In this document: positions 1 to 64,000 of the stretch, in pieces | Position numbering within the stretch: position 1 is the stretch's first letter | How the letters are laid out: each line of letters opens with the position of its first letter | DNA from: Eukaryota sp. TZLM1-RC | Taxonomy: Eukaryota; Protista; Metamonada: BaSk clade | DNA: 64,000 nt | Assembly: GCA_040285825.1 (NCBI GenBank) | Contig: JAUPSS010000009.1 | Location: 124,001-188,000 of the forward strand | Reading direction: 5' to 3' | The notes under the pieces: generated by a model | The model's input: only the letters and a program-made list of their open reading frames with translations | What the model was told of the DNA's origin: nothing | Database searches by the model: none | Translations under genes and position numbers: made by a program

Positions 1-1486
1 ATTTTAAACTCAATTTAGATTGGCATTGGTCAATTTGTGATTCTACTCTCGCAGCAATTATCAAGACCGTGCCAACTGCTGAACTTTCCTTCTATGGTGA
101 AGCTTCTGTCAGACTCTTCATTGTTAAGGCTGGGGCTAGGTTAAGTGCCGGCTTTGATTTCTCACTCATTCCAGAGGCTTTCATTCATGGCACAGAATGC
201 AGGGCCGGATTCAATGTCAAAACTATGCATAACCCTCTTTTCATTGATCTCAATATCTTTTTGTTCCATAGACATTGTACAGCACATTTTTCCAAGTTAA
301 AGGTCAAATGTAGATGGAAGGAGGCTGCTAAAAAGTCACTGTTTCATTGGAGTTTACCTGCTAAGGAACATTTAGTTCATGAGCAAAGCTGGAAAATTCA
401 ATAATTAGACTTTCATGTCCATAAATACTGTTTATATGTTTATATTGTATTGTTGACATGGTTAAGCAACACATGGTATGGTAATTGTTGATCCAATCGA
501 ATGTTATATTGACAAAACTAACTAGATAGAAAGATGAATCATGGTGGCAAAATTTATAGAACATATGCTTATCAGTAATACAACAAACCCTCTACAACTG
601 CAACCTCTTTTCCCTCCTCGTTTGCAACAATGTCAAAACATTTTTCTATTACTTTTTGGTTCCAGCTATGTTAGGAAATGAAGTGTTTGAACATCAGCAA
701 ACAATATTCGATGAATTTCTCATCAAGAAAAACAGAAAGAAACAGATGAAGTTGTAAAACTTGATTGATTGGACCATACCTGGGATATACAAGTACATTA
801 TCTTTTTTGTATTTTTGTATCTGTATCTTGTAACCTGGTACTGCTTTGAGTTTGATATCAATAATAAATAGATAATTAATAATAGTTTCTGATGTTGTAA
901 GGTACATTTAAAGGGTCTGAATTAAATATTGTGGATAGATGAGTAAACAGTAGTTTAATCACTATACATTCGGTGTTTTTGCCAGGTTTGGAGTCGTGTT
1001 TTAGAATTTGAGTATAAATATAGTATATATAAATATAAATATAAATAGATAGTATATAAAGTGCCTCTTGTTTCTATCGATGATAGTTTGTTATTGTTAG
1101 CCTTGGATGGCTGTTGTTATAGTTTATGAGTTATTTGTATTATGTTACAGTTCATTCTATAATTGCGCTCTAACGCTTAAACTGAAGGAATTGCATTTAC
1201 CTTTCGAATAAATTTCATTACTTTTACCACTACTTTTTGGTATGAACTCTCACCACAGGTTATCATTAATGGCTGTTGACTTTGAAGGACCTTCTCTAGC
1301 TGCAAGGTCTATATCTGCAGTGGTTTCTTCTGGTCCCGACCCATTGCAGAGATTACTGTATTTGAGTAGTGCGAAAATCGAAATATCAACTACAGATTAA
1401 TTCAAATTTTCAACACTGCTCAAATCTATATTGGTTGATGTAAACATTCTATACAGAATAATTATAGGTGTATTCAGTATTAAGAA

Positions 1487-2093
1487 GTTAGAGACATTGT
1501 TTTCATTATGGCACAAACTGCAAGACTATCGTGTACCAAAGAGCCTCTGCTGAAGGAAACACTTTCTCTGAATAATTGTGGTTCTGATGATAGAGGTGAT
1601 GTATACTGTGATTGGATTGATAACTCTGAAGCTATTGTTGACTTTGTCTCATGTAATCTTACAAATGATACTTTGGTTCAAAGAAGAAAACTTAATCCTG
1701 TGAGTTCTCTTGATTTTAAAGCAAAAGAAAAACATAGAAAATATGATAAAGATATTGAAGAAGCTAATGCTAGTAGAAATACACAGCTAGTTTATATTGC
1801 TTTCCCATTTTCGATAAACGGAGGACTATCAGTAGAAGCAGAAACTTTTTTGAATGACTTCCAAAAAATGGTTCAAGAAAAAACAATGAAACAATTTGAT
1901 ATTTTTTTATGGCGTTCTTGGATTCAATTTGCCATTATTAATAGATTACCTCGGTTTTTCAATAGAATTAGAAAAGCTTTAGCTAGACATCAACCAGATC
2001 AAGATTTTGTAGAGGAAATCTTGGTTCAATGATATTCGTCCAATTAGTTATGAATTAATTGAATTAAGTGTACATGTTCAATAAATATTTTTC
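1487..2093 (+). mobile_element. 5'-truncated RLE non-LTR retrotransposon, family 1 (endonuclease C-terminus plus 3' UTR)
   Basis: ORF 1508-2032 has KEP..RGDVYC..IVDFV..KEKHRKY (PD-(D/E)xK-like RLE). It is near-identical to 16865-17590 and 49232-49955. A 10-bp TSD GTATTAAGAA lies at 1477-1486 and 2094-2103. Confidence 0.85.
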
Positions 2094-2336
2094 GTATTAA
2101 GAAAAGTCAACATTTCAGTCAAGTTGATAGTCTGCAACAATACCAATGAAGAGGAATTCATTAGATCTTGTTTAATTTTCAATCGAATTTATTTGCTACT
2201 CATACCGAATTCTTTTATATCTGATTTAACTTATCAGAATTTTGTTTAATGATGAATTATTGTATTTAATCCACTAAGATCACTGGGTGTGACACCATAC
2301 ATTTCATGACAAAATGAATTAACAAAAGAGTGGGGT

Positions 2337-2404
2337 AAAACAGTGAATCTGGCGTGAAATGACATAGGAATGTTAACATTGCTCTAAAAATGTGCAGGGT
2401 TACC
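2337..2404 (+). pseudogene. Fanzor family D C-terminal remnant (Zn finger end/RuvC-III)
   Basis: AAAACAGTGAATCTGGCG...ATAGG..TGTTAACA.TGCTCTAAA.ATGT.CAGG.TTAC aligns by eye with 39174-39240, which encodes QNSECGVYWDRVVNSALNMYRIT. Confidence 0.55.
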
Positions 2405-2572
2405 CACTTTCGTATTCATGATGTTTATAGAACAGACATACTACAAAGGTGTGTGAGAGTGGAGAAAAAAGTGAAGAACATTAGTTGTTAATCAATTAAT
2501 TAGTCAGCATGGATTGAAACATAAACTTTTTTTGAGTTACCAATAAACAATTTACTAAAACCACAACACAAG

Positions 2573-3812
2573 CTAGTTCAACACAATCAGGTCAAAACTA
2601 ACGTAAGCAACATACCCTATAACAAACACCACGCCCAAAGACCTACGCAACTTGAACCTTGTGAAGCAAAATCCAATAAAACTCAAGGCTGTGATACCAA
2701 GTGTTATCATTGCGTCCAAGACCAAACCTTCAGTTTCGATAACCAAAACTTGGCCAGGGTAGATGTAAACATAAATGAACCAAGGTACTGCCAAAGCAAG
2801 GGTTGACACAAAGACATTAGAGCCAAATACGTTGCTTATGACAGAGTTACCCATACCATTTCTAACTGCTGCAACAGAAGTGAAAACTTCAGGAAGACAA
2901 GAAAAGGCAGCGAGTAGGGTCAGTCCTTCTACTTCATCTGATATACTTAACATTTCACCAATTTCAGCTACAGCTTCCACAACTACATATTCTACGACAC
3001 CAATAAAAGCAATGGAAAACAAAAGAGTGAGTGGCCAAAACTTTCTAGTTTTGCGAGAAGTACATGGAGGTATTGTCACTAATTGAACCAAAACAATTGG
3101 CAACGTAAAGAAGTACCACAGCTTGTGTAACACACCTCTAGGGACAGAAAGTAGGTCAGTAACATGATGTTGATGCTCATGGTCAAGCAAAGCCTTTCTG
3201 TCTGTATTCTCTGCATTAACAGTATAACGAACTTCAGGGAATGACTCTTTCAAAGATTCTAAACTTGATTCTCTCCTTTTGAATATCAACCGATTAAAAA
3301 AATCAAAATATTTCTTGCTGAAAAGCAAGGCAAGAACAAAAATGATATAAATTATCAGCAAAACTAAAGGTTCAACTTTGGTGATAGTTTCTCCAGCAAG
3401 ACACCAAAGTAAAACTAAGATTGATATAATTAGGAAGAATGTTTCACGTAACAAAACCCTCCAATCAATTAAGAGGGGTACACTGAGAGCGACAGCGGAG
3501 ACTCCTAATGCAAAGCTGAAGTCAGTAATCAGGGTGGAAAACACACAGAATGTTGAAAGCAGAGGCCCCTATGCAGTTAGTTAAACCCGTTTCTGAGTGT
3601 TCAATAAATAACCCAATGACAGATGAAAACAACTCAGGTATAGAAGTTGCAAGAGCTAAGAATAATGCACCCGCGACATCATCAGCAACACCAAGCTTAC
3701 GAATAATAATAAGGAGAGCAGGACATAGATAATGTTCACAAATATAAGCGATGAATATCACAACATAAGATACTATTGCTAGAAGAGTCAAAAGACGAGG
3801 TACATCTATCAT
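2573..3812 (-). CDS. Na+/Ca2+(K+) exchanger, CaCA/NCKX-like; two exons (3812-3547, 3515-2573)
   Basis: Alpha-1 repeat GALFLALATSIPELF and alpha-2 repeat GLTLLAAFSCLPEVF...SNVFGSN. Removing the 31-nt intron joins the two track ORFs into GASAFNILFALGVSA. Confidence 0.88.
3516..3546 (-). other. 31-nt spliceosomal intron
   Basis: GTGTGTTTTCCACCCTGATTACTGACTTCAG. The branch-like ACTGAC is directly before TTCAG, and removal restores the frame and the CaCA motif. Confidence 0.85.
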
Positions 3813-3903
3813 TGGAGAAAGGTATCTCCATTGGTTATCATTTTTGTCAATTGGGATTTCTTTGGAAATCTTTTGGAAAGTTTCCACCCATTTTTGTCAG
3901 ACA
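3813..3903. promoter_or_regulatory. 91-bp bidirectional promoter region (NCKX-like / PPi-PFK)
   Basis: Head-to-head ATGs at 3812 (-) and 3904 (+). Confidence 0.55.
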
Positions 3904-5555
3904 ATGTCTGTTGTTCGTGATACATCGAATTACTCCCCATTACAAGTTGCCCGTCTAGTATATGACACACCTATTCCAGATGTGCTCAAGGGTAGTTGTA
4001 AAATCGAAGACGTCCCCGTCTCTGCGATCTCTGATCCTGCGATTGCAAAGTACTTCCCACATACTATTAACTCCAAGAAAGTTCGTATAGTCTCCTCCGA
4101 TTCGCCCTCCATGTCTCCTGCTCTCCGTGTTGGTGTTGTACTTTCTGGTGGTCAAGCTCCTGGTGGCCACAATTGTATTTCGGGTCTCTTTGATGGTTTA
4201 AAAGCCATTAACCCCGAATCTACCCTTTATGGGTTTCTTGGAGGCCCGTCCGGAATCCTTGAACAAAAGTACATTGAACTCACTGCTGAATATATTGCTC
4301 CTTTCCGTAACCAAGGTGGCTTTGACATTATTGGTTCTGGACGTACGAAAATCGAATCATCTGGTGATTTTGCCAAGGCCGCTGAATGTGCCAAAACCAT
4401 GGAACTAGATGCCATTATTGTCATTGGTGGAGATGATTCTAACACTAATGCTGCTAACTTGGCTGAATACTTCCGTGCAAATCAACTCAAAACCTCAGTC
4501 ATTGGTCTTCCAAAAACCATTGATGGAGACCTCAAGAACAAGGATATTGAAATATCTTTTGGTTTCCACACCGCTTGTATGGTGTACTCTGAATTGATTG
4601 GGAACATCCAAACTGATTGCAACTCGGCTAAAAAATATTATCATTTCATCAGACTCATGGGTAGAGCTGCTTCTCATATTGCCTTGGAATGTGGTCTCCA
4701 AACTAGGCCAAACATGGTTATCATTTCTGAAGAAGTTTTGGCCAAGAACTGGTCACTTCACGATGTAGTCAATCAGATTGCTGACATGGTTGAAAAGAGA
4801 GCAGAAATTGGAAAGAACTTTGGTGTAATTCTAATTCCTGAAGGTCTCATTGACTTTATTCCTGAAATCTCAAAGCTTATTGGTGAATTAAACGACATTT
4901 TATCTGGAACCTCTGAGACTGTTACTAATGATTTGGTACGTTCCAAGCTCTCTGCCGCCTCGCTTGCTGCATTTGACTTCCTTCCTGGGAATATTCAAAG
5001 TCAGTTGATGCTTGACCGTGACCCCCATGGTAATGTCCAAGTTTCCCGTATTGAAACTGAAAGACTTTTGATTGAGCTTGTTTCGCGAGAAATGCAGACC
5101 AGACAATCGTTCAAGGGTAAATTCAATGGACTATCTCATTTCTTTGGTTATGAAGGGCGTTGTTCCCTTCCCACCAACTTTGATTCCAAATACTGTTACG
5201 TTTTGGGGAGGACTGCTGCTATCCTAACTGCCAATGGATGTACTGGTATGATGGCCCAAGCATGTGATCTGACTAAGCCCACTGAAGAATGGATTGTTGG
5301 TGGAGTTCCCATTGCTACTATGTGTGGAGTTGAAAGAAGAAAGGGTAAGGATGTCCCAGTGGTCACCAAGGCTTTAGTCCTTTTGGAAGATCCTCCCTTC
5401 AAGTACTTGTGTCAAGAACGTGAGGGATGGGCTCTCACGGATTGTTATAGAAACCCTGGTCCCATTCAGTTTTAGTATGTATATTTTTATTAACTTATCA
5501 CAGTGGTCCCACCTCGGAAGATATTGCGGTTACCTTGGCTCTTGAACGCTCTTAG
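3904..5555 (+). CDS. pfp: Pyrophosphate-dependent phosphofructokinase (long PFP clade); exons 3904-5474, 5504-5555
   Basis: SGGQAPGGHN, RNQGGFD, GGDDSNTNA (Asp of PPi-type), PKTIDGD, RLMGRAASH, GYEGR. The spliced C-terminus is PGPIQFYGPTSEDIAVTLALERS. Confidence 0.95.
5475..5503 (+). other. 29-nt spliceosomal intron
   Basis: GTATGTATATTTTTATTAACTTATCACAG. Removal deletes the premature TAG and restores the conserved PFP tail. Confidence 0.88.
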
Positions 5556-5939
5556 AATTTTGGAATTTTTTGCTAGTTTTGTGATTTTTAAAGGTCTAGT
5601 TTTATCTGTTTTAGTCCCTCAACTGTTTCTACATGCTTACAAAAGTTTGATCAATGTTGTTCCGCCACAGACAATATTGTTAAATGCAAATGGAAGAATG
5701 ACTTACAAGACATGCAGCAATTGTTTCTATATTGGTATCAACAATGGTTGATGTTCACAAGCATTGAGTCTACCAAATTTAAATGTTAAAGTTTGGAGAA
5801 TTCTAATTTAAATCACTAATTGTATTTCCAAAGCTAGTATTTGAATGCATATATTAGTTGATAATGAAAATTAATGAAAAAACAACAAAAAGAACTGTAC
5901 ACAAACCAAACTAAATACAAAGACATTTAAAAAACTAAT

Positions 5940-6521
5940 TTAGAGGAATACACTGTCAACGATATTTCTTTGCTGAAACTTCATCCAAATTTGATAAAGA
6001 TCCTTCTCCTCACACCTAAACTCACATTTTTTCATTAATAAAAGACAAAACCATTTGTGCTCTTTTGGCGAGAACTTAGTTAACAAAGTTTTAATGGTTT
6101 CCAGTCTTGACTCTGAATCTTGATTAGGAAAATCATCAATAATACTGGCAACTTCTTGTACTGAAAGCAAACTTCCTTCTGTTTCAAACGGTCCGCTCTG
6201 GAAGAGGTGCTCCAGTAAAGCAGGAAAATGAATTCCGAGTGAAGTAGCGGCTAATTCAATCAGCTTCAGTCCCCGTAGTTGCGGGACAGCGGAGATATAT
6301 GAATCAAACAGTTGATGCTCACTGGCAGTGGGAGAAGAGTGTAATGAAGAGAATAATAGATTGTTAAACAAGGAGAAATCACGGGGATATCTTGATTGGA
6401 CAAAGGACCAAAACTGAAACAGTAAACGAGAGGCTTCATCTGCGTTCCTTGTTTTGAGTTTCTCCAGTACATTATGGCAAAAGGACCTAAAAGGTAGACC
6501 ATTTTCTGAGGGGTAAACCAT
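5940..6521 (-). CDS. Stand-alone DNA ligase IV-like N-terminal DNA-binding domain protein (~193 aa)
   Basis: LPFRSFC..LEKL, LSVQEVASIIDDF and LLTKFSPKEHKWFCLLLMKK resemble the Lig4 DBD (PFxxLCxxLE, LTIxxVNxxLD, SxxEQKWLIRxIxK). No KxDG adenylation domain follows. Confidence 0.65.
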   Translation of the reverse strand: MVYPSENGLPFRSFCHNVLEKLKTRNADEASRLLFQFWSFVQSRYPRDFSLFNNLLFSSLHSSPTASEHQLFDSYISAVPQLRGLKLIELAATSLGIHFPALLEHLFQSGPFETEGSLLSVQEVASIIDDFPNQDSESRLETIKTLLTKFSPKEHKWFCLLLMKKCEFRCEEKDLYQIWMKFQQRNIVDSVFL

Positions 6522-6629
6522 GGTAACAGATATTGCTGATAACAATGAAATAAGCTTCCTTTTTACCCCGATGTAGAGGGACTGAGAGGGAATTGAGAAT
6601 TTTCTCCTTATCACCTTTTTGAACCTTCA

Positions 6630-7076
6630 TTTCAGCTTTGTTATCTCTTGGGAGCGTTTATGAAAGAAAAACCTCCAGTCAATTCTTCATGGCTGACTTG
6701 GGTTATGAAGACATAGAATTTTAACCTGGTCATATAGTTTGTTTTGTATTGGAATAAATAACAAAGTAGATAAAAAAATTTGAACCTTCAAGAAACTTTT
6801 CTCTTTGTAGGTATACTGATCTATTTTCACCATTTACATGTGTTTCCATCACGGCCAACATGTATAATGCAGCTATTTCATCTTGATTTCACAAAAACTC
6901 ATACCGTGTTTGTAAAAACTTTGGCAATTTTGCCATTTTTTTGTTAAATTTTGATTTATTTCAAAAAAACTTACGACAAAGTTGAAATTCTATATCTTCG
7001 TAAGCCATATCAGCCAAGAAGAATTGACTGGAAGTTTTTCTTTCATAAAAGCGTCCAAGAGATAACAAAGCTGAAA
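6630..7076. repeat. Element with ~100-bp imperfect terminal inverted repeats (MITE-like/foldback)
   Basis: TTTCAGCTTTGTTATCTCTTGG...CCAGTCAATTCTTC...ATAGAATTT (6630-6725) is the reverse complement of about 6980-7076. No clear TSD. Confidence 0.7.
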
Positions 7077-7164
7077 CTGTTATAAGCTGAAGATAATAAG
7101 GGAACAGCGCCTTTGAAAATTGAAAATACAATTCAGTTTTGCCATTTCGTCCCAAAAAATTAAA

Positions 7165-7835
7165 AGTTAAAAATTAATTCGAAGCTCATCATTTTAACAG
7201 GACCTCTGAACCCACCTTTCTAAACTTAATTCTGAAACTCCCCCTCTCCCTTTGGTGGATGCTTAGAATTTCATTTTGTTCATTGTTACCAGTCTCCAAT
7301 CCCAAACACCGGCTGTAAAAGATCTTTCGCTAAGCAAGTGCCATAAATGTTTCAAACTTGCAACTTTTGGAGTTTATCTTGGATAGAGTTGCCTCCTTTT
7401 CTGCTACAGATTCAGTACATCTGGGTTTCGCGTTAAATATGTAAAATATATTAGTTTCTTATAAACTAATAGTGTTTTAAAGAGTTTGATACAATATGCT
7501 GTTCATTAGATCTATTCTTTTTTGTTGAACTTCAAACAGTTTCTAATCCTTTTGGTACATTGGTCTTTTTGGTACTGTTTTCTATCATTTTATTAGTGTA
7601 ATGGAACATAATGTCCCGTACTTTTCGTAATAGGGGGGCCAAATGATGCACCAAGCCTTCAGTGGATGTTTTATGACCTCGTCCATAATATTTTCTTTGG
7701 AGCTCTCAACAATGACCAAACCAGCTTTTTGTAGTTCAGAGTATTTCTATACAAAAAAGTACCTACTGTTCTTCAAATCTCTTTGAATTGTGAGTGTTTG
7801 GATATCTTCAATTCAAGGGTCAATGGTTCTTGATT
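7165..7835 (-). pseudogene. Degenerate Fanzor1 RuvC region (family D/E)
   Basis: The minus strand, allowing frameshifts, reads RTIDP*IEDI (RuvC-I) and VFGIGDW...KMKF*ASTKGRG.FRIKFRKVG..VLL.DELR, matching the Fanzor1 pattern IGDWS..KFxxPTKGxGFRxxFRKxG..DEFRTS. Confidence 0.6.
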
Positions 7836-7900
7836 GGAGTTTTTCCCTTATCTCAATTTCCCTACATTAAACAACTTATCTTTTTTACATATTATATAAC

Positions 7901-9427
7901 ATGACCCATTCAGATCCTGACACTCAAAAAAAGGCAAAAAAGAGACGCTTTGCCATTGTTGAGCTATGTCAAACCGAGATTCGTTATTGCCGTGACATCA
8001 AAGTGCTTGAACTTGACATTCTACTCCCACTCTCTAATCTCCTTCGAAAATCATCATCTTCCATAGCCATTGCAGCATTGGGTCCTGTTGATCGAATATT
8101 GGCAGCTTTACGCAATATTCGTAGCCTTAACCGCATTTTACGTCGTTCTCTACGTAACAGAATCCCTCCCGAAGCCCTATCTGACACTGCTCAACAATCA
8201 TCATCCTCTGTTGAACCATTAGAGTCCGATGGTGAAGACCTGGCAGCCATGGAAGAAGTCAAGGAATCTGGCGTAGATGAAGTGGGTCCTGTCAATCTGT
8301 GGTCTATTGCTTCAGTTTTCCAGCAAATAACTCCATTTTTAAAGTTTTACACAACATATATTGCCCAGTTTGAAAAGGTAACAGAATGTCTTGCTGATTG
8401 TCGCCGTACGTCCAGATCAACAAGAAAAATTAATGAAGGGATAAGTGAAATAGAGTCCAACCCATCACTTCGAGGACTTGACGTTTCCTCTTTCCTCATC
8501 ATGCCAGTGCAAAGGGTTCCAAGGTATAGATTGTTGCTTGAAGCCGTTCTTAAACAAACTCCAATGGAACACCCAGATTTTGAAGGTGTTTTCTCAGCAC
8601 TAGAGGCTGTCAAAGCAGTGGCGAATGGTGTAAATGAAAAACTAAAGGAATGGGAAGATCGATTAAAGATTATAGATATTGAACGGCAACTCACGTTTGG
8701 CATGGGGGTCGATTCCAGTTCGATTCCCAAGCTTATACAACCACATAGAAGACTTATAAAGGAAGGTTTCCTTAAGAAATTATCAAGAAGGGGGACTTTA
8801 CAGCCAAAAAGAGTGATTTTATTTAATGATTTGCTAATGTATTGTGGTGGGAAGAATCTGTGGACGTTTGGGAGATACTTTGAATCTTGGTTTGTAACTG
8901 ATGATGCTTCGGGCAGTGGTTTTGACTTTGGATTTACCATTCACACTAGCGATAAAACTTTCACTCTCTACGCCGAAGCTCAATCAATAGTAGAAGAATG
9001 GCGTGGTCTATTGGAGAATCTTGCTCGAGCCCATGTTGGATTGAGAGGCCTTGCTGCTGCTGTTTGGAAACCAGATACTTCTACCCAAGTCTGTCCCGGT
9101 TGTGGGGTGGGGTTTAATCTCCTAAGACGAAGGCATCACTGCAGGGCTTGTGGGGAGGTTTACTGTTCATCCTGTACTCAATGGAGAATGATTCTGAGGA
9201 CGGAAACCGTACCATCCCGGGTGTGTCAGAAGTGTAAAAAAGATGCAGAGGAAAGGAGGGCGGTAACGTCATCAACATCGTGTAGGTTATCAAAAATGAT
9301 TGGAAGTGACAAAGATCGGTCCAGTATGGACATTGCAGCCCCACCAGGTGTCTCTCTTTCAATTCTTTCTTATGGTAATGAGGATGTTTTTGACCACCAG
9401 TTTGATTTTCATTCGGATAGTGATTAG
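7901..9427 (+). CDS. FGD/frabin-like RhoGEF (DH-PH-FYVE)
   Basis: ELCQTEIRY and FLIMPVQRVPRYRLLL (DH); KEGFLKK..ILFNDLLMY (PH); WKPD..C..C..RRHHCRACG..RVCQKC (FYVE). Confidence 0.93.
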   Translation: MTHSDPDTQKKAKKRRFAIVELCQTEIRYCRDIKVLELDILLPLSNLLRKSSSSIAIAALGPVDRILAALRNIRSLNRILRRSLRNRIPPEALSDTAQQSSSSVEPLESDGEDLAAMEEVKESGVDEVGPVNLWSIASVFQQITPFLKFYTTYIAQFEKVTECLADCRRTSRSTRKINEGISEIESNPSLRGLDVSSFLIMPVQRVPRYRLLLEAVLKQTPMEHPDFEGVFSALEAVKAVANGVNEKLKEWEDRLKIIDIERQLTFGMGVDSSSIPKLIQPHRRLIKEGFLKKLSRRGTLQPKRVILFNDLLMYCGGKNLWTFGRYFESWFVTDDASGSGFDFGFTIHTSDKTFTLYAEAQSIVEEWRGLLENLARAHVGLRGLAAAVWKPDTSTQVCPGCGVGFNLLRRRHHCRACGEVYCSSCTQWRMILRTETVPSRVCQKCKKDAEERRAVTSSTSCRLSKMIGSDKDRSSMDIAAPPGVSLSILSYGNEDVFDHQFDFHSDSD

Positions 9428-10171
9428 TTTGATTGTTCTATTTTGTAAATTGTTTTTAATGAACTAATTTGATTTAATTAACCTGTAAATTTATTTTCTT
9501 TTTTTAAAATTCTTTATTGTATTCAAAAAGTATAACAAAATCAAGATTTGTGTTAATGAAAGTCATCTCTCAACGACTAATTGTTTGTTGATGGTGAAAG
9601 GGTTCATTGAGTGGCATTAATTTCATTATCCACTAAACAATATAATAGCAATTGTTGTTTATTTCCAAGAATTTTCTTTGTAAACAGTATTTTCCAAGAA
9701 TTGGTTCACTTGTTGATTACAATACTTCACTTTATAAACACAATTTGGAATCACTATCTGATAAAAACTCACACCTTAAAGTATCAGTTGATCAAGTAAA
9801 GCGGGACAATCTTGCTCTACGCAATACTCGAATGAGAAGCACATATTTGAAGCACCAGATTGAACTGGTATTAACTAGAGACAATGATAAATTTACTAGA
9901 GACAATGATATAAGAATAGGGGCAGTTTGAGGTTAATTGAGGTTTTCATTTTTGTGACTTTTGAATAAACTTCGTTTTAAGAGAAATTCTGCATTGTGTT
10001 GTGTAACAATTTAATTTGATAAAATTACAGAATCGAATCAAATCCGAGACCCTCCTTTACAAAATGAAGTCATTATTGAAGGTTCGATTTTGTAAAAGTC
10101 CCACTTCATTTTCGTAATAGAAAAGGATGATTGGAAAAAACTGCAACTTAAGTCGATTCTTTCCGTTTTTA

Positions 10172-10798
10172 ATGACGATTCTTGTTCTATTTTACTCATT
10201 TTATGGACACAGTTACCAAATGGCTAAGCATGCTGCCGAAGCCTTAGGAACCAAGGCTGTTCTCAAACGGGTCTCCGAGACTGTACCCCGTGATGTCCTT
10301 GAAAAGTCCGGAGCACTGGAAGCTCAGAAACAATTCGAACATGTCCCGATCTGCACAGTGGAAGAACTTCCTGATTACACTGGTTTCATCATTGTTAGTC
10401 CTACTCGATTTGGTAATATGGCTGCTCAAATGAGAAACTTTTGGGATCAAACCGGAGGTATATGGTTCCAGAAAAAGCTTGTTGGCAAGCCAGTTACTGC
10501 GATGACATGTACTTCTTCTCAGGGTGGCGGTGCTTCAACCACTCTTGTCAGTATGTATTTCACTTTCCTCCACCATGGCATGGTGGTTGTGGGACTTCCT
10601 TATGAGGTTGAAGGTTTGTTTTTATCATTGAATCTTACCACAGAAATGTTTGACATCTCACAAGCCCAAGGAGGCACTCCTTATGGAGCATCCTCCTTCA
10701 CAGGAACTGATGGAAAAAGAATGCCTTCTGCAGCAGAGCTCAAGATGGTCGAATATCAAGCAAGACATCTTTGTGGCATTGCCGAAAAGTTAGAGTAA
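10172..10798 (+). CDS. wrbA: NAD(P)H:quinone oxidoreductase WrbA (flavodoxin-like), with a 30-nt in-frame intron at 10614-10643
   Basis: YSFYGH, SPTRFGNMAAQMRNFWDQTGG, HHGMVVVGLPY, GGTPYGA. Confidence 0.92.
   Translation: MTILVLFYSFYGHSYQMAKHAAEALGTKAVLKRVSETVPRDVLEKSGALEAQKQFEHVPICTVEELPDYTGFIIVSPTRFGNMAAQMRNFWDQTGGIWFQKKLVGKPVTAMTCTSSQGGGASTTLVSMYFTFLHHGMVVVGLPYEVEGLFLSLNLTTEMFDISQAQGGTPYGASSFTGTDGKRMPSAAELKMVEYQARHLCGIAEKLE
10614..10643 (+). other. 30-nt in-frame spliceosomal intron
   Basis: GTTTGTTTTTATCATTGAATCTTACCACAG. Removal gives PYEVEEMFDISQAQGGTPYGA, the spacing expected for WrbA. Confidence 0.75.
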
Positions 10799-10984
10799 TT
10801 GTTGTCGTTTTTGCTCACATTAAACACTGTCTCTATAAACTGATTCATGTTAGTTACAAGTAGTCAGCTCTTCTTTCAAAAACACAGCGATTCTTTATTT
10901 TGAATTAGGTTTATAGTTTCCAAATTTATCAAGCAATACCAACAGATCTTTGCGGCACAATGGTGGCAAAGGATCATCAACGAA

Positions 10985-11241
10985 GGACTATCAATAGCAA
11001 CAGGAATTTGAATGATTTCCAAGAATTGGTTCAAGCAAAATCAATGAAGAGGTTGGATGTCTGTTTGAGGTGCTCAAAAATACTGCTCGCCATAATTAAT
11101 AGATTACGACGGTCCTTTTATTTAAAAAAAGATGCAATTACGAGGAAGCATGCAGATCAGGATTTTGCAGAGGAAATCTTGGTACAATGAATTTCATTCC
11201 ATTAGTTATGATTTTTTTGTCAAGTGTGTAAGTTTAATAAA
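10985..11241 (+). mobile_element. Degenerate 3' fragment of RLE retrotransposon family 1
   Basis: LNDFQELVQ...AIINRL...QDFAEEILVQ* followed by the family 3' UTR (CCATTAGTTATG...AATAAA). Confidence 0.75.
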
Positions 11242-12987
11242 AGTTCACTAACGGCATCAATATTAACCTCAAGGATGCACCATCAATGCCTTGTTGATCA
11301 GCTCTGCAAGTGTTTTTGATCAATAAATTAATTCTTGCACAATGAAAGAGATTTAAATGCTTTACTGAATATGTTTGCAGTGATGGTAGCTTTACAAAAT
11401 GGAGGAGGTAGGGCAGTAATCCTATAGTAATCCTATAGGTTGATGAATGTATGAAAAGAGAAAATCTTCACTCGGAACATATTCGTTCACGAACTTATTT
11501 CCCTTTTCCTGTGTTCTTTAATGCTCCGCATGCCCCACAACTATGAATTTCTGATGGAACTTGAAGATATCCGTTATTTAAGAGATGTTAAAAATATTTT
11601 TTGTAATCTTCGCAGTTTTTCTGATTTATTAAAATCAAAATCAAATTGTTACTATGTTCATTGGTTTGAATTTTTTGTCATGGATGTGGTTTTTGTTTTG
11701 TTTTTGAAAGAAGCTCTTGATTTGTCTGGAGTCATCAATTTCAGTAAGTTTTCCAAAATATATTCAATAGATAATAATTTTGAAATTTTGTTCAATAGTT
11801 TTAATTCTTTCAAAAATTTAGTCAGTTATCATCATGAAATTGATTCTTTTCTGCAGCTGTTGCCAGATTGTAGTGAGGTGTAAAATATTTGTAAATATAT
11901 TTGTTTCTTTACTGTGCTTTAAACTCGAACGACAGAATTCAAATTCATGAATATATTAACCGTTTGACAGTCATCCAATAAACCTTCCACTAACTACTTG
12001 TATTTCAAGAGTTCCATATTTCAAGAACATTACTCCCAACACCAAATAAACTACAACCGTAATCCAGTTTGATATTGAACTTTATTGAGATTGCTTCCAA
12101 CGTCCTGACATACCTTACTCCATCAAATAGTGTGAGAAATTTCATTTGGGGATTTCATATGGAAACCATATAATTCATATTTAAAAACAGCAAAGAATTA
12201 TCTCCCTTTACGCTACCAAAAACGATAGAAAATGAATGCAGAGAAGGCCAAAAAACAACAGCTGATGAAGGAGAACAGTTGAGGAGATTCATCTGAATCT
12301 CAGGAAGAGGGAGTGGAGGTGAATTTGGGGGAGCGCCAGAGGAAAACGAGCAGGGGGTGGCACAGCAGAGGTGGATGGACGATCTTCAATAGACTATTGT
12401 TTAGACTCAAGAATAGCCAGTAGTGCCTCTACAAACTGTCTTTTGTTAGTTATCTCCGCTAGTCTTTTTGATGGGATTCAATGTTTTATAGTCAATGTGT
12501 GAGCGCACTGAACGAAACCTATATTCTCTATAAAAGAAAAGCCAACAGTTACACCAACATCACTGGCGCACTCAGATATAGTTCAACGAGGAGCGAAAGG
12601 TTCTTCGTCAAGAAGGGAAAGAAATGCGAAAGAAGAAACGGGTGTTGTGACTTCCCTTGGTAACATGTTTGTACTGAATAAAGGAATTAAATTGTGAAAC
12701 TTTACGAATTTATTGAATCTACAAAGACGCTTGATTAAACGAACAACTGCTTTGACTAACAACAATTTCGTCAAATTTCACAACAGTTCACTCTTTTTAG
12801 GAAAGAAAATGCTTAAATCAGGTGCCGTATCTATTATAAATTTGTCTATATATCAGTTTGTCATGTTTTGCTGTTTTGTGGATGTAGGAAGTCAAAATAA
12901 ACCAAATTTTAAAAGTAACTGAAACTCAGAAATCAATCATTTCTGATTGTCTGTGCACCTTCCGTTTTCAGTAAGGTCTATGCAGTC

Positions 12988-14317
12988 ATGTCTTCGTTCA
13001 ACACACACCATACCATGGCTCTCACTCTGTTTAACTTTTTGGTTGGTGATCCTCAAAGGTACAACACTCTTCTTTCTTCTCGAAGAGTGACCCTGAATCA
13101 AAGGAACAGTACCTACATCTTTCGTTGCGGCTTAACAATCCAAAACCACCTGGAGCAAGCCTTAGCACATACCTTTAGACGACATAGACTCACCCCCATC
13201 ACTAGTTTGAAGCCTGCTTTTGTCCCCTTTTCCATAGGGGTTCTCAACCATTTTATCTCCAAAAACACAAACAATTTTGAAAAACCCATATTTATTTTTT
13301 AGAACAAAAGCTAATGACTACACCATGTCTTCTAATGGTGATAGTGTCCGTATAACTTGCAAACCGCACCCCAAAGCAACAGGAGTGAGATTGTCTGGAG
13401 AAGCATTGGCTGATAAGAGATTCAGAGGGTAACTTGATTACTACGAAACCACTCGGAATAGAAAACATACCTTGCAAGCCAAGGTTGAACGGCTAGGACC
13501 TCGCCAGAAACCAAAAGCTACTGAGTGGCAGGCACCTGATGATGAAACGGAAATGGTGTTCTGGGCCATCGACCCCAACCACTCAAATCTATGTGGTTCC
13601 AGCATTGTAACACGTTCAGGGCCGACCGTTTCCAATATCTTCTTGGCACCAAAGCAACGAAAAATCAATCACTCCGCTTCACTGACCCACTCATCAATAG
13701 ATGTTTATGACGTGCAGAAATTGAATTATTATCTGCTTGAAATATCAACTATCGGTGACTATAAGGACTATGAAGGTAATAACGTAAGACGATCATTGCT
13801 AAAGCAGCAATTATATCTGAGTGCTCGAAAAGAATTGAGGAGAAACACAATTGACTTCTTTATAAGAAAACAGAGAAGATTCAGCTCAATTATCAAACAA
13901 AGTGAAAAAATTGCAGACGGTCGAGAAGTAAAGGTGTGGTTTGGCAATGGAGGTGGTTGTCCATCATGTCAAAATGTGAAAACACCACGTAAGGCGTTTC
14001 TCAAGTTGTTACAATGTTGATTTGCTAATGTGAAGATCGGAGATGAATATATGACATCTGCAAAGGTGAAATGCTGCAAGATGCTACACCAAAAGATCTA
14101 TCGAGAAATTGATGGTGAAGTTAAAGTTCACAACTCCTATTTCAGTTGTCCGGAATGTAATCAAGTTTGGTCTAGAGACATTTCTGCATCACTAAATCAG
14201 CTAGAAATTGCAATTAGTGAGCACTACTATGGAACAAGACCAGAAGCGTTCCAGAGACGACAAATGAAACTAGCTTCAAAGCTACGTATTGTTCTAGAGG
14301 AGAAATGGGCTCACTGA
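12988..14317 (+). pseudogene. Fanzor1 family B, disrupted
   Basis: HRLTPITSLKPAFVPF (WED-like), WAIDPN (RuvC-I), VWFGNGG, GDEYMTSAKVKCC (RuvC-II Glu), CPECNQVWSRDISASLN (Zn finger/RuvC-III), RPEAFQR. Frameshift near 13300 and an in-frame TGA at 14018-14020. Confidence 0.8.
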
Positions 14318-14519
14318 GATTGGTGACCAATTATTCGAGGATTCTAGAACGTCTGTGGACGATTTCACCAAGGATGAAAGTTCTTGGAATAAGTTTGAAT
14401 GATACTTGAAGAATGTATGCATTTCTAAATGAAAACTACAGACTCGGAACTTCCAAAAAACTCAACCTCTACATTGGTGTAAAGGACATCTATTTCATTG
14501 TTATAGACAACATCTGTGA

Positions 14520-15026
14520 ATGGAAATTCTACCTATTCCGTCCTTGGAACCGTTTTCTATCAAAAACAGCTTCTCTATTCGTATATACAACTCTTGCTTC
14601 TCTCTACCCAATCTTTTGGTGGGTTCATTTGGTAAGTGTAGACCATCACCAATTTCTGCTCTCAGTTTTTGTCGCTGTATTGTTAAATTTGCAAATTCTG
14701 AAGTCCTGCTCAATTTCTGGTTTGGCAATGACTCTGATAAATCTCATACATATGATCTGGATATACATTGTATACCAGTCACATCAAGGAGCACATTCAG
14801 TAAGTTTCAACAGAAAACTTCACCAACATTATTGCTTATTACTCATGTAGATAATTGGATAGAAGCACAAGTGACAAAACAAGAGATTGAGCAGTTGAAA
14901 GCTCAAGACGGGCTTTCTGTATTGTATATGGCCATTGGAGATGGGATCACTGATGAGGATGACTTTTTTAATAAAAGAAATGAGGTGGTTACACATGTTT
15001 TGGATGTTTTAAACCTAAATCCCTGA
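14520..15026 (+). CDS. Hypothetical protein, possibly a degenerate Rho/Ras-like fold
   Basis: DIHCIPVTSRSTFS, PTLLLITHVD and VTKQEIEQL resemble the small-GTPase C-terminal half. P-loop and DxxG are absent, and the upstream frame has TGA stops. Confidence 0.3.
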   Translation: MEILPIPSLEPFSIKNSFSIRIYNSCFSLPNLLVGSFGKCRPSPISALSFCRCIVKFANSEVLLNFWFGNDSDKSHTYDLDIHCIPVTSRSTFSKFQQKTSPTLLLITHVDNWIEAQVTKQEIEQLKAQDGLSVLYMAIGDGITDEDDFFNKRNEVVTHVLDVLNLNP

Positions 15027-15199
15027 GTTTCCTGTCCCTTTCTTGCTTCCCTTTTGGCATTTTGTTTTTAATTTTTTTATAATAGGGTTTCTTTCTTTGT
15101 AAATGTTTCTAGTTCAATTACTGCTATTGTTTTCTCTATTTAATCTTTTTTTTGAAATTATATTTTGTCAAATAATGAACAATATCAGGATTTGAATAG

Positions 15200-15525
15200 C
15201 AATCAATCATAATTTTTAGACATCAATGTCTCAAAGATTTCTGTGATCAAAACAAAATCGTTAGTTTGCTCATGATTTAAAACATTTCTTTTAATATTAC
15301 GTATAAAATAAATTGTATAACAATATAAAGCATTTTTGTTGACACATTTTTCACGTCTGTTTTGTCAAAATCAACAATAATGAAACGATTGACATGTTTT
15401 TCATAATTTAATTTTAAATTATTCTCAAAATTGGCAAACAATACTGGGGTCATATACTTGTGAGGTCTACTGAATCCATCAGTTGGAAATCGTGGAAAAA
15501 CCTAGGCCTATATCTCAAATGGTCT
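15200..15525 (-). repeat. Fragment of the family C (Fanzor-like) repeat; carries the empty site of the LTR insertion
   Basis: Aligns with 50570-50815 joined to 57702-57745, with a single TCAG in CCATCAGTTGGAAATCGTGGAAA. Confidence 0.75.
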
Positions 15526-16765
15526 CAAATTAGAAATTAGCAAACTAAAAATAAATAAACGATCTACATCAACAGAAACAATATTCAATTTTGAACTAAT
15601 GGATTGAAAACGGTACCACCTACTTTAGTAAGATTGCAGTTAACGAATTCCAGGTTGGAATTGTTCAATTCAACATGACCAGTTGAATGTGAATCCAGTA
15701 CATCAACATTAGTAAAGGTAACATCTGTATTGTTAATACCAGCAGGAGTTGTGGACAAATGACCAATCAGTCAGGAATCAGCCAAAGCAAATTCTGAATT
15801 ATTAACAGTAAAAAATTGATTTTATCATTGTCTAACAATCATTGTGAAGGCTAACAAAGCTGTCTTTGCTCATTCTTTGAATCCATTTAAACAATTGAAA
15901 ATACTCCATTGATTTAATTCCTTTATTTAAATTTTTATTAATAGATTTATTTAATATACAGTTAATTCTTCTAAAATAATAATACAAAAAACTAACTCAA
16001 TAACAACGCCGTTCCTGCAAGCCTCCACTTAGAAGCTGGAGCTCTGGTACGAGTAAAACGTCCAAACAAAAGTAGGACCCTTAATGGATGTTGAATTAAC
16101 AGGACACTCGAAAAATTCCTTGGTGGTTTGGGTTCGTTTATCCAAGGTCGTGGACTTTAAATAAAACACTGGAACTTCATCCAAAAGTACCTGAAGTTTT
16201 GATTCAGCGAGACAACCAGCTTGAACATCCCATCTTGCTCCTTATGAAAGACCATGAATATAAGTTCCTTCACGGGGAGGAAGGAGCAGTAATATCTGAG
16301 ACTTTCTTCTTTGTAACATCAGTTTAAATAGGTATAAGGTAAAAATGGATCAAAGATGAGTAAAAAACACGGACAAAAAGTACAGGGGGAGTCCTAAAGC
16401 TCGGAAAAGTAGGTAAGTGAGGGAAATAAGAACCTAGTTTATGAATTTGGCAGAGTCTAACAGAAGAGAAAAGTTCGATTGTGAAAAGGCGACGTAAAAG
16501 AGGAATGGACATATAGGAAGAGAGTGGTGGGGTTTAGTTAATAGGTCTGAAAGAATGGAATTTCCTTTCGAAAGTTTGGAATGGAGTTCAGTAAGTTCAG
16601 AACAATTCTGATCATAAGATTTTAGAAGTTCATGCATATAAGTGTAGGTTAGACTGGTGTAGGTGAGGAGGTTGGCAATGAGAACATCTTCTATGGAGGA
16701 AAGATGAGTAGAAAGAGTGTGAAGTAGAAAAATAGGGTTATAATAAGAACCAGATCCTAGTTTAT

Positions 16766-16865
16766 GAAGTGAGGGGAAAGTGTGGGAATAGTGAAAACCT
16801 CCCAAAGCCAAGTTGAGGATTGAAAACCTACCAGAACAGACAACCAGAAGTCGAAAATGGGGTGA
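16766..16865 (+). repeat. Conserved upstream (left-end/promoter) block of Fanzor family A
   Basis: About 100 bp, roughly 90% identical by eye to 23610-23708, with the internal repeat AAAACCT(C/A)CCA. Confidence 0.8.
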
Positions 16866-17590
16866 TATCCCCATTAATCAATTATTATCAAAAGAAACAT
16901 GTATTTGTTCGAATTCACCTCAACTCACTTTGCGCCATGCTCTGAATTGCTCTAAATTGATAATTTATCGTTCTTCATTACATGATGCTGTTAGAGACAC
17001 TGTTTTCAATATGGCACAAACTGCAAGGATATCGTGTATCAAAGAGCCCCTGCTGAAGGAAACACTTTCTCTGAATAATTTTGGTTCTGATGATAGAGGT
17101 GATGTATACTGTGATTGGATTGATAATTCTGAAGCTATTGTTGACTTTGTCTCATGTAATGTTGCAAATGATACTTTGGTTCAAAGAAGAAAACTTAATC
17201 CTGTGGCTGCTCTGGATTTTAAAGCAAAAGAGAAACATAGAAAATATGATAAAGATATTGAAGAGGCTAATGTCGATAGAAATACACAGCTGGTTTTTAT
17301 TGCTTTCCCATTTTCGATAAATGGAAGATTATCAGTTGAAGCAGAAACTTTTTTTGGATGACTTCCAGAAAATGGTGCAAGAAAAAACTATGAAAAGATT
17401 TGATAGTTTTTATGGCGTTCACGGATTCAATTTGCCATTATTAATAGATTACCACGGTTTTTCAATCGAATAAGAGAAGCTTTAGCTAGACAGCAAGCAG
17501 ATCAAGATTTTGTAGAGGAAATCTTGGTTCAATGATAGTCGCCCCATTAGTATTGAGTTAATTTAATTAAGTGTACAAATTCAATAAATA
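16865..17590 (+). mobile_element. 5'-truncated RLE retrotransposon family 1
   Basis: CICSNSPQLTLRHALNC (CCHC-like knuckle), HDAVRD, RGDVYC, IVDFV, KEKHRKY, then the family 3' UTR. Confidence 0.85.
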
Positions 17591-17809
17591 AGAATGAAGT
17601 TCTTTGTTCAGAATTGACAAATTTTGGGTAAACTTGTCATAACATTAAATGCTAATTGACGAGCCCAACAAGCAAGGTCAGGAGAAAGTCCTTTTCTATT
17701 AATAAAATTGCATCTCTGTGACTGTAGCCATTCATTGAGGAAAATATTGAATGAATTTCTACAAGGAACTAGAGAAGTTTCCCATGAAGAAACAAGAGAC
17801 CTGTCTTGT
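17591..17809 (-). pseudogene. Inverted N-terminal fragment of Fanzor family A
   Basis: The reverse complement aligns with 24061-24279 (about 80% by eye) and reads ..ACA AAG AAC TTC ATT.., supplying the base missing at 24265-24269. Confidence 0.85.
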
Positions 17810-18061
17810 GCTTTCAGAAAATGGTTGTGTTATCAAAAGGACGTGAAGCACTTACCAACCAGTGAATTTAATACAAGCAAACTGTCCAGTTGTTGCAAGG
17901 CCGAGAATATTCAAGCAGGCTCATGGCAGATGCGTATTTGTACTGAGTGTCAAACAGTATATGACAGAGATATTTCCGCTGCAAAGAATATTCAAATTAA
18001 GAAGAAAGCGGAATTGTGGCCTGAAAGATACATTTGCCCAGAAGCTCTGTTGAGGAGATGA
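17810..18061 (+). pseudogene. 5'-truncated Fanzor family A (RuvC-II to C-terminus)
   Basis: Nearly identical to 25453-25704 (AFRKWLCYQKD...DRDISAAKNI...EALLRR*). Confidence 0.9.
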
Positions 18062-18157
18062 GTGGGGAACCTGAGCATACAGAAACAAAAACTTTGGAAA
18101 AACTGATATTTTATTTTGAGTTTTTTATTTTATTTTTGATTTTTTTGAAAAACTTTT

Positions 18158-18380
18158 GAGACCGATCCACAAATACCTTAGTAGCATTTGGTAGATCCAC
18201 TTAGATACATGAAGTCGCGAGGCTTTGTTCTGTAAAAGCAGTAGGTGTATTTAAGTGAGGTAGCTCATTGATGAATATCATGATTGTCTTTGTCAAAAGA
18301 TGCTACATGTCTCGTACAGTCTGTGAGTAGACATTGAGAAAGTTGAAAACAGGAGTGAATTTCACAGGGAATGCATGATA
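18158..18380 (+). ncRNA. Putative Fanzor A omegaRNA scaffold, copy 2
   Basis: Conserved with 25801-26024 and has the same stem-loops. Homology ends sharply after ATGCATGATA. Confidence 0.65.
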
Positions 18381-18438
18381 TGGTAAGTCTTCTTAGTATT
18401 CATCTAAATAGCAATCACAAACCAACAAGCTCTACGAC

Positions 18439-20046
18439 ATGTTCTATCACTACAAGGCCCTCTGTCGCCTTGCTCTGACAGGAGTTGTTTTCGCTATCTT
18501 CTTGACGTTCAATCAACCCAACAATCATAATCAAGCTCTCTTCTTCCTGAAGGATTCACCCGACGAGTGTGTTCCTCCATCAAACCCAGAACACCAATGT
18601 TATTATGTCACTTCTACCGATGCATGTACTTCTATTCCAGAGTTGATCGATTATCTCAAACTCTATTATTGTCATTTAAGCACTAAGCCTTTAATTCTCA
18701 ATATAGTTTTCTTCTCTACCATATTACTGTTGTTATTCTCCCTACTGTCCGGAACTGCAGAAAAATACTTTGTCCCTGTGCTGGAACAACTTGTTGATGT
18801 CTTTAAAATGTCATCCGATCTTGCTTCTGTCACTCTACTCGCTGTTGCCAACGGTGGTCCTGATATTGCTTCCCAGATAGGTTCACTCAATTCAAATGAG
18901 GTCGCTATGGCCTTGGGATCTGTTCTCGGGGCTGGTTTGTTTGTTATTCTTATAGTACTGGGTGCTATCATTATCGTTGTCAAGCCCAAACAGAATGACG
19001 TGATCATTACAAGGATTCCGTTTTGTCGAAATGTTGGATTTTACTTACTCTCCCTTGTATTTCTTGCTTATTTGGTTTATAAACAGAAAGTTTATCTAAT
19101 TGAAGCTTTGTTTTTCCCTTCTCTTTATGGTGTCTATGTTCTAGTTGTTTTACTTTCAAACCGACGCAAGAAAAGGTCTGTCCTTCTGAATGTTCAAGAC
19201 GACGAAGATTCTGAACTTGGTTCTGTTCTCCTAGAGGAACAGTTTTCTACTCAAATCAACCATCCAAAAACCCCTCTGTTTCCCTCTTTTAAATGGGAGG
19301 ATAAGTCTTTTTTTGAAAAAATTGGTTATGTTTTGGAGTTTCCGTTGACAATATTGAGAAATATATCTATTCCAATTGTTTCATCTGAAAATCCTTCCTT
19401 GTTTCTCAATGGAATTGCACCAATTGGTTTTGTTTTCTTGGGGCCTTTTGTTGTTACTCACAGCATTTCTGTTTTCCAATCTGCGAAATTTCTTGCTATA
19501 CTGGTTCTCACTGTTGGTTTTTGCGTTTGGAGCGTTGTTGACTCTAAGCATCGTTCAATACCACGGCCTAGATCACTCTGGTGTCTCCTGGCCCTTGTTA
19601 GCTCATGTCTATGGCTCTTTGTCAGTGCTGACGAGTTGGTTTCGCTTCTCCGTTCACTGGGAATCATTCTCCATATTCCTGCTTCAGTACTAGGCTTTAC
19701 GGTTCTTGCCTTTGGTAATTCCGCTGCTGACCTTGTAGCGAATGTTTTTGTGAGTAAAAACGACATCAATCTTGGAATCGGCGCTGTGTTTTCTGGTCCT
19801 GTTCTCAATCTCCTCTTGGGGACTGGGGTGGCCATCATTCCCCTCTGTGCCAAGGAGGGCTTTGTGTTGAATGTTGATTCGTCCATTGTATTTACAGTTG
19901 TTTTTATTATTGTCTGTTGTTGTTTTATTTTGTTGCTGTTTGTATTGTTTAAATTCAAACCTCCTTTATTTGTTGGTGTGGTTCTCTTAGTATTTTATGC
20001 CGTTTATGTTTCCGTTGCAATGTTTTTAGGTCTTGATAGTTCTTGA
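18439..20046 (+). CDS. Cation/Ca2+ exchanger, CCX/NCLX-like
   Basis: N-terminal C..C.YV....C...IDYLKLYYC, alpha-1 VTLLAVANGGPD, alpha-2 TVLAFGNSAADLVAN, GPVLNLLLG. Confidence 0.9.
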   Translation: MFYHYKALCRLALTGVVFAIFLTFNQPNNHNQALFFLKDSPDECVPPSNPEHQCYYVTSTDACTSIPELIDYLKLYYCHLSTKPLILNIVFFSTILLLLFSLLSGTAEKYFVPVLEQLVDVFKMSSDLASVTLLAVANGGPDIASQIGSLNSNEVAMALGSVLGAGLFVILIVLGAIIIVVKPKQNDVIITRIPFCRNVGFYLLSLVFLAYLVYKQKVYLIEALFFPSLYGVYVLVVLLSNRRKKRSVLLNVQDDEDSELGSVLLEEQFSTQINHPKTPLFPSFKWEDKSFFEKIGYVLEFPLTILRNISIPIVSSENPSLFLNGIAPIGFVFLGPFVVTHSISVFQSAKFLAILVLTVGFCVWSVVDSKHRSIPRPRSLWCLLALVSSCLWLFVSADELVSLLRSLGIILHIPASVLGFTVLAFGNSAADLVANVFVSKNDINLGIGAVFSGPVLNLLLGTGVAIIPLCAKEGFVLNVDSSIVFTVVFIIVCCCFILLLFVLFKFKPPLFVGVVLLVFYAVYVSVAMFLGLDSS

Positions 20047-20616
20047 GCTTCAGTATTACATTTATTTAAAATTGCAACATTACTGTAAATCGTTAATTTT
20101 TCATTGTTAAAGTACTTATTCGTTGTAATTACCAAGTGTTATTTCTTTCAAATTAAATTTGTCAGAGATTATTTCTGCATTGAGACCGGCTCAGTACTGC
20201 TTATCAATGGCAGAATTAGTCAATACAGTCAAGCGTTTTTTGTTTAATGATCGTTATATTTCATACTCTATGTTACACATTTCTTTTTTGAATAAATGAG
20301 GAGACATAAAGCAATTTTCTATAAACTGTGTTACATTCACTTCGTGATCACACTCTAGTGGAGCTCTTATGGCCCCAATGATTGAAACATCTGTGAGGTA
20401 GTCATGAATGAATTGATTTGGATCAAAGAAAAATCATTATATAAATACCCTCGAAAATAAAAGACCTTCTCTACACAAAAGCCTTCTTCAAAAAGAACAG
20501 GTTTACTTTTTCCAAATCAGTCATAAAGTAGAATTCAAAGTAGTGAAAAACAGAATTGCTTCTTCAAAATAATTTACTGAGAACTAAAAAACATACAATA
20601 AAAAACAAAAGAAAAC

Positions 20617-21343
20617 TTAAATGGCAGCATAAGATCCACGACCACGAATCTTATCAATAAGAGCCTTGATTCCGCTCCAAACTCTCGAGGGCACTTCTCT
20701 CCAAAAGTCAACATTGGGAACCATTTCAACGCCAGTCATACCTTGAACAACACCCTTGTAGGTCATACCAATACCAATGTACATAATGGCACCAACACCA
20801 AGGAAATACAAGGAGGTAACAAATACTGAACGTTGTTTGCAAACCCAATCAGCATTGAGATACCTAGAATAAGAGAAGAAAACAAGCATACCAATCAAAA
20901 GTCCAAACTGTTTGTTCATCAGTAAGACATTCGGACTTGGGGAAATTGGATCCTACTTCAACTCTGTTAACACCTTCATCCATATCTCTATCACAATGGA
21001 AAGTGATACGAGTGGCGTAGTGATCACCAGATACAGTTCCACTATAGCAGCGGTCACCATTGGTGATAAGGACTGTGGGTTTTTTGTTCTTGTCCATAAA
21101 GAGTCTGTCAATTTTGCTACCAGTGTTATCAGTAGCCCAGCGAGCACCGAAGCGAGCACAAGCAAGACCATCACCTTCACACTCATCAGGGAATGGACCG
21201 TCAGCACAGGGAGTAAGCCAAAAAGATCCAACCACACTGCCTTCAGAAACTTCCAATGAGACTGTTTTCAGTTCACAGAGATCATCAACAGTGAATGCCA
21301 AAGAGGCGACAAAGAGTAGAACACAAATATAAAGCGTACGCAT
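20617..21343 (-). CDS. Mannose-6-phosphate receptor/ATG27-like type I membrane protein; exons 21343-20892, 20863-20617
   Basis: Signal peptide, MRH-like NGDRC...TRITFHC, a TM segment, and a GVEMVPNVDFWREVP...GSYAAI tail. The 28-nt intron joins the two track ORFs. Confidence 0.8.
20864..20891 (-). other. 28-nt spliceosomal intron
   Basis: GTATGCTTGTTTTCTTCTCTTATTCTAG. Removal gives WTFDWYLNADWVC. Confidence 0.85.
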
Positions 21344-21599
21344 TGGACAAGCAAGACGAATAATCTTGAAATTGCATTATTTTTTTCAAATGATTGTTAA
21401 TAAACAACCATTTGTCAATATTCGAAACTAGTAACATCATATGAGCCTCTGTAAGAGTGCTGTTTCAACATAAGATATGAATCATACATTTTCATAGAAT
21501 ACCTGCCCTGTATTACATAAACCTACACACTGTGTTACTTTGGTGGTATATAGTATAGTGATATACATGTCTATTTCGAATCTATTTCTAAAACTTCAG

Positions 21600-21990
21600 T
21601 AACAAAACCGTGGACTATCAAATGTTTTGAGATTCAGGAGTTATGGATGGTGTGGTTGATCGCAGGATATGAGTAAATATTTATATATTTCCCTAAATAA
21701 CAAATTCTGAAAAGGAAAAATTTGAGATGTTTTCAAGATCTAAATCTGAAAGAACAATAGGTTCCTGTTCAAAACTTGCTAAAGGATAAGATTGTTGATT
21801 TCGAATTTCATCGAAATTGCCTAAATAAAAACCTAAAAATCGAAGACCTGATTCATAATAGTTGATACAAGGAACATTTAGATCATCAATAACAAGTTCA
21901 GCAGGGTCTCTACCAATCAGCATACATTTGGAAATATTTAAAGAAAGACCAGTTTGGTATTTGCGATGTTGAACAACTTTAGAAATTTCA
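21600..21990 (-). mobile_element. Degenerate RT/thumb fragment of RLE retrotransposon family 2
   Basis: GLSLNISKC and LRFLGFYLG (RT motifs 6-7), homologous to 34960-35200. Confidence 0.65.
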
Positions 21991-22038
21991 ATCAATCATT
22001 TGGACAAATTAATGAAATGTCATCCATATAAGCTGTAA

Positions 22039-22171
22039 TGTCAAATAGTATATGACAGAGATTTTTCCGCTGCAAAAAATATTCGAATTAAGAAGAAAGC
22101 GGAATTGTGACCAGAAAAAAACATTAGCCCAGACGCTCTGTTGAAGAGATGAATGTGTAACTTGAGCAAAC
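22039..22171 (+). pseudogene. Third Fanzor A C-terminal remnant
   Basis: TGTCAAATAGTATATGACAGAGATTTTTCCGCTGCAAA...CTCTGTTGAAGAGATGA matches 25591-25704. Confidence 0.85.
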
Positions 22172-23186
22172 TTTTTTTTTAAAAAAACTGGAATATTTAT
22201 TGAGATAAAAATAACCATCTAGAATTCAATATCCTCCAAACAAGCGTCACTATTACTGAACCTACTCACAGCATTACGTTCATATTCTACACCGATAGCT
22301 AAAAGTGCCTTTGAAATCATTGTAGGGATAGACTTGAAAATGCAAAAAACAATTCTATTTAACCAGAAAGTGGAGTTCATTGTTTTACCAGACCTATTCA
22401 GTAACACTGTTTTAAAATTTTCCAAAAAGTGCAACCCTGAAGGTCCAATATTGCCAAAAAGAGAAATTGCAAACGGCACAAACTGATATTTCACATGTTC
22501 CACTCTACCTAACTGTGCCAAAGGTTCTTCATATTTTTTTATCTTCTTTTTTTCGGCGTTAGATAACGGCGAATCAGCGGAATACACTAAACGAGCAGCA
22601 GAATTTTTGCAAACATCAACTGAGACAACATCTACAACATTGAGAACACCATCGATCCCTGGAGCTACTAAATCTGCCCTGCTTTTACCAAAGGAATCAT
22701 CAGTTTGATCTGAAGACAGCTTACGTACTAGTGGCTCAATAAATGCCTCTATATTGAAACTTTTGCACATGGCATATAATTGATCACGAACTGAGTCATG
22801 AACAATTGAGCGATAAGTTATAAAATACTTACAGTTTAAAATATGGGAAAGCGTAACAACACTCTTGCAGCGATAAATTAAATCATTTGGTAATGAACAA
22901 GGCCATAGAAAACATCTCATTCTCATTGCAGTGGTCCATTGGTGATCATTAAGTAGAAGGCCATAAATGTTGGGAATTTGGGAGATTAGGCAACTTGAAC
23001 AACTGTCTTCAAGATCAATCAAAAAGTTTGCAAAAACTGGATTTTTTTCCTTAGCCAAGCTAAGACGTACAATATAATCCAAGTTTTCTAAAACTTTCAA
23101 GATTTTCTTCTGCAATTTTGCAAAAGTCAGTGGTAAGGAGAGCAAGCTTCTTGAAGGAAGTTCCACAATATCAGAGGGGAAACATT
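22172..23186 (-). mobile_element. 5'-truncated RLE retrotransposon family 2 with A-rich tail
   Basis: AMRMR, HILNC..HDSVRD, RADLV..VVDV..KKKIKKY. T9 run at 22172-22180. Near-identical to 35361-36375. Confidence 0.88.
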
Positions 23187-23493
23187 TATTTACATTTTGG
23201 TTAAGTTGTGATATGTGCGCATCATGAGAGTGTAGAGACGACAGAGCAAGGGAAAGAGAGGACTGTAGTTGAGATTCAATTGAGGTAAGTTCTGCATTGA
23301 TATCATGGCGAAGGTCATTGAGATCAGAACGAAGCGAGAACGCATTTGAAACCTTCTGGAGTGTGTCTGGAGCGAAAAATACATCACTTACTTGTGGAAG
23401 AGGAAGATTATGTGATTTGCAGTAGTTTTGATAAGTAGTGATTGTGTGTTTAAGCTGAATCACCTTGGTTTGTAAAGAATTGAGTTTAGACAT
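23187..23493 (-). CDS. Divergent coiled-coil ORF head-to-head with Fanzor A, 3'-truncated by the RLE insertion
   Basis: The first ~102 aa of track ORF 22219-23493 (MSKLNSLQTK...QLNQNVNK) are unrelated to the RLE. A compositionally similar ORF lies left of the other copy of the upstream block (16434-16765). Confidence 0.4.
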
Positions 23494-23609
23494 CGGCTAA
23501 TAACACAAAACGTCAAACAGTGGTAACCTGTTGAGATTGATGGAGGACGTGGATAAAATGAACTGAGATGCTGAACTACTCAGTTGGAGAATTCTTACAA
23601 AGTAAATGG

Positions 23610-23708
23610 AAAGTGAGGGGAAAGTGTGGGAATAGTGAAAACCTCCCAAAACCAAGTTGAGGGTTAAAAACCTCCCAGAATAGGCAACCAGAAGTCGAAA
23701 ATGGGTGA
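23610..23708 (+). repeat. Conserved upstream block of Fanzor family A
   Basis: Second copy at 16766-16865. It ends about 40 nt before the Fanzor ATG. Confidence 0.8.
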
Positions 23709-23749
23709 CAAGTGTAAAATTTGATAGATGAGCTCTTTATTCTCACTAC

Positions 23750-25704
23750 ATGACAGACACCCCCTCTGTATCACGTGTATTCACTCGGTCTTGTGCACTT
23801 AACTCGCTGCTGACCCCTGCAGCGGTGCAACAAATTCGGACTGACCTTCCTGTGGTCACCGAGATTTGTCATGAAGCGTCTTTATTACTTCAATCTTTTC
23901 TTCTAAATTTTCCGTTGGCATCAAGAGCTTTGTTGGAACAGGATGTATGGTATCTGTTTATGACCGTCATCACCACTGGTTCTTTTCCAAAGCCTTCCAC
24001 ATCTAAAGGCCAACGCCAATTACTCCATATCTTTTACAATGGATTTCTTCCTGAATGCCCACAAGACAGGTCTCTTGTTTCTGTGTGGGAAAATTCTTTA
24101 GTGCCTTACAGAAATTCATTCAATCTTTTCCTCAATGATTGGCTGCAGTCCCAGAACTGTAATTTTATCAATAGAAAAGGGCTTTCTTCTTATCTTGCCT
24201 GTCGTGCTCGTCAATTGGCCTCCAACGTTAAGACATGTTTACCCAAAATTTGTCAATCCTGGACAAAAACTTTATTCGTGCTCATTGTAGAGCCCTGAAT
24301 AAAACAAATGTCTTTGCAAATAATATTCTTTCACTTTTTGCCAGATGAACTACTAGCCCAACCCGAGGAAGTAGTAGTTGATTCTGTTCTTGAATACCTC
24401 ATCAATTTCAATTTGAATAATTCAAGAGAAAGATTTTTTTATTGAATGCATGTAGGTTTATCTTGAATCTCTTTCAAAGATTTCCTACCACTGCCTCCCT
24501 ACTGTCCTCACATGATAAAATCACTTTTTCATCAAAGGAAATTAGTGAGCTTTTTCTCTTCAATCTTAAAATTTCACAATACTTACTCACTTTCTTTTCT
24601 CATATGCATTGCTGGAAGAAATTTAGAATAATACCTTTAGCTTCTCATAAAGGTTCTAAATTTATTGAGGTACCTTCACAAATTTTCCAATCTGTGAAAA
24701 AATTTCCAATTATTGAAGGATCATCTTCCAAAACAAAGTTTATCAAAAATACATGTCTGAAACGAGTATTCAAACAATGTCCTTACCAAAAATTCAATAT
24801 CAACAGAAAAAGTTTGAAAAATAGATTTAACAAAATTTTATTGAAAACTAATGGTAATGAACTGCTTTTGACCTTTGAAGGTAAAAATAATGACTCAGAA
24901 AACACAGATGAGCTGGATGAACCACCGAAAAAGAAAAGAAGATCAAAAAGTGAAATGAAAAGTGACCCTAATGCCAACAAAACCAGAGAAACACAGTTGA
25001 AGGGTACTAAAAAAATGCCCCGTCGAAGACGTAGACATCCAGTCGAAATTTTACCTGAAAGCCCCCTTATCGGCGTTGATCTTGGCCAATCAAGATTATG
25101 TGGTTACTTCTTAAATGATAATCAATGTGGAGTTATCCCTTGTCCAACTGGCAGAAGATACATGACAAAAAATTCACCCAGTAAACACTCTCCCAACCAA
25201 TATTCCGTTCAAAATTTCAACCAATATTTGAACCATTGGAATTTGGTCAGGAGGAAAGTGTATTTGGAAAGTAATCGCCAGAAATGGAAAATAATTAAAT
25301 TTGATAACCGCAGACGAAAAGAGAGACGGTTCAGAGAGAGTCTCAACAAATTTCAAAGTCTGGCTGGACATCCTGAAAAACTCTATCTTGCTGTGGGTTC
25401 TGCTAATTTCCCTTCTCATTGCCGAAAAGTCAATCGATATGGATCAGCAAGGGCTTTCAGAAAATGGTTGTGTTATCAAAAGGACGTGAAGCACTTGTCA
25501 ACCAGTGAATTTAATACAAGCAAAATGTCAAGTTGTTGCAAGGCCGAGAATATTCAAGCAGGCTCATGGCAGATGCGTATTTGTACTGAGTGTCAAACAG
25601 TATATGACAGAGATATTTCCGCTGCAAAGAATATTCAAATTAAGAAAAAAGCGGAATTGTGGCCTGAAAGATACATTTGCCCAGAAGCTCTGTTGAGGAG
25701 ATGA
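23750..25704 (+). CDS. Fanzor1 (TnpB-like RNA-guided RuvC endonuclease), family A; ~651 aa after correcting three homopolymer indels
   Basis: FRIIPL..SKFIEV (WED-like), NLS-like PPKKKRR and PRRRRR, LIGVDLG (Asp 25078), LAVGSA, TSEFNTSK (rearranged Glu 25507), SCC..CTEC Zn finger, DRDISAAKNI (Asp 25612). Frame breaks at A5 24265, T5 24335 and T7 24434. Confidence 0.88.
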
Positions 25705-25800
25705 GTGGGGAACCTGAGCATACAGAAGCAAAAACTTTGGAAAAACTTATATTTTATTTTGAGTTTTTTATTTGATTTTTGATTTTATTGAAAAACTTTT

Positions 25801-26024
25801 GAGACCGATCTACAAATACCTTAGTAGCATTTGGTAGATCCACTTAGATACATCAAGTCGCGAGGCTTTGTTCTGTAAATGCAGTAGGTGTATTTAAGTG
25901 AGGTAGCCCATTGATGAAGATCATGATTGTCTTTGTCAAATGATGCTACATGTCTCTTACAGCCTGTGAGTAGACATTGAGAAAGTTGAAAACAGGAGTG
26001 AATTTCACAGAGGAATGCATGATA
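25801..26024 (+). ncRNA. Putative Fanzor A omegaRNA scaffold, copy 1
   Basis: Stems: GATCTAC 25807/GTAGATC 25834; CACTTAGATACATC 25841/GGTGTATTTAAGTG 25887 (14 bp with two G-U pairs, so plus-strand RNA); GTAGC 25903/GCTAC 25945; ATGTCT 25950/AGACAT 25972. Conserved at 18158-18380. Confidence 0.7.
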
Positions 26025-26110
26025 AGTGAAATTCACAGTAGTACTTCCACAACTGCTTTCCCACCATTCATCCCACACTAATTTCATTGTGATAGACATT
26101 ATCTGTAACA

Positions 26111-28789
26111 ATGGATGTCTTGACTGCCAGACTTACAGCTTTCCGATATGTACTTGAAGAAGAACGTTCTGACTGGGCTAATCTCATTTCCAAAGAGTTT
26201 AATGAGTTACGTGAAGAAGTCATCACTAAACTTGATACAATCAGTTCCTTCAAACTTGAACAACTATCTCCAACTCAAGTGCGTCTCTATTTGCCCCCTG
26301 ATTCTATTGAACTTAGGCAGTACATTCTCTCTCTTGAACGATACAAGTCTGAACATGGTACCCTCCTCTCCAAGCTTAATGACCTCACTCAGTTCTCCAA
26401 CGATAGCTCCAATAAGCTAGAAGAGTTTAGATCCAAACATCATTTACTTTTAAACCGAACAGTAGCCCTTGAACGCGAAGTTGAACGACATAAACGTGCC
26501 GAGGAAAGATATGAGCAGAAGATCAAATCATTGAGCAGCAATGCTATGAAACTGGTAGCTGGGCTCCCAAAGCAAAGAATCACGGAACTGGAGGAAGAGT
26601 TGAAGAGTAATAGTGAATATATTAAGAAAATAGAAAAGGAATTTTCTGGAATGTGTTGTTTGGTACAAGAGAAGACCAATTTAGTTCGTGATTTAGAAGA
26701 AAAGAATTCTTCGCTTATATCTTCCAAATTAAGCTTGGAAAACGAGTTGGAATCAACTAGGAAAGAATTAAATGCCTCTGAAGGAAGAATTTCCGAAGTT
26801 TCTGATATTAATTTGAAATTGATCAAGGAAAATGCTGATTTAAATGATAAAACTGGTGAACTGAATGAAATGATCCAAAATTTGAGTAATGATAACCAAA
26901 TTTTGAACAAAGAGCTCAGTCAACTCAAGTCAAGATCAGAATCTTTTGAAGAGAAGTTGAGTGAATTATCAAGCGAAAATACTTTTTTGCTAGATGAATT
27001 AAACCATGCTAATACGAGCTTATCTCAGTTAAAAGCAGAAAGTGAAACGTGCTTGATGACCTCTGCTGACGTGGAATCCCGACTACAATCAATTAATTTT
27101 GATAGAAGTCAAGTTGATCAATTCAAACAGCAAGTATCCTCACTCAAAAAGGAAGTTAAGCAGAAAACTACTTTGGCAAAGAAAAATGGCGGGAAAGTTG
27201 TTAATTTAGAGAAACAAATAGCTGATCTTGAATCTAAATTAGACAGTGAAAAAGAAATGACTTTTGATTTAAAAGAAAAGCTTGATATTGTGAATCATGA
27301 GCTGGAAATTTATAAAAGAGAAGTCAACAATCTTGAATTAAATAATGAAGAATTGAGCGAAATGTTATCAAAATCAAGAGTTGAGGTTACTTCCATTAAT
27401 ATTAGGTCAAAGGAACTGGATTCTGAGAACAAAGAGCTCAAAAATGAAAATTTGAAGTTGTCAGACAACCTTACACTTCTTCAATCCAACTACAACTCGT
27501 TGGTTTCAAGGGAGAATGCGCTCAAATTCGCTTTAAAACATTTGGAAGCTGAACTAGGGTCTCCTAAAACCTTATTTTTTGCTGAATTAAATACCAATTT
27601 AGAGAAACAATTAATGGGAGCAAATGATTATTATTCTAAACAGGTGGTTTTAATTGAAGATCAGAAAGAATCAATTGCTGAGTTGTCGAGTGTTAATCAA
27701 AAAATAATGGCTCAAAATCATACATTAATCAACAATCAAATGACTGACCGGTCAACAATCAAACAGTTACAATCGGCAGCTACTGGATTAGAAAGGAAAC
27801 TGGAATTGTTTCTCACGAATAAGTCAAACAATCAAAATAGCAATCAACAGTCCCAGCCAGTCAGAAACACTTTGACTCTTCAAGAAATCACGTCATCAAA
27901 CGTGCTTAACTCTTTGTTAAACACTTGTAGCGAGTTGAAAAAGGAAGATTCAATCGAAACTGCTTTGATTACCCTCAATTATACCATGGTTTCTCTCCAA
28001 GATCAGCTTGTGAATCAACAGAATAATGAGAGTTACGAGATGATGGTGTTCAAAATGAAAGAATCGCTTGAAGGAGCAGAAGTTGCAATTTCTTCTCTAT
28101 CAAATAAGCTCAGTGTTGCTGATGAATTGAACTCTATGTTAGAGAATGATTTAAATTCTATGAAGTTGGAGCATAAGCGACTTCTGGATCACTTGTATTC
28201 AAGGTTTAAGAAGACTGTAGCCCAGTACTCTAGCAAGTTTAATGAGGTTTCTCACTCAAATTTTGAACTTCTACGGGAAAACTATAGGTTAACAAACATT
28301 TTTGAAATGTCAATGCATGACGTTAATAGTGGAATCGACCTCAGTAGCTCTCAATTTGACTTGCTCAAAAGAGTCTTTGCTGAATTTAATGAATTATCTA
28401 CGGTGCTAAGCTCAAATGATGCTATTAGAAAGCAAAATATAGCCAAGTTTAGTCGAAGTATCCACAGATTGGAGGCTGAAAATAAACAACTAAGGGAAGA
28501 AATCACTTCTTTGACAGACAGAAACACGGCTTCTACGTCGCTTCATGAGCACAGAGCTGGCCTTTTGAAAACATTGAGGATTAACTATCGTTCATTACAA
28601 GCTGATTTCGATACATTAAAGCAAGAACAAGCTTGGTTGGTCCGGGAAAATGAACGCCTTTTGGGAGAAAAGGCTCAATTTGATGATCTTTTCCTTCGAA
28701 TCATTAGAAAGAGTCATGGTAGTATTCAAGGTTTGCTTGAGGAGTTGAAAGCTTTACGACAAAAATTTTGTACAGATAAGCATAATTAA
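26111..28789 (+). CDS. Long coiled-coil protein of unknown function (892 aa)
   Basis: Uninterrupted ORF, E/K/L/N-rich heptads, no catalytic motif recognised. Confidence 0.85.
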   Translation: MDVLTARLTAFRYVLEEERSDWANLISKEFNELREEVITKLDTISSFKLEQLSPTQVRLYLPPDSIELRQYILSLERYKSEHGTLLSKLNDLTQFSNDSSNKLEEFRSKHHLLLNRTVALEREVERHKRAEERYEQKIKSLSSNAMKLVAGLPKQRITELEEELKSNSEYIKKIEKEFSGMCCLVQEKTNLVRDLEEKNSSLISSKLSLENELESTRKELNASEGRISEVSDINLKLIKENADLNDKTGELNEMIQNLSNDNQILNKELSQLKSRSESFEEKLSELSSENTFLLDELNHANTSLSQLKAESETCLMTSADVESRLQSINFDRSQVDQFKQQVSSLKKEVKQKTTLAKKNGGKVVNLEKQIADLESKLDSEKEMTFDLKEKLDIVNHELEIYKREVNNLELNNEELSEMLSKSRVEVTSINIRSKELDSENKELKNENLKLSDNLTLLQSNYNSLVSRENALKFALKHLEAELGSPKTLFFAELNTNLEKQLMGANDYYSKQVVLIEDQKESIAELSSVNQKIMAQNHTLINNQMTDRSTIKQLQSAATGLERKLELFLTNKSNNQNSNQQSQPVRNTLTLQEITSSNVLNSLLNTCSELKKEDSIETALITLNYTMVSLQDQLVNQQNNESYEMMVFKMKESLEGAEVAISSLSNKLSVADELNSMLENDLNSMKLEHKRLLDHLYSRFKKTVAQYSSKFNEVSHSNFELLRENYRLTNIFEMSMHDVNSGIDLSSSQFDLLKRVFAEFNELSTVLSSNDAIRKQNIAKFSRSIHRLEAENKQLREEITSLTDRNTASTSLHEHRAGLLKTLRINYRSLQADFDTLKQEQAWLVRENERLLGEKAQFDDLFLRIIRKSHGSIQGLLEELKALRQKFCTDKHN

Positions 28790-29569
28790 TTAAGCATTTT
28801 ATTTAAATTAAAAGTTTGTATTTTTATTGTTTTGGAATAGTTGTAATGGATATTTGGTAAATTTTGACATTTACATAAACACACTAGACAGTTTTATGGA
28901 AAGTACACAGTTGAATCAATTGTGTTTCAACAACCACACTATTATTGCTATATAAACCAAATGATCGGCTGCACATTGATGGAAGCAGAATTGTACTGTA
29001 GAGATGTACAACGCTGATGAATGTTCGATAAGGAAGAATTTCAAAGAGAAGGTCTTCCTCTAAATAACACTGTCGTGTTCCGCCTATTTGCTACAAAGCA
29101 CACTTAGTTCTTTATAAGAGAACTATAAGAAAGAAGGTGCAAAACTGACATCCTTGACAAGAATTGAAAATTGCGGTCTTTCCAAAACTAGCTCCGTATA
29201 TTATACAAAAAACTTTTCAATGACACAACAACGTTGAAAAATGTATTTAAAAGCTAACAACACCTTCAAACCCTATCTATTCAACAAATCAGTCTGATGC
29301 TAGAAATTCGAGAAATTGAACCAATTACGATGACAAATTAATTCCACCATTAATGTCAAAATCTATAAATAAATAAGAAAACAGTAACATTCCTTTAGTC
29401 CAAGAACGACCGAACTTGATTTCCTCAGTAACAATTAGTTTGTTCCACCTTGTTAAACTCCACAATAAACCATAACTAAATCTTTAACTTTCTAAACCCC
29501 GATCAATTGTATGACGAAAGGTTATCGTCATTCACTCGAATAAATTATTTACAAATTGATTCTGGGGAA

Positions 29570-29998
29570 TTTCACATCAAAGGAGGAGGGTGATTTGTTT
29601 TTCGTTCTTTTGGCTTTAGCGACAGGCCAGAACATTTCAAACACAGTCCAGAACGTTCAAAAACAGTGACAGAATGTCGGAAAGAAACAGCAGTCCAACC
29701 ACAAAGATTGCTGTGGTTGGGATCATTGGTTACCAAAAACAAATTTTCATCGAAATCCCTGTAATTGGGCTGTTTATCCACTTGTAACCGTGGTCATCGC
29801 TGTGGATTTGCTTTTCTATAAACATAACGTTTTCTTTTCCTTTTAGAGTTGCGATAATCATAATTTTCAGAGACACATCTCGACTCAAATTCCGCAGCAG
29901 TAGGCCGACTATGTGCTGTTCTTGCCCTTTGGGTGAACATGAACCGCTAAAAATCACATTTGAAATAATGGAACAGTTAATAATTTAGATTTATCAAA
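29570..29998 (-). pseudogene. Fanzor family B-like remnant, RuvC-I part (continues beyond the MULE at 31938-32840)
   Basis: TNDPNHSNLCG...LKPKERKTNH matches AIDPNHSNLCG...LAPKQRKINH of 13560-13672. Confidence 0.7.
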
Positions 29999-31937
29999 GG
30001 GAAAACACCAAAATCCACATGATTAAATCAATTTCCATCAAAATCCACAACAACATTATTTCCATCTTTTTCATCAAAAACCACAAAAATGACTATTGCT
30101 CTTAATCTTAACAAACTTAAAGCTTCTGAACTTATATCCATCTCAGTGAACGATACTTTCGAATCTCGTGACAAAATGATAACAACTCTGTATCAATATG
30201 GTATTGAAATCAACAAAGAGTTCTTTCCTGCTCAAAATAACAACAAGGCCCGCTGGGAAATCAGGTGTGATGATGAGAAGTGTCCCTTTCGTTTTATTGC
30301 GACGTCCCCTCTTGATTGCGATGTTTGGATTGTTACGAAGTTCGTCAAGCACAACACACCTTGTCAAGCACAATCAAAAATCACGTTCCTGCGAAAATTG
30401 TTGCCCATATGTTGAAAGAGGATTTCAGACGTTGTGGATTAGTATCTCCAACTAGAATGCAAAGGATGTCTGACATGCCGATCAATCATAACGCATAAAC
30501 TAGAGTGGTAAAAGAAGCACAAATGTTGTTATATGGAGACACGGAGAAGTCCTTCAGCCTACTACCTCGTTACTTCGAACGTTTAAAACAGAAAATGCCA
30601 GGAACTGTGGCTTTTGTTGAAGCAGGTGAGAGGTGAGTTGTTGACGCAAATGGACAAACATTCCCGCTAGCGTTTGGAGTTGTTGATACTGAAAATACAG
30701 CAACTTGGTCGTGGTTTCTAGATCATCTTCGCAACACAATTCTTATCTCAGGTAGTTCAATCTTTTCTGAACGGCAAAAAGGTCTGATCAATGCAGTGAA
30801 GGCTGTACTTCCTGGATGTCCTCATGCATTCTGTGTAAAACATCTTGCTGATAATGCAACAGGTAAAGAATCAAAAAAAGCTAGGCCCTTTGTTTTCCGA
30901 CTAGCAAAAGTGAAAAATCTCAATGACTACAACGATATTCAAAAAGAAATGGCGATTGTCTCGCAGACGGCAGCGCAATATATCGAAAAGACGGCAGATT
31001 CTCAACACTGGGTCGAGTATATGTTTCCTGGAAACAGGTGGGCACATACCACAAGTAACGTCGTGGAATCACTCAATGCTGCTATCAACGAAGCCAGAGA
31101 ACAACCAATTGTTCAAATGTTTGATAGCATCAGAGCAATGCTTGGAAGATGGTTTGTATCAAGACGAAGAGAAGCAAGAGCAATGATTGAATTCCTTTGA
31201 GTTCCAAGAGCTGTTAAGATTCTTGAGGAGAGTTTGATGTTGTTGCGTGAGTTAAGATCTATTGAAGTTGATGATGATGAGCTTGAGGTCATAGACAGGG
31301 GTAGAGTGTTCAACGTTGATATTGGGGAAAAGAGTTGTAGTTGCTGTGATGGGAAAGAAGGAATTCCATGTGCTCACTTGCTGATGTCATTGACAAGGAA
31401 CGGTTCAAGAGCAATTGAATACTGTGCACCACAGCACTTTTCTTTAAGGTAATTACTTGCCTACGAGGGGAGAATATTATCTGTTGATCATGTTGCGTTG
31501 GAGAGTAACGTTGAATCTGATAAAAGTGCATTGGAAGTAAATGTTAGCGGACCTCCAATTGCCAAGCCGAGAGTGGGCAGACCAAAGAAAGTTCGTATGA
31601 GGAATGCAAGTGAGGAAAAAGCAGGAAGTAAGCCGAGAAGATCTCAAACTTCATTAGAGCCAGCTCAGATACGCATTTATAAGTGTGGTTTATGTGGAGA
31701 AGTAAACCATAACAAAAGAGGTTGTCCGAATCAATAGTTTATTGTATCATAAGAAGCAGTTGAATAGAGATGTTCAATAAAGACGATTTTGATCAACCAA
31801 CTTGAAAAGACTTGGGTCACGTCATAAGTGGATTTTCATTACAGGTTCTGGATGATGTGGATTGTGAAAATTACTTAAAGAAATGTTTGTGGATTTTGAT
31901 TAAAAATTGTGGTACGTGTGTATTTTGGTGTTGTCCC
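29999..31937 (+). mobile_element. Mutator-like (MULE) DNA transposon with a degenerate transposase
   Basis: TIRs GGGAAAACACCAAAATC... and ...TATTTTGGTGTTGTCCC; 9-bp TSD TTTATCAAA (29990-29998, 31938-31946); C....CPF..H domain, FCVKH, TSNVVESLN, SWIM CSCC..IPCAH, terminal CGLCGEVNHNKRGC. Confidence 0.92.
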
Positions 31938-32840
31938 TTTATCAAAAAACTGATAAAAGTTAATCAGAAGCTCTTTGGTTTCATTTACTTTCGTGAAATA
32001 TGCTTCGCCTTTTCTATCCAAACTGTAGCAGCATGAAGATCAACTGAATAAAGGTGAGAGAGAGTGCGTTTCCATGACCACATGGCACTTATCTTCAAGA
32101 AAGGATAAAATAATCAGTCATGACAGAAAATTTGTCACCGCAGTTTCCATATTGATTGTAAATTATTCAGTTCAGATCGAGGTTTCCAATGTATTTTGAC
32201 CCCTGCCAGTTTAGAAAGTTTCTGTCATATTTGGCCGGCGGTTCAAAAGATGCTGGTGCATTCTCGATACCGTTGTAAAATTGACTCATCCGGCTGAACA
32301 TTTTGAAATACACAATTGACGTAATTTTCGGGTCTAGGACAATTGTGACACTGGGCACAACTCTTGAAAATACTGTATTTTCAAACAACAGGACGGTCAG
32401 CCCAAAACTGGCAAACAGCTTCCCTCAATTGGATAGTTCGACAGTCAAGATGACTTGAATGGCACCATAATCTACCGCCGTCGGCTGACGTGGTTTGATA
32501 CAGTGGGCCTGAACAAGATGTTGCAGCGCTTGAAAAACCGGAGGATGGTCTTGGATTGGCCTCTTTTGTTTGGGTTCTCTTTCAAAAACAAAGTCGCAAC
32601 AGAGGCTCCAGAACTGGCTTTGAATAAGTCGCGCAAAGTGTTCTGGGTATTGGAGCCAATACAAGCAGAAACTTGGAACCGGCGTTCCATAGCGTTCTCG
32701 TGCCTCTGAACCAAAAAACTGGTTGACAGACACTCCAACAGTTGTGGTTTGTAGAGCGTCGTTCATGAGAGTCAACACAGATGGGAAACAGCTGGAAAAG
32801 ATCAAACAATGGTTTCCTTAAATTGAAAATTTGGGAAGAC
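31938..32840 (-). pseudogene. Probable N-terminal part of the Fanzor B-like element split by the MULE
   Basis: Made contiguous with 29570-29998 by the TSD. Broken minus-strand ORFs 32425-32805 and 32167-32388. Confidence 0.4.
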
Positions 32841-33419
32841 ATTGAGGACTATGAAATCAACAAGCTCAATGACCCCGTTGATGACCCGACTCACCCCTAT
32901 GTACTCCGACACAGGAAGAAATCAGGAATCCTGACTTCCGTCCGAGAACTATACTAGACCAACTGCTGATGAATGGAGATCGCCGAGCCCTGAGCCGCAA
33001 CAAGTTTGATTTTTTTTATAAGAAGGCAAAAAAGGATAATGGGATTAATTGAAAAAATTAAACTAATGGCTAATGGAAGAGAAACCATAATTTAATTTGG
33101 TAGTGGAGGTGATGGGCCATCAAGACAAGCTGTGAAAACCCCAAGGAAGCGCTTTTTGAAGGAAATTCAGAAACATTTTACATATGTGAAGCCTAATGGA
33201 GATGAATTCTACACATCTGCCAAAACGAATTGCTGTAAGGTATTCAATCAAAAGTTGTATCACGATGATGGGAGGGTGAACAATGATAAGTTTGTATGCC
33301 CTCAATGTAGGACACTCTAGTCGAGGGACATCTCGGCTTCCAGAAACCAACTGGAGATTGCCATAAATGAGCACTACCACAATGAAAGACCTGAGGCCTT
33401 CCGGAGACCCCGTAGATAA
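32840..33419 (+). pseudogene. Fanzor family B C-terminal remnant
   Basis: DFFIRRQK, FGSGG, KTPRKRFLK, GDEFYTSAKTNCC, CPQC...SRDISASRNQLEIAI..RPEAFRRPRR*, colinear with 13750-14260. Confidence 0.85.
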
Positions 33420-33576
33420 GTGCTTTTCCATGTATTGCGTACCTGTACGCGTATTGTGATGTTGCTGCTTTAACTATCATTTGATCGTGATATCATATAG
33501 TGATAGATCTAAAGTATGCTTAACGTCTATCAAGATTGCATGAATTGGTCAAAAGCCGGAAGTGCGTTTTGATAGA
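33420..33576 (+). ncRNA. Putative Fanzor B omegaRNA scaffold
   Basis: Stems GCGTAC/GTACGC, CTATCATT/AGTGATAG, and terminal TCTATCAAGA 33526/TTTTGATAGA 33567, directly after the Fanzor stop. Single copy in the window. Confidence 0.45.
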
Positions 33577-33622
33577 AATTCACAGTACTAATTTTCCTTT
33601 ATACCCTTAGTATTTTTCTTAC

Positions 33623-34201
33623 ATGGCATCTTTACAAGCTTTGAAAGAGATCTTTCCAACTGTGGAAGATGATGTAATTATATCTGTTCTTGAGCAATGT
33701 AGCAATAACACCGACCTTGCAGTGGTGGCTCTTCTTCAACTTACTGACGACACTTTCTCTGATAATGTGTTCCCTACTCGGTCGGACGAGCAACTTCAAG
33801 TTCAAAGGGACGAAGCTTATGCTGCAGCTCTCCAACGGCAAATACTACATGAAAGCATGGGCTATAACGGAGGTTACACAAACCCGGCTGTTACAGACGA
33901 GCTCCGTAATCGTCTTCCAGGAACTGGAATAGGGCAAAAACTGGGTGTTGCTGCTAAGTCCACAGTTCGAGGTTTCAAGAAGCTAGCTGGTAAACTTCGC
34001 CCTACAGGATCTTACGAAAGGGTTGGGGATGATCAGGATGACGTTGCTGATGATGGAATTGCACTTTCTAATACTAACCAACCCAACTCTGAAATGTCCG
34101 AACTTCCATCTGTCCCCTCTCTACGTAGACGACATGCAGAGAGGGAGGAAGACGATCTTTTGGACGTGGAGCTACCATCTTTTTCTTCTAAGAATAGGTA
34201 A
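33623..34201 (+). CDS. CUE (ubiquitin-binding) domain protein
   Basis: LQALKEIFPTVEDDVIISVLEQCSNNTDLAVVALLQL, then Q..RDEAYAAALQ. Confidence 0.88.
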   Translation: MASLQALKEIFPTVEDDVIISVLEQCSNNTDLAVVALLQLTDDTFSDNVFPTRSDEQLQVQRDEAYAAALQRQILHESMGYNGGYTNPAVTDELRNRLPGTGIGQKLGVAAKSTVRGFKKLAGKLRPTGSYERVGDDQDDVADDGIALSNTNQPNSEMSELPSVPSLRRRHAEREEDDLLDVELPSFSSKNR

Positions 34202-34689
34202 CACGCTCAGTCATTTTGTAAATACTTTCACTGATCTTTTATCAAGGATTCTTTAATAAAACATGCTTTATTACATACTTTTATTGTCTACATTTGTGCT
34301 TTATCTACATTTTGCGTTTATAATTAATAAATTTTGATTGTGCTTTGTACTTTCACAAAATAATTTAGATGTTACTTGCTATGAAGAGGACAAAGTTTTC
34401 TACTTTTGTTTTACTCAAGCAGTGGTTGAATTGAATTTTTCTCTAAAGTTGAAACCGAAATTGGTTTGTGCATCAGAAATCACTAATATCTGACGCTTTT
34501 TTTATCAACAAAGCATCAAGAACATGATGCAGAACCTGATCAAAGTTCAGCAACTCAATTATTAGTTAGGAGTGGTATTGAACTCCACTTTTCCAAATGT
34601 TGAATAGTGAAAAACTATTAAGGAACTGTGGGCTAACGTTCTCAATTGAAGTAATACAAACTTCTGATGCACTACAAATTAAAAACATA

Positions 34690-35360
34690 ATTTAAGGAAA
34701 ACTGTTTCACTTGTATATATGATCTTTTCTATTCATTTTATGGAAATTCATCAACATTTGTCTATGAAAACTTTGACCTGCTTTCTTCTTCAGGTGTTAA
34801 ACAGGGTGATCCTCTTGGTCCTTTTTCTTCTGCTTGGCAATTCATCCTTTGATTTGCGAACTAAAAGAAAAATTCCCAGAAATAGATATTGTAGCATATA
34901 TGGATGACATCTCTGTCATTGCTGCTATTTCAGTTGTCAAAAAATAGCAACTTTTATTCAACAGCGTTATGAAGACATTGGTCTCTCATTAAGTATCCCC
35001 AAATGCCTGATTATTGGCCATGAACCAATTGATTTTTTCATTAATGATGTCAATGTCCCGTTCATCAATTATGATCAGTCTGGTTTTCGTTTTTTTGGGT
35101 TGTTATCTCGGAAATATTGATGATATCAAAAGCCAACTTTCGTTTCTATTGACTCAATTTGGAAATGAATTAGAATCAAAGAAAATTTAAATGTTTAAAA
35201 ACATTTGAAATTCTTTTTCTAAAATTTGGTTATTCTGGAAAGTTTACTCATATTTTGAGATCAACATCACCATCAATTTCTTTGGAATTTTGTCGTAATT
35301 TTAATGAACAAAGGACGAATTTTTTGGCAAAACTATTAGAAATTGATGCATCTCAATTAC
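34690..35360 (+). mobile_element. Degenerate RLE retrotransposon family 2, RT region (resumes at 36654-37232)
   Basis: SSGVKQGDPLGP, IVAYMDDISV, GLSLSIPKC, many frameshifts. Confidence 0.85.
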
Positions 35361-36653
35361 TTTTTTTTTAAAAAACTGGAATATTTATTGAGATAAAAAT
35401 AACCATCTAGAATTCAATATCCTCCAAACAAGCGTCACTATTACTGAACCTACTCACAGCATTACGTTCATATTCTACACCGATAGCTAAAAGTGCCTTT
35501 GAAATCATTGTAGGGATAGACTTGAAAATGCAAAAAACAATTCTATTTAACCAGAAAGTGGAGTTCATTGTTTTACCAGACCTATTCAGTAACACTTTTT
35601 TAAAATTTTCCAAAAAGTGCAACCCTGAAGGTCCAATATTGCCAAAAAGAGAAATTGCAAACGGCACAAACTGATATTTCACATGTTCCACTCTACCTAA
35701 CTGTGCCAAAGGTTCTTCATATTTTTTTATCTTCTTTTTTTCGGCGTTAGATAACGGCGAATCAGCGGAATACACTAAACGAGCAGCAGAATTTTTGCAA
35801 ACATCAACTGAGACAACATCTACAACATTGAGAACACCATCGATCCCTGGAGCTACTAAATCTGCCCTGCTTTTTACCAAAGGAATCATCAGTTTGATCT
35901 GAAGACAGCTTACGTACTAGTGGCTCAATAAATGCCTCTATATTGAAACTTTTGCACATGGCATATAATTGATCACGAACTGAGTCATGAACAATTGAGC
36001 GATAAGTTATAAAATACTTACAGTTTAAAATATGGGAAAGCGTAACAACACTCTTGCAGCGATAAATTAAATCATTTGGTAATGAACAAGGCCATAGAAA
36101 ACATCTCATTCTCATTGCAGTGGTCCATTGGTGATCATTAAGTAGAAGGCCATAAATGTTGGGAATTTGGGAGATTAGGCAACTTGAACAACTGTCTTCA
36201 AGATCAATCAAAAAGTTTGCAAAAACGGGATTTTTTTCCTTAGCCAAGCTAAGACGTACAATATAATCCAAGTTTTCTAAAACTTTCAAGATTTTTTTCT
36301 GCAATTTTGCAAAAGTCAGTGGTAAGGAGAGCAAGCTTCTTGAAGGAAGTTCCACAATATCAGAGGGGAAACATTGAGCCCAAATATTGGGTGAAAGAGT
36401 TTCAATTTCCTGTTGCAAAGAAATAAGATAAGAGCTGCCACAATTTTCAATGAGATGAATTTTTTCAGGAAAACGATTCAAAAATTCATAAATAAAATTC
36501 TTTCCACCTCCAATAAAGGCAGCTTTACAAAGGTAGCTTGATTTATGAAAATCAACACCACCAAAATTTGTACCACAAAATATGTGGCTTCGTAAGTGAG
36601 ATGCATCAATTTCCAATAATTTTGCTAAAAAATTGGTTCTTTGTTCATTAAAA
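35361..36653 (-). mobile_element. Young RLE family 2 copy inserted antisense into an older copy of the same family
   Basis: T9 tail at 35361 and an 11-bp TSD ATCTCAATTAC (35350-35360, 36654-36664). Confidence 0.9.
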
Positions 36654-37232
36654 ATCTCAATTACGAAACCACATTTTTTGTGGTACAGAATTTGGTGGTG
36701 TTGATTTTCATGAATCAAGCTACCTTTGTAAAGCTGTGTTTATTGGAGGTGGAAAAAATTTTATCTTTGAATTTGTGAATCGCTTTCCAGAAAAAATTGA
36801 TTTCATTGAAAACTGTGGCAGCTCTTATCTTACTTCATTACAACAGGAAATTGAACCAAATATTTGGTCTAAATGTTTTCCCTCTAATATTGTGGAACTT
36901 CCTTCAACAAGTTTGCTCTCCTTACCACTGACTTTTGCAAATTTACAGAAAAAATCTTGAAAGTTTGAGAAAACTTGGATTATCTTGTACGTCTTAGCTT
37001 GGTTAAAGAAGAAAACCCGTTTTTGCAAACTTTTTGATTGATCCTGAAGTCAGTTGCTCAAGTTGCCTAATCTCCCAAATTCCCAAAACTTATGGCCTTT
37101 TACTTAATGATCACCAATGGACCACAACAATGAGAATGTTATGTTGCTTATGGCCATGTTCGTTACCTAATGATTTAATTTGTCGCTGCAAGAGTATGGC
37201 TACGCTTGCCCATATTTTAAACTGCAAATATA
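36654..37232 (+). mobile_element. Continuation of the older RLE family 2 copy
   Basis: FGGVDFH..FIGGGKNFI..WTTTMRM..HILNCKY on the plus strand. Confidence 0.85.
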
Positions 37233-38038
37233 GTAGAGAAGCAACGACCGTATCCTTGCCATTGTAATACAATAATAGTGGAGGTGGAGTCTCTACTCGT
37301 AACCTTGTATGTAGTCGACTTATTTTTGTGTTTGGCTCCATAAGTCCCCTTCCAGAGTTTGAAACCCAGCGTTTCTTCCTCTCTTTGGGGTTTGCTTCCA
37401 TAGAGGAGGGAGCTGCTCAAACAAACAGTATTCTGAAGGTTCGAGGTGAGCCTCCGAATCCTGCATGATTGGTCGGCGAAGTTCCTTATTTTCATCATCC
37501 AATTCCTCTAATACGGATTGTAGTTCTTTATAATCTCGTGAAACTGACGAAGATACAGGACTTGTGGTAACATTTGCATTTTTAGGTGAGGAGAAGGATG
37601 GTCCCGTTTCTGAAACCTTTTTAGGCATTGTTTTGGGCTTGAAAGAGGCGGGAGGTGGTTCCGAGCCTGGTTCCGTTGGTTTATCCTGAGGAGGGGCGGA
37701 GGGTGGTCTCGAGCTTGTGTCCTCATCTACTCTCGTTTGTACTAATCCTTTTGCTGATGTGGAGGTGGGTAAAACTGGAACCTCGAAGGCATCTCTATCA
37801 TACTCCTGCATGTTAGTTGTAAAAGTGTCAGAGCTTTGGCTGAGAGGGCCTGACATAATGATATCCGCTGAAGATATATTCTGGTGAAAAAAACTGTTTG
37901 TTGTATAAGGTATATTTGTCAACCTATGTGGCCAATAATTATTGTTGCCGAAGGTTGGAATGAAGGGTTAGATAAAGGGAATGGGATAAAATTGATTTAT
38001 TTTCATTTTCATACTATAAAAACCTGAGGGCGCCAACA
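37233..38038 (-). mobile_element. Truncated Ty3/gypsy relative: 96-bp LTR (37943-38038) plus gag N-terminus
   Basis: LTR TGTTG...GGCAACA followed by ATAATTATTG, as in the full element. QDKP...EELDDENKELRRP resembles QDKP...ELLDQESKELTGRP. Confidence 0.7.
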
Positions 38039-38231
38039 TCGGTTGTGTTCAGGATAACGAAATTTGGTGTGCAATTTTTTTCAAAACTTAACCAATTTAG
38101 TGACCAACGATGCTGAACCCAGTTGCTCTAATTAAGCCTGAACCTGTTTCGTGGTTTTGGGGAAATGCATAATCATAATTTCGATGCTATGTATTACCAA
38201 TTTATGGGTAAACTAACTCAACCTAAACCTA

Positions 38232-38677
38232 CCTTATATTGGTTAGAATTGATTCAAAAAATAGTGAAAATTTTGGGAATTTTTTTGAAAAATTCCCAAT
38301 ATAAAAATTCCCACTTATTTTTAAACAGTGTTTACACGTGTGCACTTTTTGGTAACACGTGTACAAATTTGAAAGACAAACATTTATAAGCAAAAGTTAA
38401 ATCAAACTACAATCATTCATACTCTGTCTCAATATCAGACAAATCTGATCTGATTTCAATGATATCACCTGCTTCATATTCTAGACAAATGGAGATGTTT
38501 TTAACGACCTTTTCCCATCCTGAACATGTCTAACATTTCAATATAGAGCAATAGTTGATACATTTAGTGTTTCTATAAAATTTTGTTATCTGGAACTTTT
38601 TAAAAAGTTCCCAATATCTTATTTCCCACTTATAAAAATTCCCACTATTTTTTGAACCAATTCTAACCAATATACGG
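38232..38677. mobile_element. Tc1/mariner-pogo-type MITE or deletion derivative
   Basis: 35-bp TIRs CC(T/G)TATATTGGTTAGAATTG(A/G)TTCAAAAAATAGTG flanked by TA at 38230-38231 and 38678-38679. Confidence 0.8.
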
Positions 38678-38899
38678 TATACTGCGTCTTTAAAACTAAT
38701 TAAGACAAAAGAATGGAAAAATGAGGTGAAATGCACATTTAATTCAGGACATGTTTTTGACATTCAGGATTCCAATTGACACTGAAAGATATTGAAATCA
38801 ATAGAACAAACTGAAAACTGTTATGGCGGAGACATTGTCCAAGCAGCATTGGTTTGGAAAACAATAAATACTTGTATTCTGTATTCTATGATGATCTTT

Positions 38900-39253
38900 T
38901 TAACATCTTTGGGGTCTATGTAGTCAAAAGCTTTATACTACTTCCCTGACGAAGACAAATGATGAGTTATTTGTGCTGAGCAACAGAAGAATAAGAACAT
39001 TATAGTTGAAAATGCTGATCTGATCATGAGAAGACAGCGTTTGGCAAATTGATTTTGAGAATGGATTATTATTAGATGTAAGTTCCTCGTTGGAATGAAT
39101 TAAAATGTTAAAAAATGGGATCTAAAAAAAGATGATGTCAAACTAATCCCATGCCAGGGACTGCTACACTGTCAAAACAGTGAATGTGGCGTCTATTGGG
39201 ATAGGGTTGTTAACAGTGCTCTAAACATGTACAGGATTACGTACTCTACGATA
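38900..39253 (+). pseudogene. Fanzor1 family D C-terminal remnant
   Basis: IPCQGLLHCQNSECGVYWDRVVNSALNMYRI matches the Fanzor1 pattern HGLLxCxNxxC...WNRDxNAAxNI (catalytic Asp is Val here). Confidence 0.7.
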
Positions 39254-39326
39254 AGTGAAATTCACAGCAGTTGGGAAGAAGTCTAAATTGTCAATCTTCG
39301 GTCACAACTCTATTCACAACCCTACA

Positions 39327-39956
39327 ATGTTTAAACTTGTACCACTCCTTCTCATATTACCCCTTCTTTGCTTTTCCATACAATTTGAACTCACTGGCTT
39401 TGATGAAAAACAATTCACTGATGATTTCCCCGCAGACACTTACATCGTTGGGTCGATCGGAGCTCCACTAGAGTTTGACCGTGAAGTACCTATAACACAG
39501 GTGGATTTTAGAATCGAAGACCCTCGCGGTATGGTGGTATATGAAAAAGTTGATGTGAAGGGAGTCTCAAAGTGGGCCTTTACTACCTCCCTTCCTGGAG
39601 AGTTCAGATTCATTGTTTCATGCCGTATCACTGTCAATAGTATGCATCTTGGTCCGAGAACGATTATATTTGATTACAAACTGGGTCAAACTGCGGAATC
39701 TCTCTCTGAATTGGCAAAGTCAGAACAACTAAAACCAGTAGAGTTGGAAATGCGTAGAGTTCAAGAGTACCTTCGCACTGTACATACAACTCAACTTTAC
39801 CTACGTGATTTAGGACAGGAAACATCTGTTGCTAATGAAAGCACTAATGCTCGAATTCCTTACTTTACATTGCTGATTATCACTATTATTATTGCTACAT
39901 CTGTTGTTCAAGCTTTTATTCTAAAAAAGGATTTAAAGCGACTTAAAATTGCATAA
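39327..39956 (+). CDS. p24/EMP24 (GOLD domain) cargo receptor
   Basis: Signal peptide, GOLD (IEDPRG..FTTSLPGEFRF), LKPVELEMRR, NESTNARI, TM and basic tail. Confidence 0.9.
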   Translation: MFKLVPLLLILPLLCFSIQFELTGFDEKQFTDDFPADTYIVGSIGAPLEFDREVPITQVDFRIEDPRGMVVYEKVDVKGVSKWAFTTSLPGEFRFIVSCRITVNSMHLGPRTIIFDYKLGQTAESLSELAKSEQLKPVELEMRRVQEYLRTVHTTQLYLRDLGQETSVANESTNARIPYFTLLIITIIIATSVVQAFILKKDLKRLKIA

Positions 39957-40013
39957 ATAAACTGTACCTGATAATAACTACCTTGTTAAACTCAACAATA
40001 ACTTTGCAACACA

Positions 40014-40829
40014 TTAATTAAATACAAGCAATTGTTTAACTAAAAGCTCCAACACCGACCCACTGATGGTTCTCGATTTATCAGTGATAGTAAAGCAGAA
40101 AGAATGTGCATTTGGGCGAGGATCAACATCACCAATCTTAACCCCTGCTTCCACGAAAGTTTTGTCAGAAATCATTCCCCTGATTGTTCCATCACAAGAA
40201 GAGTGGACATCTTGTTCACCTACTGTGGCCACAATCTCGCCAATCACGCAATGATCTCCAATTTTCTTGAGAGGTAGGACCTCCCCAGATACTGGTGCTT
40301 TCAACAACCTCTCAAATGTCCTTGAGCCAATTTCTCCAGGAACACCTGTATTTGGTAATGCAGATCCTTTTTCAATTATCCTTCCTAAATCATGTCCCCT
40401 ACAGGTCTCAATAACATAGTGGCAGTCTGTGCCAGCCACAAAACCAGGACCTAAACCAATAGTCAGAGGTGCAAGGTCCATATTCAAACCATTGTTACCT
40501 TTTTTTGTCATCATAGCATCAACAATAGCTATAGGCTTCAACGTCTCCATCAACTGCGATGTGATAATGGGCTGAACCAGTAATGCAACATTACCGGAAG
40601 AAACAACAGGATGAACATCAGATAAGGAACGAGCTAATTTTGCAGGAACCCCTTCAATGATATGTTTGGCATCACCAGAATATAGGAGTGATGCAAAGGA
40701 AATGGTTGTTCGAACACATAAAGGAGTTGCAATTTCCAAGCAGACAACACGTACCTTGACGTTAAACAAGCGAACAGCTATGGCAGATGCCAGTTCCCCT
40801 GCACCCCGTATTACAACTAGATGTGACAT
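40014..40829 (-). CDS. yqeB: YqeB-family selenium-dependent molybdenum hydroxylase system protein
   Basis: VIRGAGELASAIAVRL, VDAMMTKK, IGLGPGFVAG.DCHYVIETCRGHDLGR, PNTGVPG, G.IRG, KIGDVDPR, TITDKSRTISGSVLE. Confidence 0.88.
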   Translation of the reverse strand: MSHLVVIRGAGELASAIAVRLFNVKVRVVCLEIATPLCVRTTISFASLLYSGDAKHIIEGVPAKLARSLSDVHPVVSSGNVALLVQPIITSQLMETLKPIAIVDAMMTKKGNNGLNMDLAPLTIGLGPGFVAGTDCHYVIETCRGHDLGRIIEKGSALPNTGVPGEIGSRTFERLLKAPVSGEVLPLKKIGDHCVIGEIVATVGEQDVHSSCDGTIRGMISDKTFVEAGVKIGDVDPRPNAHSFCFTITDKSRTISGSVLELLVKQLLVFN

Positions 40830-41652
40830 CAACAAGTGAAAAAATCATTCATTAATTGAATTTCAATTTAACCACATTTTTTGGGTTCGCCTTAAACTCT
40901 TGGCTCGGTAGCCATTAATCCATCTGGTCAGTTCAGCACCTCGGTTCGTTTCATTAATATCAAACCGCTGTTTTTCTCCTCCCTCCTTATACTATTAAAC
41001 TATCTAGCAACCAACAAAGAAAATTTTTATTTAGAATGATCTAAAACACCTAAATATAGGTCATTAACTTGACCAATTACTCTATTTTATCAGGTTAATG
41101 ACAAACATCCTCGAAAATTGAGGTAAAAGGGAAGAGATTTCCGTGTGAATACATATTTCTAAACAAATAGATAGTTGAAACAGGCATTTGGGAAAACGTT
41201 TTCGAACAGAACCTTGATGCCACGTGTAAATTAAGAAAAATGAGTTCGGTCAAACGTTCGAAAGGGTTGCGAATGTCCAGAATTCTAACATTGAATTCAA
41301 ACAATCTTTTCGTTATCTTCATATTCCAAATCCACCACAAATTATTGACTTAAAGTTTATTATAAAGCTATCCGAGAGATAACCCTGTAGAAGACAATAA
41401 TTGAACAACAACTTTAGTAATTGAAAATCAACTCCGTATCGACCAAAGTAAGTGTCCCTGGAAAACTCCACATCATGACGAGCTTATCAAAGTATATGAT
41501 GAGAAAACGTCTCTTTCTCCGAGACAGATATGATTCGTACACAAACGGCTGGTTATCCTTGATGATAGGGAAAAGTCTAGTCAGCTAGCTGATGGTTTGA
41601 GCGATATATAGTGTAATCAAACTATTCTAATTCTTTAAAAATATGACAATGT

Positions 41653-42375
41653 TTATTCTCTGGGATTTCGTTGAGGCCTTATATCGATTCTTGTTGGACA
41701 AGATCTTCCAGACCACTGCAAAAGATTCTGTATTAAGCAAGCAATGTCACTTGGATCAATTGCTTTTGAAACATCCAGATTTGTTCTGGAGCTGATCATG
41801 GGAGTGTCTACGTACCCGGGCAGTATCGATGTAACCTTAACACCTTCATTCCTGAGATCCTCAAAGATTGATTCTAAGAAACCCTGGAGTCCATGTTTGC
41901 TTGCACAATAAGCAAATGTTTTGGGATGAGTATGTACCCCCGATTGGGAGGATATTGCAAAGATATGTCTCTGCGATTCAGACGCTAAAAGCAAAGGTAC
42001 AGCCAATTTGGTGAGTCTCATAACTGAAAGAAGATTGACATTCATTACGTGTTCCACCTCATCCATGTCACATTCTGGAGAGAGAATATCTGAATTCATA
42101 CTGACACCAGCATTGTGGACGAGAACATTAAGTCGACCTGATTGAGAGCGAACAATGTTAACTGCACGAGATATATCATCTGCACTGCTGAGATCAACGA
42201 TTACTACATGTACTGAAACATTGGGGTTAGCTGCTATACACATGTTCTTTGTCTCTTTTAGACGTTCTTCATTTCTAGCCAACAAATAGATAGTAGCAGA
42301 TTGAGGGGCAAGCCCAATAGCGATAGAGCGTCCTATTCCTGAAGAAGCACCAGTAACTAAACATACAAGATCCAT
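41653..42375 (-). CDS. Classical short-chain dehydrogenase/reductase
   Basis: TGASSGIG, HNAG, YCASK, PGYVDT. Confidence 0.93.
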   Translation of the reverse strand: MDLVCLVTGASSGIGRSIAIGLAPQSATIYLLARNEERLKETKNMCIAANPNVSVHVVIVDLSSADDISRAVNIVRSQSGRLNVLVHNAGVSMNSDILSPECDMDEVEHVMNVNLLSVMRLTKLAVPLLLASESQRHIFAISSQSGVHTHPKTFAYCASKHGLQGFLESIFEDLRNEGVKVTSILPGYVDTPMISSRTNLDVSKAIDPSDIACLIQNLLQWSGRSCPTRIDIRPQRNPRE

Positions 42376-43335
42376 TGTACACTGTAAACACACTAAATAC
42401 AATAATAAGATTCACTTTTATTCATAGCGTCAGATTAAGTAATTTTAGTAATCTAATTTAAAAGTTTTAGTCAATCCAGTAATCTAAAGCTATACTTTTG
42501 ACTATGCTTTTGTGATGTGAAAATCACACCTTTGAAATTCAAAATTAATAAATTTCAAAGCACAATAAAGAAAGCCAATATTTCTAGTGTACAATTAATC
42601 ACTTTTTTCAAGCAACTGTTTTAGTTAAATTATACATCACCATAGTGCAAGTCATGACAAAGCAGTCACACCCATAAAGAATATAAAACTACGTAATTTC
42701 ATTATGGTGTGTTAGAGGTTTTTCTCAACAAATTCGGAATTTTTTTAGCAATTTTTCGTAGTAATTCTAGAGGGATCAGCAGTAACCAACATAATTACTC
42801 AATTTGCAGTAGCCCCCGGTCAATACTGAAACACTGTAATCCAAAGTTGAGATAAAACCTCTGTGCTTGATTGTGTGATAATTTTTAATGATGATCTTGT
42901 ACACTGCTGTAATTAATTGGTCTTCAAAAAATCTATACACTGCTTCCCGCTGTAAAAGTTATGATGTTGAAAAGTGGTTTATCCTAACTTGTTCTTGTTC
43001 CATAGTTGAGATGGTAATCGTCCAGCAACCAACCAGTTCTCAGTTCTTGAAGTTACTAGGAAGCATGTTAGGAACAACACACCGCTCAAACTTTAATTCT
43101 AAAACGGTGTTATCTGCAACGGTATGTAAGAAATACTGAGAATTATCACAACAAGAAGTGGATTAAAACAATTAAAGAAGGAAAAAAATTTTATTTACAA
43201 GGCTGGAAGTTGAAACTTGGAATGGTTCTACAAAAACCAAGTTTATTCGATTCTCCCAAAACAAAGACGTTCATTAGATGAAAATAAAATGATCGTCGAT
43301 CCAATCCAATTATTGAAATTGAAATTAAGATTGAA

Positions 43336-46300
43336 TCAACTTCCGCGAGTGAAAAGTCTAATCAAACTGGCCCAGATAGTGAAAATCATCGAAAAGGCAC
43401 CAGCAATAACAGAATCCGCTCCACTCTTGCCCTTACCAAGCAATTCCAAGACATCATCCACGTCAGAAATCATAGTCCTGAACCTTCCAAGTAGGGAAAA
43501 ACTCTTGATTAGGTTCAAAACATGGGTACTGTTAGGGGAGTAATGAAGACCCGCTTGGACTGGAATATTAGAAAAAGCTTCAAACGGCTTGAAGTAGATA
43601 TGATAGTGATAAATGCCAAAACTGTTGATTAATTGAGAAAAAGAGCGTTCAGAGAAGACCTTTACCATTCCTCTAGCCACATTACGTCTTGGAATCCAGG
43701 AAAAATCCAATACTACCGAAGAAACCTTTAAATGCGAAATCAGCAACGGGTTAGATGAAGACGGAGATCCAGAAGATCCAGAAGACATGCTAATTGACCT
43801 ATAAAATGAAAGAAAGAACTCAACAACATCACTGTTTACTTTCAGAGTCATACATGCCATATTCACGCTTAGAGAGAGCTGTTTTTGCTCAAAAAGCGAC
43901 AGAACAACTTCAGTACTTAGAGCAACATCTTCGGCAGGAGAAACCAAATTGAAAATTTCAACAGCTGAACCTGAAATTTTTGACTGAGCTGCAATTGATT
44001 TGCACTGAAAAAGGGTTTGAATACTTGAAGTTTTTGTGGGTGCTAGAGGTATCAATGCTCGAAATTGAGGAGAAGTCACAGTCAGAATTATGTAATCATC
44101 AAACGAAAAAGATTGGTTGCCGAAAAAGGGAATTCCTTTTATCAGAGAGCACAAGGGAGGAACCTCGGGTCCACAGCAACCCCTAATGCAAATTGAAATA
44201 GAATGAACCTTGATATTGACTGCCAGGCAATTTTCTGTTAGTTTGTAAATTTTCGACTGATGATCCCTTCTCGATCTTAGTAAATAGCAATCGTCAATCA
44301 AATTTGATAGCTGAGAATGATCGGCAGAAAGAGCTAATGTATAATCAGAATTAGAAAGTCTTGAAGATTCCTGGCGAATTAGATCAGGAATATCTTGTAT
44401 AAGCGACCTTAAAGATTGATCCGGAACAGACTTGCTATCATTAAAGAAGGGGGTATTGTTGAAAGGCTCAATAATTGGTGGGTCAAAAATTTCATCATCT
44501 GATGTCGAATTTGACCCTTTGCTACCGATTTGGGAAACTATTTTGTCAATCAAATTGATAGATTCCGCAGATGAGTCTATATAGACCTGAGAAGTTGACT
44601 CTAAAGACTTGACCATCCATCCATGATTGAGAGCCAAAAAGGAAAGTTCCATTCCTGACAACGAACAGACAATTTTGAACGAATCATCCACCAGTTTAGC
44701 AAGAACATTGGATTCATCATTAGGAGGGCTTTCAGAGCAATCATAGGTCAAAAAATCACATGATTTCAACAAAATTCCCAAAGAGGAAAGAATAGCATTG
44801 ACTGTAACTAATTCCACATCATCATTGTGAGAAAGGTTCAAAATGAAACGTGATCCTTCAATCAAAAAAGATAGACAACATTTATCTGAACCGATGGTGG
44901 CATTTTGACAGGCGTAGCAGTCAACAATGATTACATCAAGGTCAATATTAGCAGGAGGCACGTCAGCAACTGTTAATTCTGGTCCATCCATGGTGAACCA
45001 CTGAAGGGGTCCTTGGTTATGGAAAAGGGAGTCCAAAAGAGTGGAGAATTGAGATAATTCAGGTGGTACTATACTGAGATTAGACAAACGCAATCTAATT
45101 TGATTGGAATCAGAAACGGAAATAGTGCAAAATGGCTGAAATGTGCTTGATTGATCAGAAAAGGACTCGATTATTTTAAACACCTCTGCAAAACATGGTC
45201 CATCATTTTCAATCAAAGGTGACGAGGTGTTTTGACCTGATAACGTTGGTTTCCGGGGCGAGCTTGGTGGAGAGACAAACTGATCCAAGTCCGAAATCTC
45301 TGAGCACATGGATGCACAGGAAGAAGATGGTGAAGAAGGTTCAAAGAGATCAAATCTAGCTGAGGAAAAAACTTGACAATTCTGAATTATGCCAAACAAA
45401 TTAACAAATGTTGATTGGCAAACTTTTAAATCAATTGGATAAAGATTAACTAATAAATAAGAGTAAAAATGTCCAATTTTGAACTTGAAACTGCTGATAT
45501 TAATAGAAATCAGAGTGTTTAACGACGTGTTTTGTTCAATGTTCTGACCTTCAGAAGAATTTGATTGACTAATTGATTGAATAATCTCTTGGTAATATTT
45601 CCATGAAAATTTCAATGGAATGACAAGATCAACAGTTAAAACAGCATTAATTAAGTGTAGAAATTTCGAAAAAGCGCTACCATTAAATTGATTAATACTA
45701 ATTTCCATATCTTTGCAATAAATTTCGATCTTTAAATTGTTGTTATTCTTAAAAAAATCTTGCTGCAGCATGATTCCATGTAAATCTGTCTCAAATTGTG
45801 CTTTTGGAGGAGCTGAATCAAAATTTTGAGCAGTTACAGGTCCCTCCTTCGAAAAGATCTTGTCAGGAGGAAATTTTGGAGGAAGGATTCCTTGTGATCC
45901 CTTTTCGTTGGTTGTTTCAATAATGATATTCAGAGGTAATTTGGAAAAAAAAAGAGTCGCATCACACATAGAATTTTCAAGAGACAGGCCAATTGACAAG
46001 TCAAGATCAATAGAGCTCATCAAAATTTCGCTTTTTGCTAATAAATTTTCAATCAATACAAGGGCATTTCTATTTAAAGAATTAGGAGAACTTAAAAAAA
46101 TAGAAATCTGGTTTACACATATTTCGAATTTTTTAAATTTTGAACTCTCAATTGACTCTTGGTAGTGTTGACCTTCCTTGACTTTTGATTGATTATTGAC
46201 CCAGTTAAATAAACGTGATCTTAGGGCATAATCAAAAAGGCTTTGTATTAAGTTGGAATAAACCTGAAAAGAGCGAAGAATTTCAACTGTCAGAAAAGTC

Positions 46301-47406
46301 GAAATTTTTGAGAGTGATCCCCTATTGATCTCTTCATCACTAGTGAAGGCAAGGTCTTGTACTGAAAATAAAACATTCTTCGCATTAAGAACAAACAATT
46401 CAAAAATACTGATTTCAAATGACTTAAATGATTTGGTATTTAAAAGGAATCTAGGAATTTTTAATTCTAAATTAAAGATATCAAGACCAAATTTAAAAGA
46501 GAATTCCACTAAAGTTATGGACAAATCTAATGAATAGTTAGAGTTTTTTAATTCCTTTTCAACTTCAATATTTAAATTTTCGTCAAATTTTGATGCAAGA
46601 TAGACAGGTGTCGAGACTGAGTTCCTACCATTTGATGTCGACTTGGAAGAGCTCACTGGTGACGTAGAACTGAAAAATTCACCTTCCAAAAATTCCATCA
46701 AGAGATCAAATTGATCTGATAACGTCATTTGAACTTCAAAATTTGACAGTGTTACATCTAGTCTAAGATCCTTAATTGCTTCATTCAAAACACAACATGA
46801 TTCTAAAGAATTTAAGGTCAAAAATGGGTAGGTGACATCCTGGTCGTGAATTTTCAAACAAAGTCCTGACACTTCTATTGACTTTGAGAGACTTTTGTGA
46901 CATTTAGCTAGTAAATCAGAAGAACGATCTATGGCTATCCTGTCAATTGCTAAACTTATCCATTTAGTAAATGTAGAGCCTATACAAGGACGTAAAGAGA
47001 GGGAAAGAGAGTCAATAGAAAGGGAAGATGATGCTAACAACTTCCTTGAGACAAAGTTTGTTATCAAAGTTGCAATAGTAGAAGGTAGGGAATTCGTATG
47101 TACAGAGGCCCCTGGAGCTTCAGCAACCTTTGATTGGATCTTGTCAAATAAGGAAAAGAAATGTGGAGAGGGACATGCTGTAATAGAAAGGTTCTTAATG
47201 GAAACATTGGTTTTAACAATAGAAGCATGAATCAGATCAGCTTTACATTCCAGAAATGTTAAAGGTAGCTCAGCATTGGCGTTGAGCCAATCAACATCAA
47301 TTTGAGCATTGGGTATTGAAACTGCACCACTCAGAGAAATAGAACTGCTTTGTATGGTAGATGTGTGTATAAATGGCAGCTTTCGCAGAACATAATGTAG
47401 AAGCAT
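43336..47406 (-). CDS. Large beta-rich protein, probable ATG2/chorein-N lipid transfer protein
   Basis: Chorein-N-like start (LLHYVLRK...IDVDWLN..LPLTF) and ATG2-like late segment (ISHLKVSSVVLDFSWIPR...QLINSF). 1356-aa open frame. Confidence 0.55.
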   Translation of the reverse strand: MLLHYVLRKLPFIHTSTIQSSSISLSGAVSIPNAQIDVDWLNANAELPLTFLECKADLIHASIVKTNVSIKNLSITACPSPHFFSLFDKIQSKVAEAPGASVHTNSLPSTIATLITNFVSRKLLASSSLSIDSLSLSLRPCIGSTFTKWISLAIDRIAIDRSSDLLAKCHKSLSKSIEVSGLCLKIHDQDVTYPFLTLNSLESCCVLNEAIKDLRLDVTLSNFEVQMTLSDQFDLLMEFLEGEFFSSTSPVSSSKSTSNGRNSVSTPVYLASKFDENLNIEVEKELKNSNYSLDLSITLVEFSFKFGLDIFNLELKIPRFLLNTKSFKSFEISIFELFVLNAKNVLFSVQDLAFTSDEEINRGSLSKISTFLTVEILRSFQVYSNLIQSLFDYALRSRLFNWVNNQSKVKEGQHYQESIESSKFKKFEICVNQISIFLSSPNSLNRNALVLIENLLAKSEILMSSIDLDLSIGLSLENSMCDATLFFSKLPLNIIIETTNEKGSQGILPPKFPPDKIFSKEGPVTAQNFDSAPPKAQFETDLHGIMLQQDFFKNNNNLKIEIYCKDMEISINQFNGSAFSKFLHLINAVLTVDLVIPLKFSWKYYQEIIQSISQSNSSEGQNIEQNTSLNTLISINISSFKFKIGHFYSYLLVNLYPIDLKVCQSTFVNLFGIIQNCQVFSSARFDLFEPSSPSSSCASMCSEISDLDQFVSPPSSPRKPTLSGQNTSSPLIENDGPCFAEVFKIIESFSDQSSTFQPFCTISVSDSNQIRLRLSNLSIVPPELSQFSTLLDSLFHNQGPLQWFTMDGPELTVADVPPANIDLDVIIVDCYACQNATIGSDKCCLSFLIEGSRFILNLSHNDDVELVTVNAILSSLGILLKSCDFLTYDCSESPPNDESNVLAKLVDDSFKIVCSLSGMELSFLALNHGWMVKSLESTSQVYIDSSAESINLIDKIVSQIGSKGSNSTSDDEIFDPPIIEPFNNTPFFNDSKSVPDQSLRSLIQDIPDLIRQESSRLSNSDYTLALSADHSQLSNLIDDCYLLRSRRDHQSKIYKLTENCLAVNIKVHSISICIRGCCGPEVPPLCSLIKGIPFFGNQSFSFDDYIILTVTSPQFRALIPLAPTKTSSIQTLFQCKSIAAQSKISGSAVEIFNLVSPAEDVALSTEVVLSLFEQKQLSLSVNMACMTLKVNSDVVEFFLSFYRSISMSSGSSGSPSSSNPLLISHLKVSSVVLDFSWIPRRNVARGMVKVFSERSFSQLINSFGIYHYHIYFKPFEAFSNIPVQAGLHYSPNSTHVLNLIKSFSLLGRFRTMISDVDDVLELLGKGKSGADSVIAGAFSMIFTIWASLIRLFTRGS

Positions 47407-47677
47407 ATACTGAATGTGAAGATTAGCAAGTTGCGAAAAGTAGTTTATCTTTTCACTTTGGCCTCAAATGAATGAGTGGAATCTCCACAAAATGATTGAA
47501 AAAGATATCAAAGGTTTTGGAGCCTAACAATGCTCTTCACCATTCCAACTCAAAAGGTATTCTTGGAAATTGATTCAAATTCGTCAATCAATTTCAAAAT
47601 TAATTAAGAAGTAGTTAATATTGAAATTAATGTCATCCAAAGTATTTCACTCAAACAAAAAGATACATTCACCAGAT

Positions 47678-49102
47678 TTATTTATCGACAAACGGCAAAG
47701 CATCAAAAACTCCACCATTCCTCAACTCAGGTTTAATATAAGGAAGATTAAAAAACTTAAAAACTTCCTCTTCCGAACTAAAAACAAGTTCTGATTCTAA
47801 ACAGGTCCTCGTCAGTTTGCAGACTTCATCAGACTGTTCTTTCGTTGACCTTTCTGCCAATGATTTATTACTCAAAGAATAACCTCTTCTTCTCGCCAAA
47901 TAACGCAAACTTCTGTTAAAATGGCCAGAACCAGTCAATCCTAGTAATTGCAATGTATGTTCATTTTCGTTAGCAAAGAAAATATCGATTCTTCGGGGTA
48001 TTGAATTTGGAAGTTTAACTACACCCAAATAACGTCTATCAGAAACTGAAAGATCATCAATTAAAACTGATTGATTCTTAAGGCCAGTTATAAATTCCCC
48101 AATCTTTTTAGCTACCAAGTTTGGATCTAAATCATTAAAAAAGGTAACCAAAAGATCACAGTCCCCGCTGCTTTCATGGCCTCTTCTATAAGAGCCAACA
48201 AGTTCAACTGATTGAAAAACATCGTTAAATTCAGAAAAAAGCACTGAAATGCTGTGAAGAATATCTTCTAATTCAGACCTAGGAATTCGTTTAAGAAAAT
48301 CTTCAAAATACTTCAACCCAATTTTCTGATGATGATTCAACAGTTTGTAAACCTCGTCTTTAAACAAATCTTCAATACCTGTTACCCCCTTCTTAATCAA
48401 TTCCTCCGCAATAGAAGGTCCTATTCCTGACACAGTTTGAAGTTGTTGTTTGATTTTGGTCTCACCATCTAATTGCTCAGCCCGAAGCAACACCCCAGTA
48501 GTGAGTATTTCATTGACTTTATCAAGAGTTTTTTCCCCAATGCCAGGAATACCTTCTAACTGAGTGATGTTCGTTACTTTGAAGGGTAGTTTGGCAATCT
48601 GAGAAGCTGCTTTCTTATTTGCCATTGATCGGTACTGACCTCCTGTAATGACATCCTTTCGTAGACTGGCAATCTCACTCATTCGAAGAAGGGGAGCAGT
48701 GATGTGCTCATTGAGGTTCACGGCAGAGGTTTCCATGGATGCAGAACTACGTCGCTTTCTGGTGAGAGGAGGTGACTGGGAGGCTTGGTGGTGGTGTTGG
48801 AGTTGAACGGGGGGCTTCTCTGTAATTTTAAAGATTGATGAAGTGACTTCAGGAGGGAAATCAGTGGTTGGGAGGATAGATTGGGCTTTGATGCAAGCAG
48901 AAATCCAGGAGTGGGAAGCGACATTTGCTGTTGATGGTATTGAAAGTTGAGAAGTATCAGATGTTATAACATGGGTCACTTCAGAATCGGAGGGTGAATG
49001 GCAAAGTGTACCATCATTCTTTGTGACCAGATTTTGTAGTATCTTCAGCCTATTTGGAGTAACAGAACGTCGATCCAGATATATGGACAAATTACGAAAC
49101 AT
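47678..49102 (-). CDS. Family X DNA polymerase with N-terminal BRCT (Pol lambda/mu-like)
   Basis: BRCT (THVI..SWISAC), GIPGIGEK and GIGP HhH, GSYRRG..SGDCD, RRIDI, TGSGHFNR, YIKPELR. Confidence 0.93.
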   Translation of the reverse strand: MFRNLSIYLDRRSVTPNRLKILQNLVTKNDGTLCHSPSDSEVTHVITSDTSQLSIPSTANVASHSWISACIKAQSILPTTDFPPEVTSSIFKITEKPPVQLQHHHQASQSPPLTRKRRSSASMETSAVNLNEHITAPLLRMSEIASLRKDVITGGQYRSMANKKAASQIAKLPFKVTNITQLEGIPGIGEKTLDKVNEILTTGVLLRAEQLDGETKIKQQLQTVSGIGPSIAEELIKKGVTGIEDLFKDEVYKLLNHHQKIGLKYFEDFLKRIPRSELEDILHSISVLFSEFNDVFQSVELVGSYRRGHESSGDCDLLVTFFNDLDPNLVAKKIGEFITGLKNQSVLIDDLSVSDRRYLGVVKLPNSIPRRIDIFFANENEHTLQLLGLTGSGHFNRSLRYLARRRGYSLSNKSLAERSTKEQSDEVCKLTRTCLESELVFSSEEEVFKFFNLPYIKPELRNGGVFDALPFVDK

Positions 49103-49150
49103 GTCATTGAATGATAGTTTTGAAACAATGTATAGTTTTGAAGTTAAAAA

Positions 49151-49955
49151 ATGAGATTATATTTGAATATCCCCATTATCGTCCCATTAGTTATGATTTA
49201 ATTTAATCAAGTGTGCAAATTCAATAAATTAATATTTAAATATCCCCATTAATCAATTATTATCAAGAGAAAAATGTATTTGTTCGAATTCACCTCAACT
49301 CACTTTGCGTCATGCTCTGAATTGTGCTAAATTGATAACTTATCGTTCTTCATTACATGATGCTGTTAGAGACACTGTTTTCAATATGGCACAAACTGCA
49401 AGAATATCGTGTATCAAAGAACACTTTCTCTGAATAATTTTGGTTCTGATGATAGAGGTGATGTATACTGTGATTGGATTGATAACTCTGAAGCTATTGT
49501 TGACTTTGTCTCATGTAATCTTACAAATGATACTTTGGTTCAAAGAAGAAAACTTAATCCTGTGAGTTCTCTTGATTTTAAAGCAAAAGAAAAACATAGA
49601 AAATATGATAAAGATATTGAAGAAGCTAATGCTGTACAAATACACAGCTAGTTTTTATTGCTTTCTCATTCTCGATAAACGGAAGATTATCAGCTGAAGC
49701 AGAAATTTGTTTGAATGACTTCCAAAAAATGGTTCAAGAAAAAACAATGAAAAGATTTGATATTTTTTTATGGCGTTCTCGAATTCAATTTGCCATTATT
49801 AATAGATTGCCTCGGTTTTTCAATCGTATAAGGGAAGCTTTTGCTAGACAGCAAGCAGATCAAGATTTTGTAGAGGAAATCTTGGTTCAATGATATTCGT
49901 CCCATTAGTTATGAATTAATTTAATTAAGTGTGCATGTTCAATAAATATTTATTA
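49151..49955 (+). mobile_element. RLE retrotransposon family 1 with a nested 53-nt 3'-end fragment of the same family
   Basis: 14-bp TSD TTTGAAGTTAAAAA (49137-49150, 49956-49969). The nested 3' UTR at 49179-49231 is flanked by a 20-bp duplication (49159-49178, 49232-49251; 1 mismatch). Confidence 0.85.
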
Positions 49956-49969
49956 TTTGAAGTTAAAAA

Positions 49970-50815
49970 CTATACATCTTATACATTATCTACATTATAC
50001 ATCTAGAACGATTCTCAATTATGGTTTGATTGAATTTTTTGTTAAACAACAAAATGAAACAGAACAACATATTGAGCTTTCATTTGGATTGTTTAGGTTT
50101 TCCTCTTCAACACAATTCCAAAAACAATTTCGACGGCTTTTTAAAATTGTATGTAGATGAGAAATCATCAATTAATGTTGTTCTAATAATTGTCCATATT
50201 GTTCTTGTGTCAATAGGAAAATCTCCAGGACCTACAATTGTTGAAACAGGAGAAAGATGATAAGGTTTTCTCTTTCTACTGGAAATATATTGGGCAATTG
50301 TAATTGCTGGTTTTAGGAATATTTGACGATCTTTTACAACAACGTCCGCAAGAAAATGTATATACACTGGAAATATGTTATCAACTAAATTCTCGTCAGT
50401 GACCAAATTTTTAATTTGGAAAGTAAATGGTTCAATAAGACCTTCAAATATGTCTCTACATTCATTATTTTTCTATATCATTTTGTTCACATAAATCGAA
50501 AAATTCATCATTTAGAAGGTGTGAAATAATTTCAGGATGATGAAACAAGGAACTCAAGCAATCTTTATGATCAAATAAAAACATGTTTTTGAATTAACGA
50601 AGCCTAAATCTCATTAGTGAAAAAATTGTAAATAATAGCGTTGATTATCCACCTAGTTTGTGCATTTCTGCTAACACATTTTCCACATATGGTTTTTTCC
50701 AAATTAACAATAATAAAACGATTGATATGTTTTTCATGATGTAATTTCAAATTATTCTCAAAATTGGCAAACATTACTGGTGCCATATACTCAGGTGGAC
50801 TACTGAAGTTATCAG
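49970..50815 (-). pseudogene. Fanzor-like family C, middle region (5' part at 57698-58440)
   Basis: FENNLKLHHEKHINRFI and YHLSPVSTIVGPGDFPIDTRTIW resemble Fanzor1 REC/WED motifs. No RuvC seen. Confidence 0.45.
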
Positions 50816-50936
50816 TGTAGGTACCTCACTAGTGAGTACCTAAGTATATTGAATAACATTAAATAAAATTATCTTTATCTTAACCCGCCTTAACTAACCC
50901 ATATATACACAGCTAGCATAATGCCTAACGGCAACA
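50816..50936 (+). repeat. 5' LTR (121 bp)
   Basis: Identical to 57577-57697. Confidence 0.95.
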
Positions 50937-53900
50937 ATAATTATTGTGCGTCACAGGCACACCACACACCAAACAGCAACAGCGCTGTAAACAACAAAAA
51001 GATGTCTGGGGTATGTCAGACATCTCTCAGAGGAGACCTTTCTAACCCTCCTCTTTACATAATTTCGAGTACAATGAGTGCTCCAACAAAGGAAACGAGT
51101 ACCCCTCCTTCCTCAACGAGTTCGGATGTAGTTCATCCCACTCCTGGTCAAACGAGTTCGAGTTTTTCACACTCCACTCATAGTACAACAAGTTCGGGTG
51201 GAAACCCCACTACCATTCACACGAGCGGAGATCCTCGACTCCCTCCTCCAAATCCGAGTTCGGGTCAAAACCCCACTCCTAACCAAACTCTTTCGGAGGT
51301 AACCCCTCCCACCCAAAACGCCCATTCAACGGCTACCACAGCCCTGACTACGGCCAAGGTCTCGCAGGATAAACCTCCTGCCACTGACCCAGAATTAGAA
51401 GCGCTACTTGCCACTTTCTCAAAAGAAGAAAGTGAGAAACAAGAGCCAACAGACTTTGTGGAGTCTCTCCCTTCAGATACGTCCCTGTACCCAGACTTAG
51501 ACAACTGTGTTTCGGTACAAACCTTAAACGAGACTTTAGAAGGATTCAGGGAAGTTCCCCTCACCTCACAAGTCCTTAAAAACTCTGTAGAGCTTCTTGA
51601 CCAAGAAAGCAAGGAGTTGACGGGTAGACCTGCTGAACGCAGAATACGTCTATCCCCACTAGACTCCTCCTATAGATCCATCATGTCCAAGCTTCGCGCC
51701 GACAGATTCGATTTTATTGGAAGAAAGGCCACCCTCGATATATATGATTTTAGAATACGGTGGTTGGAGGTCATGGAGTATGGTCGAGACTTCTCTAACA
51801 ATTTGGATGGACCCGAGAACATACACCTCCTACCAGACTGGTTTAGGCCAGGTCTGGACAAAATTTATGAAGTCAACAGCACATCTGGAGTGGATTATAC
51901 GGTAGTAAGAGAGGTTTACGAATGCTACCCATCGTCATCAAACCCTGATCTCGTTGAGATGAGACCCGCATCTCAGCCGTTCAGGCTAATTTTCGTCGAA
52001 CAAGGAGTCACCTTCAAACGAGATCATGCCAACATGAAAACGGCAGTCATCTCCACCTATAGGTCTCCCCCCAACCACCACAATGTACAAATTGGGGACA
52101 CTTGGGTTAATAACAAGGCTTTCGCCTTCACCCCAATATTAGGTATAGAGGATACGCCTTTCCAAAGCATTAGACCTTTCAGGCCATCCATCCAACTCAA
52201 CATTCAAGAGGAACCGAAACCTCTTCAGAAACTACAAATTGACCAACTACCGCAGCCTGGTAATCAGGACATTTCTATGGAAGTCCTCACCATCCAACCA
52301 TCGGACACATCTGTCCCAATGGAAGAATCGACCTCACGTCAAACAGGTCCAGGATTGAGCAGACAAGATCTCTCTTCATCTCGGTCAGATACATCATCTG
52401 GAATTCATGACCCTCGACAAGTCCTAGATTTAAACTTACAATCCCACGTTGGATACCATTATAGAACAAAGGCTGTAGAACACGAAACGCTCCATGAGCC
52501 CCCCAGACTCGAGTTCCCAGAAACTCAAATGAAAATAGTACATTTCCTACTGGAATTCGCTCTCTGGGACAATACAGGCAGAGGAGGAACGACAAACGTC
52601 GATACAATAGAAATGCCTCAAACAAGTTCAGCTCAGCAACAGAAACAAATAGCTGACATGGTCAACAGTCTATCTCAGTTACTAGCAATACAGGGAGGCG
52701 CTACAACCGAGATACAACAACAAATAGATTCGTTAAAGTCTCAGCTCGAGTCGCTTCGGACGCCCAAAATTTACAGAATAGACCCCAACTTCATTCAGAA
52801 AATAGGGCCACCTATTCACGCATACGACCTCTTCAGGTCCATCTTAGCGACAACCAACCCCGTGGGAATTTCGGGTTGCATTAGCGCAAGGATAATTTCC
52901 TTTTGGAAACAGCAACAGATCCTTAGCATGGAACCTACAGACGCAGAAATTCTACTGCTTCTTTGTAGGAGGAGCCAATTCAACTCGCTCCACGACGCCA
53001 AACTAGCTCTCCACAAACCCCAATTCAATTGGCGTAAAGTCAATTCAATCGAAGACGCGGAAAGGGAGTTTGCTATATACATGGAAAATTTTGGAGACAT
53101 CCTGAGAATGTCGACATACATCACTGATGTATCAGCCAGGATCGAAGATGTGGTTCACTCGAGCGGAGTATTCACTCTTCCAATGTCAACAGTGGCCCAT
53201 GCCTTTTTAACAGGCATTAACAACTTGGCCTTCACTGAGCCACTGTTCGAAGAATTTTGCAAAGAGAGCTACTGGAAGGACAAGCTAGTGAGCTTCCCCA
53301 AATTAACAAGGAAGGTAAGAAATGACCTATTAACTTGGATGAAGGTTGCACAAAATAGGGAAACGGTCCAGCTATTGAGGAAAGCTGCGTCCAGACCCAA
53401 GATAGAAACAGGTGATTTCCACACCTCAGCAGGAAAAAAGAGAACAAGCCAACCAGACTCATCCATCCCAAATCTAAAAAAAGAGAAACATTACAGAGGG
53501 GGCCACAAATTCTGCACCTTCTGTCAGAAGGCTGGTCATGTAATTGCAGAATGTGAAGACCCCGGATGTACCAGATCTCTGGTCCCATTAGACCAACGAA
53601 GAAGCGCCGGCAGAAGTAGAGGCCGAGGAAAACCATTTAGAGGTAGTTATAATAGTTTCAAATATAGTCAAAGAGGCCATAGTAGAGGCCAAGGTAGATT
53701 TAGGGGCCGAGGTGGCCGTGGTACGAGAGGAAATAAACATCGTGCATATATGTTTCATATACACCAATCATCGCACGCTACAGCTCCCGAATTGAGCCAC
53801 ACTTATACAACCAGCCAATCGGAACATCCAGCTCAAGCATCCCTCTTAAATCCACTCTCTTTCGGTAATGATAATAAAGTAGATAAATATTTGAGTTTAA

Positions 53901-56900
53901 ACAGTTTAGAAAGAGATTTATGCAATCGAGCAGATGAATCTGCACCTTGTATGAACCACAACAGATCCAAGCAGCCTCAGTTCTTAGAGCTTCAGGTTAG
54001 AATCAACGATACGGTCATAAAAGGCATGATAGACACAGCTGCATTTTGTTCTGTCATTTCCCTCGACCTAGCAAATCGGTGTTCAATGTCCATAAATGAA
54101 AACGATATAACACAATTCATCCCTGCTAGCAATGTATCAACGAATTCGCTTGGGAGTGCACAAGGCATTCTGACGTTCAATGTTGGTAGCATCGCGAACC
54201 AAGTATCAATAAATCATACTCTCCCCATTATACCAGGTTCGAACAAATTTTTAATTGGGGTAGACATGTTACAACAACTTGGGCTACTGACATCTGACCG
54301 TTTAGTTATTTTACTAGACGAAGAGCGCCGCACCCTGCTAAATGCTGAAGCCATTTTTGATAACAGAATTAAAACTCACCAAATTGGCCACGTAGAATCA
54401 ACTTCTTGCAGTGAAGAAGATTTTACTCAGCAATTAGATAGATCTGGATGTGAGATTAATTTAGATGATAGTGAGTATAATAAGAGTTTGTCTGATATAT
54501 TAGCTCAATACAAAGACGTATTCAGCGAAAAGCCCAATAAAGATGGAATCGATTGTCCACCCATGACGATCCCCTTCTACAATACTAATACAATTGTACA
54601 TAAACCAGCTCGGGGCCTCAACCCAAAGAAATTACAAATAGCCAATCAGATTTTTGAGGAATTGATTGAAATGGGCTATGCAATTGAATCGAACTACAAG
54701 TTCAGTTCCCCAATAGTATTAGTGATATACCCTGATGATCGAAAACCTAGGTTGACGGGCGACTTCAGTGGTAAAGATGGAGTTAACGCTCATACAATTC
54801 CGGTCGAGTCTAACTTACCATTAATTTCAGATGTTTTGGAATTTCTGAGTCAGGCCAATTTTATTGCCACTTTGGATCTTCCAAAAGCTTTTTGGCAAAT
54901 GAAAGTAGCCGACGAAGATGTTGAAAAGACATCTATCTCTATTCCTGGCAGATCTATTATGTTTAAAAGGGCATGCTTCGGACTAAAGAATATCCCAGCA
55001 ATTTTTCAAAATGTAATGATGGAAATCTTCCAAATAGAAGGAGTATTTATTTACATCGACGACATAATCATAATAGGATCAACCCTTCAAGAATTCTTTG
55101 ACAGAATACAGAGGGTACTGCAATGCGCAAGGAGTAGAAGAGTCAACATTGGATTGAGAAAATGTAAATTCGTTACTGACAAACAACCAATTGACATTTT
55201 AGGCAGCACTTTCCAATTCAAACAAAGAAGAATTAGCAAAAAAACGAGTAGATGCTTTAATAAACATACCTGCTCCAAAAACAATCAAGGAAGTACGGTC
55301 ATTAGTTGGCTCAGTCAATTTCATAAGAGATTGGCTCCCAAATATTTCACAACTAATAGCACCCATAAATGAGTTAATTAAGCACAAACAACGTCGTGTA
55401 AATTGGGAAGCCAAACACGACCACCTATTAGATCAAATAAAACAACTGATTATTAATCACATGCCTCTGGAATTACCTTCACCAGACAAACGCATTCTGA
55501 TTAGCACCGATGCATCTGACATCGCAGTAGGAGGAGTCATTTGGCAAGAAATCGCACCTTATGCACCCATTGGAACTGCATTAAAAGATAGAAAAGTAAC
55601 ACCAATCTCCTTTTATAGTAGGATTTTAACCGACACTCAAAAGCGTTGGTCTACTTTACAGAAAGAACTATATGCGATACTTTTAATACTAACAGAAAGT
55701 CATCTGGAAAGCTTTCTCATTACTAGACATCTGACCATTTTCACAGATCATAGGAATATTGCATTCCTCGCCACGGCTCCTGAAAAGAACAGAATCGTCA
55801 AAAGATGGTTACCTATCTTATCAGAATTTGACTTTGATATCGTACACGAAAAAGGAGAAGATAATCACTGGGCTGACATGATGTCAAGAAACATAGATAC
55901 AAATTTAGAAAACCCGGAAATAAATCACATCAACTACCCACATGATCCCTTTTGGCACGGTGAAATACCTCCCCCCGACGACGATTCTGATTACGAAGAT
56001 CCAGATCCAATCCACATTTTCGAATTAGCAAAGCACCCAGATTTACCCATTTTTTCAAATTGGCTCTCAAAAGTTAGATCAGAGCAACAACTAGCCATTA
56101 GCAATAATGATCCATTATTCAAAAACGCTACACTATGCAAAAACACAGAAATATGGTTAAATAATAATAATAAAATGATAATCCCGACCAAACTAAGAAA
56201 AACGGCACTCAACCTAATACACGGTTTAACCCAATCAGGCCACCCTAGCAAAAACGAAAGTCTTCATAAACTTTCCAAAAGCGATTTCTACTGGCCAAAC
56301 ATGAGAAAAGATCTCATCAAACATATAGAACGTTGTCCCACTTGCCAGAAAACAGCACCAGTAAAGCAATCAAAGACTCCCTCAACTGGTTCCCTGTGGG
56401 CTAATCGCCCTTTCGCAAGATTAAACGTGGATACAATTGGACCACTCAATAAAGACAACAACGATAATAAATATTTATTAGTTTTCGTCGATTCATTTAC
56501 AAGGTATACAATACTTGTACCTTTAAAAGAACTTAATGCCTTAGAAGTAGCAGATGCTCTGATATGGAATGTCTGCGCTATTTTTGGCATACCTATGTCT
56601 ATACATAGTGATAATGGCCCTGAGTTCGCCAACGAAATATTTAATTTGCTTTGCCAAAGAACGTCAATTGAAATGTCTAAATCAATTCCTTACCATTCTG
56701 AAAGCAATGGATTGGTTGAAAGAAAACATCGAGATGTGATACAATGTATAAGGAAATTATTAATAGATTACAACGACTATGATTCATGGTCCACATATGT
56801 ACCAATAACTCAACTATTAATAAATTCAACCAAAAGTAGGATAACAAATCACACTCCTTACGAACTGATGTTTGGGTCATCTATCAGCCCAAGATCAGAT

Positions 56901-57548
56901 CCTGCTAACATCCTAGGAGGCATTTTCGATTTTGAATCCAATGTACCACTTTTGCAAGACCTCAAATTTAAGAATGATCGTCTTCAAAAGAGATGGGAAG
57001 AAGCAGAGCATCACCAACTATTAAATACCCCCAGTCATACGAAACACATTGATGAAAATACATTTAATATTGGTGACTATATCCTTCGGAAGACTAAACA
57101 GCCTAATAAATTGCATGGATCTTGGTTAGGCCCATATCTGGTTTTAGAAACCCCTTCCAACTCCACTTTATTAATAAAGAACCTGACGACTGGTGAACAA
57201 ACAAAAGTATCTAAAAGGGACTGTAAAATTTATAACGCTGACGATCCTAACGATGTTGATCTACTTAGGGCAATCGCAGCCACAGATTCAGGTAAACATG
57301 TCATCGAAGAAATCCTTGACGAGTATAATACTGCTCAAGGACCCTTCTGTACTGTGAGATGGTTTGGTGGAGATACTACCGAGGAACCACTCCATTCTAT
57401 CAGATATTCAGAAGCGTATCAACGATTTAATAAGAAACCAAATAAGAGAAAACGTAAATCTATTAAATCCAACAACGCAGCTCGGGCTCTCCCCGTGCCT
57501 CAGCAAAAGCGTTATCCGCAGAGGAAGCGGAAGAACAATTGTACATAA
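50921..57548 (+). CDS. Gag-Pol polyprotein, split by one extra A in an A7 run at 55238-55244 (true start possibly 51002 or 51074)
   Basis: CTFCQKAGHVIAEC, RGG tract, MIDTAA, YIDDII, STDASD, H..H..CPTC, VDSFTR/SDNGPEF/NGLVE, GPY, IEEILD..VRWFG. Confidence 0.9.
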
Positions 57549-57576
57549 TTTTAATTAAGAAAACGGGAGAAGGTAG

Positions 57577-57697
57577 TGTAGGTACCTCACTAGTGAGTAC
57601 CTAAGTATATTGAATAACATTAAATAAAATTATCTTTATCTTAACCCGCCTTAACTAACCCATATATACACAGCTAGCATAATGCCTAACGGCAACA
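57577..57697 (+). repeat. 3' LTR (121 bp)
   Basis: Preceded by the polypurine tract AAGAAAACGGGAGAAGGTAG. Confidence 0.95.
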
Positions 57698-58440
57698 TCA
57701 GTTGGAAATCGTGGAAACTGTTCAGGCTTGTGTCTTAAGTGATCCAGATGACTCAATGTTTTGTTTAACTTTTGTTGCTCAAAGGTAGTTTTAAAAGTAT
57801 AAACTCCTTCACCATAAACAAAGTCTTCAAAATGCTGTAGAAATGCACTTCTTGGTTTTACCTTTTTTTGCCCACAATACTCAGCTGAAATATAACAAAT
57901 TCTGGCCATTAATGATTCATACAATTGGGCAGATATTCGTGGTGGTATTAAATTACGTTCAAATCGGGATTGTAAATACAGCTTGACGCAACATGTATGG
58001 GTAAATTCCTGATAAAGTTTGATTTTCTTTCCATAAATCATTTTATATGCCCGATTGCCTAAGTCATGTTCATAGGAAAATTTTAATAAAATTCTTGGCA
58101 AATACCAGAGTATTTAAAAGATAAAGGTCATTTTCCCTGATGACAACTTCTCTCCATCTTGGAGAAAGTTGATTGAATACATCCACCATTGGATATTTTG
58201 AAACAGTGGAAAATGGTAAATTCAATTCATTGAATCAATATTTTAATACTTGTAAATCAATTTTGATTAAATTGTGATTCAATAAACAATGTGGTTGATA
58301 ATTGCCAATAAGGTTTGAAATTCTACGAAGCAAAGTTTCTTCGTTAGAGAATAATTCTGCCTGAACATTCATATCAATTTCAGGTAAAGATATGATTTGG
58401 GAACTCATCTTCAATAATAACGAATATTTGCTTTCCAAAA
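57698..58440 (-). pseudogene. Fanzor-like family C, N-terminal part
   Basis: The frame ...PEQFPRFPTD continues across the LTR insertion into NFSSPPEYMAPVMFANFENN. Confidence 0.4.
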
Positions 58441-58444
58441 AGAA

Positions 58445-58980
58445 AATGTGTTGGTCAAACCTACTGGTTGTTCCCGGCTTAAATGGTTTTTTTAACTATT
58501 TTAGACGCCAAGTCCAGTGACCCTTGTAATTCTTCTACCGAACATTTCATTAACTCAGATGTAAATAATCCTCTTCTTGCTAACGAAAAATAAAAAATTG
58601 CTAAATATGCGAAACCCATTTCCTCTTTAAATGAAAATTCTCATGCCCAATATAATTTATGTCCCCTTGGTTTTTGTTTGCTTGGATCTTTAGGTAAGGC
58701 TGCAATGGCTTTCCTAAACGATTTTGTTGTAGTTGTAAAGGAAAGAACTGGAAGAAATTTCAATCGTGATTACTGGCAAAGCAGGATTGTATTTTCTATT
58801 TTTAAGGGAATGGTGAAATTAATTTCTGATTCACTCTCTTCATTTGGGAAATTTTCTGAATCTTTAGAAATTAATTGTTTTGATGTAGGTGAGGCAGATT
58901 TTGAGGAGGTGGAGTTTTAGCTGTTTATTTCCCAGAGTAGACTATACTGCTTTTTTTTCCTTTTTTTTCCTTTTTTTATC
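58445..58980 (+). mobile_element. Degenerate RLE endonuclease fragment related to family 2
   Basis: VPGLNG..ILD..KIAKY..LLGSLGK..FLNDF..WQSRIVFSIFK..EVEF*. Confidence 0.7.
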
Positions 58981-59380
58981 TAGTTGATAAATCCCCGTAT
59001 TTGTATCTTTCCCAGAAAAAATGATTTTGAGTGTTGCAATTTTTTCAATTTTGCAAAAATTTGGATGAAAGAAGAAAAAACGTTTCCACCTTTAGAATTA
59101 TTGCAAGGTAATAATTTAATTAAATTTATTCCACAATGTATAAAATATTTAGGTAGAATTCCTGAAAAAGTTTGTGGTGATTTATCCAAATGTTTCAGTG
59201 AAGTGTGTAAAATTTTACAATCAAAAAATAGTGAATTGTTGCCAGATTATTTGATATTTAGCGATCAAGAAATTATCGAAAAATATCAAAATCTTACAAA
59301 ACTAGAAATGTTAAATAAATATGTTGTGGATAGTGGGGGATGGAATTTTCAAATCATTAAATCAAACCTTCATCAACTTT

Positions 59381-59890
59381 ATGCGCCGATACCTTCTCTA
59401 TATACCAATAGGCGTCCTTCTTATACTTGTAATTGTTGTCGTGCTAGTCTATGTCAGGGATAATGACATACCTCTACATCGTAGATTCTCTGGTGAATTT
59501 GTGACTTTGGGTCTGTCCACCATCTTTTCCATAGATCGTGACCGTCAATTACTTCATTATGATGAGAACAACGTACTTACAAGCTACTGTTATAAAGACC
59601 AACTCTTTTCTGCTTATTATTGCTCCCACCCGTCTTCTTTCAACTGTTCAACACTTATCAACACTTTGCTACCTGAGATTCCATCATCAGCAGAGCCATC
59701 TGGGAAGCGCACCTTTTCTTCTTTACTATTTCTTCGCAGGAAATGCTCTGTACTGAAAGTGGACCTAGAATCTTGGTGCACTTTCAAAGGATTCGTGCGA
59801 CAATGGTGTGTTGGCTCAGTTTGCATAGATTTCCATAAGTTGAAAGCACTCGATAAGGATGATGATGCTTTTAGTTTTAATTGCACGTAA
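59381..59890 (+). CDS. Hypothetical Cys-containing signal-anchored protein
   Basis: MRRYLLYIPIGVLLILVIVVVLVYV hydrophobic N-terminus, several Cys, 169 aa. Confidence 0.6.
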   Translation: MRRYLLYIPIGVLLILVIVVVLVYVRDNDIPLHRRFSGEFVTLGLSTIFSIDRDRQLLHYDENNVLTSYCYKDQLFSAYYCSHPSSFNCSTLINTLLPEIPSSAEPSGKRTFSSLLFLRRKCSVLKVDLESWCTFKGFVRQWCVGSVCIDFHKLKALDKDDDAFSFNCT

Positions 59891-60933
59891 GTTTTCGCTA
59901 TTTTAACTCTATCTATTTTTATATTATCTTTTGTTGAAATTACGCTATTCATCAACTGATTTTGGGTTGTAATCTAAGGCGAGGTGGACCCAATGTTTGG
60001 AATGTTAAATTATTCATTCTCTTAACCTTTAAAAGAGGTTGTTTCTGGACTGGGTTTTTTTGTAAATAGTTCCTATTTTAGTTTATTTTATTTTTGATTT
60101 CATTTTTGCACGTAATCCTAGAATTAATTTTTAATAAACTCCTTCTCGTTATCAATTATCATTATTAGTACACGCTGATGTAGCTGCATAGACGCAAATA
60201 TAGATAATACTGTAAGCTCTTATTTGGTTTCTTTACCTTCTGAATACTGGTTGTTTGTATTTCAATCAAAGGAAATAGAAGTCATTGTGGGAATATTTCA
60301 AAAATGTATCAGTGATACAGTGGTCATTCCAACGGATAATAATCCTTTATTTTCCCGCTAGAAAGACTTACCCCAACATGTGAACAACTTTTCAACTTTA
60401 CTCATTTTACTTGGACTTCAATATTTGATGACACGGACAGGGTAAATAGGCATCTTCGTAATCAACAGCATTAATAATAACCTAACATTGCTCCATTGTT
60501 GGTGTATGTCTAAGAATAGGATGTTAGTTCTAATATTCAAACAAACCACCTCCATTTGATCAATTAAGTTCAACAAGTAGTTACATGGGGTCTGAGGCAG
60601 TGTAATCAATGCAAAACGTTCTGGAATCGAGAGCCTAATTCTGCTCTAAAAACGTGATGTTGGCTGAAGACATTGTGGATAGAAGGGAGAGATCAGAAGT
60701 GATCAATACACAACAGTCTCAAACCAATGTTATTAAACCCACTGATGCAAGCCTGAAAGATGTTGGCAAGGGTTCTGAAGGCGATGGTATACCACAGAGT
60801 CTGATTCAATAACCTGACCTCAATACATTATCACGAGTAACTATAGACAAAGTTGAGAAACAATGTATAGTTTTGAACAGAAGTAACTTAAACTATCAAG
60901 AAAGTGAATTGACTTCTGAAGAATTCTTTCATT

Positions 60934-62457
60934 ATGGGTTGTACTTTTTCAGTTACTGCAATGCACAGTTTCGACCATCTCACCACTAAAATTACGGCCA
61001 CTATTGGTCCTTCTAGTATCAATAGAGTATCTGAGCTCCTCCAATGCGGTGTCAATGTGTTTAGACTGAACTTTTCTCATGGAAATGTTGAAACCCAAAG
61101 CAATGCCTACAACCGTATCCGTGAAGCCTCCGTCGGTCCGCATACATGTACTACCATCATTCAAGACCTACAAGGTCCTAAAATTCGCTGTGGAGTATTT
61201 GCCAATGCTAGAGTTACTCTTAAGCCCGGCCAGCAGTTCCGTTTCACCAAGGATTTATCCCCCGGTGATGAATCTCGTGTAGGGCTCCCTCATCCTGAAA
61301 TTTTCCAAGCCTTTCTTGAAACACCTGACGTCAAACACTTCGTTTTGCTTGACGATGGTAAAGTCAAGCTTGATGTCATTTCTGTCACTGAGGATGAAAT
61401 TGTCTGTAAGAGTGAACTTGGAGGTGTTCTGAGTGATAGGAAGGGTGTGAATCTCCCTACGGTTCAACTTGGAGTCTCTGCAATGACTGAAAAGGATAAG
61501 CAAGATTTATGTACTGGTCTAAAACTGGGTGTAGATTATATATGTCTCTCGTTTGTTCAATCCGTTGATGATGTCATAGAAGCTCGTGAGTATATGAACA
61601 CTTACCGTAATTATCTCTGCGACAATGGAGGCACCTGTCCCATTTATCCTCCCAAAATTATCTCCAAGATAGAAAAACCTCAAGCATTAGAAAACATTGA
61701 AGCTATCATTGCCGAATCTGATGCTATTATGTTGGCAAGAGGAGATTTGGGTGTTGAAATCCCCTTTGCCCAAGTTCCTGTTGTTCAGAAACGGGTTGTT
61801 GCCTTACTCAAACAAGCAGGCAAGCCCCTGATCATCGCTACTCACTGCTTAGAGTCCATGATCGAAAATCCTCGCCCAACCAGGGGTGAAGTCGGCGATG
61901 TTGCAGGACACATCTTCGATGGAGCTGATTCCGTAATGCTTAGTGGTGAATCTGCTAGTGGTGCACATCCTCTTGAAGCCGTCTCTGCAATGGCATCCAT
62001 CATTAAGTCTACTGAGCAATATATCCTCAAAAACGGGCTCAACAATGTTTCTGATCTCACAATTGAGAACGATACTGATGCAGTAGCGCGCTCCGCCAAA
62101 AATATGGCTCAAAGCATTGGAGCCAAGGCTATTGTTAACTTCACTGAATCCGGGTTTAGTTCCCTTCGTTTATCCAGAACTCGTCCTGGTGTACCAATCA
62201 TCGCAACTTCACCTCATCTCAGTGTTTTACGTTGCATAAATCTTGGTTATGGAATTCTTCCTGTGAAGTGTAATGGACTCAAGTCGTTTGATGAAATCCC
62301 CAAGGTTGCTGCTTCAATCGCTCTTGATGCAGGTATCGGTGTCCAGCGTGGTGACAAGGTTGTTGTTGTTGCTGGTTGTCCTTTTGGTTTTTCTCAGGCC
62401 AATGCTGAAGACTCTGATGTTAGGACCACTAGTTTTGTATTAATTGCTACTTGTTAG
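60934..62457 (+). CDS. pyk: Pyruvate kinase, bacterial-type (start 60934 or 60961)
   Basis: RLNFSHG, DLQGPKIR, LPHPEIF, DDGK, KIEKPQA, ARGDLGVE, MLSGESA. Confidence 0.96.
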   Translation: MGCTFSVTAMHSFDHLTTKITATIGPSSINRVSELLQCGVNVFRLNFSHGNVETQSNAYNRIREASVGPHTCTTIIQDLQGPKIRCGVFANARVTLKPGQQFRFTKDLSPGDESRVGLPHPEIFQAFLETPDVKHFVLLDDGKVKLDVISVTEDEIVCKSELGGVLSDRKGVNLPTVQLGVSAMTEKDKQDLCTGLKLGVDYICLSFVQSVDDVIEAREYMNTYRNYLCDNGGTCPIYPPKIISKIEKPQALENIEAIIAESDAIMLARGDLGVEIPFAQVPVVQKRVVALLKQAGKPLIIATHCLESMIENPRPTRGEVGDVAGHIFDGADSVMLSGESASGAHPLEAVSAMASIIKSTEQYILKNGLNNVSDLTIENDTDAVARSAKNMAQSIGAKAIVNFTESGFSSLRLSRTRPGVPIIATSPHLSVLRCINLGYGILPVKCNGLKSFDEIPKVAASIALDAGIGVQRGDKVVVVAGCPFGFSQANAEDSDVRTTSFVLIATC

Positions 62458-62604
62458 TTTTTTTTGTTTCGGAATACACTAGTTTTAATCTCTATGATCA
62501 ATGATTAATACTACAACAACCTTGATTACTATACACTTTAAAGATATCCGTGTCACCATGGATGGAAAGATACAATTGATAGTCAGTCTACAACTTTCTG
62601 AACA

Positions 62605-64000
62605 ATGCCGCTTATTGATGTACCACAAACACCCTTTCCCTTCAAACGAGCCTCTCAAACACCTTTGTTGAATAAGGTGATCGAATATTCCCATATACCG
62701 GTCTTCTTTCTCAACAACGGCAGCACAGGCACCAAAGAACCTCCAAGGACGTTCAAGAAGGAACCCTCAAATGATACTTCTCCAAAAACGAAATACAACA
62801 CCCCTCATGACTATGAAATCCACGGTTTAGGTCCACTGACGGAGTTCACTGAAAACAATTCTCCATTGCTTGATGTTGGCAACTTAACCCCATCTTTAAA
62901 TGATGATTCTCCTTGTCAAATGGCCTCTTCTGTTCCCAATGTTGAGAAAACACCAGTAGCCAATGTTCGCCTGAAACATCTACAAAACATTGACGTAACC
63001 CCTGAGAAGATGCCGAAAACACCTGCAGGGTTTCACTGCAATCATTTATTGCAACTATCTGGTATACCAAGACGATGGCAACGGTTGGTCAATGTGCACA
63101 ATGAAATCTCAGAATCAATGCAGGCAATTGATGTTATCGACAATGTTCCTCCTCCTCCCTTTGAGTGTCTCTCTAGCGAAAAAGCGCTTGAGCTGTGGTT
63201 AGTTGAGAATCGTTCATATGTCGATCAACGCCTTGCCTCAACTTCACTTCAGCAGTTCCGAGCAATTTGCTTCAAGAGAGTGTTAAACAATTCTGTCAAG
63301 TCGATACTCACCTCAAGTATAAAGGACTATGTTGCTGCTGATTGTGTCGTGGATGGAAATGCTGCGAAAACAGTCGTTTTTTTAAGCTTTGCTCGACTTC
63401 TTTCGATATCCGAAATATCAACTCTCATCGGTGAAAAACTTGCTCAACTGCAGGACTCTCAGTTTGCACGTTCTCTTTTCAAAGATGCTGGATGGCTACG
63501 TCAAGTAATCTGTGAGGTCATGTCAACCAACGATGAAGTCAAATCTATTCCTAGACCATTTTCGTCTCTTCATCTAGAGGACCCTCTCCTCAAACTTGCT
63601 TGTACTAATCCAATATCGTTCTGTTCCCGTATGATTAGGAGTTCTCTTCATGATTGGACATGTCATAGTTCACTTTACATTAATTCAATAATAGAAAAAT
63701 TGCACTTTTTTGATACAGATCCGGTTCTGAATCAAACAGTTATCACAGAATTATGTACAATCATTGAATCTTTTCCTTTCCAATTTTCTGAAGAAGAAGC
63801 AGTTGAATTTGATTCTGCCAATGGTTATGTAATTAATCTAAAAGCAATCATCAAAACTTTAACAAATATTATCAATCTGTTTGTTGATAATTTCACGGTG
63901 GAACCAACTGATGACTTGACTCAAATGATAGAGTTGATTGCCAAAAATGTTTTTCAAATTCCTTTCCAAAATTTATCTTTCAATTTGGCATTCTATCGAT
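62605..64000 (+). CDS. Hypothetical protein, open at the window end (>465 aa; absent from the ORF track)
   Basis: Manual translation from ATG 62605 (MPLIDVPQTPFPFKRASQTP...) finds no stop before 64000. TP/SP-rich N-terminus, then helical sequence. Confidence 0.75.
   Translation, partial: MPLIDVPQTPFPFKRASQTPLLNKVIEYSHIPVFFLNNGSTGTKEPPRTFKKEPSNDTSPKTKYNTPHDYEIHGLGPLTEFTENNSPLLDVGNLTPSLNDDSPCQMASSVPNVEKTPVANVRLKHLQNIDVTPEKMPKTPAGFHCNHLLQLSGIPRRWQRLVNVHNEISESMQAIDVIDNVPPPPFECLSSEKALELWLVENRSYVDQRLASTSLQQFRAICFKRVLNNSVKSILTSSIKDYVAADCVVDGNAAKTVVFLSFARLLSISEISTLIGEKLAQLQDSQFARSLFKDAGWLRQVICEVMSTNDEVKSIPRPFSSLHLEDPLLKLACTNPISFCSRMIRSSLHDWTCHSSLYINSIIEKLHFFDTDPVLNQTVITELCTIIESFPFQFSEEEAVEFDSANGYVINLKAIIKTLTNIINLFVDNFTVEPTDDLTQMIELIAKNVFQIPFQNLSFNLAFYR

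Follow-up and report, generated by a model that had tools for sequence, protein, structure and literature searches.

Nearly the same motif follows several Fanzor 3' ends that lie just upstream of host start codons in the 64,000-nt stretch of contig JAUPSS010000009.1 (GCA_040285825.1) analysed here and referred to as the window, and the question raised by this locus is whether the motif belongs to the host promoters or to the elements themselves. The genome is that of Eukaryota sp. TZLM1-RC, which we take to be Skoliomonas litria, a metamonad; together with GEM-RC1 and TZLM3-RCL, it is presumably one of the Skoliomonas isolates, free-living anaerobic metamonads, and the papers found agree with this assignment. 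A sequence-only reading of the window had interpreted the motif as promoter DNA read by the Fanzor as its guide, with a second target in the same window; if true, this would mean a Fanzor regulating, or homing to, many promoters.

The strings behind that interpretation occur at the places given for them, namely GATAAGTGAAATTCACAGTAGT at 26021, GATAAGTGAAATTCACAGCAGT at 39250 and GATAGAAATTCACAGTA at 33571 (the motif is also given as the string GTGAAATTCACAG), and GTGAAWTTCACAG is found four times in the window against 0.37 expected, a count that 0 of 100 shuffles reached. Regarding the four Fanzor ends attributed to three families, they are co-oriented with real ORFs and precede their start codons by 37-72 nt: the ORFs encode CCX, a Na/Ca exchanger (58 nt to ATG 18439), an 892-aa coiled-coil protein (72 nt to ATG 26111), a CUE protein (37 nt to ATG 33623) and a p24/GOLD protein (59 nt to ATG 39327). 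The part of the claim that did not stand concerns the ends themselves: that of family A had been placed 14 nt too early, and the one at 39253 is not the end of a family-D element.

The family-A element and its boundaries

All the close homologues of the family-A protein (80-98% identity) are in Eukaryota sp. TZLM1-RC, where a single cluster at 90% identity comprises 82 members; a full-length family-A protein, model P0025, has 651 aa. GEM-RC1 (60% identity) and TZLM3-RCL (33% identity) have more remote relatives, the divergence of the TZLM3-RCL one being too high for a comparison at the DNA level. The ORF at 24442-25704 matched Pfam PF07282 (zinc-finger TNB, Cas12f1-like) with E = 1.7e-7 and 31.8 bits, the cut-off being 26.3, and the same domain is found on the family-A homologues of this genome. 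In the translation, GVDLG (RuvC motif I) and YDRDISAAKNI (motif III) are visible and the motif II glutamate was not placed; a search of solved structures gave a weak, C-terminal match in which motif III aligns to a Cas12m structure. From these signatures, the protein appears to be a very divergent Fanzor/TnpB-like nuclease, whose recognisable part is the C-terminal TNB/RuvC-III region alone.

The copies compared come from nine 21-kb loci of the same genome (L numbers below), fetched via nine different protein models; these loci hold ten further family-A copies, picked without regard to their neighbours, so that n = 12 with the two copies of the window. The counts given for motifs and guides refer to 285 kb of searched sequence. 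The features that define the element in the window are:

23611 to 26038, plus strand: family-A copy 2, 5'-truncated, covering about 1200-3571 of the full-length element (BLAST against L008:7453-11023, 98.7-99.2%)
16753 to 18380, plus strand: family-A copy 1, rearranged, with another repeat inside, an inverted segment and a right end shorter by 14 nt
26025 to 26038, plus strand: last 14 nt of the element, AGTGAAATTCACAG, right terminal inverted repeat and predicted 3' arm of a hairpin
26039 to 26040, no strand: TA target-site duplication at the right end, with matching dinucleotides in 5/5 copies
23197 to 23608, plus strand: paralogous empty site in another repeat's copy, where a single TA joins the two flanks of the L008 insertion without interruption

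As for the right end, AGTGAAATTCACAG follows GATA in 11 of the 12 family-A copies, the flanks of which are otherwise unrelated; L007 and L009 have single-base variants in the terminus, L006 has a small internal deletion, and the flanks diverge only past CACAG followed by TA (ten copies) or TT (one copy). The sole copy devoid of the 14 nt is the one at 18380, which stops at GATA: it is a 14-nt 3' truncation, because window positions 18148-18380 correspond to positions 3324-3557 of the 3571 in the element. Between the two 3' regions of the window (17810-18380 and 25453-26024) identity is 97%, and it breaks off after ...GCATGATA. On the right, family A ends at 26038 (CACAG), and not with the GATA at 26024; contigs, DNA-like, from three public runs (X1-X3) leave the window behind 26040, 26041 and 26043, with one exit at 26027 and zero at 26024. 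The sequence-only reading had itself held that an extension common to most family-A copies would speak against a guide, and this is what 11 of the 12 copies have.

The left end, seen in five copies, reads C(T/A)GTGGTTGAATTT..., with GTGTGG... in L009. A 2-bp target-site duplication matches on both sides in all five two-ended copies, being TA/TA in four of them and TT/TT in one. A paralogous empty site preserves the state before insertion: window 23197-23598 is 99% identical to the 402 nt that precede the L008 copy on its left side (L008:7052-7453), and the window then runs on as TACAAAGTAAAT, which is L008 from 11024, directly past CACAG. The empty site is ...TTCTTA-CAAAGTAAAT, with a single TA and without the motif, and the filled site is ...TTCTTA, the element, and TACAAAGTAAAT. 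Together, the shared extension, the duplications, the left ends, the empty site and the run contigs define the element as CTGTGG...CACAG, 3571 bp. It is found at full length at L008:7453-11023, from 5'-CTGTGGTTGAATTT... to ...GATAAGTGAAATTCACAG-3', and its termini are short imperfect inverted repeats, CTGTG/CACAG plus AATTT (5 + 5 nt, with a 4-nt gap/offset).

Other candidate boundaries were rejected. The L003 copy seemed to end at ...AGTGAAATTCA, but a 2.1-kb nested repeat splits its terminus, the remainder of which is at 14312; TTCACAGTA at L003:14318, considered as a promoter copy free of Fanzor, is the second half of this split terminus. Likewise, AAGTGAGGGG at 23611 is not the left end of the element, as it lies inside the complete sequence, at about position 1200.

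The copies also differ in their internal structure. The repeat nested in the terminal palindrome of the L003 copy (L003:12215-14324) is accompanied by a duplication of about 11-12 bp (AAGTGAAATTCA), and its family is also present at window 1487-2090, 16865-17590 and 49240-49948. Five copies (window 16753, window 23611, L001:9820, L004:2923 on the minus strand and L007:8673) are left-truncated at a near-identical point, element positions 1159-1203, near ...CCTAGTTTATG/AAGTGAGGGG, and this common point could be a deletion hotspot or the sign of a second, shorter form of the element. A 61-nt AT-rich stretch after the Fanzor stop (25729-25791) is missing from L001 and from the X1 and X3 contigs; it is an indel polymorphism between copies, located upstream of the structured region. 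In L004:520-580 (minus strand), the right-end string TTCACAGTATTTAA is repeated 25 nt onward in the flank, perhaps left over from a previous insertion at this site.

Regarding the coding content, Pfam detected no DDE transposase in the few ORFs scanned, which were the MJ1316 ORF, two Fanzor N-terminal ones and those of neighbouring repeats. The left part of the full-length element carries an ORF opposite in strand to Fanzor, with an MJ1316 domain (RNA cyclic-end recognition; PF04457, E = 1.5e-11), and such ORFs are found at L002:9277-9522, L005:9373-9795, L006:9371-9793 and L009:8516-8938, all on the minus strand. The presence of an RNA-end-binding domain alongside an RNA-guided nuclease may go beyond the mere capture of a fragment.

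The termini at the family-B and family-D sites

The other two sites of the window that bear the motif are described by these features:

33003 to 33585, plus strand: decayed 3' part of Fanzor B (tblastn and translation), with stop codons in the CDS
39140 to 39251, plus strand: C-terminal coding remnant of a D-type Fanzor, with zinc finger and RuvC-III, ...CQNSECGVYWDRVVNSALNMY...
39250 to 39267, plus strand: 18 nt identical to the end of family A, GATAAGTGAAATTCACAG, attached to the D remnant, with CA next; the p24 ATG is 59 nt further on

Family B has a structured 3' region of its own (fold z = -3.5) and ends with GATAGAAATTCACAG, followed by TA at 33586-33587; its last ~50 nt align loosely to the family-A terminal hairpin. 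On this alignment, B is a separate family with a diverged terminus, homologous to that of family A. A fifth Fanzor remnant of the window, at 13472-14440, is related to B (50% over 56 aa); it lies co-oriented and directly upstream of ATG 14520, which bears the host palindromic motif described in the next section.

The D-type remnant is 90% identical at the DNA level to L003:1782-1879. In the other D-like copies (L003 from 1782 on, window from 2337 on) the sequence at this point is CATATCCATGAAATTTGCAG... and the coding part continues for ~130 nt; the continuation reads ...SHIHEICRPRVL..., and the relatives P0034-P0039 continue with ...RP.(Y/L)L. Compared with L003, the remnant of the window is 90% identical over the 104 nt before the junction and ~60% over the next 20 nt, and past the junction it matches the family-A terminus at 18/18 positions, even in GATAAGT, which is poorly conserved; microhomology is available at the junction in the native D sequence, ATGAAATTTGCAG. 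The simplest reading is that the junction at 39251 joins a D coding remnant to an A-type terminus, an event that would have occurred via an internal deletion or recombination. As the motif is the element's own last 14 nt, neither the predicted guide nor its second target can be upheld: the 14-nt seed match reported in the p24 promoter is one transposon terminus matching another.

Searching representative sequences with the 48-aa D peptide gave seven relatives, with E from 1e-6 to 1e-4, and the CACAG terminus is absent from the sole D-like locus fetched from TZLM3-RCL. In this locus (L012), genes with DNA_pol_B_exo1 and DUF8286 domains (L012:2837-7101) are directly upstream of, and co-oriented with, the D-like Fanzor; L002, which holds Fanzor sequence as well, has both domains in one gene (L002:2219-5245).

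Right ends and the genes downstream

Six of the ten independent right ends are co-oriented with the next gene and located 89, 93, 99, 103, 120 and 123 nt before its ATG; three are co-oriented but distant (543, 630 and 1304 nt), and one more faces the 3' end of a gene. These positions were compared with a null in which a randomly oriented element falls in random non-genic DNA of the nine loci, family-A copies removed. A co-oriented location within 125 nt of the ATG, observed in 6/10 copies, has a frequency of 0.07 under this null (p ~2e-5), which is crude because unannotated repeat remnants were counted as available intergenic DNA. Co-orientation with the next gene (9/10 against 0.69 under the null, p = 0.13) is not significant. 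The placement of right ends just upstream of co-oriented ATGs, already pointed out from the window, was thus confirmed, and the promoter-proximal position is clearly real in this ten-copy sample; its cause may lie in a preference at integration, in selection, or in an input of the right end to transcription.

The right ends found 37-123 nt before ATGs would result from insertion, or persistence, at the gene-proximal edge of the 5' intergenic DNA, and the likeliest cause would be a preference for open promoter DNA followed by selection. It is possible, but improbable, that closeness to the ATG instead involves no preference and simply follows from the short intergenic regions of a compact genome. 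Many spacers of the fetched loci do measure 40-400 bp, and four of the twelve copies have no ATG nearby or point at the 3' end of a gene; yet the non-genic DNA consists mostly of long, repeat-filled stretches, in which the observed frequency of gene-edge copies is not expected under the null reported above.

The sequence that does recur at start codons is a different one, as listed here:

26085 to 26113, plus strand: host palindromic motif CATTGTGATAGACATTATCTGTAACAATG, abutting the start codon; the same motif precedes ~10 unrelated genes
Window 26071-26113 and 14482-14522; L003:14408-14450 and 18688-18730 (minus strand); L005:12288-12330: host palindrome
L004:7630-7673 and 14342 (minus strand); L006:5020-5061 and 13888 (minus strand); L003:3542 (degenerate): further host palindromes

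This host palindrome is ~29-42 nt long, (AAGGACACTTATTT)CATTGTTATAGACAATATCTGTAACAATG, and has the form CATTGTTATAGACA...TAACAATG, in which the 3' arm TAACAATG includes the ATG. It abuts the ATG in ~10 of 75 unrelated genes, occurs at genes with and without a Fanzor neighbour, and follows, in intact form, the insertions at 26111, L003:14448 and L005:12328; at the gene edge, the element would have its sites on the upstream side of this motif and leave it whole. The palindrome may be a core-promoter or initiator element in this metamonad and, since it directly abuts the ATG, very short 5' leaders are implied. The recurrent host promoter motif thus differs from the motif of the Fanzor ends. The latter had been proposed to be a host promoter motif too, but the 11 exact matches of GAAATTCACAG in the 285 kb are all Fanzor termini, and the motif was found in 0 of ~75 other upstream regions inspected, at genes without Fanzor.

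These data also bear on whether the terminus has been co-opted, that is, whether the right end gives promoter or enhancer activity to the downstream gene. Such co-option would explain why the right end faces the ATG in all the promoter-proximal copies (6/6 independent ones and the four of the window), and it is an unlikely explanation: the distance between end and ATG varies between 37 and 123 nt, another conserved host motif adjoins the ATG, also at Fanzor-free genes, and the orientation bias does not reach significance. Co-option is not suggested by the promoters themselves, given that the palindrome abutting the ATGs is a different one and stays intact downstream of the insertions.

Family A might have a directional integration preference for the region ~60-125 nt upstream of ATGs, so that guides are taken from core-promoter DNA and element and promoter are coupled, but this is a speculative proposal that we regard as rather doubtful. 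If true, the natural guides (15-20 nt past the terminus) would systematically be core-promoter DNA, and the coupling could consist, for instance, of read-through or of a transcriptional input from the right end. Promoter-proximal integration is known from Hermes, which inserts in nucleosome-free regions, and from P elements. Family A is like them in that insertions are enriched just upstream of genes, and unlike them in that what is seen is the end result in one genome, where preference and post-insertion selection are inseparable.

Regarding the arrangement of the window as a whole, its host ORFs form long same-strand runs, plus over ~7.9-40 kb, minus over 40-49 kb and then plus again (7900-40000, 40000-49100 and 50900-62500), and all five Fanzor remnants are on the plus strand, within the first plus run.

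The terminal hairpin, the predicted guide and related systems

The features that concern the RNA are the following:

25795 to 26038, plus strand: structured 3' non-coding region, omegaRNA-like (fold -74.5 kcal/mol, z = -4.6, equalled by 0/200 shuffles)
25998 to 26008, plus strand: 5' arm of the terminal hairpin, GTGAATTTCAC, pairing with 26026-26036 in single-sequence and consensus folds
26041 to 26060, plus strand: corrected predicted guide GTACTTCCACAACTGC..., in the variable host flank past the terminus, by analogy with SpuFz1; unique in the 285 kb

The terminal 14 nt are predicted to pair with the internal GTGAATTTCAC and to close a hairpin of 11 bp, formed by GTGAATTTCAC (25998-26008) and GTGAAATTCAC (26026-26036), with which the ~240-nt conserved, omegaRNA-like region would end. 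The string AGTGAATTTCACAG, reported inside the scaffold of family A, is indeed present at 25997 and 18354, where its role would be that of the hairpin 5' arm. In the GEM-RC1 orthologue, which has ~70% DNA identity, ~240 nt are conserved from the stop codon on and end exactly at GAAATTCACAG followed by TA; GATA, which lies in the hairpin loop, is lost, and the stretch that bears it is the least conserved part of the region. The rule that all the ends finish in GATA was incidental. Of the 11 hairpin pairs, one is compensatory in GEM-RC1 (C-G to U-A), and four pairs of the omegaRNA-like region are kept via double-sided changes; Rfam returned no match for the 3' region 25795-26038. A conserved, structured RNA that reaches the right end is a hallmark of Fanzor/TnpB systems, and it is present here as predicted from fold and conservation.

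In SpuFz1, the omegaRNA scaffold extends across the 3' IR, and the variable 14-15 nt past the conserved end serve as guide (PMC10432273); in a second study, the Fanzor RNA overlaps the IRR/TIR (PMC10530073). By the SpuFz1 precedent, AGTGAAATTCACAG would be scaffold, which would span the terminal repeat, and any predicted guide would begin at ~26039-26041, in variable host DNA. For the guides corrected in this way (16 nt from, or after, the duplication), a second match with up to 2 mismatches is absent from the 285 kb. As for the TAM, there is no basis for GATA, which had been put forward in this role. The bases outside the left end are ATTA, ATTA, CTTA, TTTA and TATT in the five copies, and in SpuFz1 the CATA TAM has its counterpart in a CA outside the left repeat (PMC10432273); by this analogy, a T-rich TAM ending with TTA would be a better guess than GATA.

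A different role for the motif would be that of a fixed internal guide, with the scaffold stopping at GATA and 14-16 nt encoded by the element itself directed at the termini of siblings (self or kin). It would suit a terminal motif that is invariant in A, B, the D remnant and the GEM-RC1 orthologue, and is preceded by GATA in A and in the D remnant; it is nonetheless very improbable, because the motif pairs with the internal arm, with one compensatory change, as expected of a structural stem and not of a free guide, because characterised Fanzors use the variable sequence past the IR as guide (PMC10432273), and because an element whose guide matches its own gene would destroy itself. Even less credible is the original proposal, in which a host promoter motif is the insertion site, the flanking AGTGAAATTCACAG the guide, GATA a TAM-like sequence and the p24 promoter a second target: the motif does follow GATA at three window sites upstream of ATGs, and the 18380 copy does stop at GATA without it, but the 14 nt are common to copies with unrelated flanks, including those 543, 630 and 1304 nt from an ATG and the one facing a 3' end, they are absent from the empty site and from the ~75 Fanzor-free upstream regions, and the sister species GEM-RC1 keeps them and not GATA.

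It is very probable, instead, that the explanation built on the element's own end is correct as a whole, with the motif as transposon end and hairpin arm, the guide beyond it, the B terminus homologous, the D site fused, and insertion or persistence at gene edges; that the motif could be a shared terminus had been the alternative offered by the sequence-only reading, and it was right. In this explanation, the 14 nt of AGTGAAATTCACAG are the end of a non-autonomous, cut-and-paste transposon of 3.57 kb, which bears the family-A Fanzor gene.

This element can be compared with known systems. In IS200/IS605 TnpB elements such as ISDra2, the omegaRNA is encoded at the right end: its scaffold lies within the element, the adjacent flank supplies the guide, and there are neither inverted termini nor a target-site duplication. 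Family A shares with them a guide RNA, here predicted, encoded at the right end, and differs by its 2-bp duplication and its CTGTG/CACAG termini. An association of Fanzor with non-autonomous, TA-duplicating (Tc1/mariner-like) DNA transposons has been reported (PMC10530073): like these carriers, the family-A element has a TA duplication, termini of the CAGTG/CTGTG type and, in the ORFs scanned, no transposase gene, whereas its inverted repeats are much shorter than is usual for Tc1/mariner, and the scan yielded neither a matching autonomous element nor a DDE transposase.

The closest parallel in organisation is Spu-1/SpuFz1 of Spizellomyces punctatus, in which the Fanzor ORF is between terminal inverted repeats (Saito et al. 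2023, PMC10432273). Family A likewise has the Fanzor ORF between inverted termini, a conserved non-coding region from the stop codon through the 3' repeat, a variable (here predicted) guide past the conserved end, bases flanking the left repeat on its outer side that are conserved and related to the TAM (here by analogy), and many partial, decayed copies. The differences regard the size of the element (3.57 kb here and 2.1 kb in Spu-1), the extra MJ1316-domain ORF in its left part, the inverted termini (~5 + 5 nt against 30 nt) and the scaffold-like region (~240 nt against 75 nt); in addition, the host here is a metamonad, the protein is very divergent, and the system is known from sequence alone.

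In conclusion, the family-A element is a Fanzor-bearing DNA transposon of an ordinary kind, previously undescribed and abundant in a free-living metamonad; the literature search found no paper on both Fanzor and metamonads. The analysis gives the exact boundaries, the target-site duplication and the terminal hairpin of this element, and it relocates the places where guides and TAM may be sought, the left flanks reading NTTA. Finally, it reveals a measurable enrichment of its insertions just upstream of genes.
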